From the IMG/VR virus record IMGVR_UViG_3300046808_001035: a DNA stretch of 64,000 bases; one strand, given 5' to 3'. The notes under the pieces were generated by a model. It did not search any database, was not told where the DNA came from, and saw only the letters and a program-made list of their open reading frames with translations. The stretch is from a virus. Shown one piece after another: positions 1 to 64,000 of this stretch (positions within the stretch are counted from its first letter, which is position 1; each line of letters begins with the position of its first letter). Made by a program: the position numbers and the translations under genes.

Positions 1-355
1 CCTTGCTCACCTTGTGTGCCCTGAGTTCCCTGAGTGCCTTGCTCACCTTGGGTGCCTTGCTGGCCCTGAGTTCCCTGTTCACCTTGTGTGCCTTGCTGGC
101 CCTGAGTTCCCTGTTCACCTTGTGTGCCCTGAGTACCTTGCTCACCTTGTGTGCCCTGAGTTCCCTGAGTGCCTTGCTCACCTTGGGTGCCTTGCTGGCC
201 CTGAGTTCCCTGAGTGCCTTGCTCACCTTGGGTGCCTTGAGTGCCCTGAGTACCTTGCTCACCTTGGGTGCCCTGAGTTCCCTGAGTTCCCTGTTCACCC
301 TGGGTGCCTTGAGTGCCCTGAGTTCCCTGTTGGCCTTGGGTACCTTGGTCTCCCT
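1..355 (-). repeat. 9-bp-period tandem repeat encoding collagen G-X-Q triplets
   Basis: Units such as GGC ACT CAG / GGA ACT CAG / GGT GAG CAA repeated on the minus strand. Confidence 0.95.
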
Positions 356-1151
356 TAGCTCCAGTCAGAGCAGCCGCAAATAAACCTGTACCGTTACTAA
401 AGCCATCAGTACTCGCTGCGCCGATACTGGCCACCAAATCAACAGGAATTTTCCAGTATCTAGGTGCAACTGGGTTAGTGGTTGCGTCTACAAGTACTGG
501 AGTATCAGAAATAACAAATTTTTGATAGCTTTCACTGTCCCCTATAGCTTGAATAGTGATGTCTTGATTGACTGCAAGCAAAGCCAAAAATATATCCACA
601 TCTAGACCGTCGCTTGTTTTATGGGACAGCTTGATATGGTCTGAGTTTTTTTGATTTGCACCAGCCTTCTCCCAGCTAAGAAAACCGTCCGCAGGGTTAA
701 CATCTGCCGAGTCTGTAGCGGCCTTGTAGCGATACATTGTAGAAGAATACCCTGTAGTACCTTGGGTACCTTGTTGACCCTGAGAACCCTGAGCCCCAGT
801 CAATCCAACTGGAGCCCAGTTAGCTTCTGCGTTAGGTAATGCTCCTGTAGTAGAACTTCTGGGACCGTCACCAGCAACCGGCTTATATTGATAATATGTT
901 TCGGCTGCTCTGGTTTTGGTAACCACATTGGGAGCAGCACCTTCTTCATAAGTATATGAGTTTTTGACATACACCATCATCCCTTCAGTAATTCTCTGCC
1001 CAGGAATATTTGCAAGTTTGTCGCCAGCATCTCCACTAATACTCTGTAATGTTCCACGCAGTTCTGTATCGAGAGCAATAGGTGCACTACCTGCAGGACT
1101 CCATGTTCCCGGCCATGCGTTTCTTGTCAATCCGTCGTAATTTGTAGCCAT
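1..1151 (-). CDS. Collagen-like (Gly-X-Gln repeat) tail fibre/virion protein, runs off the left edge
   Basis: Manual translation from ATG at 1151 (MATNYDGLTRNAWPGTWSPAG...) stays open to position 1; contains GAQGSQGQQGTQG and a long (G-T/E/Q-Q)n tract. Absent from the ORF track because its stop is outside the window. Confidence 0.85.
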   Translation of the reverse strand, partial: MATNYDGLTRNAWPGTWSPAGSAPIALDTELRGTLQSISGDAGDKLANIPGQRITEGMMVYVKNSYTYEEGAAPNVVTKTRAAETYYQYKPVAGDGPRSSTTGALPNAEANWAPVGLTGAQGSQGQQGTQGTTGYSSTMYRYKAATDSADVNPADGFLSWEKAGANQKNSDHIKLSHKTSDGLDVDIFLALLAVNQDITIQAIGDSESYQKFVISDTPVLVDATTNPVAPRYWKIPVDLVASIGAASTDGFSNGTGLFAAALTGAKGDQGTQGQQGTQGTQGTQGEQGTQGTQGTQGEQGTQGTQGTQGEQGTQGTQGQQGTQGEQGTQGTQGTQGEQGTQGTQGEQGTQGQQGTQGEQGTQGQQGTQGEQGTQGTQGTQGEQ

Positions 1152-1190
1152 AATTTTGTTATTTAATGTTATTGTCTAGATTTAAGCGAA

Positions 1191-2501
1191 TTAAGCAATT
1201 CTGACGTATGTTTGTCCTGGTTGAAGAATAATCCCGTACAGATTGTATGTCTCTGCAGTATATCCTACAGGAACAACGTCCGGAGCCAAGGCAACCGTAG
1301 AAGTAACGACGCCAGAATAATCACTCAAAAGTGAAGCACTGGTACCTGTCTGGAATACTGTTGGTTGAGATGCACCACTCGCTTTGATCGCAAACCAGAA
1401 AGCTCTAGCTTGAGACTCTGTATTGTTAATGATACCAGCGAACGCTTTGGCCTTATCGCCAAGTACAGTTACTGCGCTAGCATCGAGAGCAGACTCGTCA
1501 ACACAATCTGAGCGAGTAGGCTTGGTGGCGGTGCCACTAGTCCATGTATAGAAGCTAGGATACGTGAAGCTAGCCGAACTATTAACCGAAGAAGATTCTG
1601 CGGTAAGCGGTGTATCGTATGCTGTACCTGTGACGGCAGCAGGTCTGCTGATCTTAGCACTCAATGAAACCTTTGTAGTGGTGCTAGAGGCGTTCGTTTT
1701 GTGAATTGGTGTCGTGAACGTGATGCTGTGTGTTCCTGCCGCTTTTACGCCAGGGTTTGTGGCGTTCGTGGCGCTTACAGTATATTCACAATTTGAATCG
1801 ATATCTGCGATATTTGTAATGCTTGGAGTAAATGTAGACTCTGTGTACGTTTCAAGAAAAGTCTTACCTGTCAACGCGCCCAACGTGATAGAGGCAACAG
1901 GAGTTCCCCAGTTGATGGTGAAGTCTGCGTTATCTGTGGTGAAGGGTTTTACTGTGCCGTCGTTGTATGTAAACGAAACTATGCCCTTGGCTGTACCACC
2001 AGTACTTCCTGTGCCGTTAGAGCGAATATAAGAGCTACCTCCGGCTGTAAATTCTTGCGTCCAGTCAACTCCGCCAGCAGGAGTAACTGATTTAGCTCCT
2101 GCTGTGTATGCGCTGAGTGTTTCACTTACGCTAGTACCATTTCCAGCTGCAATGCCTACCACCGCATCAATAAAAGATGAAGGAAAATCGTCCGGATTTG
2201 CGACAGTCACTGAAAATCCTGTGGCTGCCTCGTCCCAGTTCAAACTAGCCCCAGGTAAACCTGCAGCGGCAAGTGTAGGAGTAAATGTGGCAAGTTCAAT
2301 TTGAAGCAATCCATTATTATTGAAACTCGCACTACGGATCGTATTATCAACGCCTCCGACTTTAAACTTGCTGAGAGTATTTGTGCTTCCTACAGTATCG
2401 AAAACAAGAGGACTTCCTGCTCCTGAGAGAGTGACAGCTGTTTTAATCTTATCCGTCACGTCCGCATCTAACATGTCGTATTTTACTTTTGTTAATGGCA
2501 T
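1191..2501 (-). CDS. Putative virion structural protein (Thr/Ser/Gly-rich, beta-rich)
   Basis: 436 aa; composition typical of tail/fibre proteins; N-terminus MPLTKV; adjacent to the collagen fibre gene. Confidence 0.6.
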   Translation of the reverse strand: MPLTKVKYDMLDADVTDKIKTAVTLSGAGSPLVFDTVGSTNTLSKFKVGGVDNTIRSASFNNNGLLQIELATFTPTLAAAGLPGASLNWDEAATGFSVTVANPDDFPSSFIDAVVGIAAGNGTSVSETLSAYTAGAKSVTPAGGVDWTQEFTAGGSSYIRSNGTGSTGGTAKGIVSFTYNDGTVKPFTTDNADFTINWGTPVASITLGALTGKTFLETYTESTFTPSITNIADIDSNCEYTVSATNATNPGVKAAGTHSITFTTPIHKTNASSTTTKVSLSAKISRPAAVTGTAYDTPLTAESSSVNSSASFTYPSFYTWTSGTATKPTRSDCVDESALDASAVTVLGDKAKAFAGIINNTESQARAFWFAIKASGASQPTVFQTGTSASLLSDYSGVVTSTVALAPDVVPVGYTAETYNLYGIILQPGQTYVRIA

Positions 2502-2513
2502 ATGCTTTTATGT

Positions 2514-3029
2514 TTAATAGGGTTGAACTGAAATTTTAACATTTTTGGGAGGAGCCTCGTCAAATATGACTTTTCCTCCATCACTCAAGTTTAATGTATA
2601 TGAATATGTTGGCTGCTGCACTACTCCACCGACTACTACTAGGCATTTATTTGGATCTATGCTAGAAAGCCCTGGAACAGGCCCAAACTCGAGCTTTACA
2701 CCGTCTCCATCAAAAAAACTTATTTGAGGGACCAGCGCACTTCTCAGATTTGCTAGCGATATTAAATTATACCATGGACCATCCTGAGGTTGCCACTGAA
2801 TAATGCCATTATCTATACGAATTTTTACTTTATCTGGATCTACAGTAGACCCTCCGCCTCCAGAAGGTGCCCCTTTTATGCCTGCGGCAACAATATCTCT
2901 TATCGCACCTACAGTAGTTCTTCGCACTTTGCTAGTGCCTTGAATATACTGGCTCACTATAAGCAAGTCGCTAGTCTTGAGTGGCTCAGCAGGCCTTAAA
3001 TCTGCAATTCTCTTAATAATTGGATCCAT
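2514..3029 (-). CDS. Putative virion/tail-associated protein
   Basis: 171 aa; FDGDG..F and VVVGGVVQQP...YT...IFDEAPP motifs typical of phage tail/baseplate repeat modules. Confidence 0.55.
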   Translation of the reverse strand: MDPIIKRIADLRPAEPLKTSDLLIVSQYIQGTSKVRRTTVGAIRDIVAAGIKGAPSGGGGSTVDPDKVKIRIDNGIIQWQPQDGPWYNLISLANLRSALVPQISFFDGDGVKLEFGPVPGLSSIDPNKCLVVVGGVVQQPTYSYTLNLSDGGKVIFDEAPPKNVKISVQPY

Positions 3030-3056
3030 AAATGCTTGCTCATCTTATAAGATGAC

Positions 3057-3701
3057 TTAGCGATTTACAACATTATTTAACAATTGCCCGATCTTGGCTT
3101 TATTTAGCTTTGTATAGTAATATTCCTGTTCGCTCAGATGGTCTTTAGCTATCTCTCTAGCTAGCCCTTTATCTTTTGTGTGCTCTAGCTCGTGAGCTAC
3201 ACCTTTACGCAGTTCTTTTTTATTAAAAACGCTATCTGGCTTATTATCCCCTAGCCCACCCTTAAGCTTTTCTACGACTTTTCGCTTTTCGCTAGCTGTC
3301 TTGCTGTACCAACGAGCTAGTGCGCTGCTTTTATACATGTTGTTCTGAAGAGCCTCCATAGTAGCCTCTGTCTCTTCTTTCGTTATAGGAGCTATACGCC
3401 CAAAGTTACTCATTACTCCTGGATTGCCTAATCCTAGATGTATTTTTTGTGTAGCTTTTGGGATGTTTCCACCAAGAATAGCGTCAAGCAGCCCTGAGGG
3501 TTTAGCTGATGCCGCAATAGCTGCCCCAGGAACCTTTTGGATTATAGGATTTTTTAGCAACTGTTTATATTGCAGCTCTTGAGCATCGTGCTCTCTATCT
3601 CTACGCTCAAGAGCGTCCATCATAGATTCGCCATGCTCTGGAGCAGGCATTCTATTTCTACCAAAGAGTATTTTACTAACCTGGCTGTTTCTAGGATCCA
3701 T
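3057..3701 (-). CDS. DUF5661-like module protein (probable head-associated)
   Basis: ELRKGVAHELEHT...AREIAKDHLSE..YYTKL motif; K-x-A sites upstream (KSSA, KTA). Confidence 0.65.
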   Translation of the reverse strand: MDPRNSQVSKILFGRNRMPAPEHGESMMDALERRDREHDAQELQYKQLLKNPIIQKVPGAAIAASAKPSGLLDAILGGNIPKATQKIHLGLGNPGVMSNFGRIAPITKEETEATMEALQNNMYKSSALARWYSKTASEKRKVVEKLKGGLGDNKPDSVFNKKELRKGVAHELEHTKDKGLAREIAKDHLSEQEYYYTKLNKAKIGQLLNNVVNR

Positions 3702-4147
3702 TATTTTTTAGAAGCCCTGTCCATCTCTCTTCCGTAAGCCTGTAGTTTATCTAGTCTTCTCATGTTCATAAGGGCAGGTATTCCCTTTTTCTGTTTATCA
3801 ATAAATCCTTTAAATATAGAATCTGACTTGGGATCTTCGTGCTTCTTGATGTACTTTTTAATTTTATCTAATGTATTGGCTGTTTTGTATAGCTCTTCAG
3901 CAATCTTTACAGCTTCAACTATTTCATTTTCAGAGTAACCATATTCAGCTGCTCTTTTCATGAAGCCTTCAATATAAGCTTTCTTCTCAGGTAAGTCGCT
4001 ATGCTTAGTTTTAGCAAAGTCCCTCAGTTGCTTTTCAGTCATACTATCAGCAATTTCTTGAACTTTAGAGCCAAAACGACCCTTGCCTCTTTTAGAGGCA
4101 AGAGCCATCCCCATGAGTCTTTGTTGAGCTTCGCTTTTTGCGGGCAT
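3701..4147 (-). CDS. DUF3008-like module fused to an internal AYIEGF leader motif
   Basis: MPAKSEAQQRLMGMALASKRG...MTEKQLRDFAKTKHSDLPEKK followed by AYIEGFMKRAAEYGYSENE. Confidence 0.7.
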   Translation of the reverse strand: MPAKSEAQQRLMGMALASKRGKGRFGSKVQEIADSMTEKQLRDFAKTKHSDLPEKKAYIEGFMKRAAEYGYSENEIVEAVKIAEELYKTANTLDKIKKYIKKHEDPKSDSIFKGFIDKQKKGIPALMNMRRLDKLQAYGREMDRASKK

Positions 4148-4148
4148 A

Positions 4149-4646
4149 CTACCACCCTTGTTCTTGCTTTGTTTGATTGATCAGCTCATCCAGCTTTTGG
4201 TTGTAGCGTCTAACTCCTAAGCCTGCACCTAGAGCTCTTCCTCCAAGTCTACCTGAACTAACAGCACTTTGTATTGCTTCAGGGTCAGTTTGGCCTAGTA
4301 AATGAGATAGTCCATAGCCTGCAGCCCCTCCAGCGATGTCTCCCAGGAATGTGCCTCCAGAGATATTAGCTGTTCTGCTTGGAGAGCCCTCTTCGCTTGT
4401 GAGATCTTGATAAGCGTTATATGCAATAGGAGCCATCCCACCAGCTTCACCACCAACACTATCAGGAGCAACTCTACCCATCATCATAGCTCCTAGCATG
4501 TTCATCATTGGGTTAGCCTTCTGTTGTTCGAGGTTATAGACGTTTCTTTCGGCACGCTTCAGTAGCGCAACAGCCTCAGCTTCATTGAAGCCGTATTCAC
4601 TTGCTCTCTTAACGAATCCTTCGATGTATGCTTGCTCGTTAGTCAT
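4149..4646 (-). CDS. Shared-leader family protein (Gly/Ala-rich tail)
   Basis: N-terminus MTNEQAYIEGFVKRASEYGFNEAEAVALLKRA. Confidence 0.8.
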   Translation of the reverse strand: MTNEQAYIEGFVKRASEYGFNEAEAVALLKRAERNVYNLEQQKANPMMNMLGAMMMGRVAPDSVGGEAGGMAPIAYNAYQDLTSEEGSPSRTANISGGTFLGDIAGGAAGYGLSHLLGQTDPEAIQSAVSSGRLGGRALGAGLGVRRYNQKLDELINQTKQEQGW

Positions 4647-4647
4647 A

Positions 4648-4884
4648 TTAGAATTGTTCGTCGGCGGGCATAGGGACGAGAGGTTTTTTAGGAGGATTAG
4701 CTACATCATTAGCATTTCCCTTGATCGCGCTCGGTACCTTAGGTGCTGGTGCTTTAGGCTTACCAGCCATAGGCATTTCTCCTGCAGCCTGCTTTAAAAA
4801 ATTAATAGCTTCAGCTTCATTAAAGCCATATTCAGCTGCTCTCTTTACGAATCCCTCGATGTATGCTTGTTCTTGTTGTGTCAT
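4648..4884 (-). CDS. Shared-leader family protein (short Pro/Lys-rich tail)
   Basis: N-terminus MTQQEQAYIEGFVKRAAEYGFNEAEAINFLKQA. Confidence 0.8.
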   Translation of the reverse strand: MTQQEQAYIEGFVKRAAEYGFNEAEAINFLKQAAGEMPMAGKPKAPAPKVPSAIKGNANDVANPPKKPLVPMPADEQF

Positions 4885-4886
4885 AG

Positions 4887-5231
4887 TTATTCTGGTCTAG
4901 TTTTAAGTTTATTTCTCCAAAGGTCCACATCTTCTCTGACATTCTCATTTAAGCTTTTATAGTTACCCAAGTGGCCAAAGAATAAATGACAATATACTCC
5001 ATTACCTTTATCTTCGCAAAGAGTAATTAGGTTATTTGGGTCGAGTTCTAGCTCAGGGTTTAAGTGAAAAGGCTTTATATGATGAACCTCTAGCTTCTTC
5101 GTACCCTCGCAGAGAGCACAGGTAGGGTTGTTCTTGATGTGGTTCTTTCTAACAGTACGCCAATGCGACGATCTTTTGTGCAGGGGCTCTTTACCCTCCT
5201 GCATTTCTTTAAGTGTCGTTACGTTAGCCAT
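4887..5231 (-). CDS. HNH endonuclease (small phage type)
   Basis: W..VR...P.CxxC...LEVHHIKP...NLITLC...CH motif. Confidence 0.85.
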   Translation of the reverse strand: MANVTTLKEMQEGKEPLHKRSSHWRTVRKNHIKNNPTCALCEGTKKLEVHHIKPFHLNPELELDPNNLITLCEDKGNGVYCHLFFGHLGNYKSLNENVREDVDLWRNKLKTRPE

Positions 5232-5270
5232 AGATAGATTTTATAATACTAGAGTATTTTCTGCAAATAT

Positions 5271-5305
5271 ATAAAAGAAAAGACCCTCAGGTAATGAGAG
5301 TCTTT
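5271..5305 (-). terminator. Rho-independent terminator
   Basis: Minus strand AAAGACTCTCA-TTACC-TGAGGGTCTTT followed by TCTTTT, just downstream of 5327..5929. Confidence 0.7.
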
Positions 5306-5326
5306 AGCTTTACTAGGTTAATTAAA

Positions 5327-5929
5327 TTATCTAGCACCAGCAATACCTAGAGTCTGATTTCCTCCAAATGTATTATTTACAGCTGGAAGATTGAGTATGG
5401 GGCTATCTGCTCCAGGACCGACAGGAGTTCTTTGATACCCTGCTGCCCTTAAGCTTGGACCATAGAAAGTGTGCGCCGCTTGCTCTGCTCCTTGGCCTAA
5501 CGATTCTGCAGCTCCTGAGATTCCCTGTCTTAAAGCACTGCCAGCCCCTGAAAAACCTTGTCTTAAAGCGCTACCAGCTCCTGAAAAGCCTTGCCCCAGT
5601 GCCCTACCTGTCTGTCCAACCGTATTCATAGTATCGCGCACTCCTTGGCCTACAGTATTTACAGCGCCCTCAAGCTTCTGCCCCATATTGGAAGCTAAAT
5701 TATGTGCTCCCTGGTTCAAGGCCCTACCTGCCCCCATAACCATGTCCTTACCTCTATTAAAGGTATTTCCTACAGCTTGTACACCGCTGTCGGCCTTTGC
5801 TCCAAGCCTTTGACCTAAATCTGCAAAAGAAAAAGCTCTTTTGTATAATTCAATAGCCTCAGCTTCATTATAGCCGTATTCACTTGCTCTCTTTACGAAT
5901 CCGTTGATGTATGCTTGTTGTGTGTTCAT
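5327..5929 (-). CDS. Shared-leader family protein (11-aa Gly-rich repeats, QGFSGAGSALR)
   Basis: N-terminus MNTQQAYINGFVKRASEYGYNEAEAIELYKRA. Confidence 0.8.
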   Translation of the reverse strand: MNTQQAYINGFVKRASEYGYNEAEAIELYKRAFSFADLGQRLGAKADSGVQAVGNTFNRGKDMVMGAGRALNQGAHNLASNMGQKLEGAVNTVGQGVRDTMNTVGQTGRALGQGFSGAGSALRQGFSGAGSALRQGISGAAESLGQGAEQAAHTFYGPSLRAAGYQRTPVGPGADSPILNLPAVNNTFGGNQTLGIAGAR

Positions 5930-5973
5930 AATTTCTTCTAGTTTATTCTAAACTCTAGAATATATCAAATATT

Positions 5974-6420
5974 TTATAGCTTTTTAGTCGCCCTTCTTTT
6001 CCCATATGCTTCTAGTATTTTTTCTCGCACAAGCTCATCTTCTTCCTCGATATCTTCCTCGTCTAAACGCAATACGACATAGCCTCCCTTTGTAAGCTTT
6101 TGAGTTTTCTGACTGTCCTTGTATTGAGTCATAGCGTCTCCATGCCAGTATGCTCCATCAGCAAAAATAGCCACATTAGGCTCGATAAAGATGTCAGCGA
6201 TAGTGACACCTAGAATAGGTTTTTGAGTAACAAACTCTATATCTAGAGCCAAGAGCATAGCTTGCAGCTTAAGTTCTATACCTGTCTCTTTTCTGTCTCC
6301 AGAAAGATACCCTTTGATACTTGCGCACCGTTTAGAGCAAGTCTTGCCTTCCCGCATTCTTTCACTTTCACGAGGCCAGAGCTTTCCGCAAGTCTTGCAC
6401 TCGAATTTTTGCTTTTTCAT
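5974..6420 (-). CDS. DUF559/Vsr-like endonuclease with N-terminal Zn finger
   Basis: CxxC...CSxxC followed by E..L...L...Q...ADIFI...AIFADGAYWH...D..K...L...GYVVLRL. Confidence 0.75.
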   Translation of the reverse strand: MKKQKFECKTCGKLWPRESERMREGKTCSKRCASIKGYLSGDRKETGIELKLQAMLLALDIEFVTQKPILGVTIADIFIEPNVAIFADGAYWHGDAMTQYKDSQKTQKLTKGGYVVLRLDEEDIEEEDELVREKILEAYGKRRATKKL

Positions 6421-7778
6421 CAAGCAATCAATTCTTTGATCACATTACCATACACGTCAGTGAGCCTAAAGGGTCTGCCGTTATAGTTATAAATCAAACG
6501 TTCATGATCAAATCCCATTAAACGCAAGATAGTAGCATGAAGATCGTGGATGTGTACGATGTCTTTCATAGATTTAGAGCCCACCTCGTCAGTCTCTCCA
6601 TACCTTTGACCTCCTTTGACTCCTCCTCCGCACATCCATACACTGAAAGCTTTGCCGTTGTGATCTCTACCTGGAGCTCCTGCGCCTCCACCACTGGTAA
6701 CAGTACGTCCAAATTCACCTCCCCACACAATTAATACACTGTCGAATAATCCTCGTTGCTTGAGATCGCCTATAAGTGCGCTAAAAGCCTGATCATATCT
6801 ACGAGCTGTGTTACTCATAGCGTTTTTAATATCACTGTGGTGGTCATACCCCCCAACATTTACCTGAACCACACGCACACCACGCTCTACAAGCCTACGA
6901 GCAATCAGCATCTTTGCTCCTTCCTCAGTTTTTCCGTAGGCTTCTTTAATATTCTCAGGTTCTTTAGATATATCGAACGCGTCGCTAGCCTCTGTCTGCA
7001 TTTTAAACGCTGTCTCAAACGACTCTATACGGCTTTCTAGCTGTTCGTCTTTTTGAAGCTTCAGCATATGCTCAGTACTGAGGCTTTTTGCAAAGTCAAG
7101 TTGGCGTCTTTGACGAGATAACGACGAAACCTCGCTCTGAAGGTTAGCCAAAATCTCACTAGATTGTATATTCTGTCGATAGTTTACATTGCACCCCTGA
7201 TACATGCCTGGAAGAAATGCGCACTGACGAGATTCTGGAGAACTATTCAATGAAATGAACCCAGGCATGTTCTCATTTTGAGTGCCTAACCCATAAACGA
7301 GCCAGCTGCCTAGGCTAGGTTTACTAAGCTGCGCTGAACCTGTATGCATAAGCTTGCTAGCTATTCCATGATCAGGGATGTCTGTCTGCATGCTGTTGAT
7401 GATAGCCAGGTCATCAGCATGCTTACCCAACTCTTTCCATACCTCACTGATATTTAATCCTGATTTTCCAAATCTAGGAAATTCAAACGGTGAAGCTAAC
7501 AGATTACCGTAGTCGTGCTTCACTCCATCTCGCTTCTGCAGTTCAGGCTTATAGTCGAATGTGTCTACATGACTAGGCGCACCGCTAGCAAACAATTGAA
7601 TTATTGCTTTAGCCTTTACTGGGAAGTGTGGAGTCTTAGCAGCCATAGGGCTAGCTGCTTCTAGCGTTGTTGGGTTCAACCCAAACACGCTAGCTAGAGA
7701 CAATCCGCCCAAACCCCAGGCGAATTCGTTTAGGAATTCTCTTCTACTAGAGAACGATGGGTGATTGCCGCAGTTCAT
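6420..7778 (-). CDS. DUF1501 family protein with twin-arginine (Tat) signal
   Basis: SSRREFL Tat motif; AKAIIQLF.SGAPSHVDTFDYKP, ARRLVERGVR.VQ, YDHH, VWGGEFGRT, GRDHN, GGG.KGG..YGETD, HIHDLHATIL, RLTDV.G motifs. Start moved to ATG 7778, one base after the upstream TAA. Confidence 0.9.
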   Translation of the reverse strand: MNCGNHPSFSSRREFLNEFAWGLGGLSLASVFGLNPTTLEAASPMAAKTPHFPVKAKAIIQLFASGAPSHVDTFDYKPELQKRDGVKHDYGNLLASPFEFPRFGKSGLNISEVWKELGKHADDLAIINSMQTDIPDHGIASKLMHTGSAQLSKPSLGSWLVYGLGTQNENMPGFISLNSSPESRQCAFLPGMYQGCNVNYRQNIQSSEILANLQSEVSSLSRQRRQLDFAKSLSTEHMLKLQKDEQLESRIESFETAFKMQTEASDAFDISKEPENIKEAYGKTEEGAKMLIARRLVERGVRVVQVNVGGYDHHSDIKNAMSNTARRYDQAFSALIGDLKQRGLFDSVLIVWGGEFGRTVTSGGGAGAPGRDHNGKAFSVWMCGGGVKGGQRYGETDEVGSKSMKDIVHIHDLHATILRLMGFDHERLIYNYNGRPFRLTDVYGNVIKELIA

Positions 7779-7779
7779 A

Positions 7780-8520
7780 TTATTTAAACCTTTTTGCAAA
7801 AGAGTCGTTAAAAGATTTTTGCCATTCTTTTAAATCAAGATTTTTAACTGTCGCAAAAAAATCGTTTTCTTTTTCGTACTCGGACAAATCTGGTATATTC
7901 TGAATGGGAGGTCTAAAAGATTTTCCCCATTTAGGGTTGTATTTATTCATATGCTCTTTGAGCATCTTATTGTAGAGATACTCTTGAGATGCTGGAAAAT
8001 CTGGTGAGTTTATGTCTTCCGTGTAAGCATCTACAAATTTATTGCCATCATATTTTTGTGGACGCGGTAAGGGCTTATTACGGTACTGGTTTGCGCTTGC
8101 AAGATCTCTGAAATGACCACTTGCCATATCTGTAGAGTCAAAGGCGTCTTGCTTGACAGAAGAATCAGGGGGGTCAAACCCAAACACAGGTTTTTTACCC
8201 ATAATATCTCCAAGCCCTTGCACCCACTTGTCTTTCGGCGTCATGCTAGATAAAGGAGCATTTTTCAAAATACTTAAATCTTTCTTGTTCGGTGTATATC
8301 CTGGTGCACTAGATGCAGGCGCAACACTAGGCGATTGAGTAGTTGTAGCAGAATTAAAGTTCTGCTGCTTAGTTGCACCAGCAGGCCACATAGGATCTTG
8401 CTGAGCTACCACATTTTGAGCGTTAGCTCTCTTCCACAGCGTGATAGCTTCATTTTCACTGTAGCCATAGTCAGCCGCCCTCTTTACAAACCCATTGATG
8501 TATGCTCGCTGTGTGGTCAT
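7780..8520 (-). CDS. Shared-leader family protein
   Basis: N-terminus MTTQRAYINGFVKRAADYGYSENEAITLWKRA. Confidence 0.8.
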   Translation of the reverse strand: MTTQRAYINGFVKRAADYGYSENEAITLWKRANAQNVVAQQDPMWPAGATKQQNFNSATTTQSPSVAPASSAPGYTPNKKDLSILKNAPLSSMTPKDKWVQGLGDIMGKKPVFGFDPPDSSVKQDAFDSTDMASGHFRDLASANQYRNKPLPRPQKYDGNKFVDAYTEDINSPDFPASQEYLYNKMLKEHMNKYNPKWGKSFRPPIQNIPDLSEYEKENDFFATVKNLDLKEWQKSFNDSFAKRFK

Positions 8521-8546
8521 ATTGCTTTACTCTAACTCAAACGCAA

Positions 8547-8587
8547 ATCAGGGATCACCGAAGCTTTAATCTCCAATGATCCCTGAT
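8547..8587. terminator. Intergenic hairpin (11-bp inverted repeat), possible terminator/processing site
   Basis: ATCAGGGATCA ... TGATCCCTGAT. Confidence 0.5.
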
Positions 8588-8606
8588 ATTACTAACGCTT
8601 TTTAAG

Positions 8607-9131
8607 TTACTTTCTTCCAGGAGCTGCTGTGGCAGGGGCATTACCCATAACTCCACCGTAAGCATTAGCTGGACTCTTTCTTGTTCCCTGCATGTTCGGG
8701 TTGTTGATACCTAAAAACCCCATGATCTTCTCATTCATGGTAGGATCAGCACTTGCTGCTGCAGAGCCCCCACCAATAACAGCAGAGCTAGGGGTTGGTG
8801 TAGGTGCCTGAGGCTTGACTGAAGGTGCAAGTGCCTGAGGCTTGACTGAAGGTGCAGCCGCACCTCCACGGTTAAAAAGACTAGACATGATTTGCGTGTC
8901 TGGTGTGCCTGGAGCTGTTAACGGATTAAACCCGTCCGCAGCTTGTTTACGCTGTCTGAGCTTTTTTAGATCAGAACCTTCAATCTTGCCGTCTTTATCT
9001 ACATCAAGCTTATGCTGATCTCCTTTGAGCTCAGATGCTCTCTTAAAGATCTCTACAGCCTCATGTTGACTGAAGCCATACTCAGCTGCGCGCTTAACGA
9101 ATCCTTCAATATATGCTTGTTCTAAGTTCAT
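8607..9131 (-). CDS. Shared-leader family protein with EF-hand-like micro-module
   Basis: MNLEQAYIEGFVKRAAEYGFSQHEAVEIFKRA then KLDVDKDGKIEGSDLKKLR, KQA, and a Pro/Ala-rich tail. Confidence 0.8.
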   Translation of the reverse strand: MNLEQAYIEGFVKRAAEYGFSQHEAVEIFKRASELKGDQHKLDVDKDGKIEGSDLKKLRQRKQAADGFNPLTAPGTPDTQIMSSLFNRGGAAAPSVKPQALAPSVKPQAPTPTPSSAVIGGGSAAASADPTMNEKIMGFLGINNPNMQGTRKSPANAYGGVMGNAPATAAPGRK

Positions 9132-9172
9132 GTGATTATTCTATAGTAATGTTTAGAGTGTGTCACTAACTT

Positions 9173-10183
9173 TTAGCTAAAAAAGAAGAGTAATGCAAGC
9201 GTAATAAGTATTGTGAGTACGATGATAAACGGTAGAGCTGGCTTCTTTTCTTCCACAACAACCACAGGTTCTGGTGCAGGAGGCACAACAGGCTCTACAA
9301 CCTCAATAACCGGAGGCTCAACAACTGGCTCGACCACAGGTTCAGGCGTAGGCTCAATTACCGGTTCTGGCTTGGGCTCTTCAACAGGGTCACTCTCATA
9401 CTCATCGCTAGTCTCTGTAAGTCTGACAGTCCAGAAGTCAAAGCTGTCGTTGCTCATGATATAGCTCAATGGAATATAGCAATATCCCTTGTCTCCCCAG
9501 TTTGTTCCCCAGCTATTCTGCACAATCAGATATTCTTGCCCATTGTAATTTTTAATATACCCTACAGCGAGCATGCAGTGAGCGCCTACAAACTTCTCTG
9601 ACTCTCTGTCAGGAGCGAGCATAAACCCTCCCATGAGCTCCATGAAAGGATCGAAGAAAGACGCGTATAAGTTTAATCCAAACGCAAAAGGATAACCGTC
9701 GTTTAGACAGTTGAGCCACTCATCTTTGTTAAAATCGTCTATTTTAAGATATTCTAAAGCCTGATGCTTCTCAGCAATCTTCCATGCCTCTTCAGGCGGA
9801 TTTTCATTATAGTTTTCAATTATATAGGGCCATACCCTCTCCATACTCACACCATCTCTAGCTAAGCTTTTAAGAGCATCGCGTATAGCTGCCCCAGAGT
9901 CAGTCAATATGGGGGCTACAGCTTTGCGAGTAGCATAGTATGTGAACAGTGGGCTAGGCATCCAGCGAACCATGCTGTGCTTTCTGCGAACAAAGTCGAA
10001 CATCGAGGTAGCGGCAAAAGCCGTACACGAACCTATATTTCCTTGGGCTCTAGGAACGCTGCAGTCTTTTCTAAGGTCTATATTGTTTAGCTCGGTCCAG
10101 TGTGTAAGCTTTGGTTTATACGGTCTGTCCCTAGGATCTTCCACTTGTTTATTGCAGCCATGCTTAAAATCTTCAATATTCAT
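9173..10183 (-). CDS. Papain-like cysteine peptidase (C1A) with Pro/Glu-rich stalk and C-terminal membrane anchor
   Basis: QGNIGSCTAFA (Gln/Cys), GAHCMLAVGY (His), QNSWG..WGDKGY (Asn); C-terminal hydrophobic helix LPFIIVLTILITLALLFFF. Confidence 0.9.
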   Translation of the reverse strand: MNIEDFKHGCNKQVEDPRDRPYKPKLTHWTELNNIDLRKDCSVPRAQGNIGSCTAFAATSMFDFVRRKHSMVRWMPSPLFTYYATRKAVAPILTDSGAAIRDALKSLARDGVSMERVWPYIIENYNENPPEEAWKIAEKHQALEYLKIDDFNKDEWLNCLNDGYPFAFGLNLYASFFDPFMELMGGFMLAPDRESEKFVGAHCMLAVGYIKNYNGQEYLIVQNSWGTNWGDKGYCYIPLSYIMSNDSFDFWTVRLTETSDEYESDPVEEPKPEPVIEPTPEPVVEPVVEPPVIEVVEPVVPPAPEPVVVVEEKKPALPFIIVLTILITLALLFFFS

Positions 10184-10184
10184 A

Positions 10185-11771
10185 TTATCTATATTTGAGG
10201 TTTAATTCAGTCTGTGTTTTATATTCTGATGGTAGATGTACCTTTTTTGGTGCAGCTTCTTCTCCCATATCGAGGAATTTTCTAAGCTCAGATTTAGCTT
10301 TGTTTCTAGCTCTGCTTTTAACTGCAGCTTTCTGACCTGCTCTTAGAGCAGCTTTATCTCCAGTGAGAATAGCTTTTCTGATATGATCTGGCATAGCTGC
10401 AGTTTTTTCGTAAGGATATTCTTTTAGCTTAACGTGCTTGTTGAAAAATTTACCAGGGCTCTTCACTCGTTTAATCCGATCGAATATAGTTTTAGGAACA
10501 TCTAGATATTTATATTCAGAACCACTATGGAAAGCTACATCTAGAGATTTACTAGGTTTGTCGTACCCTACAGCTCGGATGTTAGAGCTCTTTAATGGAT
10601 AGGTTGCTTCGCTTGATTTTAATACGCAGCCTATTTTCTCGAACAATGAACTGTGATCTTCGCCACACTTACAATTCCACTTCCTTAAGGACTTGTTGAT
10701 ACGACTGTCTGGATCACTCTGAGCTTTGCTTCCTGTGTTCACTCGCTTCATCCCACACATACGACTACAGAAGCTGTTTTGACGCTTAGCTCTATCTCCT
10801 TTAGGGTTGCTCTCTGTGACTGGAGCTTTGAGTGTTCCTCCTGTTTGTTTTTTATAGCTGGCTCTTCCTTTAGCATTCAATCCGCCTTCAGGATTCTTGC
10901 CTTCGCTACGCTGCCATGCAGGACTAGCTGCAGATTCTTTACTCAATTTATCCCATTGTTTCTTGTCTGGATAATCCTCATCTCCAGGTTTAGCAGCTTT
11001 CTCTCCACGCTTTCTCTTTGCATGAATATTTGCCCATAGGCCAGGACGCTCAGCAGACTGCTTTTCCATTGAAGCAGTCTTCTCTACAGGACAACATAGA
11101 TCACCTTTTACCTCATAACCCTCTGGAACACTATATTCCATTTCCTTGAGATACTCACCACTGAATGCTTTACCTTCATCTACTAGCTTAGCTACCTCTT
11201 TAGGTACCCCTGCAACCTTCTCTATATACGCGTACAGGTCCAACACTTCACTTGTTTTCTCTAACTCAGTATAGCCTTCAACCTCAAACCCTAGTTTACC
11301 CAATAACTCAACATCTTCATTATTTACGAACAAGCCACCATCAACATCAGCTATTCCAGTATTACGACTATATGCTATAGCTCTCTTACTTAACAATGTT
11401 CCTTCTCTAGGATCGGTTGGCTTTGATATATCTGGCAGCTTCTCTAATACTCGTGGAATCTTTGTGAACTGCTTGTTATGCTGTGGCGCTGGTACACCTG
11501 TGTTATATCCTCGTGCAGGATTAGATACAGGTGTAGTTATTGCAGGCTTGGCTGAACTTGCGCCTGACAATGGAACACTGTTAGGGTTAGTCACAGTAGG
11601 TTGTAGAGATTTAATCTTATTCTCTAATGAACTCTCGTCAGGGTTAGGATTATCCTGCTCACCGTTCTCTGATGGTGCGTAGCCCTGAAGCTCTAGAGCA
11701 GTTTTTTCTTTTTTTCTGTTTTCTGCTGAAGAAAGTTTGAGAAAATTGAGATATTGTACAAGCGCAGACAT
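10185..11771 (-). CDS. Modular protein: GLWANIH module, DUF6321-like module, KTSC domain
   Basis: GLWANIHAKRKRG; AWQRSEGKNPEGGLNAKGRASY...SFCSRM...SRINKSLRKWNC; SSNIRAVGYD...L.V.F.SG..Y.Y..VP...S.GKFFN..VK. Confidence 0.75.
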   Translation of the reverse strand: MSALVQYLNFLKLSSAENRKKEKTALELQGYAPSENGEQDNPNPDESSLENKIKSLQPTVTNPNSVPLSGASSAKPAITTPVSNPARGYNTGVPAPQHNKQFTKIPRVLEKLPDISKPTDPREGTLLSKRAIAYSRNTGIADVDGGLFVNNEDVELLGKLGFEVEGYTELEKTSEVLDLYAYIEKVAGVPKEVAKLVDEGKAFSGEYLKEMEYSVPEGYEVKGDLCCPVEKTASMEKQSAERPGLWANIHAKRKRGEKAAKPGDEDYPDKKQWDKLSKESAASPAWQRSEGKNPEGGLNAKGRASYKKQTGGTLKAPVTESNPKGDRAKRQNSFCSRMCGMKRVNTGSKAQSDPDSRINKSLRKWNCKCGEDHSSLFEKIGCVLKSSEATYPLKSSNIRAVGYDKPSKSLDVAFHSGSEYKYLDVPKTIFDRIKRVKSPGKFFNKHVKLKEYPYEKTAAMPDHIRKAILTGDKAALRAGQKAAVKSRARNKAKSELRKFLDMGEEAAPKKVHLPSEYKTQTELNLKYR

Positions 11772-11872
11772 AAAGGGGCAGGTTTAACTCTTATTTGATT
11801 ATATCTGATAGCCTAGGTCTCTAATAGCTAAAAAAAAGAATATTTTAAATACTTATTATTTTATTAGTTGAT

Positions 11873-11902
11873 AGCTAAAAAAATGCCGGATTCACCTCCG
11901 GC
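11873..11902 (-). terminator. Terminator with AGCT tail closing the cassette array
   Basis: GCCGGA-GGTGAA-TCCGGC-A-TTTTTTT-AGCT. Confidence 0.8.
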
Positions 11903-11921
11903 TGGTACCTGAATGACAGGC

Positions 11922-12236
11922 TTATTTAAAAACAATCGCCTTTGCGGCGATTATGGCTGCGGGAACTATATCAAATCCCCGAGCTGGTATGCTGATAGCC
12001 TCATCCTCTGAACCACCCGCCAACTCTTTGGCGGTGACACTAAGGAATTTGGTGGCTATTAACGGTAATAGATCCGCACCATCTCTTTTAAAGGAGAGGC
12101 ACACACCCCCCTCTAGGGAAGGGTGTCCGAAAATAATGGTGGGGTTTGTTGCCCCTCTCCACCATTTCCAGACCCACCCTCTGAAGCTGACCATACCGTT
12201 AAGCATGTCCATGATTCTTTTCATTTCAGTATCCAT
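11922..12236 (-). CDS. Hypothetical protein (cassette F)
   Basis: 104 aa ORF lying between a promoter and a terminator. Confidence 0.6.
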   Translation of the reverse strand: MDTEMKRIMDMLNGMVSFRGWVWKWWRGATNPTIIFGHPSLEGGVCLSFKRDGADLLPLIATKFLSVTAKELAGGSEDEAISIPARGFDIVPAAIIAAKAIVFK

Positions 12237-12331
12237 AATTCAAAAACTTAAACCTCTACTAGGTTAAAAACAATTTAGGGTAGAGGCCCACAACTGTTAA
12301 ATCAAAAGCTAGTCAGCCTCTGATTCAATTT

Positions 12332-12407
12332 ACTATACCACTAACTATGCAGTTTATCTGAGGGGGGGGTACCTAATAGCTAAAAAAAGAGAGGGATCGA
12401 GCCTCTC
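12332..12407 (-). promoter_or_regulatory. Cassette junction J6: terminator, T7-AGCT, GGTACC-polyC, promoter
   Basis: GAGAGG-CTCGATC-CCTCTC TTTTTTT AGCT ATTA GGTACCCCCCCC T CAGATA-N14-TGGTATAGT. Confidence 0.8.
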
Positions 12408-12458
12408 TGGACTATAGCTAGTCAGCCTAACCACTCTACCGCAGGTTACGCGCTTTTG

Positions 12459-12686
12459 TTAATCTTCTTCCTTGTGTAGGTCCTCATCAAGGACATACAC
12501 ATTGATTCCTGGGCTCAGGGTGTCGTCGTTCCAGAAGGTTTTTCCTTCCAGATCGATACACATCCCACCAGGGTGGGAGAACTCCCAATCCGGAATAACG
12601 ACTCGAGAATGGTCGTCATTATACAACACTAATTCTGGCTCCTCTACAGAGGCCGCAAAATCAGGCCAATTTAATACTAAGTGCAT
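12459..12686 (-). CDS. Small acidic hypothetical protein (cassette E)
   Basis: 75 aa ORF ending shortly before the J6 terminator. Confidence 0.55.
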   Translation of the reverse strand: MHLVLNWPDFAASVEEPELVLYNDDHSRVVIPDWEFSHPGGMCIDLEGKTFWNDDTLSPGINVYVLDEDLHKEED

Positions 12687-12902
12687 AACTGAACTGATCT
12701 ATACCTTTTCTAAGGGCAGTACGACTAGGGCGATCAATCCTAGAAGCGCTTAATAAACACTGTATCTTCACATGAAGATAGGGGATAGAGCGCTTCGAAT
12801 CACCCTATCCCCTATGACTTGTACCATGTACTTGTCTTCAGTGCCTTTCGGCGGAAATTGTGTAAGTTTATTTATAGTCGAGAGCTCACTTCGACTAGCT
12901 GA

Positions 12903-13067
12903 CTAAGCATTGAAACCAGAAGTGACTACTACGGTTTCCTCTTCTTCTACCTCTTCTGTCAGTTCCCAAGGATCTACGTCACTGAATGACGTAGTGTCCC
13001 AAATATTGACAGCTGCCATACCGTTAACAGTCAAAACCAACATAAGGCTAAGGGCTAATGTCTTCAT
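12903..13067 (-). CDS. Small secreted peptide with VDPWE motif (cassette E)
   Basis: MKTLALSLMLVLTVNGMA signal peptide then acidic mature part containing DVDPWE; start set at ATG 13067, downstream of the promoter. Confidence 0.7.
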   Translation of the reverse strand: MKTLALSLMLVLTVNGMAAVNIWDTTSFSDVDPWELTEEVEEEETVVVTSGFNA

Positions 13068-13075
13068 AGTACCAT

Positions 13076-13170
13076 AATATACCATAACCGTGTTGTTTTA
13101 TCTATGGGGGGTGGGGAGGGGTACCCAAGAGCTAAAAAAAGAGTCTTACTCCCCTCAGAGGGGACGCTCT
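13076..13170 (-). promoter_or_regulatory. Cassette junction J5
   Basis: Hairpin (TCCCCTC/GAGGGGA core), TTTTTTT AGCT CTTG GGTACCCCTCCCCACCCCCC A TAGATA-N14-TGGTATATT. Confidence 0.8.
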
Positions 13171-13180
13171 TTAAATTCAG

Positions 13181-13384
13181 CTAGCGCATTCCAGCTTCTT
13201 GTTGCTGGATGATAACGAAGGCTACCCTTGCTATTCCAAGATTAGTCTCTCGGAAATCTCTGAGCTCCCAACCACGGATTTTTTCGTGGTTGCTTTTAGG
13301 TTCTAGAGCTTTTGCTCTGAGTCTCGCTATTTCTATATCTGCCTTCTCAAGCAGATCTTTTTTCGGTTTTGTTTTTGTGGGCAT
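13181..13384 (-). CDS. Hypothetical protein (cassette D)
   Basis: 67 aa ORF ending at the J5 terminator. Confidence 0.55.
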   Translation of the reverse strand: MPTKTKPKKDLLEKADIEIARLRAKALEPKSNHEKIRGWELRDFRETNLGIARVAFVIIQQQEAGMR

Positions 13385-13433
13385 AAAAAGTGTGGAATAT
13401 TATTTAAGGTCGTTATCCACATCGACCAGCAGA

Positions 13434-13784
13434 CTAGGCTAGCACGCTCTTTTTGAGTCGATACTTATCAGCCAATTCAGCCAATGCATCTCTCCAGAGT
13501 TTTACGACGAGGTCATCATGGATCTCTTGCAGTTCTCTGATCAGCTTGAGATGCTTCTTGGGGGCATAGTTCGTTTCAACTAGATCTCTCCAAGTTTTCA
13601 TCTCAATTTTGCGGTCATACTCATCATCCGCAATGAGACAACCTGCTGCACATCGAAGCGGACCATGATGATATCTGCATGTCACCTGTGTGGCGCTTCG
13701 CACGTTTTGTTCGAGCAGGTGCTTTGCTACCTGATCGAAGACTTGCTGCCTCGTGCTCTTATTGAGTGTTTTCAGTGTGATCAT
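13434..13784 (-). CDS. MITL/CAAGCLI paralogue family member (cassette D)
   Basis: Start set at MITLKTL; QVFDQVAKHLL..C.Y...LRCAAGCLIADDEY...LIRELQEIHD shared with four other ORFs. Confidence 0.75.
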   Translation of the reverse strand: MITLKTLNKSTRQQVFDQVAKHLLEQNVRSATQVTCRYHHGPLRCAAGCLIADDEYDRKIEMKTWRDLVETNYAPKKHLKLIRELQEIHDDLVVKLWRDALAELADKYRLKKSVLA

Positions 13785-14119
13785 AGATATCCGTGGGTTT
13801 CGAACTTTCCATTTTCTTTTTCTAGCAGTATTTGGAAATTCGTTTTCTCGAATTTGCATATGAGGTTGTGTAGAACCTCTATATGCTTTTTGAATATGAA
13901 AACCCCGATTACTGTCTCTCCATCGAGGTTCGGCTTCAGCTCTTCTAGCGTAGCCTGTAGGGGTTTTACCCTACTATCAATAACCATACCCACAACCGGA
14001 GTACAGTCTCGCAGTTTTGGAAAAGCTGCGGCAAGATGACTATGAGATATCTTCTCGATATCTTCACCACTCTTGTTGTCTTTTGTGGGGACTACCACAA
14101 TCGCCGTTTTAATCTTCAT
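13781..14119 (-). CDS. Hypothetical protein (cassette D)
   Basis: 112 aa; ATGA overlaps with both neighbours. Confidence 0.6.
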   Translation of the reverse strand: MKIKTAIVVVPTKDNKSGEDIEKISHSHLAAAFPKLRDCTPVVGMVIDSRVKPLQATLEELKPNLDGETVIGVFIFKKHIEVLHNLICKFEKTNFQILLEKENGKFETHGYL

Positions 14120-14358
14120 AGCCAGTGTCTGTTTCTGATTAATTCGATCATAGCGTTTTTGTTGCTGACAGGCCCAACAGCACCAATATTTGGGCTCGTG
14201 ATTTTCTCACGGCGGCCATACTGCTTCGCTAAAAGCGTACTCATTTTTTTTCTGACATCCTCAAGATTGAGGTCCCTCACCATGGACCTCTTCTCTCTTG
14301 TTAGTTTTACCTCCTCTTTAACGAGTTGGAGGAACTCGCTGTTTTCAGTTTTTTTCAT
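14116..14358 (-). CDS. Hypothetical protein (cassette D)
   Basis: 80 aa; first gene after the J4 promoter. Confidence 0.6.
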   Translation of the reverse strand: MKKTENSEFLQLVKEEVKLTREKRSMVRDLNLEDVRKKMSTLLAKQYGRREKITSPNIGAVGPVSNKNAMIELIRNRHWL

Positions 14359-14402
14359 TTTGGTTTAGGGTTAAGCTAGAGGCTAAATTTCTCTAGCAAT
14401 AT

Positions 14403-14464
14403 ATTATACCAAAAAAAGAGCCTAAAATCTGATAGCTAAAAAAAGAGAGGGATTGAACCTACTC
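14403..14464 (-). promoter_or_regulatory. Cassette junction J4 (lacks GGTACC-polyC)
   Basis: GAGTAGG-TTCAATC-CCTCTC TTTTTTT AGCT AT CAGATT-N14-TGGTATAAT. Confidence 0.8.
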
Positions 14465-14481
14465 TTTTTACTGTCTCAGGA

Positions 14482-14613
14482 CTAACGCACAAGGCGCTTG
14501 AGTCCTGAAACTCCAATCAGGATGAACATCACCGGCACGAGTACAGGTGACAGTTCAATCAGAAGGGTGACCACACAGGCAACCCACAATACTAAGGCTA
14601 GAATTTTAACCAT
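14482..14613 (-). CDS. 43-aa hydrophobic membrane peptide (cassette C)
   Basis: Manual translation MVKILALVLWVACVVTLLIELSPVLVPVMFILIGVSGLKRLVR; below the ORF-track cutoff. Confidence 0.55.
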   Translation of the reverse strand: MVKILALVLWVACVVTLLIELSPVLVPVMFILIGVSGLKRLVR

Positions 14614-14674
14614 AGGATTAGTGCTGTTAATTTTAACAGAACGCTCACAACAATCACTGAGAGAAACATGTTTC

Positions 14675-14986
14675 TCATTTCTTTAGAGAGTTTATTTTCA
14701 CTATTACTTCTTCTGTCAACTTATTTACTGCATTGCTCGCCTCCTTCAAGGCTTTGTCAAACCTGACCTTGATTGCTTGCTCAAGATCAGGTTCCTCACG
14801 CATTTTTGCTATAACAGCTTTTGCTGCCTGAAGCTCTGCGTGAACACGAAGAATTTCTTCATCCTTCGATACACCTTCCGCCTCCATCTTACTCAGCAGA
14901 AGCCGAATCTCTTCGGCTGGTGAGCTCGCGTTCGCAAAGAAACTGAAAGTGATAACTGCCAACACTGCAATGATGAGTTTTTTCAT
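14675..14986 (-). CDS. Secreted coiled-coil protein (cassette C)
   Basis: Signal peptide MKKLIIAVLAVITFSFFANA, helical body. Confidence 0.7.
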   Translation of the reverse strand: MKKLIIAVLAVITFSFFANASSPAEEIRLLLSKMEAEGVSKDEEILRVHAELQAAKAVIAKMREEPDLEQAIKVRFDKALKEASNAVNKLTEEVIVKINSLKK

Positions 14987-15048
14987 GGTTTGGTTTGGTT
15001 AACTGAAGAATCTGTGTAGCTGAATGCTACTAGTTCCAGATTCAAAGT

Positions 15049-15125
15049 ATTATCCCACGAATATCTTATTTTTAACAGGGGGGGTACCCAGGAGCTAAAA
15101 AAAGAGAGGGATTGAACCTTTCTTT
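15049..15125 (-). promoter_or_regulatory. Cassette junction J3
   Basis: GAAAGG-TTCAATC-CCTCTC TTTTTTT AGCT CCTG GGTACCCCCCC TGTTAA-N14-TGGGATAAT. Confidence 0.8.
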
Positions 15126-15129
15126 TATA

Positions 15130-15303
15130 CTATGCACCGACACTTCCGTTTTCAGCCGGATGAGTACCGGCATCAAACGCAGGGGACTCATGCACGTCTT
15201 CCCACGGATCCACTGGGGACCATGGAAGTGAGGATTCGATTACGGTGAACGCATCAGCATTCACCGCAGCCAATACAATAATTAACAATACAAGTTTTTT
15301 CAT
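15130..15303 (-). CDS. Small secreted peptide with VDPWE motif (cassette B)
   Basis: Manual translation MKKLVLLIIVLAAVNADAFTVIESSLPWSPVDPWEDVHESPAFDAGTHPAENGSVGA (57 aa); not in the ORF track. Confidence 0.75.
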   Translation of the reverse strand: MKKLVLLIIVLAAVNADAFTVIESSLPWSPVDPWEDVHESPAFDAGTHPAENGSVGA

Positions 15304-15329
15304 AATATCTAATAGTTCCTACTTAAAGC

Positions 15330-15378
15330 ATTATCCCAGAATAACCTTATTTTAACTGTGGGGGGGAGGGGCTAAAAA
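15330..15378 (-). promoter_or_regulatory. Cassette junction J2 (collapsed variant)
   Basis: TTTTTT AGC CCCTCCCCCCC A CAGTTA-N14-TGGGATAAT. Confidence 0.7.
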
Positions 15379-15512
15379 ATTCAATATTGCTCCACCACAT
15401 TATATGTTGGTGCATTGCATTATTACAATGAATTGTACTAGTGCCTCTCGAGCGCTCGATCTGTCTGACTGACTCTCATCAATCATTCTGACTCGTCGTA
15501 ACGTTTCAAAGT

Positions 15513-15593
15513 ATTATATCAGATATTATCGGATATCCCTAGGGGGGGGTACCTGAGAGCTAAAAAAAGGGAGAGCTGTGAAGCCCTCCCTTT
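15513..15593 (-). promoter_or_regulatory. Cassette junction J1
   Basis: GGGAGGGC-TTCACA-GCTCTCCC TTTTTTT AGCT CTCA GGTACCCCCCCC TAGGGA-N14-TGATATAAT. Confidence 0.8.
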
Positions 15594-15616
15594 CTTATAC
15601 TAACTATTGACCCAGG

Positions 15617-15811
15617 CTACGCAGCCATCAGATCAACTACAGTGTTGCGCTTACCGCTAACCGATTTAGCGCACCCGCGCCACGGCGAACGACGCTTGTT
15701 GTCTGGATTCTTCGCTTTATCAGCAAAGCTGGTAAGACAAATCTTACCATGGAAATGCTGCTTTGCCTTACGAGTTGCCGACGCTTTTGCTTTTGTTGCT
15801 TTGTTAGCCAT
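15617..15811 (-). CDS. Small basic protein
   Basis: Start set at MANKATKAKAS (the ORF-track extension is tRNA sequence); 64 aa, Lys/Arg/Ala-rich. Confidence 0.65.
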   Translation of the reverse strand: MANKATKAKASATRKAKQHFHGKICLTSFADKAKNPDNKRRSPWRGCAKSVSGKRNTVVDLMAA

Positions 15812-15881
15812 AATACTGATATTTACTGCGTTACTGAAATGGTGCACCAGGCAGGACTCGAACCTGCGACCAACCACTTAG

Positions 15882-16480
15882 CTTCCTACTCTATATTACT
15901 ATAGCCAACTCATGTTGTTGTAGGCTGGACTATGTCTTCACCTTTACAGGTGGAATGCGTATAGTCTCTACGGAACCCCTGTGACTGGGTTTCCTCGGCG
16001 TTGTCCATAAACCTAGTATAGACTTCTTGGATATTCGCCGAAATAGCATTCTCCACTTCTACGGTTTTTACACCCAACTGTATATTTCTAGAGAGCTTTC
16101 CTCTGCATGCTTTCGAACAACAAGTATACTTGCCGTTTTTACTCAGATGTGTTTGGTTGTGTACTCTATCAAATATAACTCCACAATTTGGACATTTTAG
16201 TTTTACCCATTTACGTCCATGCTCGTGTGCGTGTAAGGTAGCGTGCTCATTTAAAATCATAACTTCTAGATTCTCTATACGATTATCTTTTTTATTATGG
16301 TTTTTATGATGCACAACTTCCGATTTATCGAGAATACGGTTCAGGTGATTTTCAACTACGATGCGATGCTCTAGCACATATCCATGCTTGGTAGCATTAG
16401 GATGTGCTTTAACTTTCATATAGTTGTATTCTCCTTTACTGATCACTTTCTCGATTTTCCACATAGAAGGCTCCTAACTG
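15882..16480 (-). mobile_element. Group I intron (599 nt) in the tRNA-Arg anticodon
   Basis: U before the 5' splice site and terminal G; P1 (CUU|C with GGAG), P10 (CUAA/UUAG), P3 GAAUGC/GCAUUC, P4 UCGGCG/CGCCGA, P7 GACUA/UAGUC, P8 CACCU-GUAA-AGGUG; R GUAGAGACUA and S AAGACAUAGUCC elements. Confidence 0.9.
15910..16464 (-). CDS. Intron-encoded HNH homing endonuclease
   Basis: HGYVLEHRIVVE...EVVHHKNHNKKDNRIENLEV...H plus CxxC...CSxxC finger; AGGAG 6 nt upstream of ATG. Confidence 0.9.
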   Translation of the reverse strand: MWKIEKVISKGEYNYMKVKAHPNATKHGYVLEHRIVVENHLNRILDKSEVVHHKNHNKKDNRIENLEVMILNEHATLHAHEHGRKWVKLKCPNCGVIFDRVHNQTHLSKNGKYTCCSKACRGKLSRNIQLGVKTVEVENAISANIQEVYTRFMDNAEETQSQGFRRDYTHSTCKGEDIVQPTTT

Positions 16481-16517
16481 AAGGCAGTTGCTCTATCCAA
16501 CTGAGCTACTGGTGCGT

Positions 16518-16605
16518 TGGTGGCCTAGGCGGGACTTGAACCCGCACGGGGAGTGCTCCCCAACAGATTTTAAGTCTGTCGTGTCTGCCATTTCACCACA
16601 GGGCC
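16518..16605 (-). tRNA. tRNA-Leu(UAA)
   Basis: Cloverleaf with ACAGA-CT-TAA-AA-TCTGT, long variable arm, TTCAAGT loop, encoded CCA. Confidence 0.93.
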
Positions 16606-16617
16606 TTTAACTAAAAA

Positions 16618-16935
16618 CTATTTCCTAGAACGTCTCTTGTCTAGGCTATAGTTTACGAATTGTGCGTCTTCCAGCGCAATACCTTTGCCCTGAATAAACG
16701 CAGACGAACTCACATCTTCAAGTGAGCGGAACTCCCACTCGCCAGTCTTCATGTTGTACTGGGCAAACTCTCGCTTGACCAGCTCAAGCTTCCATTGAGC
16801 GTCCGTAATTTTACGGACAGCAGCAACCTTTGCCTCGTTGAGTGCTGCGGAAAAATACATTCCGTCAACAACTCCGAGCAAGAGCACACCTGCCGTGTAC
16901 GCTGCCAGCTTAAACCAGCTATAGTTCATAAGCAT
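16618..16935 (-). CDS. Hypothetical membrane protein
   Basis: N-terminal hydrophobic segment; A.YN..TGEWEF tail. Confidence 0.6.
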   Translation of the reverse strand: MLMNYSWFKLAAYTAGVLLLGVVDGMYFSAALNEAKVAAVRKITDAQWKLELVKREFAQYNMKTGEWEFRSLEDVSSSAFIQGKGIALEDAQFVNYSLDKRRSRK

Positions 16936-17305
16936 AGTTTGCGTGTGGATGATTGAGATTCAGTCTAACTCTTTTGCCAGTAACCACACGGTCACCGACA
17001 AGCCAAGCTTTGCTAGTCCAGGCGTTACCCTGATCTAGCGAGCCTAGGTATTTACGGGCCTCGGCTATCCGATTTTCTGCGAACCAGCGAGGGGTAGCAT
17101 AGTGCCCGTTAACCTTTCCGGTTACTTCGATTACTGTCATCGACGACGGCCTCCACTCGGAGCTAGGCCAGGCGTTAGTGCAAACACCACTACTCTTTGT
17201 GAGTTTAGGCATCTGCGCTACCACATCGCTTGAGCTCATAGTTTTTGCTATGTGCTCGATCTCTGCAGCGATTGTCTGCAGCTTTTGCATGACTTCAGAA
17301 TTCAT
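16919..17305 (-). CDS. Hypothetical protein, paralogue of 17305..17796
   Basis: Shared VTGK..G.....F.....AR..L.SLD.G..W motif. Confidence 0.7.
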   Translation of the reverse strand: MNSEVMQKLQTIAAEIEHIAKTMSSSDVVAQMPKLTKSSGVCTNAWPSSEWRPSSMTVIEVTGKVNGHYATPRWFAENRIAEARKYLGSLDQGNAWTSKAWLVGDRVVTGKRVRLNLNHPHANYAYEL

Positions 17306-17796
17306 TACTTTTTCGCTTTCTTGGGTTTGATTGTGTAGCCGATGTATTCGAGCCTCTGACGGCTAATATAGATCGCAAAGGGCTTGCGCCCCCAAAGAGT
17401 ACCACGACCCTTCTTTATTTCTGTGGCCCACATAGTCCCAGAGTCTAGGCTATTTAGGTGCCCGCGAGCGTCATCTTGCGATCTGAATACCTGGTTAGCA
17501 ACCTGCGCGCCAGCAAGCTTTCCCGTAACCAGGAAAGCTTCTACAGGTTCGCTTTCGTCTGACACATAGAACGCTTTGTAGTCCGCTTGAATTGCTAGCA
17601 TCTGTTGTTTGTCAGACCATACCGAGTCTATGTGCTGGCGCTTTTGCTCTTCTTCGGCTTTAGCTTTCGCTTCAGCTTCCGCGTCCACAGACTTTGCTTG
17701 CGTTGTGGTGTGCACCTGAAGGGCCAAACCAATCAACTCCTCAATGTTGACGGTTATTCTTTTGAGGGTATCCAATACTGCGTTTTCGATGTTCAT
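17305..17796 (-). CDS. Hypothetical protein, paralogue of 16919..17305
   Basis: VTGKLAGAQVANQVF...DARGHLNSLDSGTMW. Confidence 0.7.
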   Translation of the reverse strand: MNIENAVLDTLKRITVNIEELIGLALQVHTTTQAKSVDAEAEAKAKAEEEQKRQHIDSVWSDKQQMLAIQADYKAFYVSDESEPVEAFLVTGKLAGAQVANQVFRSQDDARGHLNSLDSGTMWATEIKKGRGTLWGRKPFAIYISRQRLEYIGYTIKPKKAKK

Positions 17797-17828
17797 TTTA
17801 TCGGTTTATTTGGGGTTAGATAAATAAA

Positions 17829-17904
17829 TGGTAGGCCTGGTTGGAATTGAACCAACAACCAAGCGTTTATGAGACGCCTGCTCTAACCATTGAGCTACAG
17901 GCCC
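17829..17904 (-). tRNA. tRNA with CAU anticodon, probably Ile2 (lysidine type)
   Basis: GGGCCTG TA GCTC AATGGTTA GAGC A GGCGT CT CAT AA ACGCT...CAGGCCT A CCA; body resembles bacterial tRNA-Ile2. Confidence 0.85.
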
Positions 17905-17950
17905 ATTCATTTATCGAGTGATTTGAAAGCTAATGCTTCCCTATCAATAT

Positions 17951-17979
17951 ATTATACCAAAAACAAACCAAAAATCGTA
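17951..17979 (-). promoter_or_regulatory. Promoter of the tRNA operon (same class as the cassette promoters)
   Basis: TACGAT-N14-TGGTATAAT-ATATTG. Confidence 0.7.
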
Positions 17980-17980
17980 A

Positions 17981-18229
17981 TTACACAGTGATCTTTCTAT
18001 GCTCTTTTTCTTTAGCTTTGAGCGTCTTACTAAGCTCGTGTTTTATAGCTTCTATTTCTTTTTTTAGTGCTGCAACTTCAGCTTTTAACAGAGCAAACTC
18101 ATGCACACTACCAAGGCCAGACATAAACGATCCACCCATATCGTTAGCTACTACAACTCGTCTATGATCTATGTATAGATCTGGTCGTGGAGTGTCAGTC
18201 CCTGTAGTTGTGGTAATTATATAGCTCAT
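17981..18229 (-). CDS. Hypothetical protein
   Basis: 82 aa, C-terminal coiled coil. Confidence 0.55.
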   Translation of the reverse strand: MSYIITTTTGTDTPRPDLYIDHRRVVVANDMGGSFMSGLGSVHEFALLKAEVAALKKEIEAIKHELSKTLKAKEKEHRKITV

Positions 18230-18232
18230 GAT

Positions 18233-19756
18233 TTATGAGTAACAGTACACTATTTCTTTAATACCAGACTCATCTACTACAAAGCAACTCTGACGAGAGA
18301 TATTATTTAACCCAAAAGCCTCACTATGCTTGTCTCCTTTGACTGAGGTAGAAAGCATATAGTGTTCGAACTCTGCATACTCTCGCATTTCCAGGTGATG
18401 CTGATCTGCAGTCACCAACACTTTTTGCTTAACTCCGATCAGCTCTTCAGGCTTACTTAGAAAAAGGTTTGCGATGTATTTTTCTCTATCTTTACCGCTA
18501 GGTAGTCTGCCTTTGTACTCTGCACTATAGCCGTGAGAGATTACGAACAATGTGCTTTTGACTTTAAAGAGCCCGTGGTCTGTCTGGAACACATCGATAG
18601 AGATTCTTGGCTCTGAGCGATAATAGGCCTGCAGCGTCTTAAAGAGTACCCAGTCCCCAAAGTCATTGTGGTTTCCTTTAACGCTGTTGACTCGAACTTT
18701 CGGAAAGATTTCAAGCAAAGAGTCGATCAGCAGAACAATGCTACTGAAGGCGCTAGAGAACTGTTCCTCCTTGATGCAATCGTGTACAAGCATAGTTCCT
18801 TTGGTGGTGAAGCCTGCTCCAGTAGTGTGTAGGATATCACCCATGGCAGCAAGCACACACTCGTCAAAACTGTAATTCCTTGATTCGACTGCTTCTTTAA
18901 TCTCTTGAACATATTTTTTGATGTAGTTTATTGCGTCTTGTGTGCTGTAGCCCTTGTTTCTGTATGAGTCTTTAGGGTTAGACTTTGCACCAAAATGCAC
19001 GTCAGACAAACCTACAACAAAAGACTTTCTAGTTTTATTGTCTTTCTTCTCCCCTTTGTAAACTACTTTTTCTTTAGCTGGAGGATCCCATGAGCTAATA
19101 AAATTAGTGAAAGGGTCTAGAACACCTTCCTGCAATCTTCTCCATTTAGAGGCATCTTCCTCTGTTTCTTTCCAGCTACGCTTCTGAAACTCTTGATAGA
19201 GGTTAAACTTTTTCTTTTGAAGAATGTCTTTGGCGATGTCTTTTACATCACGCTCTTTGATCTGTTCATCTGTGACAGGTTCACTGTCATGAGTGATGCC
19301 TAGAACTTTAAGAATCTCTACAAGGTAGTTCCTAGGAATTTGATAGTTTCTGCACACCTGATTGATTGTGTGCTCTTCACCAATCCAGTTTGAATAGTTC
19401 TCTTTGATTCCTCTGACAGTGTCGCCTGGAAGCACAATGTTTCCATTAGCAGACTTAAGATACATGATATACTTGTCGTCTTGCTTGTTGTAAATGTACT
19501 TTTCAGCGAATTTGAGGCTACTCTCCCATTCAATACTGTTGTCTGTAGACACATCTTCTTCTTGAAGGGTAATATCTTTTTTTAGCTCTTCAAAAACACT
19601 AGCTACCTGAGAGCTCGTATAGGAAAGGTTTTCGTACAGATACTTCGCAACACCTTTCTTTGCCGCTCTGAGTTTTCGGCACTTGTCGAGGACACTAGCA
19701 GGGACACTCATTTTTATTTTTTTTGATTTCGCTCTTTTTTGCTTTTTAGTTCGCAT
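18233..19756 (-). CDS. Calcineurin-like metallophosphoesterase domain protein
   Basis: GLSDVHFG, MGDILH, GNHND, SHG, DQHH motifs. Confidence 0.8.
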   Translation of the reverse strand: MRTKKQKRAKSKKIKMSVPASVLDKCRKLRAAKKGVAKYLYENLSYTSSQVASVFEELKKDITLQEEDVSTDNSIEWESSLKFAEKYIYNKQDDKYIMYLKSANGNIVLPGDTVRGIKENYSNWIGEEHTINQVCRNYQIPRNYLVEILKVLGITHDSEPVTDEQIKERDVKDIAKDILQKKKFNLYQEFQKRSWKETEEDASKWRRLQEGVLDPFTNFISSWDPPAKEKVVYKGEKKDNKTRKSFVVGLSDVHFGAKSNPKDSYRNKGYSTQDAINYIKKYVQEIKEAVESRNYSFDECVLAAMGDILHTTGAGFTTKGTMLVHDCIKEEQFSSAFSSIVLLIDSLLEIFPKVRVNSVKGNHNDFGDWVLFKTLQAYYRSEPRISIDVFQTDHGLFKVKSTLFVISHGYSAEYKGRLPSGKDREKYIANLFLSKPEELIGVKQKVLVTADQHHLEMREYAEFEHYMLSTSVKGDKHSEAFGLNNISRQSCFVVDESGIKEIVYCYS

Positions 19757-19872
19757 AACTGGTTGCTTTAGTCTGTCTTAGGTAGTGTACAATATTTGTA
19801 CAATTTTTGGCTGTTTTTAAAATTGTACAGTTTACATAACTACCAGAGAAGCTATTGCGTATTAGTCTTTTT

Positions 19873-20832
19873 TTAAGAGGCTAGCGTTGTCGCTGTTTCG
19901 GTATCTGAAGCTACTCCGTAACCTTGAGCGTCAATTCCTCGTATTTTTATATCGTAAGCTGTACTATTAGCTAACCCAGTGATTACTAAAGGTGAAACTG
20001 CACTCGCAGGAGTTCTCGCAGCCCATGTAGCTCCTGCATTAAGGCTGTATTCGTAGTTAACAATATTCTTGTTGGTAGATATGAACTCGATTGTAAGCTG
20101 TGTAGCTGTGGGCACAATATTGTCTATTATGGCTGCTGCAGGATTTACTGTGTTTATTACGAAGTCAGACGACTCAGGACCATATAAGCTGCCTCCAAAG
20201 TATGCTCTCAGCTTCAAGTTATATGTGGTGTTGTTACTGAGTCCTCTTATCGTTATGGGAGAATTTAAACTTCCTGGCATTCTATCTTTCCAGGTGGTAC
20301 CTCCATCAAGACTATACTGATAGTTTAACGGCGTACTGCCTTGAGGTGTGACCGCAGCTGTAAAGTTGACTGTTACGCTTTCGTCCTCATAGCTTCTAAC
20401 TATACTACCTATTGTTGGGGCCTCAGAAAGCTCTAACACAGCGTCAAGAGCAGTGATATTGTATATAGCCGCAGCCCCAAGAACCTCAAGATCAGTCAAG
20501 TCTACTACAAGTTTTTTTACTTCATATATCAAGCTGTCAAACACAGTAGTTAGCCACTCAGGAGTTCTACCTATCAGCTCGATAGTATTTGTCCTGAAAT
20601 AAGAGGAACCTTCTCCAGGAAGATCCTCTTCAAAGTCTTCTAGTTGCGCGGGCGTACACACAGCCACAAAAGTTTCATCTATGGTATTTTTTGCAAAATT
20701 ACGCACGCGCTGCTTTACAAATATTTTGTCAGGCATTTCTTCAGCGTTTGCTGTACTAACAACAAGCTTGTAAGACGAGATATCTGGTAGAGCGACGGTG
20801 CTTTGCTTGACTAGCTGTATGCTTTTTGCCAT
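19873..20832 (-). CDS. Virion-type protein with two fibronectin type III-like repeats
   Basis: Two YQ/EYSL..G.TW...SP..I.GL.N.T.Y..K.R repeats; start set at MAKSIQ. Confidence 0.75.
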   Translation of the reverse strand: MAKSIQLVKQSTVALPDISSYKLVVSTANAEEMPDKIFVKQRVRNFAKNTIDETFVAVCTPAQLEDFEEDLPGEGSSYFRTNTIELIGRTPEWLTTVFDSLIYEVKKLVVDLTDLEVLGAAAIYNITALDAVLELSEAPTIGSIVRSYEDESVTVNFTAAVTPQGSTPLNYQYSLDGGTTWKDRMPGSLNSPITIRGLSNNTTYNLKLRAYFGGSLYGPESSDFVINTVNPAAAIIDNIVPTATQLTIEFISTNKNIVNYEYSLNAGATWAARTPASAVSPLVITGLANSTAYDIKIRGIDAQGYGVASDTETATTLAS

Positions 20833-20909
20833 TTGCTTATAATAAAATGATTGCCTATTGGTAGATATAGTATACAACAAGCCTAGACCAGGACAACAAC
20901 AATAACTTT

Positions 20910-21485
20910 ATGTCAAACCAACAAGATAATAGCATCTACAGAACAGGAGATCTAGTGATCGGAAGCTCTGACCCAAGCAAATCGGTATATTCTTCAACAG
21001 GGCAGAAGCTCTCTGAGTCAGGGGTGTCTATTTTCGGTTCGCCTGAAGACCTTGAAGGGCAGTACAAAGCTATCGTAAGATCTGCCACAATGAGCGGAGG
21101 CACAAAAATTCCAATTTCAGGGTTGAAGAAAGCAAAAAAACCAAAGAACTCAGCAAGAACAACCGAGTTTCAGCAAAATTGGCCAAATCTTCAAGCAGAA
21201 CCTACCCCTCCTGTACCGGTGAAGCTGAAAACAATTCAATTTGAAAACGATTTTGGTAAAATTAAAGCAAAAGTAGAGCAAATACTTAACCACGACCAGG
21301 CCTATATGCTTGTTTTTTCTGACGAAGACGCTGTTGTTTTTGAGCCTAAGGTTGGCGAGCACCTCGTATTGCATACAGATCATGGAGCAGAAACCGTTTA
21401 CTATCCAGGAGTTACTTTTAACTGGCCACAAGACACTAAAAAGCTTATGATTCTGTTCAAAGTCCCTGAGGAATCACAAGAATAA
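20910..21485 (+). CDS. Hypothetical protein
   Basis: 191 aa, first gene of the plus-strand block. Confidence 0.7.
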   Translation: MSNQQDNSIYRTGDLVIGSSDPSKSVYSSTGQKLSESGVSIFGSPEDLEGQYKAIVRSATMSGGTKIPISGLKKAKKPKNSARTTEFQQNWPNLQAEPTPPVPVKLKTIQFENDFGKIKAKVEQILNHDQAYMLVFSDEDAVVFEPKVGEHLVLHTDHGAETVYYPGVTFNWPQDTKKLMILFKVPEESQE

Positions 21486-21488
21486 GCT

Positions 21489-21656
21489 ATGGAAAAACAT
21501 GGAATGCTTACAAGCAATAGTCAAAGCGACTATGACAGCACAAAGAAAGCTGAATACTATGACGCTGAGGGCTACCTGGTAGCCGACGAAGCAAACAAGA
21601 GCAAATTAGCTCGCCCAGAAAAGATCAGTAAGCCAGAGAACACAGAGAAAGAATAG
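21489..21656 (+). CDS. 55-aa hypothetical protein
   Basis: Manual translation MEKHGMLTSNSQSDYDSTKKAEYYD...; exactly fills the gap before the putative portal. Confidence 0.6.
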   Translation: MEKHGMLTSNSQSDYDSTKKAEYYDAEGYLVADEANKSKLARPEKISKPENTEKE

Positions 21657-21657
21657 C

Positions 21658-23433
21658 ATGACTACACCTGACGATCCTCAATCCTACTTCAAAGTAGGAG
21701 ATAACGGTAGAGATAGATACTCTAATCCGTTCTATAACATCCCGCTCCAATATTTGCCGATGAATATTGAGGGTATGCTCTTGTGGGCAGAGCATCTCTT
21801 GTTCCGTAATGGTTTTTATAAGCAGGCACTTAATAGAATCGCAAACTATTTCATCACTTCTCTATCTATTGAGTGCGATGATGAAGAGGCCAAGCAAGAG
21901 TATACGCGGGTTTTTGAGCAGCTGCAGTGGAAAAAGATATGCTCTAAAGCAGGCTTGAACATGCTAGCCTTTGGAAATGAATTTATTACGGTCAACCAAG
22001 GCTTTAACAGGTATCTATCTTGTCCTAGCTGCAACAAGACTACAAACATCAGCAAAATATTCAATTACGAATTTCATAAGAATAAGTATTCTATGGGCTG
22101 CTTGAAGTGCGGCTACAAAGGAGAGCACAAGTGCCTAGACAAACCTGCCACAGACGTTGATAAGATTCACGTAGTTCATTGGCCTGCTAAAGAAATCAAG
22201 ATTCGTTACGAGGAAACTACAGGCGAGTCTGAGTATTTCTGGGATATTCCTCAGCAGTACGCTAAAAAGGTTACAACCAAGAATAATAAGTTCTATAGTA
22301 AAAAGACCCCACAAATAATTTACGAGTGCATTCATAACAAAACGATGCTCGCGTTCAATCCTAAGAACTTTATCCATCTAAAGCTTGATACGCCTAACAC
22401 TATCAGGACGGACGGTAAGGCAATTCCTCCAAGTATGTTTATTTTTGAGGATTTCTTTATGCTTCAAACCTTGAAGAGATATAACGAGGTTATCTGTTTT
22501 GAAGATATTGCTCCTTTCCGAGTAATTTCTATGGGTGATGGCTCAAACCCAGCAGCAAACCCTCTTCTTAACCAGAATGGTGCTGTTTGGACCAACGCTG
22601 TGGATGAAATGATTGAGGAGCACAGACGAGATCCGGGGTCATATCATAAATTTGCATTTCCTTTGAGCTACCAGCAGCTAGGAGGAGAAGGTACCAAGCT
22701 CGCGCCTGTCGAAATGATGGATCAAGCAAAGAAAAACATACTAAATGCTCTAGATATTCCTGTAGAGATGTTTGAAATGACTTTTCAGCAGCAGGCAGCA
22801 GCTCCAATGTTGCGCATGTTCGAAAATGCCTGGAGTGTTATACCCTCAAACTACAACACTCTGTTAAACCACCTAGGCACTGTTGTAGGTAATATCCTTG
22901 GTCTACCTAAAGCCAAGGTATCAATCATTCCAATTACGTTTTCTGACGATATTGAGCGTAAGGGTGTTATTAGCCAGCTTGTTTCAGCTAATTCCATTGC
23001 CCGTAGCGAGCTTCTCAAGCTCTACAACTTCGATTACGAAGACCAGATCAGAAAGAAAATGGAAGAAGATCGCATTACACAAGAAATCCAGCAAGAAGAG
23101 AAAGAAAAACAAGAGCTCGCTCAGGCAGGGCAGCAAAACGTTCTTCAGGTACTTCAAGGCCAAGCTCAAGGAGGAGCTCAAGGACAGCCAGGACAACCTG
23201 GTCAAGTCCCATCAGGAGGAGGCACGCCTCAAGATGCTCTTGAGCAGGCTCAACAGATGGCGCAACAGCTATTCCCTCTCGATGGTGCTCAGCGCAGAGC
23301 CCAGCTGCAGCAGATCAAGGCTCAAGACCAGGATATGTATGCTCAGGTTAAAGCCCAGCTGGAGCAAATGACATCTCAATCTCGGTCCCAAGGATTACAA
23401 GGGGCTAAACAACAAGCAGCCCAAGGAGGATAA
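21658..23433 (+). CDS. Putative portal protein
   Basis: 591 aa; helical N-terminus, GNEF beta-rich stem, disordered Gln-rich tail; size and layout fit a portal but no diagnostic motif. Confidence 0.55.
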   Translation: MTTPDDPQSYFKVGDNGRDRYSNPFYNIPLQYLPMNIEGMLLWAEHLLFRNGFYKQALNRIANYFITSLSIECDDEEAKQEYTRVFEQLQWKKICSKAGLNMLAFGNEFITVNQGFNRYLSCPSCNKTTNISKIFNYEFHKNKYSMGCLKCGYKGEHKCLDKPATDVDKIHVVHWPAKEIKIRYEETTGESEYFWDIPQQYAKKVTTKNNKFYSKKTPQIIYECIHNKTMLAFNPKNFIHLKLDTPNTIRTDGKAIPPSMFIFEDFFMLQTLKRYNEVICFEDIAPFRVISMGDGSNPAANPLLNQNGAVWTNAVDEMIEEHRRDPGSYHKFAFPLSYQQLGGEGTKLAPVEMMDQAKKNILNALDIPVEMFEMTFQQQAAAPMLRMFENAWSVIPSNYNTLLNHLGTVVGNILGLPKAKVSIIPITFSDDIERKGVISQLVSANSIARSELLKLYNFDYEDQIRKKMEEDRITQEIQQEEKEKQELAQAGQQNVLQVLQGQAQGGAQGQPGQPGQVPSGGGTPQDALEQAQQMAQQLFPLDGAQRRAQLQQIKAQDQDMYAQVKAQLEQMTSQSRSQGLQGAKQQAAQGG

Positions 23434-23435
23434 TT

Positions 23436-23816
23436 ATGGCTAAAAAACAATACAATTGCGTTGTTAGTGGAAAAGTAATTCCCAAAGAGCGTGTAGAGGC
23501 TTTAAAAATGCTTGGCGTGCCAGAGAACCGTTGGACGTGCGTCGAACACGCATTGGCTATGCCTAGAAAGGGTATATACATGGGAGAAAACGGTACAAGC
23601 GAACTCAGGATCGTAGACAAGGTGTATAACGACTCTGTTCGATCTGTTTTTGGTAAAGCTAAGAAAGAAAAAGTGTTTAATGAAGACCCTGTCGTAGAAG
23701 AGGAAGAACCTGACAAAGGGCCTTACGAGTCGAGAGAGTTAAACTATTATATTTCTGACGAAGATACCCCCGATCCAGACGAAAAAATAGAAATTATTAA
23801 GCGACACAACCCATGA
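23436..23816 (+). CDS. DksA/TraR-like zinc-finger protein
   Basis: CVVSGKVIPKERVEAL...TCVEH resembles CxxCGxxIPxxRLxAxP...CxxC. Confidence 0.6.
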   Translation: MAKKQYNCVVSGKVIPKERVEALKMLGVPENRWTCVEHALAMPRKGIYMGENGTSELRIVDKVYNDSVRSVFGKAKKEKVFNEDPVVEEEEPDKGPYESRELNYYISDEDTPDPDEKIEIIKRHNP

Positions 23817-23861
23817 ATTATAGTATAATTATAGTAAGCTTATGCCAGCAAAACTATAATT

Positions 23862-24359
23862 ATGTTAGACGAAAACTTACTCCGGGACCTTACAGCTTCG
23901 GTTAATTCTTTAGAATCAAGTAGAAGATTAGCCGAAGCAGAGATCACTAATATGCGTGTGCGAGTAGACGCGCATATAGCCACCACTCAGGAACAATTCA
24001 AATCTCTTACGTCCACTATGTCTGAGATAAGAGACATGGCTAGAGACAACAGAAATATTACCATAGGCTTCGATGGCAATAATGGGTTGAGAGGTAATTT
24101 GACCAATCTAGTTAGAGATGTCACAGACATGGCTAAAGATTTTGAATTTTTACGTCAAACAGCTAAAAACTATATGGAAATGAAAACCTGGTTTGTGCGG
24201 TTACTCATCACCTCACTCTGTGCCATTTTTTTCCAGCTGGTTGGAAGTCTCTGGAGCTTAAATGAGCAGAGGGCTAAGCAAGATTCTTTGCGTGAAGATA
24301 TCTCAAAGCTTATGTCTTATGTAGACCAGCAAAAAGACGGCGCAGCCAAACCTCGCTAG
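23862..24359 (+). CDS. Coiled-coil membrane protein (lysis region)
   Basis: GFDGNNGL motif then one hydrophobic helix. Confidence 0.55.
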   Translation: MLDENLLRDLTASVNSLESSRRLAEAEITNMRVRVDAHIATTQEQFKSLTSTMSEIRDMARDNRNITIGFDGNNGLRGNLTNLVRDVTDMAKDFEFLRQTAKNYMEMKTWFVRLLITSLCAIFFQLVGSLWSLNEQRAKQDSLREDISKLMSYVDQQKDGAAKPR

Positions 24360-24366
24360 GGGACTG

Positions 24367-24585
24367 ATGAAACTCTTTAAGTGCATACTTATCTTGATGT
24401 TTTCAAGTTGTGCCAGTCGCGGCAAACTTGAGCTTAGAGCACCATCAAGAACACCTAAACCTGAAGCACTCAAATCCACAGAGCGGGCTGTACAAGGACT
24501 TAACAATATTAGTAGGCTTATAAACTCAGCAGACTTTAGAGTCGATAGGTTGCAAAGACTTGTAGATGAGTTGGAAACTCAATAA
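24367..24585 (+). CDS. Small lipoprotein, o-spanin candidate
   Basis: MKLFKCILILMFSSC lipobox-like signal; lysis context. Confidence 0.5.
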   Translation: MKLFKCILILMFSSCASRGKLELRAPSRTPKPEALKSTERAVQGLNNISRLINSADFRVDRLQRLVDELETQ

Positions 24586-24591
24586 TTATCT

Positions 24592-25119
24592 ATGATGCAG
24601 ACCATACGAGTTATTCTTTTTTTAGCTTGCGCTAGCTTATCTTTTGCAGCGCAACCAAAATTAGATTTGACAGGGATTAAACAGCAAATTATTGAAGAGC
24701 TGTTTGAGCTTAAAAAAGATTTACAGCAAGCTAAAGTTCAGCTGGATAGCTTGGCAGTAAACAACCAGCAAATTAAAATATCACTTAACGAAATGGAATC
24801 GTGGGGGTTATTGCAGCAAGAAGAAAAAGAACGCTACTACGCGCAGGCAATTGAAGCTTCCGCAGAAACAGAAACTATACGTGCGCAATTAGATCAAGAA
24901 AAGGCGCTCAGAGCCAAAGTATCGAGCAGCTACAACAGAATTAAAAATATTCTAGGTTGTTTATTTGGAACAATGCTAGCTATACTTGTATTCAAGCTTA
25001 ATAACAGTTTTCTTGGTTCTCTTGGAGCATCCGCGTTACCTCAACTCAGATTGCTAGGGTTTGTAGCTCCTGTGGCCGGGTTTGCTTTAGGTTATTTAGC
25101 AATATATCTATACTTTTAA
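24592..25119 (+). CDS. Exported coiled-coil protein with C-terminal TM helices, spanin candidate
   Basis: Signal peptide, long coiled coil, two hydrophobic segments. Confidence 0.5.
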   Translation: MMQTIRVILFLACASLSFAAQPKLDLTGIKQQIIEELFELKKDLQQAKVQLDSLAVNNQQIKISLNEMESWGLLQQEEKERYYAQAIEASAETETIRAQLDQEKALRAKVSSSYNRIKNILGCLFGTMLAILVFKLNNSFLGSLGASALPQLRLLGFVAPVAGFALGYLAIYLYF

Positions 25120-25120
25120 T

Positions 25121-25567
25121 ATGCTAAATCAGCTTCAGACAATAGCTAAAACAGCAGCCTCTTTTTTACAGCAGGGTGTTGCTCCTCCTAATACTCCCGA
25201 AAATCTAAAAGAAAAACTTTCTGAGAAAAACCATTTAGCGTCTAAAAAGTTTTTTTTAGCCTTCTCAGGTTTCATTATCCTGGCCGTGTTTTTTGTGTTT
25301 AGTGTGGGGTTGCTCTATAGCATGATTAACTACCCAGTCATACTGCCTTCTTATACGTTGATATTTACAAAAACTATTGAAGTTTTTGCTGTAATCATGG
25401 TGGTTTATCTTGGAGGACAGGCTGCAGTAGATCTAAAATACAACAGCTCAAGCAGCACAGAAAACGTAACTTCTACCGAAAATATAAATAGTTATCAAAA
25501 AATTGATATCACCGAGACTGTGGCTATCGAAAAGGAAGATGACTATACTTTGGAGGTTGAAGAATGA
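25121..25567 (+). CDS. Putative holin
   Basis: SKKF followed by two TM helices and Y.GGQAAVD; overlaps the endolysin start (ATGA). Confidence 0.6.
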   Translation: MLNQLQTIAKTAASFLQQGVAPPNTPENLKEKLSEKNHLASKKFFLAFSGFIILAVFFVFSVGLLYSMINYPVILPSYTLIFTKTIEVFAVIMVVYLGGQAAVDLKYNSSSSTENVTSTENINSYQKIDITETVAIEKEDDYTLEVEE

Positions 25568-26160
25568 ATATCAACGAAGCTGGAGAAGCATTTATAATAC
25601 AGGAAGAAACAGGTGGAAAAGGCTACTATGAAAAAGTGTACAGAAACTCATTTATATGGCCTGGGAGCAGTAGCGGTCCTACTGCTCTTGTTGGTGTCGA
25701 TATCGGATATTATACAGAGACAGAAGTAAACGATATCTTTAAGCCGCTTACGAACTCTAAAGAGCTAGAACTGATACAGGCAGGTAGAGGGCTTAAAAAG
25801 AGAGCTGCTGAAGAATATGTTCCAAAACTTAAGCATATCCTTTTCCCCTGGGAAGAAGCCGTAGCTGTGTTTAGAAAAATTATACTTCCTAAGTTTACAA
25901 AATTAACTAGAGCCGTTTTTCCTGGGGTAGAGGAGCTCTCTTCAGCAGCACAAACTGCATTATTATCTATTGTTTTTAACCGAGGCGTTTCTTTAAAGGG
26001 TCCCTCAAGGAAAGAAATGCTAGAGATACGTAACCTCGTAGCCAGAAAAGATTATAATGGAATAGCTGCACAGATAAAATCTATGAAGCGTTTGTGGAGC
26101 TCGGGCGGGCTTCCAGCAAGAAGAGACAGAGAGGCAGCCTTAGTACTTAAACCTGACTAA
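25564..26160 (+). CDS. Endolysin, lysozyme-like fold
   Basis: FII.EE.G...WPG..SG.T..G.DIG; ALLSIVFNRG; MKRLW...GL..RR..EA.L. Confidence 0.8.
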   Translation: MNINEAGEAFIIQEETGGKGYYEKVYRNSFIWPGSSSGPTALVGVDIGYYTETEVNDIFKPLTNSKELELIQAGRGLKKRAAEEYVPKLKHILFPWEEAVAVFRKIILPKFTKLTRAVFPGVEELSSAAQTALLSIVFNRGVSLKGPSRKEMLEIRNLVARKDYNGIAAQIKSMKRLWSSGGLPARRDREAALVLKPD

Positions 26161-26477
26161 AAGCCTCTGTCGTCGTCTTCATCATCCTCATCGTCGTCTT
26201 TTCCTTCATCCAGATTTTCCAAAGCGTCCTGGATATTTTCGACGTATTCTTCTTCTTTAAGCGCCATATTATGCATGTGTGTAAGCGCTGCAGATATGTG
26301 CATATCTGCAAAGTTAATTAGCCCGAGTTTTATTACCGCATTGTCATAGGCTTCGTGGATATACAAATCACCAGCCTCGTTACAAACAAGAAGCATGTAC
26401 CCTTGTGTGTACTCACCTAACTGGTTTAAAAAACTTTCTGGTATTCTGAATCCTTGCGGTTTGTGGCGATCATCCAT
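26157..26477 (-). CDS. Hypothetical protein with acidic tail
   Basis: 106 aa; GGTATAAT 7 nt upstream of ATG. Confidence 0.7.
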   Translation of the reverse strand: MDDRHKPQGFRIPESFLNQLGEYTQGYMLLVCNEAGDLYIHEAYDNAVIKLGLINFADMHISAALTHMHNMALKEEEYVENIQDALENLDEGKDDDEDDEDDDRGF

Positions 26478-26501
26478 GTACTCAATTATACCTATTCTAA
26501 T

Positions 26502-26546
26502 AGCTAAAAAAAAGGAAAAACCCCCGTTAGGAGGAGTTTCCTTTTT
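26502..26546 (-). terminator. Terminator with AGCT tail
   Basis: GGAAACTCCTCC-TAAC-GGGGGTTTTTCC TTTTTTTT AGCTATTAG. Confidence 0.75.
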
Positions 26547-26551
26547 AATGG

Positions 26552-26995
26552 CTACGCAAGGAGCTCATCACAGGAAATTGCATTAGCCTTATCCCACTTT
26601 TTACCGTACTTTTTTAAGTATAGTAAAAACCATTTATATTCTACAGGACTACACCGATTTAAGCTGTTTTTTTGCACACCCAAAGCTTTAAAAATCTGGT
26701 CATTACTTAACCCTTTGAGCCTCGCATACGCTTCGTCTATAGCTTTCAGTGCTGTGCTCGGAGGATTTCCAAACGTTACAATCTCGCTAGGTATTTCAAC
26801 ACTTGTTCTGTTCTGGCAATTAAACCTGACGAAGTCATCATAAAAAGGTTTATTTGCACTATATTCATCAACTATTTTTTTGATTATCTTTAAACCTAAC
26901 TTGCACCTGTTTACTTCTTTGTTGTACTCTACAATTGACAACGGAGATGTTTTTGACTCTTTGTTTTTTTGCTCGTACTTCAAGAATGCCTCCAA
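26552..26995 (-). CDS. Hypothetical protein
   Basis: 147 aa ORF ending at the terminator. Confidence 0.55.
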   Translation of the reverse strand: MEAFLKYEQKNKESKTSPLSIVEYNKEVNRCKLGLKIIKKIVDEYSANKPFYDDFVRFNCQNRTSVEIPSEIVTFGNPPSTALKAIDEAYARLKGLSNDQIFKALGVQKNSLNRCSPVEYKWFLLYLKKYGKKWDKANAISCDELLA

Positions 26996-27174
26996 TGCTT
27001 ACCGCGACCAATAAACAAACGCTTATGACAATATAACCCACAGCAAGCACATTGCTGCGGGTTGCTACTGCAACTATACCAAGGCTGGCAATACTTGCAG
27101 TCACACCTGTCAAAATTTTAGCTTTCATTGTTTGAAGCCTGCAGGGGTTGGACCCGCAGGCTTTTTAAATATGT

Positions 27175-27891
27175 TTAACGTTTAAACTGACCGAAAGTCA
27201 GTTTTTTTCTGATTGGCGGCTGCTTTTCTTGCCAGTCCCTGTCTCCAAGAGAAACAAACATATCTCCCAGTTCTGCACAGGGCTGTGTTTGTGTGTCTAT
27301 CCCAGGCACCCAGCCAAGGAAATACATATTGTCTCTCCTGATTTTTACGCTTACGCAATGGTACTTCGCGTACTGGTCTTGAGGAATCTCATCCTCGCCT
27401 CGATCAGTCCAGACAGGAGGTAGGTCAACGCAAAGCATCTTTAAGACGTTTGGTCGGCCTTCTTGTCTGTTCTTGAAGCTCTTTACCACTAACCCGTCCC
27501 CACGGCTGCCGTAGGCTATATTATAGTAACGCTCAGGCACGTCCTTGAGCATAATGTTGCTAACTCTACATATATAAGAGTCACTCAACATCACCCTGAG
27601 TACATATACGTACTCATGGTCAGCCCCATGGTAAGCAGACTCATGAATAATCTCAGGGCTGTCCTTGACCAGTTCAATTAACTGCTTTGAAGAAGAAACT
27701 ATGTAATCATCTTCTCTGTGCTGCACAAAACAGTCTTTTTTCTTAATACGGTTCGGGAACCGGTGGATATCGACCCCTTCACGGGCTTCGGCTGCCCGAG
27801 CCATCACTGTCTGCGTGAGGCTATAGATGATTACTTCTTGCGCACTAGCGTCGTCTGGCAGAACTACTGAGGATTCAATTTGGTCGTGCAT
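27175..27891 (-). CDS. Hypothetical protein
   Basis: 238 aa; followed by hairpin AAGCCTGC...GCAGGCTT at about 27135-27163. Confidence 0.7.
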   Translation of the reverse strand: MHDQIESSVVLPDDASAQEVIIYSLTQTVMARAAEAREGVDIHRFPNRIKKKDCFVQHREDDYIVSSSKQLIELVKDSPEIIHESAYHGADHEYVYVLRVMLSDSYICRVSNIMLKDVPERYYNIAYGSRGDGLVVKSFKNRQEGRPNVLKMLCVDLPPVWTDRGEDEIPQDQYAKYHCVSVKIRRDNMYFLGWVPGIDTQTQPCAELGDMFVSLGDRDWQEKQPPIRKKLTFGQFKR

Positions 27892-27985
27892 ATCTTTGTT
27901 ATCTAGAACTTAGCTTATAGTATAAAGAAGAAACCGCCATGACACTCATCATGGCGGCTAAACCCTCTTTAATACTATTCAATAT

Positions 27986-28014
27986 ATTATACCAATTTTA
28001 AGCTTATAAATCTA
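27986..28014 (-). promoter_or_regulatory. Promoter (cassette class)
   Basis: TAGATT-N14-TGGTATAAT-ATATTG. Confidence 0.75.
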
Positions 28015-28999
28015 CGTACACAGGATGAAAGTACTCTAGGTAATTCATGAACGGTTCGATTACATAACCAGTCTTTTGGTCCATATCTGCACGCACAAAA
28101 ACACCACCCAAGCCTTCATAAAAGTCACCCAAGCTTACGCACATGAGCTGCCCTCCAGAATAGAAAACAACTACATCTGCTGAGTAATTTTTAAGTAGAT
28201 TCACAGCCTCGCTGTAAAAATCAGTTTTACTAAACGTTTTAAACAGTATTGTTTTACCTATCGAGACTGTTGACCTGGTTGAACCTATAACCAGAGTTCG
28301 ATGGTGGTGCTCGTTAAACTTGTTAAGGTTTAACGTAGTTATTGGAGACTTTTCATCTTCTGTACCTGCTTTAAGCTCATCCTGCGCTATTTGCTTTTTA
28401 ATTTTATAGTGCCGAGCCAGCGCAGCAGCTACACCATTTTGCTCTGTAGTCATACTATTCGTTGCCGCAATAGGTGCATTTAGTTTTTCCGTCGTCGTGC
28501 AGTGTTAAAACACCGATAGAGCATTTCTCGCAGTGATGGTATATTTCAACACCATTTTCATCTTTAAGCACCGGAAAACCCTGTTCTGCTGCTCTAGCTG
28601 TCCCTACTATAGGACACCAAGAAATGGTTGTTGTAATGATATTGCGGTCCTTAACTGTCTCTTTAATCTGTGGCGCTTTATCTTTTGCTCCAGCCAGTTC
28701 GTACATGGATGCAATCACCACCGACAACGATAATAGTAAAATAATCTTTTTCATACTAGTTTAAGCTATATTGTTCTATTTTTTCTTTAAGGGTTTCAAT
28801 ACACTTACTGAGGTCATCAATATTTTTGTTGAATACGATATCGAACAACCAGGCTTCAGGGCTGGAGCTATTTTCTTTTTCATACACATCAAACCCAATA
28901 TCTTTAATAAGTTGATCGTAGATTTTGTCCTGCATTCTCTGCAGTGTAGATATAACTTCACGAGCGTGTCTAATTTCTGCAATGTTTTCTTTTGTTAAT

Positions 29000-29560
29000 T
29001 TACTCATTATTTTTATACTCGGTTACTTCTTTCTCACCATAACGGGCCACTGCATGCTGAACACACAGTGTTTTATGCCAACCCAGCATATATGTTCTGC
29101 CGCTGTTTCCACATTCTTCACAGGTACACTCACTCATGAGCTCTGCGTATGTGATTAGCTCGTTATCAGAACTTGAGGTATTGTCCATATACACTCGCAA
29201 AGTTCCATATTTTTCTTTTACTTGTGTAAATCTAGGCAAGCTCTTTAACTGCTCCTCTACTTCGGCAGAAAGCCCAGCTATAGAACTTTCGAGTTTCAAT
29301 CTAAGTGTGTCTTCTGTTTCGGTATTACCATACACCCTTTGCCTTGCAACATAACCTTTGAAATTTTCTAGGTTTTGTTTTAACCTCTCAAGCTCTTGAG
29401 ATCCGCGTCTATAGTCGCGGTAAAGCATATAACACAGCTTGTCTATAATATCATACCAACCCGTGTTGCACTCAAAACCGAACAGATTGAAAGGTTCGAG
29501 CTCGCTGGTACCCTCAAATAGTTTAGGGTACTTATTTCTGATGTCGTTGAAGTCTTTCAT
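29000..29560 (-). CDS. Conserved phage protein (GW..II / QVKEKYG.LR family)
   Basis: ECNTGWYDIIDKLC...QVKEKYGTLRVY...CEECG...W.KTLC; paralogue at 55272. Confidence 0.7.
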   Translation of the reverse strand: MKDFNDIRNKYPKLFEGTSELEPFNLFGFECNTGWYDIIDKLCYMLYRDYRRGSQELERLKQNLENFKGYVARQRVYGNTETEDTLRLKLESSIAGLSAEVEEQLKSLPRFTQVKEKYGTLRVYMDNTSSSDNELITYAELMSECTCEECGNSGRTYMLGWHKTLCVQHAVARYGEKEVTEYKNNE

Positions 29561-29826
29561 GGTTCAAATCTCTGCAAGAACGCAGGTGTGTTGGGTCCTA
29601 CATAAGCACCTTCTACATTAAATTGGAAGTATTCTTCAGCTTCTTCGTGTGTCATTTCTCTCATAAGAATCTCGATACACTTAGCTCTATCGAACATAGC
29701 AATAGCTTTATCAAACTGATAGGCTATCCCGATAAATGCCTCTTCAAACCCATCAGCCAACAGTATTTCTTGGTCGTGGTGTGTTTCTTCCACCCATTCG
29801 TCGATACGTGTTCTAAGATCACTCAT
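29557..29826 (-). CDS. Conserved phage protein
   Basis: LADGFEEAFIG...EEAEEYFQFNVEGAYVG..TP. Confidence 0.7.
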   Translation of the reverse strand: MSDLRTRIDEWVEETHHDQEILLADGFEEAFIGIAYQFDKAIAMFDRAKCIEILMREMTHEEAEEYFQFNVEGAYVGPNTPAFLQRFEP

Positions 29827-30058
29827 ACGAGGTCGTTTAGCTTTTTCTGGTTACGTACAAGCCTCTTGAGCTTGATTAGTGTGCAGTCGTCTCCGTCTGC
29901 AAGATTACGGTTCTCTTCCAAGACTTCCTCGATACCAGTAACGAGCTCCTGCAACCTATTTGCTGCCTCGTAGATTACACTGTTAGCCACACCGTCTTCT
30001 GAGTCGATATCGCGCCCTAGAATCTCTAGGGCGCTTATTAATACTTTGTCGGATGATT

Positions 30059-30394
30059 TCATACTTCTATATGTGTCCATTTGCTGTGGTTGAAAGTATA
30101 GACGTATTCACACCATACCTTTTCAGCGTGCTTTTTAAGTTCTGTTAGAGTCTTGCTTCTGTGTACTTTTAATTCTTCTCCGCTCTTGGTATAGAACTCA
30201 CAATCTTTTACCTCTGCGCCTAGACTACTCATAGCTCCTCCATTGATGAGCTCTCTGATCTTTTCCTCTGAAGTGTAGTGTTTTTTTAGCTTATATCCTA
30301 CACCAGGATCCTCAGGATATCCGTCAAAGTGACAATACACAGCGTCGTAGGTATCGTCAGGATTTTTAATTGCGATTAGTGATCGTGTTGCCAT
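30059..30394 (-). CDS. Conserved phage protein (MATRS..YCH.DGYP family)
   Basis: Start set at MATRSLI; VYCHFDGYPE...EYVY.F. Confidence 0.7.
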   Translation of the reverse strand: MATRSLIAIKNPDDTYDAVYCHFDGYPEDPGVGYKLKKHYTSEEKIRELINGGAMSSLGAEVKDCEFYTKSGEELKVHRSKTLTELKKHAEKVWCEYVYTFNHSKWTHIEV

Positions 30395-33300
30395 AATTAT
30401 TCGGTAAACTTCTGCTTCATGTATACAAGGAATCTGCGTGTGTTTGCAGCTCCGTCGTTTACTACAAGCCAATCTCCATCAAGATACGTATCTCCAAAGG
30501 CAGCAACCATATCTCCTCCACAGCGTATCAGCTTAAACACCTTGTTTGCGTAATCCATATAGCTGAGTCTCCAAATATATTCGCTGCCGTCTGTGAATAC
30601 AGGATCGCGCACCAGGAGCTCTTTGAGCCGCTTAGGATCAATAGGTTTCTGTTTTACCTGCTTACGTATCTCAACTTTCGTAAGAGTAGTCTCAATCACA
30701 CGAGCTGCGTACACATTAGCTGTCTCACGTACCTTCTTGTTCATAGCTGCTTCGGCGGCTGCGAGAGTATCATAACTGTCGTAACGATACCAAGAAGCTC
30801 CGTCATATTCCTGACATTCAACAGTGTAGTTTGTAGTTTTCATATTTAGATTTTTTCTACTGGGCGGAATACCTTAAAACTGTAAGTGCTTCCGTATTGT
30901 CTATCTTCTGCTTTTAGTTCTCCGTTAACCATTCGCACACACTTGAATTTAAAGTCTATACAACCTGTATAGTTACGTAGTGTAAATTCCTTTCTAAAGA
31001 GGTTAATGCTTTCTAACCGATAGGCGGTATTGCCGTGTAGAAATAAATTATCCACCTGTAGCAATTCAAGTAGCTTATCTTCGTCGATTGGAGTATGCAC
31101 AATTCTTTCATCTACAATAGTAATATCATGTCTCTCGATACGCCAGTGAGTGTATCGCATGTATCCTGACGACTCCATCGCCTCCTCAAGACCTTTTTCT
31201 GCCTCTTTCTGACTGTTGTATTGGCACATCTCATAGTATGTGCTCCCGTCCGTATCTCTGTATTGTACGCTGTATCTTGACTTGTTCATGTTTAGATTTT
31301 GCTTACGTCTGTTTTAAGAAACACTTTGAATTCCAACACGGTTCCGGTCTTGGTTTGTAATCGCACCCCATCACCAAAATGCCATACATCGCAATAGCGA
31401 ACATTTAGTATTTCTGGTGTGAAGTGAACCGCTTTCTTTTTACTACGCAATTCAAACTCCCCCTTTTCATTGCTGTGCCAGTTTAAATGATAAAAATTAT
31501 GTTCTGCGCAGAAAAACTTAGGATCTTTATCTAGTAGGGCAATCAATTTCTCTCGAGCTAGAAGCTGAGGACTGTCTACGCTTTTTACTACTGAGGTTTC
31601 TCTAACTTGTTTCCTGATTCTCCAAGGTCTAGGGGATAGCTCCTGCAGGCACTTTTCCAACCGTAGCTCAGCTTCCTCGAGAGTGTAGAAGTCGCAATAC
31701 TTACACCAGTCATCATCAGCATTGCGAAAATACTCTAAATCGTATGTTTCTATCTTCATGGTTTTGTCTTCTTTTGTTGCTTCCGGTCGTACAGTCTTCA
31801 GTATAGTGCGATATGCTTGAAAATCTTCAGAGATAACCCAACGGTACTTTGGATGGTCCTTCTGTATCCGGTTTAGCCCTTCCTCAGCTTTTTCAAAAGT
31901 AGCGTATCTTGCCCAGAGCTTCCAAGAGCCTTCGAAAAAATACTCTACACAGAATTTCTTTTCCATGTTTATTCAGGTAGGTTCAATTGCTTTTTAAGGT
32001 CTGTTTTACTATAGACTTTGTAGTCTACATAGCGAGCGCCATATATGATCCTCAGTTTATCCCCAACGATAGCTGCCCCTCCAGAACCGAAAACAAGGCG
32101 GTCAGGTTTACCAAACTCTACATACTCGTAGGTATCAAGAGCGGCTCTCGCATCTGTCGCGATGCTTGTAATCATGTAATATTTATTTAGCCCGTCTTTT
32201 TTAGTTTCGACGAGGAAGGGAAAGTCCCTAAGCAGTTGATTTAACTGCTGACGACTTAATAGTACTGGTTGCTCTAGAACAAAAGTCTCTTCCTCGCAAA
32301 CTTGAATTACCCTAGCTTTCAAGACGTCAATAGACTTGCGTTTAAGTTGCCTCTCGGCTTCCTCGATTGCAATTTCCTCGCAACTGACTCTATGCCCAGA
32401 GTCTTCCCAGATGACTGAGTTGCGTGCAGCTGCAGGCTTCTGAATCTCTACTCGATAGTATACGTTAGTTTTCATTTTAGTTTTGCTGGTTGAATTCTTT
32501 CAGTGATACGAAGTCTACGAATGTCATGGTTACTTGCCCACCAGCCCTATCCCAGCTGGTGTCTAGGTAATATACCATTACACACGGATAACTGATTTCA
32601 TAGTCTTCATTTAACTCTAAAACACTATCTGCTGAGTATGCTGGGTTGTGAAGATATTCTACTCCGTCTTCTTCTTCACATTCTTCTTCAATAGGCATAA
32701 ACCCTAGTATTTCTACTAGCTTATCTTGCTCGACTTCACCACATACATCCTTGCGGTCTTTCTTTTCTCCTGCTTCCTCATGCTTTGTCATGTAAAAATC
32801 GAAGCTTTCACGTACTTCAGGAGGCATATTTCCCGGAGCCCCTTTACGCTCATCATTCCATTTAAAGAACGGCTTTAACTTAGGAAGATCTTCCTCTTCC
32901 CAGATACTCGCTTCTTCCCAGTGACCCTCTTCGTTAATCTTACCATACAGGCTGATGTAGTTTTTCCACACCCAGGCCCAATGTTCTTCTTTATTGTTGA
33001 ATAGTACTTTTTTCATTTATTTTTCTATATTGAATGCTGCTTTGAGCTGCTTTCGAAGACTCTCAACAGCTTCGTCTATAACTAAATTAACCGCTTCCAT
33101 TTGCTCTTTTGAGAGGGTTGCTTTAAGTATTTGCGCTGCTGTTTTTTCTCTTTCTAGTCCTAGGGCTTTAGGAAATACCCAGTCGTACCTAGGATCGACA
33201 GTTTCACACTCACAACGAAATCCATCATAGTACACCAGACACGTCCGACACTTTAAGCACTTCGGCTGCATAGCAGAAAGCTCAAGGTACCATGTAGGGT

Positions 33301-34863
33301 AATCCTGGAGATAGCCTTCACCCTCATGGTTCTCACACTCACTATTACTGCAGGCACACCAGTAGTCATGTTGAGCAGCTTCTGGTCTTGCAGCTACCAG
33401 TTGTTCGTTTGCAAGGTAATGAAGCACCGGATCGTTACAATCTCTACAGATACCTACATAGTTCTCAAGCAAGTCTCTAGGAGCTATCACTCCTTCAATT
33501 TCATTAATCAGCATAGGTATAGGTGGCTTTAATTTCTACGTTTTCGAAATCTTCCAACGCTTCAAAGGTGATATTTACCTTTATAATTTCGAATCCTTCT
33601 GTAAGCTCTGGATATTCACGCCTAACCTCGTCGAAGTCTTCTTCGATAATGTTTCTGCTGTGGTACAAGATAGCGTCATGCAAGGCTACATACCCCACAT
33701 CATCTATAAAGCGCTCACGTTCTCCTGAGGATCTAGTTATATAGCTGTAGTCCCAATACAGCCATTGTTTCGTCTCAGGATGTCTGTAACCGTATTTAGT
33801 TATTTTATTGTCCATTGTTTTTAAGTACTTCACTCAATAGTGCTCTGTTTGATAGTATCAGCTGGTTGGTTAGATCCTTGTTCTCTTTTTCTAGCACAAG
33901 AATCTTATTTTGAAGGTCTCCAATCATGTCGTTGCAGACTTTCATCTTTTCTTTCAGCTCTAGTTCAAGGTCTTTTGCTTTTTGTTCGCTAGACTTTTTT
34001 GGTAGATCTCTTGTGTATTCAGAGCTGATCTTTACTGCGCACCCATCCTTTAAATAGACTGTGTTTTTTGGAGTGCAGTCTACATATCTAACAACTTCTT
34101 TGAAGTGAGCTACTATCCTCAGCTTTGTATGGCTGTAGTCTCGTTGACTATCTAGATACTCTGAAGCTCCTTCAAACGTGTCAAAAGTGGCCATTGTGGT
34201 CCACCAAAAATGAAGTGTTTCATTACATGCGTAGCGTTGCACCTCGTATTTGTGTGTTCCCATTTCTTCTGTTGTATTTTGTGTCATATTTAAGGTAGTT
34301 CCCAAATTTCGTCGTTTTCTTCATCTAACCCTGAGATTGTTGCATCTATGCCGAGAGCCTCAAGAATGAGGATTAAGGCCATATCATCATCAGAGCCATC
34401 ATACACTTCTTTACCGTCAAGCTTCCACTTTGTCGCGTTCCAGCTACAGCAACGATCTCCACATTCGTAATAGTAATCTTGCTTAGTTATTTTGTGTTTC
34501 ATCAGGGGGAGTTACTGTAAACGTGATATTTATATGCTCGGCAGATATCGCAGGTTTGACTGTGCCTACAATATCTATATGCAATATATTGTCCTTTAGC
34601 AGAGGGTCGTTGTTTCTCTCGTCACAAATTACCTCGGTGACTTTCAGCTCTCCAAACTCGGTAGGCAAGTAGACTGTTGGGTTAGTCAAGTAATCTTCGA
34701 AAGCCTTCTGCGCTTGTTGCATTTTTTGCTTTATCAAAAACCGCTCACAACCTTCCTCGAGCGCTTGGCATATATGACTATATACCTCTGGGTTAATCTG
34801 TTTACCTACAAAGCTAGCAAGATCCTCTTGCAGCTTGGCTGCGAATTCTTCTTCAGTCATAAT

Positions 34864-35226
34864 TTAAGAGTCTATAACTGCACAATCTAGCTGAAATAGT
34901 TGAGCAATCGTGGCAAGCTCTTCCCGCCATTGAAAAACATCGTATTCGTCGTGGATCTTCTGCAGTTCTCTTATTAAATGATCGTGCGTCTTTGGCACTT
35001 TCTTAAACCTAGTCAAATCAAACCACGTATTGCTCTCTAGGCTGAAGTTATACTCATCATCACCGATGAGACATCCTGCAGCGCATTTTAGTCCTTCGTC
35101 ATTTCTGTATACGCAGAATTTATTATCGCTATCCTGACACCTTTTACCTTGTTTTAGTAAGTGCTCTGCAACCTGGTCAAATACCTCTTGTGCGGTTGCT
35201 TGCTCTAGTGTTGCTAGTGTGATCAT
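34864..35226 (-). CDS. MITL/CAAGCLI family member
   Basis: MITLATLEQATAQEVFDQVAEHLL...GLKCAAGCLIGDDEY...ELQKIHD. Confidence 0.8.
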   Translation of the reverse strand: MITLATLEQATAQEVFDQVAEHLLKQGKRCQDSDNKFCVYRNDEGLKCAAGCLIGDDEYNFSLESNTWFDLTRFKKVPKTHDHLIRELQKIHDEYDVFQWREELATIAQLFQLDCAVIDS

Positions 35227-35618
35227 TTGTTTTCAAATTGGTCAATTATTGTACTGTTAAGGTTTCTTAGCTCTGCAATGTTCTTCAATCTAACTATCCA
35301 ATCTTCTTCTGGATAATACTGTGAATTGTCGTGAATACCCTGCAATTCTGATATGAGTCTGCTATGCTTATTACTAAGCACAACTCCTTGACTAATCAAG
35401 GTTGACCAAGGAGTAGTATTCATCCCCTGAGATGACACAAACTTCGCTTCTTCGTCACTCATCAAGCATCCTGCAGCGCATTTGAGTCCACCGTCCCCTC
35501 GATAGGCACAAACATCATGATTGATCATACTTCTCTGTTTCTGAGTGAGCATATGTGCTGCCACCTGGTCAAACACTTCCTGTGCTGTGGCTTGTTCTAA
35601 TGTTGCTAGTGTGATCAT
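35223..35618 (-). CDS. MITL/CAAGCLI family member
   Basis: First 20 aa identical to the neighbour; GLKCAAGCLM; ELQGIHD. Confidence 0.8.
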   Translation of the reverse strand: MITLATLEQATAQEVFDQVAAHMLTQKQRSMINHDVCAYRGDGGLKCAAGCLMSDEEAKFVSSQGMNTTPWSTLISQGVVLSNKHSRLISELQGIHDNSQYYPEEDWIVRLKNIAELRNLNSTIIDQFENK

Positions 35619-36963
35619 TCCTTAGATTCTTCGATTTTTCTTGTTGTGTAGTCTACCCTAACTTCTCTAGACCAGCTGAAGGTTTTATCGCATTCAGCAC
35701 ATTCAGTTTCTCCACTATCCTCTTGCGTGGAACCTTTGGCGCTCACAATACCAAGGTCCCAGCTGTCTTCTCCTTCTGCTCCGCAATATGGGCAGACCAC
35801 TTCAGGTGTGCAATCAGTGTCTATGTCGCTCATTTTAGTGTGTTATATTTTTTTGCAGCGCTCACAGCGACCCAGTCGCTATAGTTCTTTTTCGCGGTAT
35901 TCATAGCCGAATTCAACCCGTCTACCACAAGCTTTACTTCACCAGGCAATTGTTCAATGAACTCAATGCTAGCTTTCTCTGATATAGCGCTACCATTACC
36001 CAGATTTTCTGCAATCTTACAGATCACTTTACGCAGGCGGGTAGTCTCTTCTTCAAGAGCTTCTCGTTTCTGTTTCTCTTCTGTAAGTCGAAGCATCTCT
36101 TCTTGAAGCTCTTTTCTTCTTGTTGTCTGCGCTGATAACTCACAGATATAGTGCTGTATAGTTCCAGGAAGACTGTCGAGTGTGTGGTTTTTAAGGTACC
36201 CTGCAGGCAATTCTCCAAGAATATCTAGAACTAACTTTTGAAGTCTACGCAGACAAGCCTCAGTTTCTTCATCATTCATCCCATCTACAGATCCCAAAGG
36301 GTCTAGAGGAGCACAGATTGTTTCGACAGTAGAATGCTCTGTCTTTTTGATCCATGCTTTTTGTACTCTAGGAAACCGTAAAACTTCCTGAGCGTCTGCC
36401 CTAGCTTCTTCTAGCGTAGTTTTGTTGTTGCTGTATATTCTTCCTTCTTCTTCTTGGCTGCTGTACCAGACAGAATATATTTGTGTAACCATATTATTTT
36501 TGTTTGATCGCTCAGTGATCTCCAACCGTCAACCGATAGTTGACAGTTCAGTTAGTTCTTCTTAATCGCGTTTTGGTGGAAGCTTTCCGAGAATGTTTGC
36601 GAAAATTTTGTCGAATGCTTTGAAGAGGTCTTCTTCTGACATTTCTGGTAAAACTTTAAGTTTATCTACACAATCATTTGATTTAAAGTCATCTAGCACA
36701 TCCATCACCTGGTTTTCCCAAGTATCTTCGCCCAGCTTATCCACCATTTCCTCTACCGAAGCATCCATTTCGTTTACTATTTCTACTTCTTCAACCTTCC
36801 AATTTTCTCCATTTTCGCTAGTGAGAGTACCGCGTTTTTTAGTGTCTGCTTGTTCGTTTGAATTTTCCATGTTAATTTTTGTTCGTATATGTGAAGGGCT
36901 GCTCCCATAGATACTAGGAGCAGCCCGATAGCGATTAGTCTGAGGCGAGTGTTGTCGCTCACA

Positions 36964-37305
36964 TTATCCGAGGCTAGCGATTTCTTTCTTAAGCTTAGCC
37001 ATCTCTTTCTCCATCTCTTTAAGCTCTTGCTGCTTTTCTTTCTTGAGCTTCTCGGGGCTATTTTCTTCGAACCACTCTCCGATAGTGAGGCCACTATCAT
37101 CCATTCCTCCCCAGCTATCAAGAAGACTATAGTAATTATCTTCTGTTATACCTTCTGGAAGTTGCTGGATATTCTTGAGCTCTGTCATGGAATCTTTGAC
37201 CAATACCATACAGTTAGGTGTACAGCTTCCCAGATCACTTTTCAGCTTCTTCAGAGAATCGCTTTCGAGAACGACCCACATTTTTGCTAGATATAGTTTA
37301 TTCAT
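36964..37305 (-). CDS. KKLY family member
   Basis: KLY.A....V...EL....QLP.G...TIG + coiled tail. Confidence 0.6.
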   Translation of the reverse strand: MNKLYLAKMWVVLESDSLKKLKSDLGSCTPNCMVLVKDSMTELKNIQQLPEGITEDNYYSLLDSWGGMDDSGLTIGEWFEENSPEKLKKEKQQELKEMEKEMAKLKKEIASLG

Positions 37306-37625
37306 GGTTTATAGTTTTTTAGTTGGTTTTCAAGTACCTCAATTTCCTTTTTCAGTTTATTGATCTTTTCTATTGTAGGAGCCTGATATGCGATTTTATC
37401 AATGAGTGTACCCAGGTCATCTTCAGCTAAATCGCCGTCTTCATCAATCACTGGATAGTTCGTAATACTCCACTCTGGCGGAAGCTCGAACTCATTGTTA
37501 ATTTCATAAATAGATCCTTTCTGAATAAACAAACCTTGGTCTGTGCAGGCTCGGGCGATATCTTCTACCATTTCTTCTTCGGCGTAAATGACCGTATGAT
37601 ATGTCACTTGATATAATTTTTTCAT
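37302..37625 (-). CDS. KKLY family member
   Basis: MKKLYQVTYHTVI...EI....ELP.EW.I..YP. Confidence 0.65.
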   Translation of the reverse strand: MKKLYQVTYHTVIYAEEEMVEDIARACTDQGLFIQKGSIYEINNEFELPPEWSITNYPVIDEDGDLAEDDLGTLIDKIAYQAPTIEKINKLKKEIEVLENQLKNYKP

Positions 37626-40600
37626 GGTTAGTAGGCTGCTAATTTTTCTCCGATATACCAAACGATCGCGGTAAATTTGTTGTTATTGAATACACCTTCA
37701 GGAGCATCATAAGGGTCTAGAACTCCACCCACATCGCCCATCAACTTACCATCAAGGTCTTCAATTATTTCCTTAGCAAGAATATCTAATTGCTTCTTCT
37801 GCTCGTCTGTTAGTTTATAGTTTGATTTTCCCATGACTTATAAATATCCTGACTTAATTTCCTTGTCGCCCTTGTTAAAACTAAACCCGTGGCTATAGTA
37901 GCCGTTGTGTTTGTTATAGAGATGTAGATAGCGCTCCTGGTTTTTCTTAATCATCCTGAACACAGCGTAATTCTCTTCGCTCATTTTTTTATCTTCTCGC
38001 AATTCGAGAAAGAACTTTGGGTCAAATACCCAGCCTTCTAGTTCTTTGTTTATATGCACTGTTGTGCTGCTCTCTTCTAATCCCACCACACACTCGGCTG
38101 GCGGAGCAGGATTAGTGCTGATGAGCCAACCAAAATCTTCACAGCAGTTAGACCCATAGTCAAAACCTACTACAAGGTTATTTTCATCTACGAAGTTTAT
38201 CTTTGAGGCACTCCATCCTAGCCCTGTTGACGGAAAGTATTTCATACTTTGCTTTGTGCTTGCTTGACGGCTATGTATTTTTTCAAAAGGTTATCGTCGT
38301 TAGCTATCGCACTCATAGTCTCCGGCGAGTACCAATCCACACCGGTTCCATCTATTTTAATGGTGTATTCGTTACCGTCTTCATCAACTATTAATTGTCC
38401 CGCAAATGCGTGTTTGTTTTCCGGCTGCTTTTGCATAGATTGCTTGAGATAGTAACGAACCTGGAAGCTGAACACACTCTTGCTGTGTTTCTTTGCTTTG
38501 TCGTTTTCTATCCAAGCGTATTCGACCATATCATTCTTAGAGCTGATAACAACCACTTCAATCCCTGCTCCGTCACAGCTGGTCCATACCTGTCCAGGTT
38601 TGATCTCATCTTCTTTTAACCATTTCTTGTACTCGTCACTCATCTTGACTGATTTACCCTCTTTTTTAACCAGGTATTCTTCAATCTGTACAGGTGCCAA
38701 CAATTCGATTTTCACAATATCGTCGTCTGTGTCGTATAGAAACATAGCATCTCCATGTATTTCTACCTCTCTATTATTTTCTTCACGGAACTTGAGACAG
38801 TACTCATTTCCGCCATCAGCCCACCCCAAATACATAAACTCGTGTTCATCTTCTCCGGTTAAGCCGTCTAGCAATGGGCACAATATTATTCCATTATCGA
38901 CCCTGAGTACTTCTGCCTTTTGTTCGAGAAGCCTGAAAGCTTCCTGTAGAGTTATCTTTTTCATTAACTTTCTAATTCTATATATGCTCCACGTTGTTCG
39001 AGCTCTGCGAGTTTTTCATCTACTTGATATCTTAGTGCAGTCTCATCCGAGTCTAGTGAAGACATCACTTCGTCAAACCAGGATTTAAACCTATCCACAC
39101 TAATTAGGGTATGGTCGTTATCGCCCCAACTGAAGGGCGCGTCGTCGCTAATCAGGTCAAATATCCAAGTTCTCCACTCTTCAGGGAAAAGCTGACCCAT
39201 TGGGTATGCTTCAAACTTTATAGTCTCTAGCTTTATTTTCATTAGGGGTATTTGATTAATCTGACGTTATTTTGAATGCTGCGCAGTTCATCCATACAGT
39301 CAAGAAGCTTAGCCTGTACTGAGGCGATAACTTCGTGTTCTGTCACCGGATACATGTTAAGCACGTCATCTGCAGCACTTATTAGAGCTCGGCTCCACTC
39401 TAAACGTTCTTTGACACATGATGTTTCCAGAGTTAGAGAGCAGCTGTCTCCTCTGACTGTGATCTCTGCGCTAGCCTGGTTAGCGCTTACGTTGATTTCC
39501 ATACTTACAGCTCGTTACCGTTACTGAAGAAATTTGCTAGCTGGGAGGTTTTAGCTTCCTCAAACTCTATTTTCTTCATAACAGGTCTAAACATCTTCAA
39601 GGTTTCAAACACAACAATATTGCTCTCTATATCTTGAATCTCATAATTATCAGATATGTATTTTTGACAATCCTCTAGAGACGAGTGTAAGCTGACGTGT
39701 CCGTCGTTTATTTCGTATACGACATACTTGAAGCTAAGAGGGTCGGCTTTAATTTTGTCAGATAGCTTGAAGCTTTTGGTTTCTGTTTTCATATTTATTC
39801 TGTTGGTCGAGGTCTAGGATTACCTGCAGTTATTTCTCTTTCTGGTCCACAAGCATCGAACAAAGGCCAAAGAGATTGCGCTGTAGTTGGATAAGTTGGA
39901 TAAGATGCTCCTTGCGGACGCATTTTTCGCTTTCTTGCGCAGAACAAATAACTTGCCCAGGCGTCAAAAGTCCCAACATCTTTAATAGACTTCTCGAATA
40001 AATCTACGTCTTCCTGACTTTCAATATCTTCAGCGTCTGCGCAACCCCAAAAGAATAGGTCATTACAGAGTACATAAAAATCCAAGTCTTGATTCCAAAG
40101 AATGTCTGATTGCAGATCGTTAGCTGCTACCAGCTTTAATAGGTTAATTTTGTATTGTTCCATATGTAAATATACCAACTTCTTCCTCTGTGACGTGTAG
40201 AATAACTGCTACGCTTATTGGATATTCTAGCCTAAAAAGCTCTTTGATTTTGCTCTCAGCATCTTTTCTAGAATAGTACCTGGCAGGTCTGCTGTAGCTA
40301 TCACTGTAAGTCCATTGTTCTTGTGAGAGGTCGGTAAGTCTGACTACGTAATAGTCTTCCTTATCTCTTAATTTATTTGATTGTGTTTCCATATCGGTTT
40401 AAAGAAAACGCTCACATATAAATTCACCAAACACGGCTCCAGCTATACAGCTCAAGAACACTGTAATAAACGAAACCACAAAAAGTGTAGTGAATAACAC
40501 AATATCAATCGCCAAATCTAGCTCGTTTTCCATAACTACAGTTTAGTTGTGTTGCGCCAATCTTCCCAATTTTTAGGAGTAAACCAACAAATCAGGCCAT

Positions 40601-41475
40601 ATTTTGTGTTGTTGAAAAACTCGTAGTTGTACTCATAACCTTCTTTAAAAGCATTCTTTTTTGCTGTTGTGAGTGAGATACTAATCCACGGAGTGATGTA
40701 TTGCTCTTTAGATTTGTTCGTCTCTTCAATCAGCTTCTCTAGCTCAGGAAACTCAAAAGAGGCTGTTACAACGTTATAGTTTTTGCGTTTAACGGGGGCA
40801 ACATACCCGCCATAGCTCGAGTGCGCTATGTCAACACGCTTAAATTTAAAGAACTCGGCGTTACCAGCATTCGTCCAATCTAGTTGCACAGATATGAATC
40901 CATTCGTGTGCTTGCTGATCTTTGGCTTTAGAAACTTAATCTGGAACCTCTGTTCGTATTCTTTAAGGTTGCTGAAAATAACTTTCATATGTGTAGGTGT
41001 ACGAGGCAATGTTGTAGTAGTAGTTCTGCGTTGAAGTTTCTACTGAGATATTGTCTCCATATCTCAGGCACGCTAAAAGGCCTTTTTATATGTGCTAGCT
41101 CTTCTTTGATTTGCTTCTGATCTTCTAGGTAGGTTTTGAGGCTATCTAGTATTTCTAACCCTTCCTTTGGTATTCTTTCAGCTTCCATGAACAATTATGT
41201 TTGTTAGATCTCCGAGAGATTCTAGCATAATAGACCCTGTCAGGAGTCCTGCTGGTTGTTGTTCTTTGTCGTGCTCCCAGAAAGTGATCTTTTGTGTTGT
41301 GTGTAGAAATTTATCCACATACACCCACATCGTCACTTCGTCTACACTAATACGATAATCAGGGTTGTCTTTATGGCTTACTGTTTTCCCAGTATAAGCC
41401 ACTGTTAAACTTCCAACGATCTCGTGCATAGCCTCATCAAGCCTTTCTTGCAAGTGGGCATGCAACGGCATTATT

Positions 41476-41847
41476 TTAATCTCCATAATTTTGACCTAAC
41501 ACGTCTGTGGATAGGTTGTGTAACGCTGCCAGAGTACCTAGTCTTGATCGCCATTCCTCTACAGGGTCGACATCGTGAATGTCTTGAAGCGCTCCAATGA
41601 GTAGCGAATGCTTGGGAGTAACGTCAGCTTCATGAATCAAGTCATCCCAGCAAGTGTCTTCCATCTCCATAAAGTACTCATCTTCACTGATAAGACAACC
41701 CGCCGCACATCTAAGTCCTCCCTCTCCGTAATAAGCACAGTTACCCTGCCGAGATAGACTTTTGGCTCCTTGTGTTAATAGGTGCTTTGCCACATGATCA
41801 AAGACTTCTTGAGCCGTTGCTTTTGGTAATGTTGTTAGCGTGAGCAT
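41476..41847 (-). CDS. MITL/CAAGCLI family member
   Basis: MLTLTTL..ATAQEVFDHVAKHLL...LRCAAGCLISEDEY...LQDIHD. Confidence 0.8.
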   Translation of the reverse strand: MLTLTTLPKATAQEVFDHVAKHLLTQGAKSLSRQGNCAYYGEGGLRCAAGCLISEDEYFMEMEDTCWDDLIHEADVTPKHSLLIGALQDIHDVDPVEEWRSRLGTLAALHNLSTDVLGQNYGD

Positions 41848-43525
41848 ATTAATGTTTCTAGATATTTGATGTATTGATTGGTTATCTCCCCACCGAAAGG
41901 GTCTTTGGCCAAATCCCGCTGCAGAGTATTAATCACTAGCTGAACTGCTTCTTTGCTATAGAAGTCAGGAAGAGCCACTGCAGAGAGAAATGCGTCGTAG
42001 ATCTTTGACGCATCAAGTGTTAGTTCGTCGATTACATTATTCATAGTCGTGAATTACCGCGAGCACTTCAATTACTTCAAGTTTAGTGGTTGTCTCTCTA
42101 GCAACCACACTGATGAGTGTATAGTTGTTGGTGATGTTCTTCTGAAGTTTCCTGGCTACACGCAAAGCCTCTTCTTCTGTTTCATAATAGGTGTCGCACC
42201 ATACATCCTTGCGATCAAGGCCTTCGCTAACCTCTACGAACCATTCTTTCTTTGTTGTCGTATTTGTCGTCATACTGTTTAGTTTTGATAGCTTGAGCGC
42301 ATTCCGTTATTCCATTTAAAGATAGGTCTCCCATTACTATCTGCCTCGTAATGGGCAGCTCCTGCGTCTATAGCTTCACTGTGGATAACCTTACAGTGGC
42401 CTTCTCCTATGGCTAGCCCCAGCACAATTCCAACGATTGCTCCAAAGATACATCCCGCAATAACTTCAAATGTGTCGTGCATATTATTTATTTTGTTAAA
42501 GGTTAAACTACCAGCGCTACGAAGTCTTTTTGATATGCTTCGTGTATTTCTTCTCTTAATTCTTTTGATGCAAACTCATGAGTAAATATTGGTCGACCTA
42601 GCCGCTTCTCTACATCCTCGTGAAAGTCTGCAAAGTCGCAGGCGAGTACTCCTGTGTATCCTGTAATGATAAGCCCTTGCTCTCTCGTGAGTTTAGGTAC
42701 GGTGTCAGTCTTTGTTTCAGTGCTTTCCATAAGGTCTAGTGATGTCTTTTGTGGTTGCTGGAACCTCTAGTAGATTCCAGAAGTGTTTGTTTATGTTTTT
42801 CTCAATCTCTTTTTCAGAGAGCTCGCCGTCTCCGCAACGGTGAGCATAGCTCCAATTGTCTGCGTTTTTCAGCAATGCTTTGATCCCTGCATCACTGCTA
42901 CAGATCATGAATAGGTTGATTTGATGCAGAAACCTTTCATACATCTCAACCTTTTGTCGCAGTGTCGGCTTTTTGTTTTTGTTCATTTTTCGAACTCTTT
43001 CTTCAACTTTTCATAGAGAGCTTTGCGCTCTGTTTTAGCTTTAATTCTTCTTTGCTTTTCTTTTTCACGCTTCAGCTTTTCGTGCTTCTCTTCTTCAGCT
43101 ACCCGTTTCTCATATTCGTCATCTGTCTCTTCTCGGTGCTGAGTCAATTCAAACTCGTAGTCGCTACCAAAAAATACATCTGTCCAACCAGAGAGTTTAT
43201 ATGCCTGAAACACACCGATTAGGTTGTCAATTTTCCCGTTCAGTTTATTAAGGACAACCGTTGGCCCCACCTTCATAAGTTGCTGTTTCTCTGATTTATT
43301 CTTTTTCATTTTTCTTTCTTATGTATACGTCGAAAAAATCATCTGTTTTGCAATCATAACCTGCATGTTTACACGCTTGCTCAATATCTACCTGGCACAA
43401 GCAAGCGTTAGGGGAAACATCACTGTATCCTTCGGCAAGAGGCAGATCTTCTACTTTTACAGAGAATATTTCTGCTAGCTCTTTAGGAGATTCGATAGTT
43501 TGTCTTGTGTCGGTATTATAGATTT

Positions 43526-43897
43526 CTACACACATAACTTATCCTTTTCAAAAATATTGCCGATGACAGTGTAAGTGTGTTCACTACTCAAACCTATCGC
43601 CCAATCTTTGTCTAGGGTACTTACGAGCCTAAAGCCTGTGCCCTCGCTGTCGATAACGTACTGTACTTCATATGTATCACCATAGCCCTCGACTAGCAAG
43701 AGATCGCCTTCATAGATTTCGTTACCTTTCTTATCTTTTAAACCTGTGAATTGTTGAAAGATAGCTTCTTTGTAAAGATCTTTCTCCCAATTACGAATGT
43801 AAGCATGCAACGTGCCTTCTTTTGGATATACTAATCCATCATCTCCAAACAACTTGCTACAATGCTTAATGTAAACCCTGAACTTAATTGTTCTCAT
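43526..43897 (-). CDS. YopX family protein
   Basis: MRTIKFR...QFTGLKDKKGNEIYEGDLL...VIGNIFE. Confidence 0.85.
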   Translation of the reverse strand: MRTIKFRVYIKHCSKLFGDDGLVYPKEGTLHAYIRNWEKDLYKEAIFQQFTGLKDKKGNEIYEGDLLLVEGYGDTYEVQYVIDSEGTGFRLVSTLDKDWAIGLSSEHTYTVIGNIFEKDKLCV

Positions 43898-44963
43898 CTT
43901 ATCTAGGATCTCCAGGGAATTTTTCTAGTTTTTCAGTGTCTGCCAATTGATTTGCTAAATCAGCAACAGTATTGATGGCTAACGCCAGATCTCTCGCTTT
44001 CTGAAGTATCATATCGTCACGCCGCATGAACTCTTCAGCCATTTCTTTTGAACACCAACGCTCTAGTGTCAGATCATGTATCCTAGTGCAGTGTGCGTTG
44101 AACCATGCCTTGAGTTTAGCCATATCCCATTCTTTTTTTGAAACGAGACTGAAGGCTTCCTGTGGGCTATAGTCTACATATTTAACTTCCAACCCAAGCA
44201 TTTTACAGAATCTCGCTCGAGACAGTCCATCTACATTGAAACCTAACCCATGCTCACCGTCATACCCACTCATTCCATAATGAGCTATGTTGCACAGTGT
44301 ACTAGGATATATACCATAGTCTCCTCCCTTATAGCCACTCATATACCCGTGAGACGTAGCAGCTCTAGTCACTTTAAGCATATCTCCAAGTCTCACATTC
44401 TCGGCTGGCCCGAATGCCAACTCTTCGTAAGCTCCTCTCCAGCTATCGAAATCAGCGAAGCCATGTTTAACAGTCTGGTCTTCGCCGTATTTATTAATAG
44501 CCTCAACGAGTAAAGCTGTTACTTCTGACAATTGTAATTTTTTAAAGTTCATGATTTTTTGACGATATTTATGAAGAGATTTATGAAGGCAAAAGCTATA
44601 AGTCCAATTACGAATACTCCGAATCCTAACTGTACACCGTACGCTAGATCTGGATGATCTTTAATAAATTGAGCATTCCGCTCATCCATCATTTGTTCAG
44701 ACTTGCTTTTATAAACTATAATAGACTCATTCATATTGAATTTGTTTATTTGCGGTTACACGGGTTGGTGATCACTTTGACTGTTCTAGTCTCTGTCATA
44801 TAGATCTGCACTGAGAACCCTCCCTCTCTAAACTGCTCAGCGACTTTCTCGGCCTGCTCTAGAGTATCCATACGTCCTTCCCCTATAGAAAACGCATGGT
44901 ATCTAAACCATTTATCTGCTCCTTTAGCAAGATACTCAATATAGTAATATTTACCTAGAACGC

Positions 44964-45302
44964 TCATCTCTGAAACCTTTCTGGTGTTTCGTGAATGTTG
45001 CCGATGACTTCTAGCTTATCTCTGTAATACGCTAGGGCTTGATGATCTCCGTCTATGTTTTCAACTTGGTAGCCTGAATACTCTAGAGAGTAGCTTACAA
45101 CATAGATATAAGCTGTACCTCGTCTCTTCACAATGTCGCCTTCATAGATTTCAATACCGTGGATGTCAGTGGAACCGATATATTGCTGTACCGGATAATC
45201 TTTTTGATCTAGGTACCGATCTGAAAGGTCGAAATCATCAAGTCCGAAATAGGCGAATTTTCCTATATCTGGAATATATACTCTGAATTTAAGTGTTCTC
45301 AT
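44964..45302 (-). CDS. YopX family protein
   Basis: MRTLKFR...QYIG..D..G.EIYEGDIV...EVIGNIHE. Confidence 0.85.
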   Translation of the reverse strand: MRTLKFRVYIPDIGKFAYFGLDDFDLSDRYLDQKDYPVQQYIGSTDIHGIEIYEGDIVKRRGTAYIYVVSYSLEYSGYQVENIDGDHQALAYYRDKLEVIGNIHETPERFQR

Positions 45303-45708
45303 TGTTCTCCTCCTGCTTGTCTAGCTCTTCAGATTCTTTAATTCGCCTCAAGACCTCCATGAATGCTTCTGCTTTGTATCTGCTAGGAATGTGAAACGTA
45401 TCGTAGGTATACCCTTGGAGAATATTTTTATACACAAACCAGAACACTTCTCCATACTTGAAGTGCATCAAACACTCTTCGGCTTTGTGCATAGCGTCGA
45501 GACTACTCACATAGTCTGGAACTTTGACATACACTGAAAAGCTGTTAGGTCTAGCGTCAACTATAGACGCAGTCAACATATAGCAGTCTAGCCCTGTACC
45601 CTCAGCTTCAACTCGTAAATCTACATTTTTATACCCACAAAATTCAGCAATCGCCTTGTTGATCTCGTTTTTTATTTGTTCTGCTAGTGGTCCTGTTGAG
45701 TATTCCAT
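45289..45708 (-). CDS. EINIA/PDY..SLDAM family member
   Basis: EINKAIAEFCG...PDYVSSLDAMHKAE...KAEAF. Confidence 0.75.
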   Translation of the reverse strand: MEYSTGPLAEQIKNEINKAIAEFCGYKNVDLRVEAEGTGLDCYMLTASIVDARPNSFSVYVKVPDYVSSLDAMHKAEECLMHFKYGEVFWFVYKNILQGYTYDTFHIPSRYKAEAFMEVLRRIKESEELDKQEENNENT

Positions 45709-46037
45709 TTTCCTAATGTTTTTAAGAATGCTTCTGCTTTTTGACGGGCGGTGGCTGTGAGTAGCTCATCATAATGATGACTCTTTGATATACGTGCTGC
45801 GTAATCATAAATCAGCACGCCTTTAATTGTTCTAATTACCTTCTCTGCTTCATGCATAGCATCGAGGCTGTTCACATAATCTGGCACTCTCTTCCAAACA
45901 GCTTCACCTCCATGATGTTCAGCTTCATACCATAAACAAACACCCTCAGGATCAAATTTACCTCTACGAGTGCCTCTTTTCACTGGAAGGTTAAACACGA
46001 CTTCTGCGATCTTTTGATTAATTTCAAGGTCAGTCAT
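45684..46037 (-). CDS. EINIA family member
   Basis: MTDLEINQKIAE...PDYVNSLDAMHEAE...ATARQKAEAFLKTLGKW. Confidence 0.8.
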   Translation of the reverse strand: MTDLEINQKIAEVVFNLPVKRGTRRGKFDPEGVCLWYEAEHHGGEAVWKRVPDYVNSLDAMHEAEKVIRTIKGVLIYDYAARISKSHHYDELLTATARQKAEAFLKTLGKWNTQQDH

Positions 46038-46079
46038 TTTCTTTCCACTTTCCTAATGTTTTTAAGTATGCTTCTGCTC
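46021..46079. repeat. 59-bp exact direct repeat (second copy 47180-47238) spanning a gene junction
   Basis: atttcaaggtcagtcattttctttccactttcctaatgtttttaagtatgcttctgctc at both sites. Confidence 0.9.
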
Positions 46080-46374
46080 GTTGTCTTGCTCTAGCTGATA
46101 ACCATCCACGTTTTGCAGGTGTTGGGTTATCCCGCAAAGCTATTAAATATAGTTCATTACTGAATGCTCTGTAGGAGCTAGTGTCCATGCTTAGCTCAAC
46201 CTCATGCATAGCATCGAGGCTATTCGCATAGTCTGGGCACTCTTTCAAAAGATATCCTTCTGGATCTCGCTCTGTCTTTGGTCCACATGGAGTCAGACAA
46301 TGCGTGATACCATCTGAGACAATAGTGAATCCACGGCTTTTATGGACAGCTATATTGATTTCTTCACTAGTCAT
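46030..46374 (-). CDS. EINIA family member
   Basis: Start set at MTSEEINIAV; PDYANSLDAMHEVE...ARQRAEAYLKTLGKW. Confidence 0.8.
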   Translation of the reverse strand: MTSEEINIAVHKSRGFTIVSDGITHCLTPCGPKTERDPEGYLLKECPDYANSLDAMHEVELSMDTSSYRAFSNELYLIALRDNPTPAKRGWLSARARQRAEAYLKTLGKWKEND

Positions 46375-46869
46375 ACTATTTCTTCCAGCTAAAACCGAAG
46401 AAGTTATACACTTCAAAAAAGCTAGTTTTATTCTCTCTGTGATAACTGTTGTAGCTGATCATGGGGTAATACCACCCTTTCTCCCATTGAAAATGCCAAT
46501 ACTTGATACGAATGTTAATAAATGTGTTATCCATATTATTCTTCTGGAGTCCAAGCAAGAATTAGGTGAAATGTACCAAAACACATTCCGTGAGAATCGA
46601 AAGGAATTTTTCCCATTTCTGGATTAAAATCTTCGTTAATTGCTTCTGAAATATCCCGATCTATATCACATACATCTAAAACCTTGTCTTCTATTGTATA
46701 ATTCCTTTGAACTATACGATATATGTCGCCACCATGACATTTTTTCCTAAGTACTATATCTTTTTTTGCTGATTCTAAATCAGAATGAACTCCATCAAAC
46801 GCATCAAACCATGATCTACCTATATGTGATTCATATTGCACAACGTATTTCGTAAAGTCTTTACTCATA

Positions 46870-47196
46870 TTATTCCTTCCATTTATCGAATGCTCGCAGC
46901 ATAGCTTCTACTCTTTGTCTTGCTGTAGCAAAAAATGCTGAGGCAAATTCTTCTGCGTCGGGGTTGTCTCGATCAACAATCGCGCAAAGCTCATTTGTAA
47001 ATATTAGCCTTTTTTCTTCTGTTAGTTTAGGCCAAAGAGCTTCGAATGTATAAGCGTCATCCCAGTAATCAGGTATCAAGCGTCTATGTCTTCCTTCAGG
47101 ATTTGTTCCAACATATTCGTAATACTTCAAATCTTTTTCGATATTTGTCCACCCACACAATTCAGCTAGAGCGATATTGATTTCAAGGTCAGTCAT
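46870..47196 (-). CDS. EINIA family member
   Basis: MTDLEINIALAELCGW...PDY...ATARQRVEA. Confidence 0.8.
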   Translation of the reverse strand: MTDLEINIALAELCGWTNIEKDLKYYEYVGTNPEGRHRRLIPDYWDDAYTFEALWPKLTEEKRLIFTNELCAIVDRDNPDAEEFASAFFATARQRVEAMLRAFDKWKE

Positions 47197-47554
47197 TTTC
47201 TTTCCACTTTCCTAATGTTTTTAAGTATGCTTCTGCTCTTTGTCTTGCCGAGGCATGAAGTAAATCGAAGTGCTCCGACAGATCTATTGCCGAACCATGA
47301 CACAGAACTAGCAATAACCTGAAAGCGAAATCTCGCCTTTGTTTATCGTCTAGCCGCTCTTCAGCCTCTCTCATGGCGTTTAGGTTATTGCAATAATCAG
47401 GAAACGTGCAACTACCAGCAACAGGAGGAGATCCAATACGCACCATTTCCGGAACATCGCTTACGTCCCAATATTTTTGTGGTTTTGGTAGCACCTTGCA
47501 ATTTTTCCACCCAAGTGACTCTGCAATTGCTATATTAATTTCTTCGCTAGTCAT
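47189..47554 (-). CDS. EINIA family member
   Basis: MTSEEINIAIAESLGW...PDYCNNLNAMREAE...ASARQRAEAYLKTLGKW. Confidence 0.8.
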   Translation of the reverse strand: MTSEEINIAIAESLGWKNCKVLPKPQKYWDVSDVPEMVRIGSPPVAGSCTFPDYCNNLNAMREAEERLDDKQRRDFAFRLLLVLCHGSAIDLSEHFDLLHASARQRAEAYLKTLGKWKEND

Positions 47555-47589
47555 TGGTTATTTCAGGTTCTTTGTATCAAATCATAGAG

Positions 47590-47916
47590 TTATTCGACTC
47601 GCTCGTATGTTTCCTCAAAAATACTAGGCTTGCACGGATAACGCTCACCTTTTACTCCTGTGATAATATAATCACCAGGACATACTCGATGCCCGCCTTC
47701 AAGTGTATCTATCCAGCCGTGGTGATGAATTAGCTTATGACAATGTGAGCATTCATAATGTCCAGCTATATCAGGGTGCCTGAAGTATCTCACAACCTTA
47801 CCTTCGCTCAGGAAAGCTGGATTAGCGTCAATAAGAACGCACTGGTCATCTGGGTGGTCTCCGTTTTTAAACCATTGCGTGGCTTCTATAACTACTGGTT
47901 TCTTTCGATATTTCAT
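47590..47916 (-). CDS. Conserved phage protein (KYRKKPVVIEA / PGDYII family)
   Basis: MKYRKKPVVIEA.QW...IDTLEG...PGDYIITGVKGE.YPCKP.IFEETYE. Confidence 0.8.
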   Translation of the reverse strand: MKYRKKPVVIEATQWFKNGDHPDDQCVLIDANPAFLSEGKVVRYFRHPDIAGHYECSHCHKLIHHHGWIDTLEGGHRVCPGDYIITGVKGERYPCKPSIFEETYERVE

Positions 47917-48077
47917 AGTGATACTGTTTCTTCTAGGTTAATTTCTTCGTCATTGATGTCCATAGACAAACATGAAGTAAACAAAGGTCATTCCGACATT
48001 GAGACCCATAAGAAAGAATCCAAATAGATAGTTCTCAGGGTTCTCACAGATTTCTTTTCTAATTTGAGGTGGGATCT

Positions 48078-48305
48078 TCATTGCTGTCTTTCGTTCCAAA
48101 TCTTGATCAGCTTAGCAGGAAATATAAAATCATCCCAAAATTGTTCAATCAGTTCTCGTTTGAGGTAAGACCAAGGCCCAGCACAGCCACAGTCGTGACA
48201 AACAACATTAGCTGGTACTCCTTCTCTGTCTTCTGTGCTAGTCTGGATATTCAGATCCTTTGAACCACAGAAAGGACAAGGTTTGATATCTTCGTTCACT
48301 TTCAT
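48078..48305 (-). CDS. Lar-like (restriction alleviation) zinc-finger protein
   Basis: KPCPFCGS...VVCHDCG..GP...WNER. Confidence 0.7.
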   Translation of the reverse strand: MKVNEDIKPCPFCGSKDLNIQTSTEDREGVPANVVCHDCGCAGPWSYLKRELIEQFWDDFIFPAKLIKIWNERQQ

Positions 48306-48310
48306 ATTAG

Positions 48311-48394
48311 CTAGAACGCACTGGTCATCTCGATGATCTCCATTTTTAACGATTGCGCGGCCTCTATAACTACTGGTTTCTTTCGATATTTCAT
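48311..48394 (-). pseudogene. Frameshifted 5' fragment duplicated from 47590..47916
   Basis: 48313-48428 is an imperfect copy of 47834-47950 with a 1-nt deletion; translates MKYRKKPVVIEAAQSLKMEIIEMTSAF*. Confidence 0.75.
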
Positions 48395-48768
48395 AGTGAT
48401 ACTGTTTCTTCTAGTTTAATTTCTTCGTTTTTGCTATCTAAGGTTACAATCAAGGCACGTACACGATCTCTAGCAGAACTAGACAGATATGCACGCTGCC
48501 AATCTTTTACACTTTTAGAGTATTCTTTAGCTATATACCACAAGAGCCATCTGTATTTCTCGAATTGCTCCTCAGAGAGCGTCCGCTCTATTTTGTGAAC
48601 AATATCCAAATCTTGTGTGTATGTGTTTACAGCTACAAAAGCTCTCATAGGAAAAACCATTCCCATCAAAACTCCTTGCATCTTTTTAATGCCGTGCCAT
48701 CCGAGGAGTTCAGCCAGCTGCTTGTCAAGTCTCTCGTCAGATGTTAATTCTTCTTCATCATTTTCCAT
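48391..48768 (-). CDS. Divergent EINIA family member
   Basis: LDKQLAELLGW...YTQDLDIVHKIE...SSARDRVRALI. Confidence 0.7.
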   Translation of the reverse strand: MENDEEELTSDERLDKQLAELLGWHGIKKMQGVLMGMVFPMRAFVAVNTYTQDLDIVHKIERTLSEEQFEKYRWLLWYIAKEYSKSVKDWQRAYLSSSARDRVRALIVTLDSKNEEIKLEETVSL

Positions 48769-48961
48769 ATTCTAGTTTGTAGATGATCTTGTACGCTTCT
48801 TCGATGTTCTTGTTTAGTTCCTCTTCAACAGGGCACTGCACTGAAAGACAATGTCTGTGTTTTTTAGGATGATGTAGGTCTCCGCAAAAGGGCCTAGGGA
48901 TGTACCCTAGGACCCTACGGAGAATGTTTATTTCCTTTTTGCTTATCTTCATTACTGAAGA

Positions 48962-49756
48962 CTACTTGTAGTTTCCGAGACTGGCGTCAGACTTTGGAGC
49001 ATACTTTTCCAGGATATGGAAGAAGTCTTCTCGAGCTAGCTGTCTGCCGCTACTATCCATTTGCTTGGCAAGCCTGTTTCCGTAATAACCTCCAAGCTGC
49101 TCTTTGAGCACTTCAGGATTGCTGATATCCAACTTTGCAATATCGTACACAATTTTTATCAATTCAGAGGCAGGAAGCTTCCAGCCACGCTTAGTGAATT
49201 TCATAGCCCTAGAAAGAGCTGCTACAGGAAAACCGCTACCTGCATAGACTAGCTCTTTAGTTACAATACTCTCGAGACTCTTTTGAGTTAATATGAGCCC
49301 TTCGTCGACTGTGTAGTAGCTTCTTGTGTGAGCAAAATCGAACGTTTTATGTATGCTATCTACCTTACCACAGAATCGTAAGATGATCTGCAGTCCTCCT
49401 GTAAGAGTAATTGCATTCTGCGAGTAGTGAACTGGAGAATATAACTCGCTAGATATTGGTATTGCTCGCCCAAGTTTAATGACGCCCTGGTTCAGTGTCA
49501 CTCTATTAAGGCTAGGCGCATCCACAGCGTTATAACCTAAATGAGCTGTATAATGCTTCGCTAGTAAGTAAGCAGTATTAACCTCTTTGAAGTAGAGGTC
49601 ATAATCACGTACAGGCTCATTCAAGAGCATAGACGCGATACAACCACCACTCACAATTACATCTCTTTTTGCAGCTGCCTTGAGGTTTGCTGGCAGGCTC
49701 TTGAACCATAGGGTCAGAGCTTTTTCAATGTTTTCTTGAATTTGTCGTTTGTTCAT
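48962..49756 (-). CDS. Nucleotidyltransferase-fold protein (Pol beta superfamily)
   Basis: VSGGCIASML.....DYDLYF, NAITL, Q.ILRF.G...FDFAH. Confidence 0.7.
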   Translation of the reverse strand: MNKRQIQENIEKALTLWFKSLPANLKAAAKRDVIVSGGCIASMLLNEPVRDYDLYFKEVNTAYLLAKHYTAHLGYNAVDAPSLNRVTLNQGVIKLGRAIPISSELYSPVHYSQNAITLTGGLQIILRFCGKVDSIHKTFDFAHTRSYYTVDEGLILTQKSLESIVTKELVYAGSGFPVAALSRAMKFTKRGWKLPASELIKIVYDIAKLDISNPEVLKEQLGGYYGNRLAKQMDSSGRQLAREDFFHILEKYAPKSDASLGNYK

Positions 49757-49762
49757 GTGTTG

Positions 49763-50173
49763 CTAGGTTGCTTCTGGGAAATACTCTAGAAACAGTTTGA
49801 CCGCTTCTCTGAGTACAGGTATGCACATTTGTCTTTTTAGCCAGGCACGATCATCCTCAACATCTTTATAAAGCGAGGTTTCTATATACACTTGATGATA
49901 TCGGTAAGAGGCAGAAAGAATACTGTCTCCCATAAGCATCATCTGACCATCCTGATAGAAATGAGGGCGGTATGACATAGCTTCGGCGTCAAATATTATG
50001 ATTTTAGCTATAAAAGCACCCGACGCCTGCTTAGGCTCAATTCTCACAACAAAGCCAGGCTCATCAAATATACTGCTAGGAGTGAGCCTGAATTCTCGAT
50101 CAGGTACCGGCCAGATATTAGGACAACCTCGCTTTCTGGTAACACCTTTATCTACAAAATAAAATCTATTCAT
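49763..50173 (-). CDS. Hypothetical protein, paralogue of 54023..54466
   Basis: CPNIWPV.D....TP.S.F.E..FVV.I.PK. Confidence 0.7.
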   Translation of the reverse strand: MNRFYFVDKGVTRKRGCPNIWPVPDREFRLTPSSIFDEPGFVVRIEPKQASGAFIAKIIIFDAEAMSYRPHFYQDGQMMLMGDSILSASYRYHQVYIETSLYKDVEDDRAWLKRQMCIPVLREAVKLFLEYFPEAT

Positions 50174-50531
50174 CTGTAGCGTCTATAGCCTTTGTGTTGA
50201 GTTTGTATTTTTTCGCTATCTCCTCTAAGTAGCTTTTCCACTCTGCAACTTCGACAGTGTCGTGCATGAGCTGCAGTTCCAAAATCAGCATCTCGTGATT
50301 TCGAGAGGCATCATACTCATCTAACACTCCTCGCCAATCAATACCTTCCATATGATTGTCATACTCATCATCTGCGATGAGGCACCCTGCTGCACACTTA
50401 AGTCCATCACAATTGCGATAAGAGCAGCTTGCGCCGTCCAGACTGCGCTTGTTCTGTGCGAGTAAGTGAGTAGCCACCTGGTCAAATACTTCCTGAGCTG
50501 AGGCTTCTCCTAGTGTTTTAAGCGTGATCAT
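50166..50531 (-). CDS. MITL/CAAGCLI family member
   Basis: MITLKTL..ASAQEVFDQVATHLL...GLKCAAGCLIADDEY...ELQLMHD. Confidence 0.8.
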   Translation of the reverse strand: MITLKTLGEASAQEVFDQVATHLLAQNKRSLDGASCSYRNCDGLKCAAGCLIADDEYDNHMEGIDWRGVLDEYDASRNHEMLILELQLMHDTVEVAEWKSYLEEIAKKYKLNTKAIDATDE

Positions 50532-50534
50532 ATT

Positions 50535-50711
50535 CTAGCCTTTAATTGCTGCGTATATTACATAGAACCATCCCAACAGTGTGTGCAATAACGCCCACAA
50601 GATAGACTTGTTTTTTGTGTAGCTGATCACCATCGCCAATACAGCTCCTAGCTTGAGTCCTTCAGAGCTGGTAATCTTCAACTTAAGTTGTTTCGGTTTC
50701 GAGTGTTCCAT
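50535..50711 (-). CDS. 58-aa membrane protein
   Basis: Manual translation ...GAVLAMVISYTKNKSILWALLHTLLGWFYVIY; not in the ORF track. Confidence 0.6.
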   Translation of the reverse strand: MEHSKPKQLKLKITSSEGLKLGAVLAMVISYTKNKSILWALLHTLLGWFYVIYAAIKG

Positions 50712-50887
50712 TTTTTGCTTTTTCTGTTAATTCTTCGTATTTTGAAATAGCCTCTTTGATTTGCTGCCTTTCTTTATCATATCTCACATAGCCTTTACCC
50801 CAGGTTTCGAGCTGCACTAATGCTTCTCGAGCATAGTCTACAAGATCGTCAGCGCAAGAGCGCCAAGCATCCCTTTCTTCCTTAAGA

Positions 50888-51781
50888 TTATTCTTCTGCA
50901 TCTTCCTTTTCTGTTTCAGTTTCTTCCTCAGTAGCCTCGTCTTCTCGAGCTTCATCAAATACCTTATTGATTACCTCAAACAAATAGCCGCGCTCAAGAG
51001 GACGACCATCCATTCTCAATAGCTCGATCATACGTGCAAAGTAGCTCGTATCTACTCCTGTAAGCTGATCTTCGAGAATCTCATAGTTTTGCAGGTCTAG
51101 CTGACTAGCATCATAGATGATCTTGAACATTTCGCCAGCAGTGATGTTCCAGCCACGCTTGATGAACTTTTTGATCCTGAACAACGAGCATACAGGGTAG
51201 AGACTTCCTACATATTTGAGCTCTTTAGAGAGAATGCTCTCAAGAGCTGCAGGATGCAGTACGAGATCAGTGTTTTGGCTGAAGTAGTTTGTCGCATGCA
51301 CGAAGTCGTAGTTCTTGTGAATCTGGGAAGCATCTCCCACAAACCTGAGTACGAGCTGGATTTCGTTGGTGAGAGTGATCGCATTAGAAGTGATCATACT
51401 CACACGATACCGGCCTTTGTTCTCAGCGCCTTCAACTGCGTCAAATTTATCGAGCACACCTTTGTCAAAGATCTTTACCTCTACGCGATCTTCTGACTCG
51501 ATGACATCTGCGAAATCACTATAGTGCTCACCTACAAGTTGCTTCAGATAGTATTTAGCAAGCCTCGCTGCAACACTAGCATCATCGAAATAGATGTCAT
51601 AGTCGTTGGGGAGGTCTCCCTGAAGCATACTTGCAATAGCTCCTCCTGTGAGGATATAGTGAGATTTAACATCTCTTCGGAGATCTTCGTCGTTGATTGT
51701 CTTGAGCCAGCCAGCGATCTTGTGCTTGATGGTCTGCTCGATTGTCTTGCGCTTGAATCCGCGTTTGTTGTTGTCGTTCAT
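50888..51781 (-). CDS. Nucleotidyltransferase-fold protein, paralogue of 48962..49756
   Basis: LTGGAIASML.....DYDIYF, NAITL, QLVLRFVG...YDFVH, L.Y.GS.YP. Confidence 0.7.
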   Translation of the reverse strand: MNDNNKRGFKRKTIEQTIKHKIAGWLKTINDEDLRRDVKSHYILTGGAIASMLQGDLPNDYDIYFDDASVAARLAKYYLKQLVGEHYSDFADVIESEDRVEVKIFDKGVLDKFDAVEGAENKGRYRVSMITSNAITLTNEIQLVLRFVGDASQIHKNYDFVHATNYFSQNTDLVLHPAALESILSKELKYVGSLYPVCSLFRIKKFIKRGWNITAGEMFKIIYDASQLDLQNYEILEDQLTGVDTSYFARMIELLRMDGRPLERGYLFEVINKVFDEAREDEATEEETETEKEDAEE

Positions 51782-51804
51782 AAATAAGTTTGATTTGTTA
51801 AGGT

Positions 51805-52038
51805 TTATAATGCTGCTCGGGTTTCTTGTACCGTCACCTCTTCCCAGGAATACACAAGTGCTGATAGAGGTTCTTTAGCTATTTCGTATCCACCCTCTGT
51901 TAACTCTATTTTCGTACGCATTGGTCGAGGCTCGTTTGAAGGATACATCATTGCCCCTCTTTCAGTCATAGATACGATCTGCATAGGATTGATAAAAACT
52001 GTCTCGTCTTTTTCTGTGGTGATTTTAAGTAAACGCAT
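51805..52038 (-). CDS. FlbD-like small protein
   Basis: LKIT...VFINP.QIVSM.E...TKIELT.G....KEPL. Confidence 0.5.
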   Translation of the reverse strand: MRLLKITTEKDETVFINPMQIVSMTERGAMMYPSNEPRPMRTKIELTEGGYEIAKEPLSALVYSWEEVTVQETRAAL

Positions 52039-52699
52039 AATTTTATTTGTTAAGGGTTGTGGACAATTACAGCGTCGGCTAGTCCTGCGTCATAGCCTCG
52101 GCTATATTCTTCTTCTACCTTTTCTTCCAGCCTTTCAATTTTACTTTCGAGCTCTTTGATCTCTTCTCTTAGCTCGTCTAGCAACCTTTCTGCTTCATCA
52201 TGCTCGACATATTCTCCATGATAGCGATCCGCTAGCATCTCGGATTCTATAAAGTTATTTCCGCACTCCTCACAGGAGGAAACATACATTTTGTATCTTG
52301 TCATATTATAGTGCTTTTCCGTTGAGTTGTGCGTACCGTACATCATCGCCAGCTACACTCAGCGAAGATGCAAATACTTTAGAGCTTTGAGGGCCTCCAT
52401 AATAAAACCATACCCTTACAATATCTCCTTCTCTGCTATCGGTACGCTCGTCTAGGTTAACCAGCCCATGTTTACCGTGCAAACGATGATCTGGTTGCAG
52501 AGTGCTAGGTTGATTGACCCATACTCTGGTCATCTGGGTTTCCATAGCTTACAAGTTTGTATAGTAGATTGCGGTTGTCTCGGCATCGAGAACGACTGCT
52601 TCATGCCAGGCAACAAACTCGTCCTGGTTCCATTCTTTGTTGAATACTTTATCGAACGCCTCTCTGGCTGAGATTTTGATCAGTTCTTCGTGAGACATA

Positions 52700-53020
52700 T
52701 TAAATATCTTTACTAAGCTCATCGACTTCTTTTTGAAGCGCTGCGATCTGCCCGTTTAGTACGTGTACTTTATCAAGGGTTTTTTGTCTTTCTCTTTGTC
52801 TATCATCAAGAATGTCGCCTATCGTCTTATCTTCCCATATACTTCTAATTGGATAACCGTCGATACTCCAATGCGCAGGCAGATCTTCTTTGTGATTTAT
52901 CTCACACACAGAAGACACTGTACATTTGTATCCACAAGCCGCGCCTACAATTAATCCAGCAGCATCACGGTCGTCTGCCACCACAACCGCGTCTAACTGC
53001 ACTTTGTATAATTTTTTCAT
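52700..53020 (-). CDS. KKLY family member
   Basis: MKKLYKV...VV...EI....DLP.HW.I..YP...TIG. Confidence 0.65.
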   Translation of the reverse strand: MKKLYKVQLDAVVVADDRDAAGLIVGAACGYKCTVSSVCEINHKEDLPAHWSIDGYPIRSIWEDKTIGDILDDRQRERQKTLDKVHVLNGQIAALQKEVDELSKDI

Positions 53021-53378
53021 ATTTACTTTCTTATTCCCCAGATGTCGTATTTTTGAGGTGTAGTTTTTATATTACCAAACAATATAGAACAGAATGTCTT
53101 CGTCTTGTGTGAGATTGTAATGCTTAACCAATAGGCTGTTGAATTGGTTGATTAAATCTTCATCGCTCTCACGGAAATAATCTAAGCTATCAGTTATTCG
53201 CCATGGCAGATAACAACCATTAGTGATAGTGACAGGTACGTAAGATTTCCCATCTGTATCTGTAAGCAGACTCCAGAGAGTGTCCTCGAGATCAAAATTT
53301 TCCTGAGCTCTGAAGAAATCTATCAGGCTCATATAGTCAATTACTTTTGTAGTTTCAAATTCTGGTTTTTGTTGCATT

Positions 53379-53702
53379 TTATTCAGAAGTTTTTCCATAA
53401 AGTAGTTTTTCCAGTTCTTCAATGCGTGCCTTGAGTCTTAGGTTCTCTTCAGAGATGTATTTCTCGCTGAGCTTTTCCAAAATAAACCTTATTGAATCGT
53501 CCGCAATAGCTCCGTCGGTTGCTTCAATCGGGCTGTATGTAATCTTCCAGCCGGTAGGTATATCTGCCTCTGATTTAATTTCACTCAAAGAATTTGGTAC
53601 ATATCCCATTGAGTCTTCGTGGAGAGCTCTAGCAAATTCAAGACTCTCCTCAGGCTCAACGAGGATGACTGCACTGTATGTTGCTTTATATAGTCTTTTC
53701 AT
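53379..53702 (-). CDS. KKLY family member
   Basis: MKRLYKATYSAVI...EI....DIP.GW.I..SP. Confidence 0.65.
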   Translation of the reverse strand: MKRLYKATYSAVILVEPEESLEFARALHEDSMGYVPNSLSEIKSEADIPTGWKITYSPIEATDGAIADDSIRFILEKLSEKYISEENLRLKARIEELEKLLYGKTSE

Positions 53703-53703
53703 G

Positions 53704-54003
53704 TTAACTTTTCTTGATAATTTTCCTGATAAAAATATGCCAAACAAAACCATTCACATGAACAGTCTTTAGATGAGTCAGCTCGTCAGCATCTTCAATC
53801 TCCCAGCCTGTACCGTAAATTTCGAGGTTAACAGGAATTGGGGGTTGGCTAGGATCTACAACCGCCCAAAGATATAGCTCAGATCCTTGGAATTCGAAGT
53901 CGATAATATCGTCCCAAGCCCAGCGCGGCAGTTCGACACTTGCTTTGTGTGGAGCGTCATGAGCTCTATCCCAATTGACCAGGTATTTATAGATTTTCTT
54001 CAT
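53704..54003 (-). CDS. Conserved phage protein
   Basis: MKKIYKY...Q...LYLWAVVDP...IYGTG...TV....FVWHIF. Confidence 0.7.
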   Translation of the reverse strand: MKKIYKYLVNWDRAHDAPHKASVELPRWAWDDIIDFEFQGSELYLWAVVDPSQPPIPVNLEIYGTGWEIEDADELTHLKTVHVNGFVWHIFIRKIIKKS

Positions 54004-54022
54004 GTTTGTTGTGTTAGTGTGC

Positions 54023-54466
54023 TTATTGTGTGCTGGGTTGGATGTCTGGAAAATAAGCTCTAAACAGATCAACTGCTTCTTGTGCGATCAAAAGCGCCTG
54101 ACAGCGTCGAGAATATTTTTCCATGTTTTCACTAGAGTCTCTAGTTAACTCAAACCCTGAACCCATATGTACATAATGATTGCTATATGTCAGATGTAGA
54201 ATAGACCCGCCGCACATATTCTCCTGGTTTGCAGAAATCTGACGGAACATCACTCTTCTAGCGTCGTAAATAGTGATTTCTGCCACTGGCGCTGTTAACC
54301 CTTTTGGTGGTTTTGGATTGATATACACTACAAAATCCTCTTCGGCAAAAACGCTTCTAGGTGTTCTATAAAGAAACTTATCAGCTACAGGCCAAAGGTT
54401 AGGGCAATTTTTCTCTCGAGTGTGAGGTCTGTTTGCAAAGTAAATTTTATGCATAGCTCTATTCAA
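54023..54466 (-). CDS. Hypothetical protein, paralogue of 49763..50173
   Basis: CPNLWPVADKFLYRTPRSVFAEEDFVVYINPK. Confidence 0.7.
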   Translation of the reverse strand: MNRAMHKIYFANRPHTREKNCPNLWPVADKFLYRTPRSVFAEEDFVVYINPKPPKGLTAPVAEITIYDARRVMFRQISANQENMCGGSILHLTYSNHYVHMGSGFELTRDSSENMEKYSRRCQALLIAQEAVDLFRAYFPDIQPSTQ

Positions 54467-55268
54467 GTGCGGCTGTTTTATGAATTAACAACTCGTTATT
54501 TTCGATTGTGATGTAGTGGTCTAGATGTGTATCTATGTTTATGTTGTAGCTCGTACCTGGTTTTAAGATATACTTGCTTATAGACACAACATCGCTATCA
54601 GGGGCTATAGTTGTTCTATAAGCATCTAATACTTCAGGAGTAGCTAGCGGAGTATGCCCTACAATTTGACTTAATGTAGGTATAGGTTCATACTCATATC
54701 GCCAATCCATCCAGGTTATTCCTCCAACCACTTCTCTGCCTCCTCGGGCAATGCCTGCACTTAAGATCGGATCGTCGAGCCCCATGGCTAGCAACCTCTC
54801 AGCAACTTCGCATCTTTCGATAATATCTTTTGCTGTGAGCTCGTCTGTGAATGGCTTTGCAAAATGATGCTCGCTTGCCCCAGCATGACTTAGCAACAAA
54901 TCGTAACATCCTTCGATCTCTAGTCTATAGGCCAGCTTTGGACTATAACCAATAACCGTAGACCCTTGGAATACGCTGTTGATTGCCTTCAGCTTCTCTC
55001 TAGTGTTACCGCTGCATGCGTGTCTGTCGTATGTAGCGGGGTACAGATAAGGGATGTCGTGGTTACCTAGTAGCCAGATAAAATTGTCACCGTACTTACT
55101 GTATAAATCTACAATGTATCTAGCTGTATTCTCTGTCTGCTCGGGTGTGTCGTAGAAATCGTCAAACCAATCGCCTAGGGAGATTAGCCTATCAAAAGTA
55201 TTGTTATTTATTATTCTAGACAATTTGTCTAGCTTTTGATGCACGTCAGGAATGATTAATGTTCTCAT
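54459..55268 (-). CDS. Calcineurin-like metallophosphoesterase
   Basis: IPDVH, LGDWFD, LGNHD, SHAG, QIVGHT. Confidence 0.9.
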   Translation of the reverse strand: MRTLIIPDVHQKLDKLSRIINNNTFDRLISLGDWFDDFYDTPEQTENTARYIVDLYSKYGDNFIWLLGNHDIPYLYPATYDRHACSGNTREKLKAINSVFQGSTVIGYSPKLAYRLEIEGCYDLLLSHAGASEHHFAKPFTDELTAKDIIERCEVAERLLAMGLDDPILSAGIARGGREVVGGITWMDWRYEYEPIPTLSQIVGHTPLATPEVLDAYRTTIAPDSDVVSISKYILKPGTSYNINIDTHLDHYITIENNELLIHKTAALE

Positions 55269-55271
55269 TGT

Positions 55272-56126
55272 TTAGAATTTTTCGGCCTTCGAAGCACATT
55301 CGTAGCATAATGTTTTCCATGAAGTGCAAGAGTGAAGTTCTCCTGGCGACCCGTCGTTCTCGCAAGTTTTCTTACTGAGCGCCTCAGCATAGTCAACAAC
55401 ACCTGCCACCCAACCAAGATACTTACTACGCTCAATATCAATAGTCCTACTGTTAAACATAGTAACGTCACTAGGCTTAAAACAATCAACAACCTTATAT
55501 TGTACGCGTAATACACCAAACTTTTCTTTAATTCTAACAATCTTTGTCTTAAACCCATTGAAGTGTGCATATCGCCTGTTTAATTTTTGAGAGTATAGCG
55601 CGTAAGATGGAATACCAAAGAGTCTTTCAACCCTCCTGGCCATGTTGTGTAGCATAACATCAAGCTTATAGGCTCCCCAAAAAGGCTCTTTAACTTCAGC
55701 AATAAAAGACTGCTCTCCTCCTAGGTGTTCACAAACTAGTCTGATGATCTGCTCCCAGCCATCTCCGCAGGCTATATCTCCAATATTTCTTACAGTGCCG
55801 CCGTTACCATCACTAGTAAAAAATAAGTCTTTGAAGTCTTCAAATAGTGCTAGTTGAATAGCGTCGTTCATTTTGTTTTTCGTTGTTTTTAAGCACGGTT
55901 TACCATTTTTCCATGGTAGCTCTATTCTAAGGGTGGTTTTTACTTTCGCTGCTATTGGTGGTGTGTTGAATTTGGCGTGGTTGGCTGTGAAGGCTACAAG
56001 CTCTCCATGAGGGCTCGACCACAATTTACTTTTCATACTATTCGATAAGTAGATGCCTGTATTCTTTGTCGCATAAGACAGAAAAAGCGATACTGAGTTG
56101 TAGCTCAATATCGCTGTTGTTTTCAC
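55272..56126 (-). CDS. Conserved phage protein, paralogue of 29000..29560
   Basis: CGDGWEQII...IKEKFGVLR...TCE..G..G...WKTLC; true start may be MNDAIQ at 55871. Confidence 0.65.
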   Translation of the reverse strand: MKTTAILSYNSVSLFLSYATKNTGIYLSNSMKSKLWSSPHGELVAFTANHAKFNTPPIAAKVKTTLRIELPWKNGKPCLKTTKNKMNDAIQLALFEDFKDLFFTSDGNGGTVRNIGDIACGDGWEQIIRLVCEHLGGEQSFIAEVKEPFWGAYKLDVMLHNMARRVERLFGIPSYALYSQKLNRRYAHFNGFKTKIVRIKEKFGVLRVQYKVVDCFKPSDVTMFNSRTIDIERSKYLGWVAGVVDYAEALSKKTCENDGSPGELHSCTSWKTLCYECASKAEKF

Positions 56127-56216
56127 TGTTCTTTCGTTCTAGTTTTTCTTTAGCTACTGTTTTTACGATACCTAGTATTTGCTCTAGTGTTTTTTCGTTT
56201 AGCATCAAATTGTGTT

Positions 56217-56558
56217 TTATTGTGTTTGCTTTCCGTATTCTACAAACAATGTCCTAGCTTGCTCTAGGGCATGAAGAGCCGCTGTACGCGAGTCTAGATG
56301 GGTCCTTGTGTTAGCGTGCATTGCTGCCAGAATATCTCCAGCTACAGCTAACGCGCTAGGAATACGTGAGCGTACTGTGGCTTCTTGATACTTTTTGTGG
56401 ACTTCTTCAAGAGGCTCTTGTACTGCAAAACTATGACCGTCATGAAGAACAATCATGGTGTTACAATTTTTACTTTTTCCGTCATAAAACGAATTTATCT
56501 TATCTACCACACAATAAACTTTACTATCGTCAAGTGATGTAAGTGTTAATAAACTCAT
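56217..56558 (-). CDS. FlbD-like N-terminal domain protein
   Basis: LTLTSLD..KVY...D.I.S...TMIVL.DG.SF.V.EPLEEV. Confidence 0.5.
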   Translation of the reverse strand: MSLLTLTSLDDSKVYCVVDKINSFYDGKSKNCNTMIVLHDGHSFAVQEPLEEVHKKYQEATVRSRIPSALAVAGDILAAMHANTRTHLDSRTAALHALEQARTLFVEYGKQTQ

Positions 56559-56796
56559 AGTCTGTCTTCGTTGTATGCTTTTTGTAGATTCTCTGGGCTA
56601 TCCCAATGGTAGATTTGGTCCATCAGTGCAAAGCAAATCTCTCGCTTTGGCTCGCCTTCAACAAGATTAGTGGTCCCTTCCTTTGTGTGGTGCTGCACTG
56701 TCCAAAGGAAGGGAAATTTACCCTCGTCTTCTTGAATTACAGTATATCTTTCTTTGTTGTATGTGACACCGAATCTCTTTGTACTGTGATGAATTT

Positions 56797-57465
56797 TCAT
56801 AATCCAAATGCTTCTAGTGTGTAGTAGAATGGTCTCCCTTCGATCTCTTTTACCATCTGCAGCATCTTGTCTGCTACCTCACAGATCTCCTTCTGTGCGT
56901 GTATGGACCTGCGTAGGTATAGAAAGTGAGCAAAACTTCTCCAGTTGAACATAACGTCAGAAGCTAACTGACTGTTGTACATCTTGAAGAACCTCGAACT
57001 CTCCTTAGCGCGCTTTCGTCCGAGAACTTTCTCAACGTCTTTCAAACAGGCGTGATACAATCTATTGTTCTGGATAGATTGATCTACCAACACCTCTGCC
57101 CAATTACTATAAGCTCCTAGTCCGTGCTCATCACCTACAGGGACATCGTAGAAATCAGGAGGGATGTAAAACTTATCCTCCTTAAGTTCTTTGTATCTTG
57201 CTGATTCTGTATTTACCGAGCACCCAATTCGGTGTTTTATTAAATGAATGTGCGCACTGATGTCGATATCTACCAGATAATGTAACACACTTTTTTCAAA
57301 AGGGGTACCATGCTCATCTTCTGCTAGCTTTTTAAGCATAGCGGGAAGGCGTTCCAATTTTTCTTTAGGTAAGTCTCTGTATGTACTCGTCCATGCAGAC
57401 AAGCCATGAGTTAGATCACCTCCATAATGGCCTAACCATTCCACTTTGTTTGTATAGTTACTCAT
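56797..57465 (-). CDS. thyX: Flavin-dependent thymidylate synthase
   Basis: HGTPFE, KHR-x7-SARY (RHR-x7-SxR motif), NWRS..HF..LR...HAQKEI. Confidence 0.92.
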   Translation of the reverse strand: MSNYTNKVEWLGHYGGDLTHGLSAWTSTYRDLPKEKLERLPAMLKKLAEDEHGTPFEKSVLHYLVDIDISAHIHLIKHRIGCSVNTESARYKELKEDKFYIPPDFYDVPVGDEHGLGAYSNWAEVLVDQSIQNNRLYHACLKDVEKVLGRKRAKESSRFFKMYNSQLASDVMFNWRSFAHFLYLRRSIHAQKEICEVADKMLQMVKEIEGRPFYYTLEAFGL

Positions 57466-59001
57466 TGTTTTCAGATTTAGTGTGTGTTGCAGCTATCCAA
57501 GACAAGCGAGATTCCGTTACTTTAACTCCCTCGATAATATAATCATCAAGCTGCCATAATTTAGCTTGGTGTTCTGCCGCTTCAAAGGTGTTGAAGCTTA
57601 TCCACCATTTAAGTGCATAGGTCTTTCCTTCATAGCTTTTGAACTTAGTTGTAATATTTCTTTGATCGCCTGCAGTCCACGGTGACCATATGGCGTAATA
57701 CTCTCTTATTTTAGGAAGCGCACTCTCTTGTACTTTGAATGCAGGAATATCTTCGATATCGCTCAGTGATTTTTCCTGATACTGAACTGTAGATGGTGTG
57801 TTACTCATTTCCAATACTGAGGCTATATTTTACACCTTTAACAAAGCTATTTTCTAGTGTAGTTTGTATAGTTCTGTAGGCTTTGTCGACTATCTCTAGG
57901 GAGCTTTTTAGCTCAGCTACTTGAACTTGAAGTGCAGCTGCTTCAAGAATGTTTGTGTCTCTTTCCTTTATGGCTGCATCTAGCTCTTTGCTTTGCTCAT
58001 CTAGTCTAATCTGGAGACTGCCGTTGTGGTTTATAGATTTGTTACGCTCTAATTCAAGCTCACTTGCCCTGACACACCATCTGGCGCTTTCGACATTGAG
58101 CCTTTTAATTTCACTGTTAGCAGCGTCTCGCTCGTCCACTAATTTTGAGTTCTCTTTACTGAGTTTTTCACATTGAATTACCTTGTTGGTGATTATGCGA
58201 GTACTATCATCAATAAGCCTACGCAAAGCCATAATACGGCCTCTAGCGTTCAGCTCCTCACCATCAATATGATGAACTAACGGAGCCTCTGCATCATCTA
58301 GTGCTTCGGTAATATATTTACCAAACCCTTCACTACTTTGCTGAGCTATTTTCTCTCGATCTCGAAGCTCTTTATTTTCTTTTACCAGATCTAGATTTTT
58401 TGCAAGGAAGTCGTCGATATACTTTCCCAGGGTTTTGTTTGTTTCTAGCAGCCTTTCGTAGGATTCTTCTAGTTCAGATTTCATATTGTTTTAGTTTTTT
58501 TGAGACTAATTATTTTTGGAGTACGGCGTGTACAATTTAAATGTTTCTAGATAATCGTCGAGAGCATACACTCCAAGAACGTTGTCTTGTAGATATGCTT
58601 TGAAGAAGCTGTATGACCGATTGTGTCTAGGTGCAGCTGAGTTAAAAGCTATGATCTTAAACCTCTGCCTTGTAAGACACATATCGTCTACCTTGTAGAA
58701 ATAGTCTTCAGCTCTTAAAATCAAGGGAGCACTGATCAATTTCTCAAGCTCCCAAGGCATCAATGCACTTTCCGCCACAACAGACTCTACCTGTTCTGAT
58801 TTAGTAATGACTAGCTTTTTAATTGAAGATCTTCCTCCTACAATGAGATGCGCTGTCTTGTAGTGATCTTCTGCTTCTTGTCTGTCAGTGTAACTAGACT
58901 TAAACGATATGCGTTGTCTTGGCCAACCTCCCGTGTCTGCGATGTTGTACCAATGGCCCGATTCTGCCTGATATTCAATTTTATATGTTCTTTCAAGCAT
59001 A

Positions 59002-60039
59002 TTAACCTTTCTTCATGTCGTAGGGTTGATTCATTACCTTGAGACTCCACCAATCTTGCTGCAGAGCTTGCGACCTAATAGCGTAAATAGGTCGAATAAC
59101 GATACCTTCAGCTTCAGCTCTACCGTGGTCGTATTTTGTACTGTTAGCCATCTCTTGCAGCTCTTCTATGCTGGGCGAATTGTCTGAGAAGGTGAACCTC
59201 GATACCTCAGGTACATGAGGAATTTTGAATGACTCACAGAAGCTTTTTACTGCATCCCAGGGGAACCATACATGCTTATTCACATCTCTGATCTGATAAA
59301 CCATAAATGTTAGGCTATCAAGCTTCATAGGATTTTTTTGAATCCCAGGACCACAAACTTCTCCTTGCAGCGCAAATGAGTTTGGCTGCTTTTTAAGTAT
59401 TTCCTCGAGGTTATATTTTTCAGCTACCTGCCAGAAACAATTATTAGCAGACTTGGCAAACTCAGTATTTCTACCACAAACATAGAACTGCCCATCTTTG
59501 TAGATGAATGTCCCGCTGCTGCCATCACATTTCAATGTAGCTACAAATTCAACATTTTTAAACTGTGCGGAATACCTGGCTTCTTCAAGAGCCTCTGGCT
59601 CATTTCTAAAATTGAGCTCGTCTGTTTTTCTTACGATATGTGTTGGGAACGGAGCCTTTACCTCTCCTGACGTAGACGCACTTGCTGGAGCTACCCACTT
59701 TTCAATATCAAGTAGTACGCTAACTTCTTCACCTTCGCTAAAAAACCTTTCTGTGTACCTATCTGTGAGTACGCTGAGAGGTAACACCAACCCTGCACTA
59801 TATTGCCCACGCATCTTAACTGTCTTGATCCTGGTTTTATCTTCGCCAGTGTATGTCTCATCTACATACTTTTTAGGTGCATATGAGTCAGGGAAGACCA
59901 TCACTACGAGGTCTCCTACACTATACAAACCTTTCCTGACTACCACATGCCAGCCTAATACAGCGGCGCGTTCAATTCTATCTGCTCCTTCAATAGGAGC
60001 TAATTCTAATACTTTTGCGATTACTGCTAGTTTTTCCAT
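59002..60039 (-). CDS. ATP-dependent RNA ligase, DRB0094 family
   Basis: N-terminal PIEGADRIE..V.GW.VVV.KG OB domain; KCDGSS, QGEVCGPGIQKN, EGIV.R, SLK motifs. Confidence 0.9.
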   Translation of the reverse strand: MEKLAVIAKVLELAPIEGADRIERAAVLGWHVVVRKGLYSVGDLVVMVFPDSYAPKKYVDETYTGEDKTRIKTVKMRGQYSAGLVLPLSVLTDRYTERFFSEGEEVSVLLDIEKWVAPASASTSGEVKAPFPTHIVRKTDELNFRNEPEALEEARYSAQFKNVEFVATLKCDGSSGTFIYKDGQFYVCGRNTEFAKSANNCFWQVAEKYNLEEILKKQPNSFALQGEVCGPGIQKNPMKLDSLTFMVYQIRDVNKHVWFPWDAVKSFCESFKIPHVPEVSRFTFSDNSPSIEELQEMANSTKYDHGRAEAEGIVIRPIYAIRSQALQQDWWSLKVMNQPYDMKKG

Positions 60040-60894
60040 AAGTTTAGTTTTTTAACATTTCAAATAGTTGGTCTAGGATTTCTTCAGCTAATATGTCCTC
60101 TACAAGATCGCCATCCTGATCATAAACATCAGCTTCGAACCATTTCTCTGAGTCATCAAGTGTGGTAATTTTAGCTAGGTATTTAAGTTCTTTGTACTCG
60201 AGCCACACATTCTTTTTGTGCTCAACTGCAACGCTTATTATGTCCATAGTCTAGTCTTTTAACTGCTGTTTGATTTCTTCCATACTGTCGTGAGCCACAC
60301 TCCAATCCATCTCTAGCTCTATACGATCTGCTGTGTACTCCCAGTCTTCGTCGTCCTCAGTTCCAAAACTCTCTGCTGTCCAGTATGCGAATACAATGTT
60401 TTTTACCCCTTCGTGCTTCGCTTCTTCTAGTTGTTGAATTGCTGTGTCTATGTCCATAGGTTTATACGTACATTGCAGACTCGTACCCATCATCTCCCTT
60501 CACAACATCTTCTAGTGTGTATACATTACCAGCTATAGCTATCTCCTCTGGCCAATCACTATAAGGAAAAGCTTTTCCCTTGAATAAATCCACAAGCTTT
60601 CCATCTTTTGTTCTTCTTGCAGCCAAGTCAAAACCTGCAAGAAAGGTGCTGAGTGTTTCGTCTGACAATACTGTCGGTTCTCCACGTTCTGATTCTCTCA
60701 TAGTCTTTTATAGTTTTATGTTTTCAACATCATACGCCACAATATGATAACTCATGCCTGTTTTTTTATCTGGATCTTCTTCTAATAGTAGTTGTTTCGT
60801 CTCTGCTGATTCTTCTGTTTCGTGAACACTATCAACATGTTCCCAAAATTCAGCACCATCGAAGCGATTACCAAATACTAAATAAACTTTCATA

Positions 60895-61095
60895 TTACTC
60901 TGTGATGTATTTGAATTGTACGCTGCCGTCTTTACCTGCTGCCCAGTATGCTGCACCCACAGCTACTGCCTGTTCTTGTGTATTACGTTTCGTTACAAGT
61001 GCCCCGGCGCATGCTCCCATAGTAAAGACGAGGAGCAATGCGCCAATTAATACCAGAAGACCTCCTGGCTCAATTTCCCATGCATGATCAAACAT
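60895..61095 (-). CDS. Small single-TM family member
   Basis: TM then AVAVGAAYW....G..QFKY. Confidence 0.7.
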   Translation of the reverse strand: MFDHAWEIEPGGLLVLIGALLLVFTMGACAGALVTKRNTQEQAVAVGAAYWAAGKDGSVQFKYITE

Positions 61096-61097
61096 AA

Positions 61098-61283
61098 TTA
61101 TTCTGTGATGTATTTGAACTCAGGGTTGCCGTATTTATCTGGTGTCCAGTATGCAACACCTGCGGCTACTGCTTTTCTCTTCATTTCATCTTTTTGAGAT
61201 TCTGCACCTATAAGCACCATGAACAAAGAGTACAAGACAATCACTAGGATTGTTGACAGTATGAATCCAGCGTCATCTTTCAT
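61098..61283 (-). CDS. Small single-TM family member
   Basis: TM then AVAAGVAYW..D..G.PEFKY. Confidence 0.7.
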   Translation of the reverse strand: MKDDAGFILSTILVIVLYSLFMVLIGAESQKDEMKRKAVAAGVAYWTPDKYGNPEFKYITE

Positions 61284-61284
61284 A

Positions 61285-61461
61285 TTATTTAGTATTCCAC
61301 ACGAATGCTGAATTTCCGTCTTTGTCGGTAACATAGTAAGCCGCACCATTGCGTGCAGCCTCTTTTCTGATCTCTTCTTTACCACTCATATTACCGCAGA
61401 TAACACCGAAAATGAATGTGAGTACCGAGACAAGCATAAATAAAAATTCTTCAGGGTGCAT
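61285..61461 (-). CDS. Small single-TM family member
   Basis: TM then EAARNGAAYY..D.DG...FVW. Confidence 0.7.
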   Translation of the reverse strand: MHPEEFLFMLVSVLTFIFGVICGNMSGKEEIRKEAARNGAAYYVTDKDGNSAFVWNTK

Positions 61462-61462
61462 A

Positions 61463-61864
61463 TTATTCGTTTTCATCCCAGCAGAACACGACATTGTCAT
61501 ATCCCGCTAGTTCTTCAGTTAGGTTGTGTTTGATTACTAGTTCCCAGATCATATATCTGTTGGCTAGACCTGCTCCAAGTTTTGAAATGTAAAACTTACG
61601 AGTAGGATTTTTGACAATATGCTCTTTTAGTTGATTTAAGAGCTTGAAGAAAACCTTGCTATACTCGTCTACTGTGTAGCAAGACTTTGGTTGATGATCT
61701 GGAGCTTTTTTAGTGACAAACCCTATAGCTCTTGGATGGTGTCTTAGCTTGGCAGCTCCTCCTGTTCCTCTTTGCTCTAGATTGTCTCCAAACACAAAAA
61801 ATGCGTTAGGATCTTTATTGAGGAACTCTTCTGTGACGATTAGGTTCTCGTATTTTGCATGCAT
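61463..61864 (-). CDS. Macrodomain-like phage protein
   Basis: FVFGDN....G.GGAA..R....IG..TK...LGAGLA. Confidence 0.55.
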   Translation of the reverse strand: MHAKYENLIVTEEFLNKDPNAFFVFGDNLEQRGTGGAAKLRHHPRAIGFVTKKAPDHQPKSCYTVDEYSKVFFKLLNQLKEHIVKNPTRKFYISKLGAGLANRYMIWELVIKHNLTEELAGYDNVVFCWDENE

Positions 61865-62307
61865 TACAGCTGAGGTTTTTCGTACTTGGTGTTTCTAGTG
61901 AGGATGAACCCTTTGTGCGTGGAGCTAAACTCTAGCACATAGACTCTATTATTAGCATCACCCTCTACAACAGCTCCTGCAAAGTTGCCACCTTTTGCTA
62001 GAATAAAACCAAATCTGCTTTCAGGTACGTTGAGTATTTTCCCATATATCTTTAAAGCTTCAGCGCTTTCTTCAATTTCTGTAACTTGTCCTTTATAGCA
62101 AAACAAGTCTGTTCTATATAGCGACACAAGTTTACCCACCTCGAGCTTTATAACTTGAGACGGGATGACTACTCCGTTATTGTCTGTGAGCGGTACTTCA
62201 CCTTCGATTCTAAGCTTTAGTCCAGGAATTATTTTTTCTTCTGCTTTGATTCCTGCGTCTAGTGTTTGTGCTCCAAGCAATAGGAGCAATACTGGAATAC
62301 ACTTCAT
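61864..62307 (-). CDS. Secreted hypothetical protein
   Basis: Signal peptide MKCIPVLLLLLGAQTLDA. Confidence 0.6.
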   Translation of the reverse strand: MKCIPVLLLLLGAQTLDAGIKAEEKIIPGLKLRIEGEVPLTDNNGVVIPSQVIKLEVGKLVSLYRTDLFCYKGQVTEIEESAEALKIYGKILNVPESRFGFILAKGGNFAGAVVEGDANNRVYVLEFSSTHKGFILTRNTKYEKPQL

Positions 62308-62558
62308 AGTTTACTGTTTTTGTTTTTTTCTGCTTTACTGATTTCGCGTTGAAGGTACCAAGCGGCTTTTTTAAGGTCTTCAACTCTTTTACCTTTGTTT
62401 TCGCAGCGCCAAATATACTTAATCGTGTTACCTAGGTTAAATCCTAGATCAAGCTGCTCAATAACATCAATACACTCAACCCCTGAGATTTGATTATAAT
62501 GCTTAGGGTGATCTACTTGTTCGTTACTACTCTTTGGTTTCTTCTTTGTATTTTTCAT
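62304..62558 (-). CDS. DUF3310 family protein
   Basis: VDHPKHY...ECIDVIE...F.LGN.IKYIWR...K...EDLKKA.WYL. Confidence 0.9.
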   Translation of the reverse strand: MKNTKKKPKSSNEQVDHPKHYNQISGVECIDVIEQLDLGFNLGNTIKYIWRCENKGKRVEDLKKAAWYLQREISKAEKNKNSKL

Positions 62559-63033
62559 ATGCAGCGAAAGCTTCCGCAGAGGTTGTTTTGTCTGCAGACA
62601 TTATGAACTTTAGAACTATACTAGCTAGTTTTCCTATCTTTTCTTGTGCGTCGTTAATCGTGTGAGTAAGACTGCTGATATGCTTATCTTGCCATAGTAG
62701 CTCTTCTCTCAGCTTGAGCTTATCACTCACAAGGCAATGAGGGCAATAGCTTGCTTCCCCGTCTCTGGGGTGGCTAGGTAACTTTGCAAAATTGTGTCCT
62801 AGCGAGCACTTTGCCACGTCTATAGGGCCTGCAACGTCATTTGCTAGTGTTTCATGCTTTACTATACGAAAGCTTACTCTTTGACCCGCAGGTTCTGCTA
62901 GCTCTTTGCGTCTGGCAGTAAGCGCTTGCTCAGCTTCTTCAAGCGTTCCGCAAGCTTGCCAGTGGGTCCAGGGAAAATCTGGAAGCTTAAATTCTACTAG
63001 ATATACTATTTCAGACATAGCACTGCATTAAAG

Positions 63034-63104
63034 TTGGCCGCCCAGGGCTCGAACCTAGAATAAGAGAGTCAAAGTCTCCTGTGTTACCATTACACCAACG
63101 GCCA
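63034..63104 (-). tRNA. tRNA-Gln(UUG), no encoded CCA
   Basis: TGGCCGT...GGAGA CT TTG AC TCTCT...CTAGG TTCGAGC CCTGG GCGGCCA A. Confidence 0.9.
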
Positions 63105-63371
63105 GTTTTTCTTAGCTGCAGCTTTTAATTTACGATGCACTCCTCGAATGTACCCGTTAGCCAACGCTTCTGCAACTTCATATTCTTTTGATTTTGTGTT
63201 TAACAAAATAATGCCCCGCGCCCAGTATATTTCTCGATCTAGTGGATTATACTTATAGTCTACAACACGAAAATACCCTTGCGCGCAAGTGATATCAAAT
63301 ACACGCATTCCGTTTTTGTTATATAGCAGAACTACCTTGCCGCTTACTGTAGTTTCTTCGTAATTTTTCAT
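63090..63371 (-). CDS. Hypothetical protein in the tRNA cluster
   Basis: 93 aa; last codons overlap the tRNA-Gln 5' end. Confidence 0.55.
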   Translation of the reverse strand: MKNYEETTVSGKVVLLYNKNGMRVFDITCAQGYFRVVDYKYNPLDREIYWARGIILLNTKSKEYEVAEALANGYIRGVHRKLKAAAKKNWPLV

Positions 63372-63380
63372 TTGTTGTAG

Positions 63381-63466
63381 TGGTAGGTAGTGTGGGGATC
63401 GAGCCCACCCAGTCTTGCGACGCCAGATTTACAGTCTGGACTGCGTCCTTAGCAGTATAACTACCT
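63381..63466 (-). tRNA. tRNA-Tyr(GUA), atypical
   Basis: AGGTAGT/ACTACCT acceptor, CCAGA CT GTA AA TCTGG, long variable arm, T-loop CTCGATC, CCA. Confidence 0.8.
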
Positions 63467-63468
63467 GT

Positions 63469-63542
63469 TGGAGCGGATGGAGGGAATCGAACCCTCATAG
63501 CTAGTTTGGAAGACTAGAGCATTACCACTATGCTACACCCGC
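63469..63542 (-). tRNA. tRNA-Gly(UCC)
   Basis: GCGGGTG...CTAGT CT TCC AA ACTAG...GAGGG TTCGATT CCCTC CATCCGC T CCA. Confidence 0.93.
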
Positions 63543-63550
63543 AAAAAATT

Positions 63551-63765
63551 GTCTAGTCTCTCCCAGTGTCACACCACTTCTAGAAATCCAGTTAACGCCG
63601 GATACTGGCAGGTGTCGCTCAGGTGTCGTACTTGCCGTGGCAGGCTTACTTATAGAAGCGATTCTGATTATTCGGCAAGCTTCGCTGTCTCTCCAGCTGT
63701 CACACCACTCAGTCGTCCGCGTCCGGACCAAGCGCACCGTGATCTCACAGTACGGCAGGTGTCGC
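63551..63765 (-). ncRNA. Two tandem copies of a structured RNA motif between tRNAs
   Basis: GCGACACCTGCC-(variable)-AGTGGTGTGACA-stem-GAGAGA-stem at 63551-63618 and 63684-63765. Confidence 0.6.
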
Positions 63766-63846
63766 AATTCTCAGCAGGATTCACAGGCTGCTACATTCCA
63801 ATCACAGCCCAACCTATTACCAGGGGGGTCGTGGTTACTGAGAAAT

Positions 63847-63920
63847 TGGTTGCGGGACTAGGAATCGAACCTAGGACTACAGCTTATGAGACTGTCGTTT
63901 TACCACTTCACTATCCCGCG
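63847..63920 (-). tRNA. tRNA-Met(CAU) with initiator-like acceptor stem
   Basis: CGCGGGA/TCCCGCA (C1:A72 mismatch), ACAGT CT CAT AA GCTGT, CCA. Confidence 0.88.
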
Positions 63921-64000
63921 ATTAAGTTGTTAAAGATCAAAAGACTAGCCCCGCATAGCGAGGCCGCTACTGTGTCTACTCATGGCAGATCAGCTTGATG

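Follow-up and report, generated by a model that had tools for sequence, protein, structure and literature searches.

The window, by which we mean the whole 64,000-nucleotide stretch of viral DNA analyzed here, is part of a large phage genome, which encodes tRNAs and a probable portal along with numerous small genes. Six of its open reading frames, all on the minus strand, carry a copy of one 27-residue module ending in K-x-A, which we call the tag. The first-pass annotation of this DNA referred to these frames by their low coordinates, and we do the same. They are listed here with two genes of the same region that contain other relevant modules.

3057-3701, minus strand: 214 aa; C-terminal DUF5661
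3701-4147, minus strand: 148 aa; DUF3008 module, K-K-A junction, internal tag at 3899-3979 (residues 57-83), basic tail
4149-4646, minus strand: 165 aa; N-terminal tag at 4551-4631, then a Gly-rich tail
4648-4884, minus strand: 78 aa; N-terminal tag at 4786-4866, then a short Pro/Ala/Lys tail
5327-5929, minus strand: 200 aa; N-terminal tag at 5834-5914, then a Gly/Ala tail with 11-residue repeats
7780-8520, minus strand: 246 aa; N-terminal tag at 8425-8505, then a tail whose family follows the tag in relatives too
8607-9131, minus strand: 174 aa; tag at 9036-9116, then a 28-residue EF-hand-like module ending in K-Q-A and a Pro/Ala tail
10185-11771, minus strand: 528 aa; no tag; DUF6321, KTSC, and Trp-containing modules, preceded by K-x-A/S

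A six-frame HMM scan of the window returned these six copies only (E<3), and their alignment has an invariant core (A-Y-I-x-G-F-x-K-R-A, Y-G, one E, and the final K-x-A), bearing out the first-pass claim that one module is common to the six frames. Identity of the window copies to one of their number is 50 to 71%. Both halves of the module are amphipathic, its shape is consistent with a helix-turn-helix around an invariant Gly, and the structural look-alikes of the tag in the Atlas are generic helical hairpins only. No match to the module, as a known stand-alone domain or otherwise, was found in the Pfam, NCBIfam, PHROG, or PADLOC profile libraries. Across about 140 copies from 150 representatives outside the window, conservation falls after K (96%), x, and A or S (83% and 12%), and K-x-A/S closes 137 of 143 copies; the similarity does stop right after the terminal K-x-A, as had been claimed. 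An extra K-R-A lies inside the module itself, and K-x-A precedes internal copies. The earlier description of the tag as an N-terminal leader fits five of the six window copies but not the module at large, which can be N-terminal, internal, or C-terminal and also occurs in a conserved gene of the head operon described below.

Repeats in the leader DNA lie where the first-pass annotation had placed them, and it had taken them as a sign of recent duplication or exchange. Third-position identity supports this for 4149, 4648, and 5327 (71 to 85%) but not for the other copies, the remaining window pairs lying at 41 to 72%, mostly 47 to 59%; between window copies and other genomes the value is 53%. 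At the DNA level, copies within a genome are slightly closer than copies between genomes (0.586 versus 0.541; permutation p 0.011). Since only those three copies exceed the third-position background, we reject recent duplication of all six.

Several other minus-strand genes lie among the tagged ones. The gene at 9173-10183, inside the cluster, encodes a papain-family peptidase (Peptidase_C1) whose sequence contains Pro/Glu/Val repeats and has a hydrophobic anchor at the C-terminus. At 6420-7778 is a DUF1501 protein, possibly host-derived, which with an upstream start would have an RR-x-FL motif resembling a twin-arginine signal; presumably, this gene hints at a host of the Planctomycetota/Verrucomicrobiota type. 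HNH and DUF559/Vsr-like endonuclease genes (4887-5231 and 5974-6423) are inserted between tagged genes, and hairpins at 5279-5305 and 8547-8587 part neighboring genes. Sigma-70 promoters are matched here about as often as chance predicts (17 versus 16.6 expected). Matches of 5327 to tape-measure and apolipoprotein sequences are likely compositional, and we rejected them.

Other repeated elements were seen elsewhere on the minus strand of the window. Five paralogues of about 120 to 140 aa (13434-13859, 34864-35226, 35223-35618, 41476-41847, and 50166-50531) share Q-x-VFDxVA-x-HLL and C-A-A-G-C-L motifs. Several small genes within 45289-48768 open with a common T-(D/S)-x-E-I-N helix; this is another N-terminal module that recurs, and it comes without K-x-A enrichment. 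The paralogue pair at 48962-49756 and 50888-51781 has a GG-x-IASML motif and looks nucleotidyltransferase-like by eye, and short tandem repeats at 1-383 probably belong to a minus-strand fiber gene running off the window start.

A profile of the module retrieved 505 protein clusters at 50% identity. Five related phage genomes carry 7 to 12 matches each; the complete relative G004 (204 kb) has 12, is collinear with the window, and has many genes in common with it. The tag-bearing clade is an uncultured group of phages of about 200 kb. The probable portal ties the window to the relatives that we used for head analysis.

21658-23433, plus strand: probable portal, 591 aa; 82% identity with the G004 copy, match to Arash gp204 (annotated as a portal) at E 1e-50, portal-like Atlas hits

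Among cultured phages we found no close copy of the tag, and a weak likeness to half of the module in Arash gp223 and D69 gp271. In cellular genomes the module is all but missing, with two matches in bacterial genome bins. One lies on a 2.5-kb contig of a Bacteriovoracaceae bin (L110) that encodes cargo genes of the clade type and is likely a misbinned phage fragment, not a sign of the host; the other (L111) spans 14 residues and has no clade genes nearby.

The head operon lies outside the 64-kb window, and the mechanism proposed below is read from the head loci of relatives. Their gene order is a K-x-A-rich protein of 500 aa, a variable protein, a protease, a gene with two to three module copies, scaffold-like proteins of 300 and 130 aa (so labeled by position and composition only), in many cases a tagged gene, and finally a decoration-like protein and the major capsid protein. 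The gene directly after the protease holds its two to three copies in all 12 distinct close head loci, half of which have an extra tagged gene just ahead of the decoration and capsid genes, and 12 more distant loci have at least one copy between the protease and the scaffold-like gene. A tag-only profile detects the head-operon copies (E 6e-4 and 2e-3), and a profile of the head-operon copies detects all six window copies (E 1e-7 to 8e-12). The tag and EF-hand-like module of 8607 are the same pair as in the head-operon gene. The capsid protein (319 aa) has matches among 50,697 records only in Arash and Vibrio D69-group phages, and PDB sequence searches with it gave nothing useful; the head is not of the T4-like (gp23) type. 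Outside the head block, the tail region of L042-L053 has a conserved gene of about 80 aa (about 16500-17250, plus strand) that starts with the module and follows a probable sheath gene of about 940 aa. A 353-aa gene of G004 far from the head operon (193591-194652; L025:13591-14652) has that genome's highest K-x-A excess (15 versus 2.8) and is a candidate for a further core protein.

The protease of these loci has matches to a PHROG of head maturation proteases (E 2e-9) and to gp19 of phage G (E 2e-11), which is annotated as such a protease (PMC12484599). We modeled its domain from a 74-sequence domain alignment (pLDDT 87). The closest fold is T4 gp21 (5jbl; Z 9.7, rmsd 2.9, 128 aligned), followed by varicella-zoster protease (1vzv; Z 8.3, rmsd 3.1, 114 aligned) and then by unrelated folds from Z 6.3 down; Foldseek gave no significant match for the model, and PDB sequence searches with the protease gave nothing useful. 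The predicted fold of the relatives' protease is that of a gp21-like prohead protease. His104 and Ser155, putative catalytic residues by their conservation, do not vary among 120 homologues. Immediately behind the catalytic domain, two K-x-A sites, with x varying, are kept in 118 and 119 of these 120; several more sit within the domain itself and cannot all be cut. Two proteases depart from the usual form: that at L044:3802-6360 has 852 aa instead of about 480, possibly through an intein or other insertion, and that at L041:4762-6204 contains an insertion in which three Cys never vary and a His is mostly kept, so that it might bind zinc.

We ranked 400 spaced residue pairs by observed versus expected counts. 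K-x-A tops all of them in six head-core proteins (58 versus 21 expected, z 8.9), K/A pairs at other spacings are neutral there, and K-x-A is likewise neutral in the control proteins, taken from replication, the tail, and the window. The pair also comes top in four distant head loci and in each of Arash, D69, and Rizal; in phage G it comes second. In T4, the positive control, the same test put L-x-E first and I-x-E second, and L/I-x-E is the known gp21 cleavage motif (PMC9026906). A K-x-A excess also occurs without this protease (S-SCSM1 gp92, 17 versus 9; T4, z 2.3). Near the capsid N-terminus, K-x-A stands at one fixed position in 25 of 25 distinct variants, with x being K, Q, E, or D, and the Arash and D69 capsids have K-E-A there. 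From these motif statistics, we consider it highly probable that the protease cuts at K-x-A. The cut would fall after Ala, by analogy to gp21 and the herpesvirus protease. The herpesvirus maturational protease cuts after Ala, with a hydrophobic residue, not Lys, two before the cut, which makes Ala at P1 plausible for this fold. Our literature search, which covered few subscription journals, found no description of a K-x-A head code and no papers on cleavage sites in Arash, the D69 group, phage G, or cluster C mycobacteriophages.

The tails behind the tag show a different pattern. The six window tails are mutually unrelated, as the first-pass annotation had stated (best E 0.05), and several belong to families known from relatives; its description of them as low-complexity suits four, in which small or polar residues make up 55 to 64%, and 3701 and 7780 less so. 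K-x-A is the most avoided pair in tagged tails (61 versus 127 expected, rank 400 of 400), and the avoidance persists with one tail for each of 69 families (35 versus 77), survives local shuffles, and is absent in control proteins. K-x-G is at under half of its expected count and R-x-A is unaffected. This avoidance, the most discriminating of our results, is the mark that selection would be expected to leave on peptides exposed to the protease that have to come through intact. K-x-A is avoided in one head-operon family too, although its members are related and hence not independent. The median tail is about 110 residues long, 83% of tails are basic overall, Cys makes up 0.05% of them versus 1.8% of controls, and 21 of 126 have glycine-zipper-like patterns. 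Known domains occur in only a handful of tails from 150 tagged proteins, so any function assigned to the tails is a guess; no MuF domain was matched in these proteins or in the window genes.

Cargo modules are joined in the same manner. The module starts just after K-x-A/S in 5 of 5 cases for KTSC, 9 of 9 for DUF6321, and 22 of 22 for the EF-hand-like module, counts that are partly not independent, since the tag itself can supply the preceding K-x-A. The modules of 10185-11771 occur behind the tag in relatives, and this gene, by its sequence, probably belongs to the same cargo system; the DUF5661 module of 3057-3701 is seen in relatives' tag-bearing proteins, and this gene may belong too, less certainly. 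DUF3008, which precedes the tag in 3701 through the K-K-A junction, is also found in T4-like cyanophages. Its match in cyanophage S-SCSM1 carries the annotation "virion protein", and there DUF3008 leads into a T4-style motif resembling the T4 capsid-targeting sequence (CTS) at the place where the window has the tag. The S-SCSM1 paper reports 45 proteins by mass spectrometry, and we did not find the DUF3008 ORF named in it; we found no papers on DUF3008 or Arash.

Taken together, the comparisons among relatives give good support to the first-pass reading of K-x-A as a head-protease site and of the head as the destination, with the amendments that the tag is not solely a leader and that duplication concerns three of six copies. 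We weighed other explanations for the same pattern. The tagged proteins might be accessory parts of the scaffold or core, with a structural tag and tails that are neutral filler, all cut and cleared with nothing delivered. That would suit the module's place in a conserved gene beside a scaffold-like gene, its weak likeness to the C-terminal repeats of Arash gp223 and D69 gp271, and variable tails almost free of domains; however, true scaffold-like proteins are K-x-A-rich where tails avoid K-x-A, and several tail modules are conserved across genomes, making this explanation unlikely. We give somewhat less credence to a hairpin of general use, for oligomerization or as an adaptor, that works outside the capsid in the infected cell, with K-x-A merely a helix end. 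It leaves unexplained the spacing-specific enrichment in the head, the avoidance in tails, the fixed capsid site, and the head-operon location, and the module is essentially absent from cells, even if two amphipathic helices, generic look-alikes, internal copies, and a copy in a tail-region gene are what such a hairpin might show. Processing by another enzyme, either a host protease or the papain-like peptidase whose gene sits among the tagged ones, is very improbable, given that K-x-A enrichment accompanies the head protease's family in Arash, D69, phage G, and Rizal and that the catalytic domain of the head protease is itself flanked by conserved K-x-A sites. We rejected the papain-like candidate because complete G004 has no homologue of it despite 12 module matches.

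We therefore favor, with reasonable confidence, a reading of the module's sequence as a cleavable head-loading tag that works like the T4 CTS without being of the CTS family. The two-helix module would serve as an address tag for the prohead interior, and tag-bearing proteins would co-assemble with the head core; loading through the tag in this way seems likely to us. A gp21-like prohead protease would then cut after K-x-A, less often after K-x-S or K-x-G, shredding the scaffold-like proteins, trimming about 26 residues off the major capsid protein, removing the tag, and separating strung-together modules. The freed tails, as flexible basic peptides with almost no Cys, would remain in the head and probably bind packaged DNA or leave with it at ejection. 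This is the weakest step, and we consider injection or DNA binding by the tails an even chance. New cargo could be gained by fusion to a tag copy, and the tag itself probably derived from a head-operon gene.

A further-reaching possibility, which we put forward tentatively, is that the tag is the scaffold's own head-binding hairpin, released from the head operon and reused as an address label, served by a gp21-like K-x-A protease, with hundreds of undescribed, Cys-free, largely unstructured peptide families loaded and injected. Scaffolds of the P22 type have a comparable coat-binding hairpin. The likeness between the tag and the C-terminal repeats of Arash gp223 and D69 gp271 covers 16 aligned columns at a probability of 75%, partly owed to the common K-x-A; the whole-protein E to Arash gp223 is 4.5e-5 and single domains give E 0.09 to 0.3. 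This weak likeness is a lead toward a scaffold origin. If this possibility is true, the peptide families could be listed from sequence by tag and K-x-A avoidance.

If a head-loading tag is the right reading, head loading would also exist in a separate lineage, one that includes cultured Arash, phage G, and cluster C mycobacteriophages, and would there use a Lys-x-Ala code and a portable tag of its own. Motif enrichment and avoidance would then sort head proteins from sequence alone into those destroyed and those retained, and the 505 tagged clusters would supply candidates for injected peptides. With a working tag, proteins of choice could be directed into such heads, and Salmonella phage Arash offers a cultured test case for the K-x-A system.

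Several known systems resemble the one proposed here. Arash, Vibrio D69/D148/D181, Bacillus phage G, and cluster C mycobacteriophages have the same protease family and K-x-A-rich head modules, and Arash and D69 also have the same capsid protein and gene order, but the tag's likeness in these cultured phages is limited to the half-module resemblance noted above. The herpesvirus assemblin, the second-best fold match, belongs to eukaryotic viruses and has no cargo-tag family. MuF-fused effectors packaged in heads (PMC9503650) likewise join one head-associated module to exchangeable cargo, although MuF is larger and its cargo enzymatic, whereas our tagged proteins have no MuF and mostly non-enzymatic tails. 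In the large phages SPN3US and phiKZ, a diverged gp21-like protease trims many head proteins at a motif of three residues, but there gp245 cuts after Glu in A-X-E, propeptides run from 20 to 254 residues, and we found no portable common tag described (PMC10052503).

The closest parallel is the CTS of T4 internal proteins IPI-III with gp21 (PMC9026906), a common propeptide on unrelated small basic proteins. In both systems, the tag ends in the protease motif (here a putative one, the pair most enriched in relatives' head-core proteins), the protease has a gp21-like fold (predicted for our relatives), and scaffold-like proteins contain many sites. The T4 CTS, however, has 10 residues and is cut after Glu (L/I-x-E), as the experimentally mapped head proteases of T4, phiKZ, and SPN3US all cut after Glu (PMC9026906), while the tag here is a 27-residue, predicted two-helix module ending in K-x-A. 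The two have no evident sequence likeness, the tag here can also be internal and is found two to three times in a head-operon gene, and the phage that bears it is not T4-like. The principle of a head-loading tag is thus already known from T4, and what is new here is a different tag and the proposed K-x-A cut site.

What the first reader, a model, noticed from the sequence alone, without database searches (positions are those of the whole stretch)
11820..15600. Array of six autonomous gene cassettes joined by a conserved terminator-AGCT-GGTACC-polyC-promoter junction
Seen: on the minus strand the same junction recurs at 15513-15593, 15330-15378, 15049-15125, 14403-14464, 13076-13170 and 12332-12407, with a closing terminator at 11873-11902. 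Each has a T6-7 run and AGC(T), with an adjacent hairpin in five. Four of six then carry 4 variable nt, the palindrome GGTACC and a C-run placed directly against a promoter. Three terminators are near-identical (plus strand AGCTAAAAAAAGAGAGGGAT[TC]GA[AG]CCT). Cargo between junctions is unrelated and spans about 0.13-1.2 kb: secreted peptides, membrane peptides, structured RNA, and a paralogue of a family otherwise found 21-37 kb away. Known: mobile promoter-stem-loop cassettes shuffle genes in T4-type phages, and integrons use repeated attC sites. Inference: the AGCT-N4-GGTACC-Cn core is not needed for termination or for -35/-10 recognition, so it may be a recombination or protein-binding site of a phage gene-capture platform. 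No recombinase is visible in this window.
Basis: partly seen in the sequence, partly recalled or inferred. Interest (0 to 1): 0.85.

Follow-up and report, generated by a model that had tools for sequence, protein, structure and literature searches.

The report
Phage terminator-promoter gene-swap junctions
A large uncultured phage keeps six small accessory gene units fenced by repeated stop-and-start signals at which relatives swap genes, a known arrangement; what is new is a 9-base tail behind the stop signals that is conserved across a deep group of phages carrying their own RNA polymerase.

Summary
The six junctions are real and far above chance. Relatives (about 190-200 kb phages, 17 arrays compared) carry the same array at the same locus. 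Unit number and cargo differ, and homology mostly breaks at the junctions. The junction is not one recombination core but two abutting modules. (1) A terminator hairpin plus T7 with a 9-nt tail, AGCTATCAG, which also ends fixed terminators elsewhere in these genomes. (2) An extended -10 promoter with a C-run 19-26 nt upstream. GGTACC is incidental: 13 of 44 junctions have it, and orthologues of J5 and J6 lack it. No tyrosine, serine or IS110 recombinase was found in near-complete relatives; all encode a RecA/UvsX-like protein. The array therefore works like T4 PeSL cassettes, and the scan has noted many such arrays on other DNA. The new element is the tail: 103 viral hits against 9 for a control pattern, behind a hairpin in 71 of 80 contexts, absent from 37 sampled PVC host terminators, enriched at terminators that abut a promoter, and found in a deep phage clade encoding its own multi-subunit RNA polymerase. 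Its function is untested.

The parts
15513..15596 (-). J1: terminator hairpin (15569-15596), T7 (15562-15568), AGCT tail, GGTACC (15548-15553), C8 (15542-15549), -10 box (15513-15518)
   Evidence: orthologue in L040
15380..15512 (-). Slot 1: 130-nt unit with a 28-codon ORF (15400-15486); peptide or RNA undecided
   Evidence: 89% identical in L040; fold z -1.5
15330..15379 (-). J2: T6-AGC, C-runs (15360-15371), -10 box (15330-15335); no convincing hairpin
   Evidence: homology to L040 ends at the T-run
15130..15303 (-). Slot 2: 57-aa peptide with hydrophobic N-terminus, paralogue of the slot-5 peptide
15049..15125 (-). J3: hairpin with tRNA T-loop-like loop, T7-AGCT, GGTACC (15083-15088), C7, -10 box (15049-15054)
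14482..14986 (-). Slot 3: 103-aa protein with signal-peptide-like start (14675-14986) and 43-aa membrane peptide (14482-14613); other cargo in L040
14403..14469 (-). J4: hairpin, T7, full AGCTATCAG tail (14429-14437), no C-run, no GGTACC, -10 box (14403-14408)
13181..14358 (-). Slot 4: four ORFs (80, 112, 116 and 67 aa); the 116-aa ORF is phrog_17693, with 4 paralogues at 34.9-50.5 kb
   Evidence: L762/L763 lack the last two genes
13076..13172 (-). J5: hairpin, T7-AGCT, GGTACC (13120-13125), three C-runs (13106-13121), -10 box (13076-13081)
   Evidence: orthologues lack GGTACC
12459..13085 (-). Slot 5: peptide of about 55-60 aa (12903-13085), structured non-coding stretch (12690-12900), 75-aa ORF (12459-12686)
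12332..12408 (-). J6: hairpin, T7-AGCT, GGTACC (12368-12373), C8 (12362-12369), -10 box (12332-12337)
11922..12236 (-). Slot 6: 104-aa ORF without a family match
11798..11902 (-). Closing boundary: terminator (11877-11902) with tail, second T8 plus tail (11821-11837), and a TATAAT box (11798-11803) ahead of the KTSC/DUF6321 gene (starts 11771)
26485..26540 (-). Fixed terminator outside the array with the same tail, followed by a TATAAT box; conserved in four relatives

Best explanation
A hyperplastic accessory-gene region of an Arash-related, RNA-polymerase-encoding phage, built like a PeSL array. Each junction is a terminator (hairpin, U7, 9-nt tail) placed against an early promoter (C-tract, weak -35, extended -10). 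Shown by comparison: units are gained, lost, duplicated and replaced; most homology boundaries fall in the T7-AGC tail, the TA-Cn tract or the leader; promoter modules are more alike within a genome than between genomes. Inferred: exchange is by homologous or short-homology recombination between repeated junctions, using the phage RecA/UvsX-like protein, and selection keeps swaps that leave promoter and terminator whole. Inferred: the tail is a transcription signal at terminator-to-promoter boundaries (tighter termination, or a site for a protein or polymerase hand-over), and only secondarily a crossover point. GGTACC arises where the tail meets the GTA-Cn start of the promoter module in some lineages.
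For: Same locus holds arrays of differing unit number (up to seven) and cargo in 17 genomes. Window against L040: J1, J2 tail, J3 and J4 are orthologous while slots 2 and 3 differ. L762/L763 homology starts at the J5 hairpin. At a second hotspot in relatives with 95-97% identical left flanks, homology ends in the C-run and resumes at the T-run. Three L068 units share about 104 nt from T7 to the start codon ahead of different ORFs. Within-genome module identity 0.51 against 0.43, permutation p = 2e-4. C-run to -10 distance 19-26 nt (sd 1.3) against T-run to -10 29-86 nt (sd 9.4). Core promoter occurs genome-wide. RecA-like gene in 5 of 5 relatives; no site-specific recombinase. Tail terminators are followed by a -10 box in 27 of 33 cases against 5 of 24.
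Against: The shared stretches at two crossover points are only 10-13 bp, short for a RecA-type enzyme. Some changes lie inside cassettes, away from junctions. The same phage in several samples shows an identical array, so no ongoing shuffling was seen. No transcript, read or mini-circle data. The window's own genome is not held, so its recombinase content is inferred from relatives. The 27/33 count includes orthologous sites that are not independent.
Confidence: 0.68

Rival explanations
1. Dedicated site-specific gene capture (integron-like): an unrecognised recombinase or nickase acts on T7-AGCT or TA-Cn.
For: About half of roughly 10 independent boundaries fall in these two short motifs, and one more at a TAGCT in a leader. 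The tail is conserved over a deep clade and lies just behind recombinase-like genes in some planctomycete elements.
Against: No PF00589, PF00239, PF07508 or PF01548 match in four near-complete genomes, with controls ringing. The tail sits at fixed terminators that show no cargo turnover. GGTACC is not conserved. Every unit has its own promoter.
Confidence: 0.1
2. Moron accretion: breakpoints arise by non-homologous events anywhere; selection alone keeps those at unit boundaries, and junction likeness comes from tandem duplication.
For: Insertions inside slot 4 and slot 5; tandem paralogous units in G003 and in the window. Selection against broken genes predicts non-coding breakpoints under any mechanism.
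Against: Precise cassette indels between 10-13 bp direct repeats; identical junction-to-start modules ahead of unrelated ORFs; terminators and one cargo gene are shared between two hotspots and between genomes.
Confidence: 0.17
3. On the tail only: it is a signal read by the phage's own multi-subunit RNA polymerase or one of its factors, not by host machinery.
For: 24 of 27 large contigs found by the tail alone encode the polymerase (13 of 13 that are at least 90% complete); 0 of 7 controls have either. The tail often precedes late-type TATAAT boxes at 11 or 22 nt, one helical turn apart.
Against: These phages are one clade, so co-occurrence may be plain descent. Arash and Vibrio phage D69 have the same polymerase type and no tailed terminators. 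The tail also occurs behind hairpins in planctomycete mobile-element contexts. Array promoters look like host sigma-70 extended -10 sites.
Confidence: 0.3

Closest known systems
PeSL/PmSL cassettes of T4-type phages (Arbiol 2010, PMC2839356; Comeau 2014, PMC4122927)
   Same: Composite stem-loop terminator plus sigma-70-like promoter between small ORFans in hyperplastic regions; insertions, deletions and replacements at the elements; no dedicated recombinase found.
   Different: [quoted passage not shown]
Integrons (IntI, attC arrays)
   Same: Array of unrelated cassettes with repeated boundaries.
   Different: No tyrosine recombinase; hairpins differ between junctions and look like terminators; each unit has its own promoter.
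Phage morons (Hendrix 2000, as described in PMC2839356)
   Same: Genes with their own promoter and terminator.
   Different: Here the flanks are conserved repeats and hold most breakpoints.
Salmonella phage Arash (OQ632216) and Vibrio phages D69/D148/D181
   Same: Closest cultured relatives: portal, terminase, capsid and both polymerase subunits at 22-32% identity.
   Different: Their terminators lack the tail.

Membership tests
PeSL | Sigma-70-like early promoter in the element | tested here: met
   Extended -10 consensus in 43 of 44 junctions, weak -35; predicted only
PeSL | Adjacent stem-loop terminator | tested here: met
   5 of 6 window junctions fold; activity not measured
PeSL | AT-rich region upstream of -35 | tested here: not met
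   C-run in 40 of 44 junctions
PeSL | Shine-Dalgarno before the start codon | tested here: inconclusive
   Leaders look A/C-rich without SD by inspection; not scored
PeSL | Located in hyperplastic regions, with indels and replacements at the elements | tested here: met
PeSL | Mini-circles by recombination between elements | not testable with these tools
PeSL | T4-type phage background | tested here: not met
   Structural genes match phage Arash; own RNA polymerase; no Gp23 match, though that control did not ring
Integron | IntI tyrosine recombinase | tested here: not met
   0 of 7 related records, 4 near-complete
Integron | Promoterless cassettes read from one promoter | tested here: not met
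   Each unit has its own -10 box
Integron | attC hairpin with R and L boxes | tested here: inconclusive
   Hairpins are unrelated and end in U-tracts; no attC model was run
Moron | Own promoter and terminator | tested here: met
Moron | No conserved flanking sequence | tested here: not met

The most novel reading that the evidence does not exclude
The tail AGCTATCAG is an undescribed, sequence-specific signal downstream of intrinsic terminators, used by a deep clade of polymerase-encoding phages and by planctomycete mobile elements but not by ordinary host terminators. It is read by a protein or a polymerase to couple termination to initiation at the next promoter, and it doubles as the preferred crossover point for cassette exchange.
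Probability: 0.3. Interest if true: 0.75.

Novelty: new variant of a known kind. Interest (0 to 1): 0.5.

Why it matters
The array extends PeSL-type gene shuffling to an uncultured, non-T4 phage clade and gives base-level crossover points, which bears on the question left open in PMC2839356 of whether such exchange needs a dedicated protein. The tail matters more: intrinsic terminators are usually defined by hairpin and U-tract alone (own knowledge), yet here nine downstream bases are kept across phages of 31-61% GC whose polymerases are about 36% identical. That gives a simple mutational test of how downstream DNA controls termination or re-initiation, and a marker for this phage clade.

Tried and rejected
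No whole genome is held for the window. GGTACC as an att core: rejected. Tail as the -35 box: the 17-nt spacing holds at closing junctions but not in arrays or at the 26513 site. Tail as the general PVC terminator consensus: rejected; 0 of 37 sampled PVC and 0 of 86 mixed-phylum hairpin terminators begin with AGC, and exact matches occur in 8 of 151 Planctomycetota, 4 of 151 Verrucomicrobiota and 6 of 101 Bacteroidota genomes, with controls of 4, 4 and 3 sites, so these samples show at most weak enrichment. AGCT over-representation: none, observed/expected about 1.0. Strain variation in the same phage: none over the array in 10 loci from several samples, one substitution aside. Rfam, Pfam, PHROGs and the Atlas gave no function for the cargo. 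Host assignment through DUF1501 failed. Literature searches found no description of the tail. One phmmer script timed out; two family scans failed on coordinates.
Full report
OBSERVATION. The window is part of a large phage genome; no whole genome is held. The full pattern T6+AGCT-N4-GGTACC-Cn occurs four times, never in 1000 shuffles and never in the rest of the window. Five junctions have a foldable hairpin; J2 does not. An eighth T8-plus-tail site at 11821-11837 precedes a TATAAT box and the KTSC/DUF6321 gene. The cargo has almost no family matches. The 116-aa slot-4 protein has four paralogues 21-37 kb away.

RELATIVES. Searches with the junction and with both flanking genes returned related phages of about 185-205 kb, four of them near-complete. 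The same locus holds arrays of one to seven units with different cargo. In the closest relative, L040 (92% identity in the upstream gene), J1, the J2 T-run, J3 and J4 are orthologous and in order, while slots 2 and 3 hold other genes; homology stops and restarts at the junctions. L762 and L763 share J5 and the slot-5 peptide, with homology starting at the J5 hairpin. In L068, three units share about 104 nt from the T-run to the start codon ahead of different ORFs, and L054 shows a similar shared leader. Promoter modules are more alike within than between genomes (0.51 against 0.43, p = 2e-4). A second hotspot, in five relatives with 95-97% identical left flanks, has five different contents; homology ends in the C-run on the left and resumes at the T-run on the right. 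Not every change is at a junction: two genes in slot 4 and the second gene of slot 5 differ inside cassettes. The same phage in several samples has an identical array.

ANATOMY. Among 44 internal junctions from 17 genomes, 42 have AGC after the T-run, 40 have a C-run and 13 have GGTACC. Orthologues of J5 and J6 lack GGTACC. The C-run ends 19-26 nt before the -10 box (sd 1.3), whereas the T-run ends 29-86 nt before it (sd 9.4), so the C-run belongs to the promoter. The core promoter, an extended -10 site, occurs throughout these genomes; the C-run version is almost confined to the hotspots and sometimes has no terminator before it. The other half is a terminator tail, consensus AGCTATCAG. It begins 29 of 49 non-coding hairpin-T7 sites in five genomes, including fixed sites such as window 26513 and its orthologues. 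Outside the main array, 10 of 26 such terminators carry it, against 52 of 1240 coding T-runs (p = 1e-7). GGTACC appears where the tail abuts the GTA-Cn start of the promoter module.

ENZYMES. Tyrosine, small and large serine, and IS110 recombinase families gave no match in the near-complete relatives, with controls ringing. All five tested encode a RecA-family protein of about 405 aa. They also encode a multi-subunit-type RNA polymerase. The nearest cultured phages are Salmonella phage Arash and three Vibrio phages. The host is unknown; PVC bacteria are a weak inference from where the tail occurs.

THE TAIL BEYOND THIS PHAGE. The 17-mer C-T7-tail occurs in 103 IMG/VR stretches against 9 for a same-composition control, behind a hairpin in 71 of 80 unique contexts against 0 of 8. 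Of 27 large contigs found by the tail alone, 24 encode the polymerase, including 13 of 13 near-complete ones; 7 controls have neither. These phages are one clade (GC 31-61%, polymerases 35-80% identical), so this is not independent evidence of co-evolution, and Arash and D69 lack tailed terminators. In bacterial genomes the motif is rare. About a third of the 80 hits listed were Planctomycetota, against 2 of 80 for the control, mostly in mobile-element-like contexts, but phylum samples show at most weak enrichment. Ordinary PVC terminators lack it (0 of 37). In the phages, tailed terminators are followed by a -10 box within 70 nt in 27 of 33 cases against 5 of 24 (orthologues included). I found no paper describing it.

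MECHANISM. Most likely (0.68) the junctions insulate each unit transcriptionally, and their repetition supplies homology for RecA/UvsX-type or short-homology exchange, with selection keeping swaps that leave signals intact. Turnover and breakpoint positions are shown; transcription, the enzyme and any circular intermediate are inferred. A dedicated site-specific system (0.1) lacks an enzyme and a conserved core. Pure moron accretion (0.17) explains the intra-cassette changes but not the precise indels between short repeats. For the tail, a transcriptional role at terminator-promoter boundaries fits best; whether host or phage machinery reads it is open.

COMPARISON AND VERDICT. The array works like PeSLs (PMC2839356, PMC4122927) but is an analogue, not a member: different phage group, a C-tract in place of the AT-rich upstream region, and no mini-circle evidence. 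It is not an integron. The scan has noted many PeSL-like arrays on other DNA (187 notes match the words) and none on look-alike sequence; two of those notes prompted the polymerase search. New variant of a known kind; interest 0.5, carried mainly by the conserved terminator tail and the mapped crossover points.

Noticed in passing
window 15837-16510 (-): A tRNA (Arg-UCU by comparison with the intron-less copy in L040) is split at the anticodon by a group I intron that carries an HNH gene; ARAGORN misses it.
   Followed up: partly
window 12690-12900 (-): Multi-hairpin non-coding stretch, about 77% identical to a stretch in the second hotspot of G003 and conserved in L762; no Rfam match.
   Followed up: partly
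window J3, J4, J6; L047, L054, L056, L059: Many terminator loops resemble the tRNA T-loop; possibly tRNA-derived.
   Followed up: no
L086:13857-16883 (G002) and orthologues: About 1000-aa polymerase ORF with both PF00562 and PF00623 matches in all near-complete relatives; 31% identical to the Arash enzyme.
   Followed up: partly
G003 5900-7100; G004 96700-97400; L145, L170, L187: Second cassette hotspot with the same junction type and five different contents.
   Followed up: yes
L302:3693-3749 (Phormidium tenue): Bidirectional terminator with the same tail on both sides.
   Followed up: no
L272, L314, L251, L300, L329: In several bacteria the tail is the first unit of degenerate 7-base tandem repeats.
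   Followed up: no
L044, L042, L041 junctions: Four or more C-tracts in a row, able in principle to form a G-quadruplex on the other strand; most junctions have only one or two.
   Followed up: no
window 6420-7799 (-): DUF1501 gene; homologues at 75-89% identity, many on contigs of 100-250 kb; organism unresolved.
   Followed up: partly
L258, L299, L347, L271, L295: Planctomycete chromosomal copies of the tailed terminator lie behind genes that look like recombinases, PD-(D/E)XK nucleases and ThiF proteins by inspection, i.e. mobile-element contexts.
   Followed up: partly

Follow-up and report, generated by a model that had tools for sequence, protein, structure and literature searches.

A putative mobile group I intron with an HNH endonuclease gene in a phage tRNA-Arg(UCU) gene

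In a stretch of 64,000 nucleotides of viral DNA (IMG/VR record IMGVR_UViG_3300046808_001035, in the following "the window"), several hundred bases with a gene of their own separate one half of a tRNA-Arg(UCU) gene from the other. This raises the question of what kind of element the insert is, how the tRNA might be restored, and whether the insert could move between genomes. We consider it very probable that it represents a mobile, self-splicing group I intron, with homing driven by its HNH protein and translation of this protein gated by splicing. The mechanism itself is of a known kind. For the phage setting and the endonuclease family no earlier paper was found: a literature coverage that was incomplete yielded none on phage tRNAs interrupted by group I introns, HNH-bearing or otherwise, and none on this HNH family. 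A recent report is said to cover tRNA introns of Patescibacteria.

The interrupted tRNA gene and its phage

With introns allowed, ARAGORN predicts a tRNA-Arg(tct) (score 112.6) at c[15840,16515] that is interrupted by 599 nt of intron between U34 and C35 (CCUU / intron / CUAAG). The 5' exon (16481..16515, minus strand; tRNA positions 1-34) ends with U34, and the 3' exon (15840..15881, minus strand) extends from C35 to the encoded CCA. Between them lies the group I intron (15882..16480, minus strand) with an IC3-like architecture and the terminal G15882, an assignment that draws on the Rfam model RF00028, on covariation and on a common junction. Directly upstream, default ARAGORN detects an intron-free tRNA-Leu(UAA) (16518..16605, minus strand), and both tRNA genes probably share one transcript. 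The identity of the split tRNA, the 34/35 junction and the adjoining Leu(UAA) gene without an intron had been proposed in a first-pass annotation made from the letters of the DNA, and all of them were borne out. The annotation was also right in expecting standard finders to be blind to the split gene, as both default ARAGORN and Rfam at its gathering threshold miss it. Because such default scans overlook split genes, phage tRNA sets are undercounted.

The 5' exon contains the Arg identity base A20, and its acceptor and D arms match those of intact tRNA-Arg(UCU) from related phages. In the longer ORFs of the window AGA is the commonest Arg codon (193/449). Two other readings of the gene were rejected. 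Moving the junction one base downstream would leave the tRNA unchanged, but C(-1) and a terminal C would then be required, and C+1 is absent from most homologues; intron position +1 is U in 48/55 of them. A Ser(GCU) tRNA ties in ARAGORN in a few homologues, but the long variable arm is absent and a terminal A would be needed in the window. Among similar DNA contigs no clean joint at the intron ends was found; the joints had intervening letters or short sides and are probably unrelated tRNAs.

The window is part of a large uncultured phage with densely packed small genes, among them genes for an RNA ligase, an exonuclease and ThyX. A 591-aa portal-like protein has look-alike clusters that are 94-100% viral and include portal families, and 53 IMG/VR contigs encode relatives of it. 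These genes corroborate the phage setting that had been assumed for the element. The best-matching sequencing runs are freshwater metagenomes, and the window may stem from some of them. A full-length DUF1501 gene with a Tat-like N-terminus (window 6420-7778, minus strand; E 2e-131) may hint at a host among Planctomycetota or Verrucomicrobiota. We further report that several small ORFs in window 4149-9131 (minus strand) start with a motif of about Q-A-Y-I-x-G-F-V-K-R-A and form a repeated phage protein family, and that five paralogous small ORFs share the motif Q-x-V-F-D-Q-V-A-x-H-L-L (window 13434-13859, 34864-35618, 41476-41847 and 50166-50531, minus strand). Window 15078-15123 is similar to 17849-17963, next to and within a tRNA-Met, and is possibly a tRNA fragment or a short repeat.

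Ribozyme structure and splicing

A group I covariance model had been suggested as a check of the insert. In a relaxed-threshold Rfam search RF00028 does match 16129-15906 with 36.8 bits (E 2e-7), a score that stays under the gathering score of 50. According to Williams 2020 (bioRxiv 10.1101/2020.01.27.920355), the seed of RF00028 is without bacterial members and a threshold of 20 bits was used instead.

The catalytic core (15927..16051, minus strand), delineated by alignment, covariation and folding, comprises P3 (16051-16046/15958-15953), P4 (16041-16036/16000-15995), P5, P6 (15994-15992/15974-15972), P6a, P7 (15968-15962/15932-15927) and P8 (15952-15939). The P9 domain (15885..15924, minus strand), defined by alignment and covariation, consists of a closing helix, a variable hairpin holding the stop codon of the ORF, and a GNRA-capped hairpin. 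The P3/P7 pseudoknot core is present together with the guanosine-binding pair, which is invariant in the homologues. P3-P9 folds into the same helices from the window sequence alone (z -2.4). In an alignment of 48 homologues 98.4% of the cells are paired over 42 pairs, and 24/42 pairs are compensatory; compensatory changes are found in every core helix, and the G-C pairs in P7 are invariant. Not one of 500 shuffles reached the paired fraction or the covariation score (0/500), and slid controls were 34-41% paired. Although the structure for this test was derived from the window row, both partners of a pair change in 371 cells. By this comparative evidence, the ribozyme structure is conserved across the family. 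P2 found no support as a conserved stable helix, being weak and without consistent folding.

The ends of the intron follow from the sequence (P1 region 16471..16483, minus strand). In P1, exon CUU and intron C+1 are paired with the internal guide GGAG (16474-16471), with U34 forming a wobble with G16473 (U16481.G16473). P10 is formed by UUAG (16477-16474) and exon CUAA; it has 4 bp in the window copy and 1-4 bp across the family. U(-1) and the terminal G occur at the junctions of all family representatives (55/55). The group I core, P1, P10 and the terminal G had been noticed before, and sequence, folding and covariation in 48 homologues agree with them. In the proposed reaction the precursor would fold P1 with U34.G at the 5' splice site, where free guanosine would then attack; P10 would align C35, and joining of the exons would lead to the loop CU-UCU-AA of a tRNA for AGA codons.

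The insert could instead be removed by proteins, i.e. by an endonuclease together with the phage RNA ligase, with its likeness to group I introns being incidental. An RNA ligase is encoded in the window, and introns of unexplained mechanism exist in tRNA genes of Lak megaphages (Devoto 2019, PMC6784885). The authors call them "enigmatic", one of them may encode a tRNA, and the passages of that paper considered here assign neither a group I core nor an endonuclease to them. Against this stand the full catalytic core, the invariant guanosine-binding pair, U(-1).G and the terminal G in all homologues, and we regard protein-mediated removal as hardly credible.

A group I intron could also have ceased to function in the window, i.e. 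the copy could be a decaying element with poor or no splicing and the tRNA a pseudogene. The anticodon stem of the window copy contains two G.U pairs, and P2 is weak. In the related Anabaena tRNA intron, pairing of the exons is of importance to splicing (Zaug 1993, by its title as cited in PMC3984707); the two G.U pairs of the window copy count against splicing. One of them is absent from strains of two other studies, where position 41 (place 15875) is A. All modelled core pairs of the window copy are Watson-Crick (42/42), however, both P1 and P10 pair perfectly, the reading frame is uninterrupted, and intron pieces near-identical to the window copy appear in DNA runs of two other studies. Decay therefore seems very unlikely to us, and an intron capable of splicing is the preferred reading.

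The core fits the compact IC3 type, which lacks P7.1/7.2, P2.1 and P5abc, and together with the P9 layout it resembles the IC3 introns of Williams' alignment; the P2 hairpin, which also belongs to this type, is weak, and membership of subgroup IC3 is tentative. Bacterial IC3 introns of tRNA-Leu(UAA) (34/35), Arg(CCU), fMet and Ile(CAU) have insertion in the anticodon loop, U(-1), the terminal G, the compact core and the P9 layout in common with the window intron, and Leu.3Ug lies at the same position. They reside in bacterial genomes and are mostly ORF-less, whereas the window intron is located in a phage and carries an HNH gene. Williams 2020 (bioRxiv 10.1101/2020.01.27.920355) lists 17 bacterial tRNA intron sites in addition to the four classical ones, and already includes an Arg intron at 34/35 (seed row "Rba190.Arg.3Ug"; bacterial, ORF-less; published anticodon UCU or UCG). 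The window intron has the features of this class: it sits in an Arg tRNA behind the third base of the loop and has U(-1) and a terminal G. The P1 helices of the two (CUUC-loop-GGAG) are nearly identical. The 34/35 Arg insertion site itself is not new. The earlier impression that the intron falls outside the known set holds for the phage setting with an HNH gene, but not for the site.

The HNH endonuclease and its overlap with the ribozyme

The intron contains an ORF of 184 aa (15910..16464, minus strand), described by Pfam, homologue alignment and an AF2 model. It matches HNH_3 (PF13392) above the cut-off (E 8e-9), which confirms the HNH gene that had been noticed in the intron. The protein can be divided into an HNH domain (aa 1-83), a Cys zinc-ribbon region (aa 87-135), a conserved C-terminal segment encoded by P3-P4-P5 (aa 138-152), and a non-conserved tail with its stop in P9. 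Homologues number 329 at E <= 1e-10, and in 49 aligned homologues H52, H53, N61, N65, H74, H78, C91, C94, C116 and C120 are invariant. The AF2 model (pLDDT 85.9) has good confidence as far as about residue 150 but becomes poor past residue 160. Its best structural match is I-HmuI (Z 7.3, rmsd 3.0 over 77 residues, Foldseek E 0.08), a moderate likeness of a predicted model that is limited to aa 1-83. A sequence search of solved structures returned zinc-finger noise only, the exact 184-aa protein is absent from the contig index, and the GenBank phages hold distant HNH genes of which none covers 80% of the query.

I-HmuI, I-BasI and I-PfoP3I are HNH nicking endonucleases of phage group I introns and have the HNH fold in common with the window protein. 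Their introns are located in DNA polymerase genes, whereas the window intron lies in a tRNA gene, and the zinc-ribbon and core-derived C-terminal half of its protein is unlike this group. From these sequence features we infer a predicted homing endonuclease for tRNA-Arg(UCU); its family is apparently undescribed and has one predicted target, the tRNA-Arg(UCU) genes.

A hint towards a regulatory aspect arises from the start of the gene. The ORF begins 16 nt inside the intron, and AGGAG of the guide is also its Shine-Dalgarno sequence, 6 nt before the ATG. The spacing from GGAG to the start is 5-6 nt in all 39 variants with a start codon directly behind the guide (39/39); in most of the variants with a long P1 loop (n=16) the start codon lies inside a predicted hairpin. 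A promoter scan gave nothing above shuffles. As the guide sequence also represents the ribosome-binding site, P1 formation and translation would compete. This could keep ribosomes off the core overlapped by the ORF for as long as the 5' exon is attached.

The nuclease gene would sit between P2 and P3 and have crept into the ribozyme at both ends. In the window copy the ORF reads 142 nt into the core; the largest ORF-core overlap among the examples in Table 1 of PMC3073962 is 81 nt. In 53/55 introns the frame stays open for 144 aa or more, and it is mostly kept through P5, since 42/48 have a P4-to-P4' distance divisible by three. Stop positions differ widely across the family, in agreement with the core-creep hypothesis (PMC3073962), which predicts varying stops. 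Another comparison is the Synechocystis tRNA-fMet intron, which carries I-Ssp6803I (Table 1 of PMC3073962; Bonocora and Shub 2001, cited in PMC3984707). It is likewise a group I intron in a tRNA gene and encodes an endonuclease directed at the anticodon region of that tRNA, and its ORF overlaps P1/P2. It differs in that I-Ssp6803I is a PD-(D/E)XK enzyme for the fMet tRNA in a cyanobacterial chromosome with a 61-nt overlap, compared to an HNH enzyme for Arg(UCU) with 142 nt in the catalytic core. Together with the different natural states of the family described below, the overlap of 142 nt opens core creep, and the link between splicing and translation, to direct testing.

One insertion site, empty alleles and free-standing nuclease genes

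Near full-length HNH homologues were found at 101 loci. A core is present at 86 of them, and 85/86 end with G/CUAA; the sole exception is truncated by the contig end. A strict filter led to 55 clusters at 90% identity (588-660 nt), all of them at Arg(UCU) 34/35 with the junction CUU/CUAA, where one must keep in mind that most of the metagenome loci carry no phage or bacterial classification. The anticodon stems vary among the 55 clusters yet still pair. The insert with its tRNA halves is not a chance pattern. In IMG/VR viral contigs 28 intron clusters occupy Arg(UCU) 34/35, and 20 of these have the nuclease. What had been taken for an unusual combination is indeed a phage HNH intron in tRNA-Arg(UCU), but it belongs to a widespread family (55 clusters) and is not a one-off. 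According to a 2014 review (PMC3984707), phage group I introns were seen only in protein-coding genes despite the many phage tRNAs; the family contradicts this statement at scale.

Shorter forms occupy the same site; the ORF-less introns measure 197-211 nt, and those with the HNH gene deleted 236 and 300 nt. The ORF-less viral introns represent a distinct core subfamily, scoring 83-94 bits with model R1 compared to at least 180 bits for the HNH-deleted derivatives. Judged by their sequences, HNH-bearing, HNH-deleted and ORF-less introns at one site would be the stages expected of a homing cycle. One copy is part of an Acidobacteriota chromosome, with an integrase gene on one side and housekeeping genes on the other (L083; 1/401 genomes searched), and another Acidobacteriota genome (L388) has an ORF-less 34/35 intron. 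Related ORF-less introns in Acidobacteriota tRNA-Arg(UCU) are inserted after base 36 instead of 34 (L389:1429-1718, L397:1471-1846). Acidobacteriota genome G021 contains a tRNA-fMet with a 655-nt group I intron and an ORF (L392:1467-2198), which is like the Synechocystis fMet intron but outside cyanobacteria. In a viral contig with an ORF-less Arg intron, another group I core follows roughly 430 nt downstream (L291:13631-13825).

Empty sites are found in close relatives of the window phage. In relative L403, with a portal-like protein 98% identical, the tRNA-Arg(UCU) gene is uninterrupted at the same place, and the order Leu(UAA)-Arg(UCU)-small ORF is syntenic with the window. Including L403, all 25 related contigs that hold the gene have it intron-free (25/25), and a 33-base spliced stretch is identical in at least 120 viral contigs. 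Because none of the 25 close relatives has the intron, its spread within the clade of the window phage is limited. Compared to some relatives, the window tRNA is close in the acceptor, D and T arms and different in the anticodon arm. A difference confined to the anticodon arm is the pattern expected from co-conversion during homing, and may have arisen in this way. We also considered whether U32 could represent an immunity mark beside free-standing nuclease genes. U32 occurs in 17/20 distinct intact tRNA-Arg(UCU) of related phages (L403-L451), i.e. it is also usual without a nearby nuclease, and C32 of the intron alleles (54/55) is accounted for by P1 pairing; the idea was rejected.

We propose that tRNA-Arg(UCU) genes without the intron, in co-infecting phages and at times in host chromosomes, are cut in their anticodon region by the HNH protein, which most likely makes a nick in the manner of I-HmuI. 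Repair from the intron-bearing copy would spread the element, and the insertion would split the target and thereby protect the donor.

Further evidence arises from homologues without a core. The filter flagged 22 core-less loci; at one of them (L152) the intron was present and had been missed, which leaves 21 true cases. The core model had no match in 9/9 of the core-less loci tested. An intact Arg(UCU) gene lies beside 12/21 true core-less loci compared to 0/58 distant HNH matches, and several core-less loci have a stranded 5' tRNA half upstream. Like them, T4 SegB (PMC13096335) is a free-standing nuclease of a phage tRNA cluster; SegB is a GIY-YIG enzyme without an intron, whereas the window nuclease is intron-encoded.

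These loci bear on the possibility that the intron splices while its nuclease is not a homing enzyme here, being inactive, a maturase, or directed at another target gene. Since the ORF runs into the core, the structure of the RNA imposes some of its conservation, as seen in the Ser codon of the A-I-S-x-N motif encoded by P3-P4, which is TCG in 53/54 intron copies. The catalytic and zinc residues are nevertheless invariant outside the core overlap, and the core-less homologues stay beside Arg(UCU) genes. ORF-less and HNH-deleted introns persist at the site, and the protein is therefore dispensable for splicing across the family. A nuclease without a role in homing is thus improbable in our view, and a homing endonuclease remains the preferred reading.

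The A-I-S-x-N motif is kept in core-less homologues with free codon choice. As identical bases occur in ORF-less introns, it most likely began as ribozyme and would have been adopted by the protein later. In the protein tree the free-standing genes lie dispersed (14 changes among 16 rows of an unrooted, weakly resolved tree), which fits repeated exits from the intron; with such a tree the direction of exit rests on the motif argument. Tentatively, P3-P4 might have been co-opted because the protein needs a folded C-terminal segment, which is kept at the amino-acid level outside the intron. A dual-coded, splicing-gated element might then move among phage and host tRNA-Arg genes and repeatedly shed its ribozyme, leading to free-standing cassettes of nuclease and tRNA. 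We consider this extended scenario possible but doubtful. Natural empty, full, decayed and free-standing states are available within one family.

At two loci (L008:2500-3150, L110:2372-2950) a tRNA-like RNA with an Arg(UCU) anticodon arm, but with no normal D arm, comes after a core-less homologue. In L008 the nuclease gene and this RNA are enclosed by the halves of a split tRNA gene.
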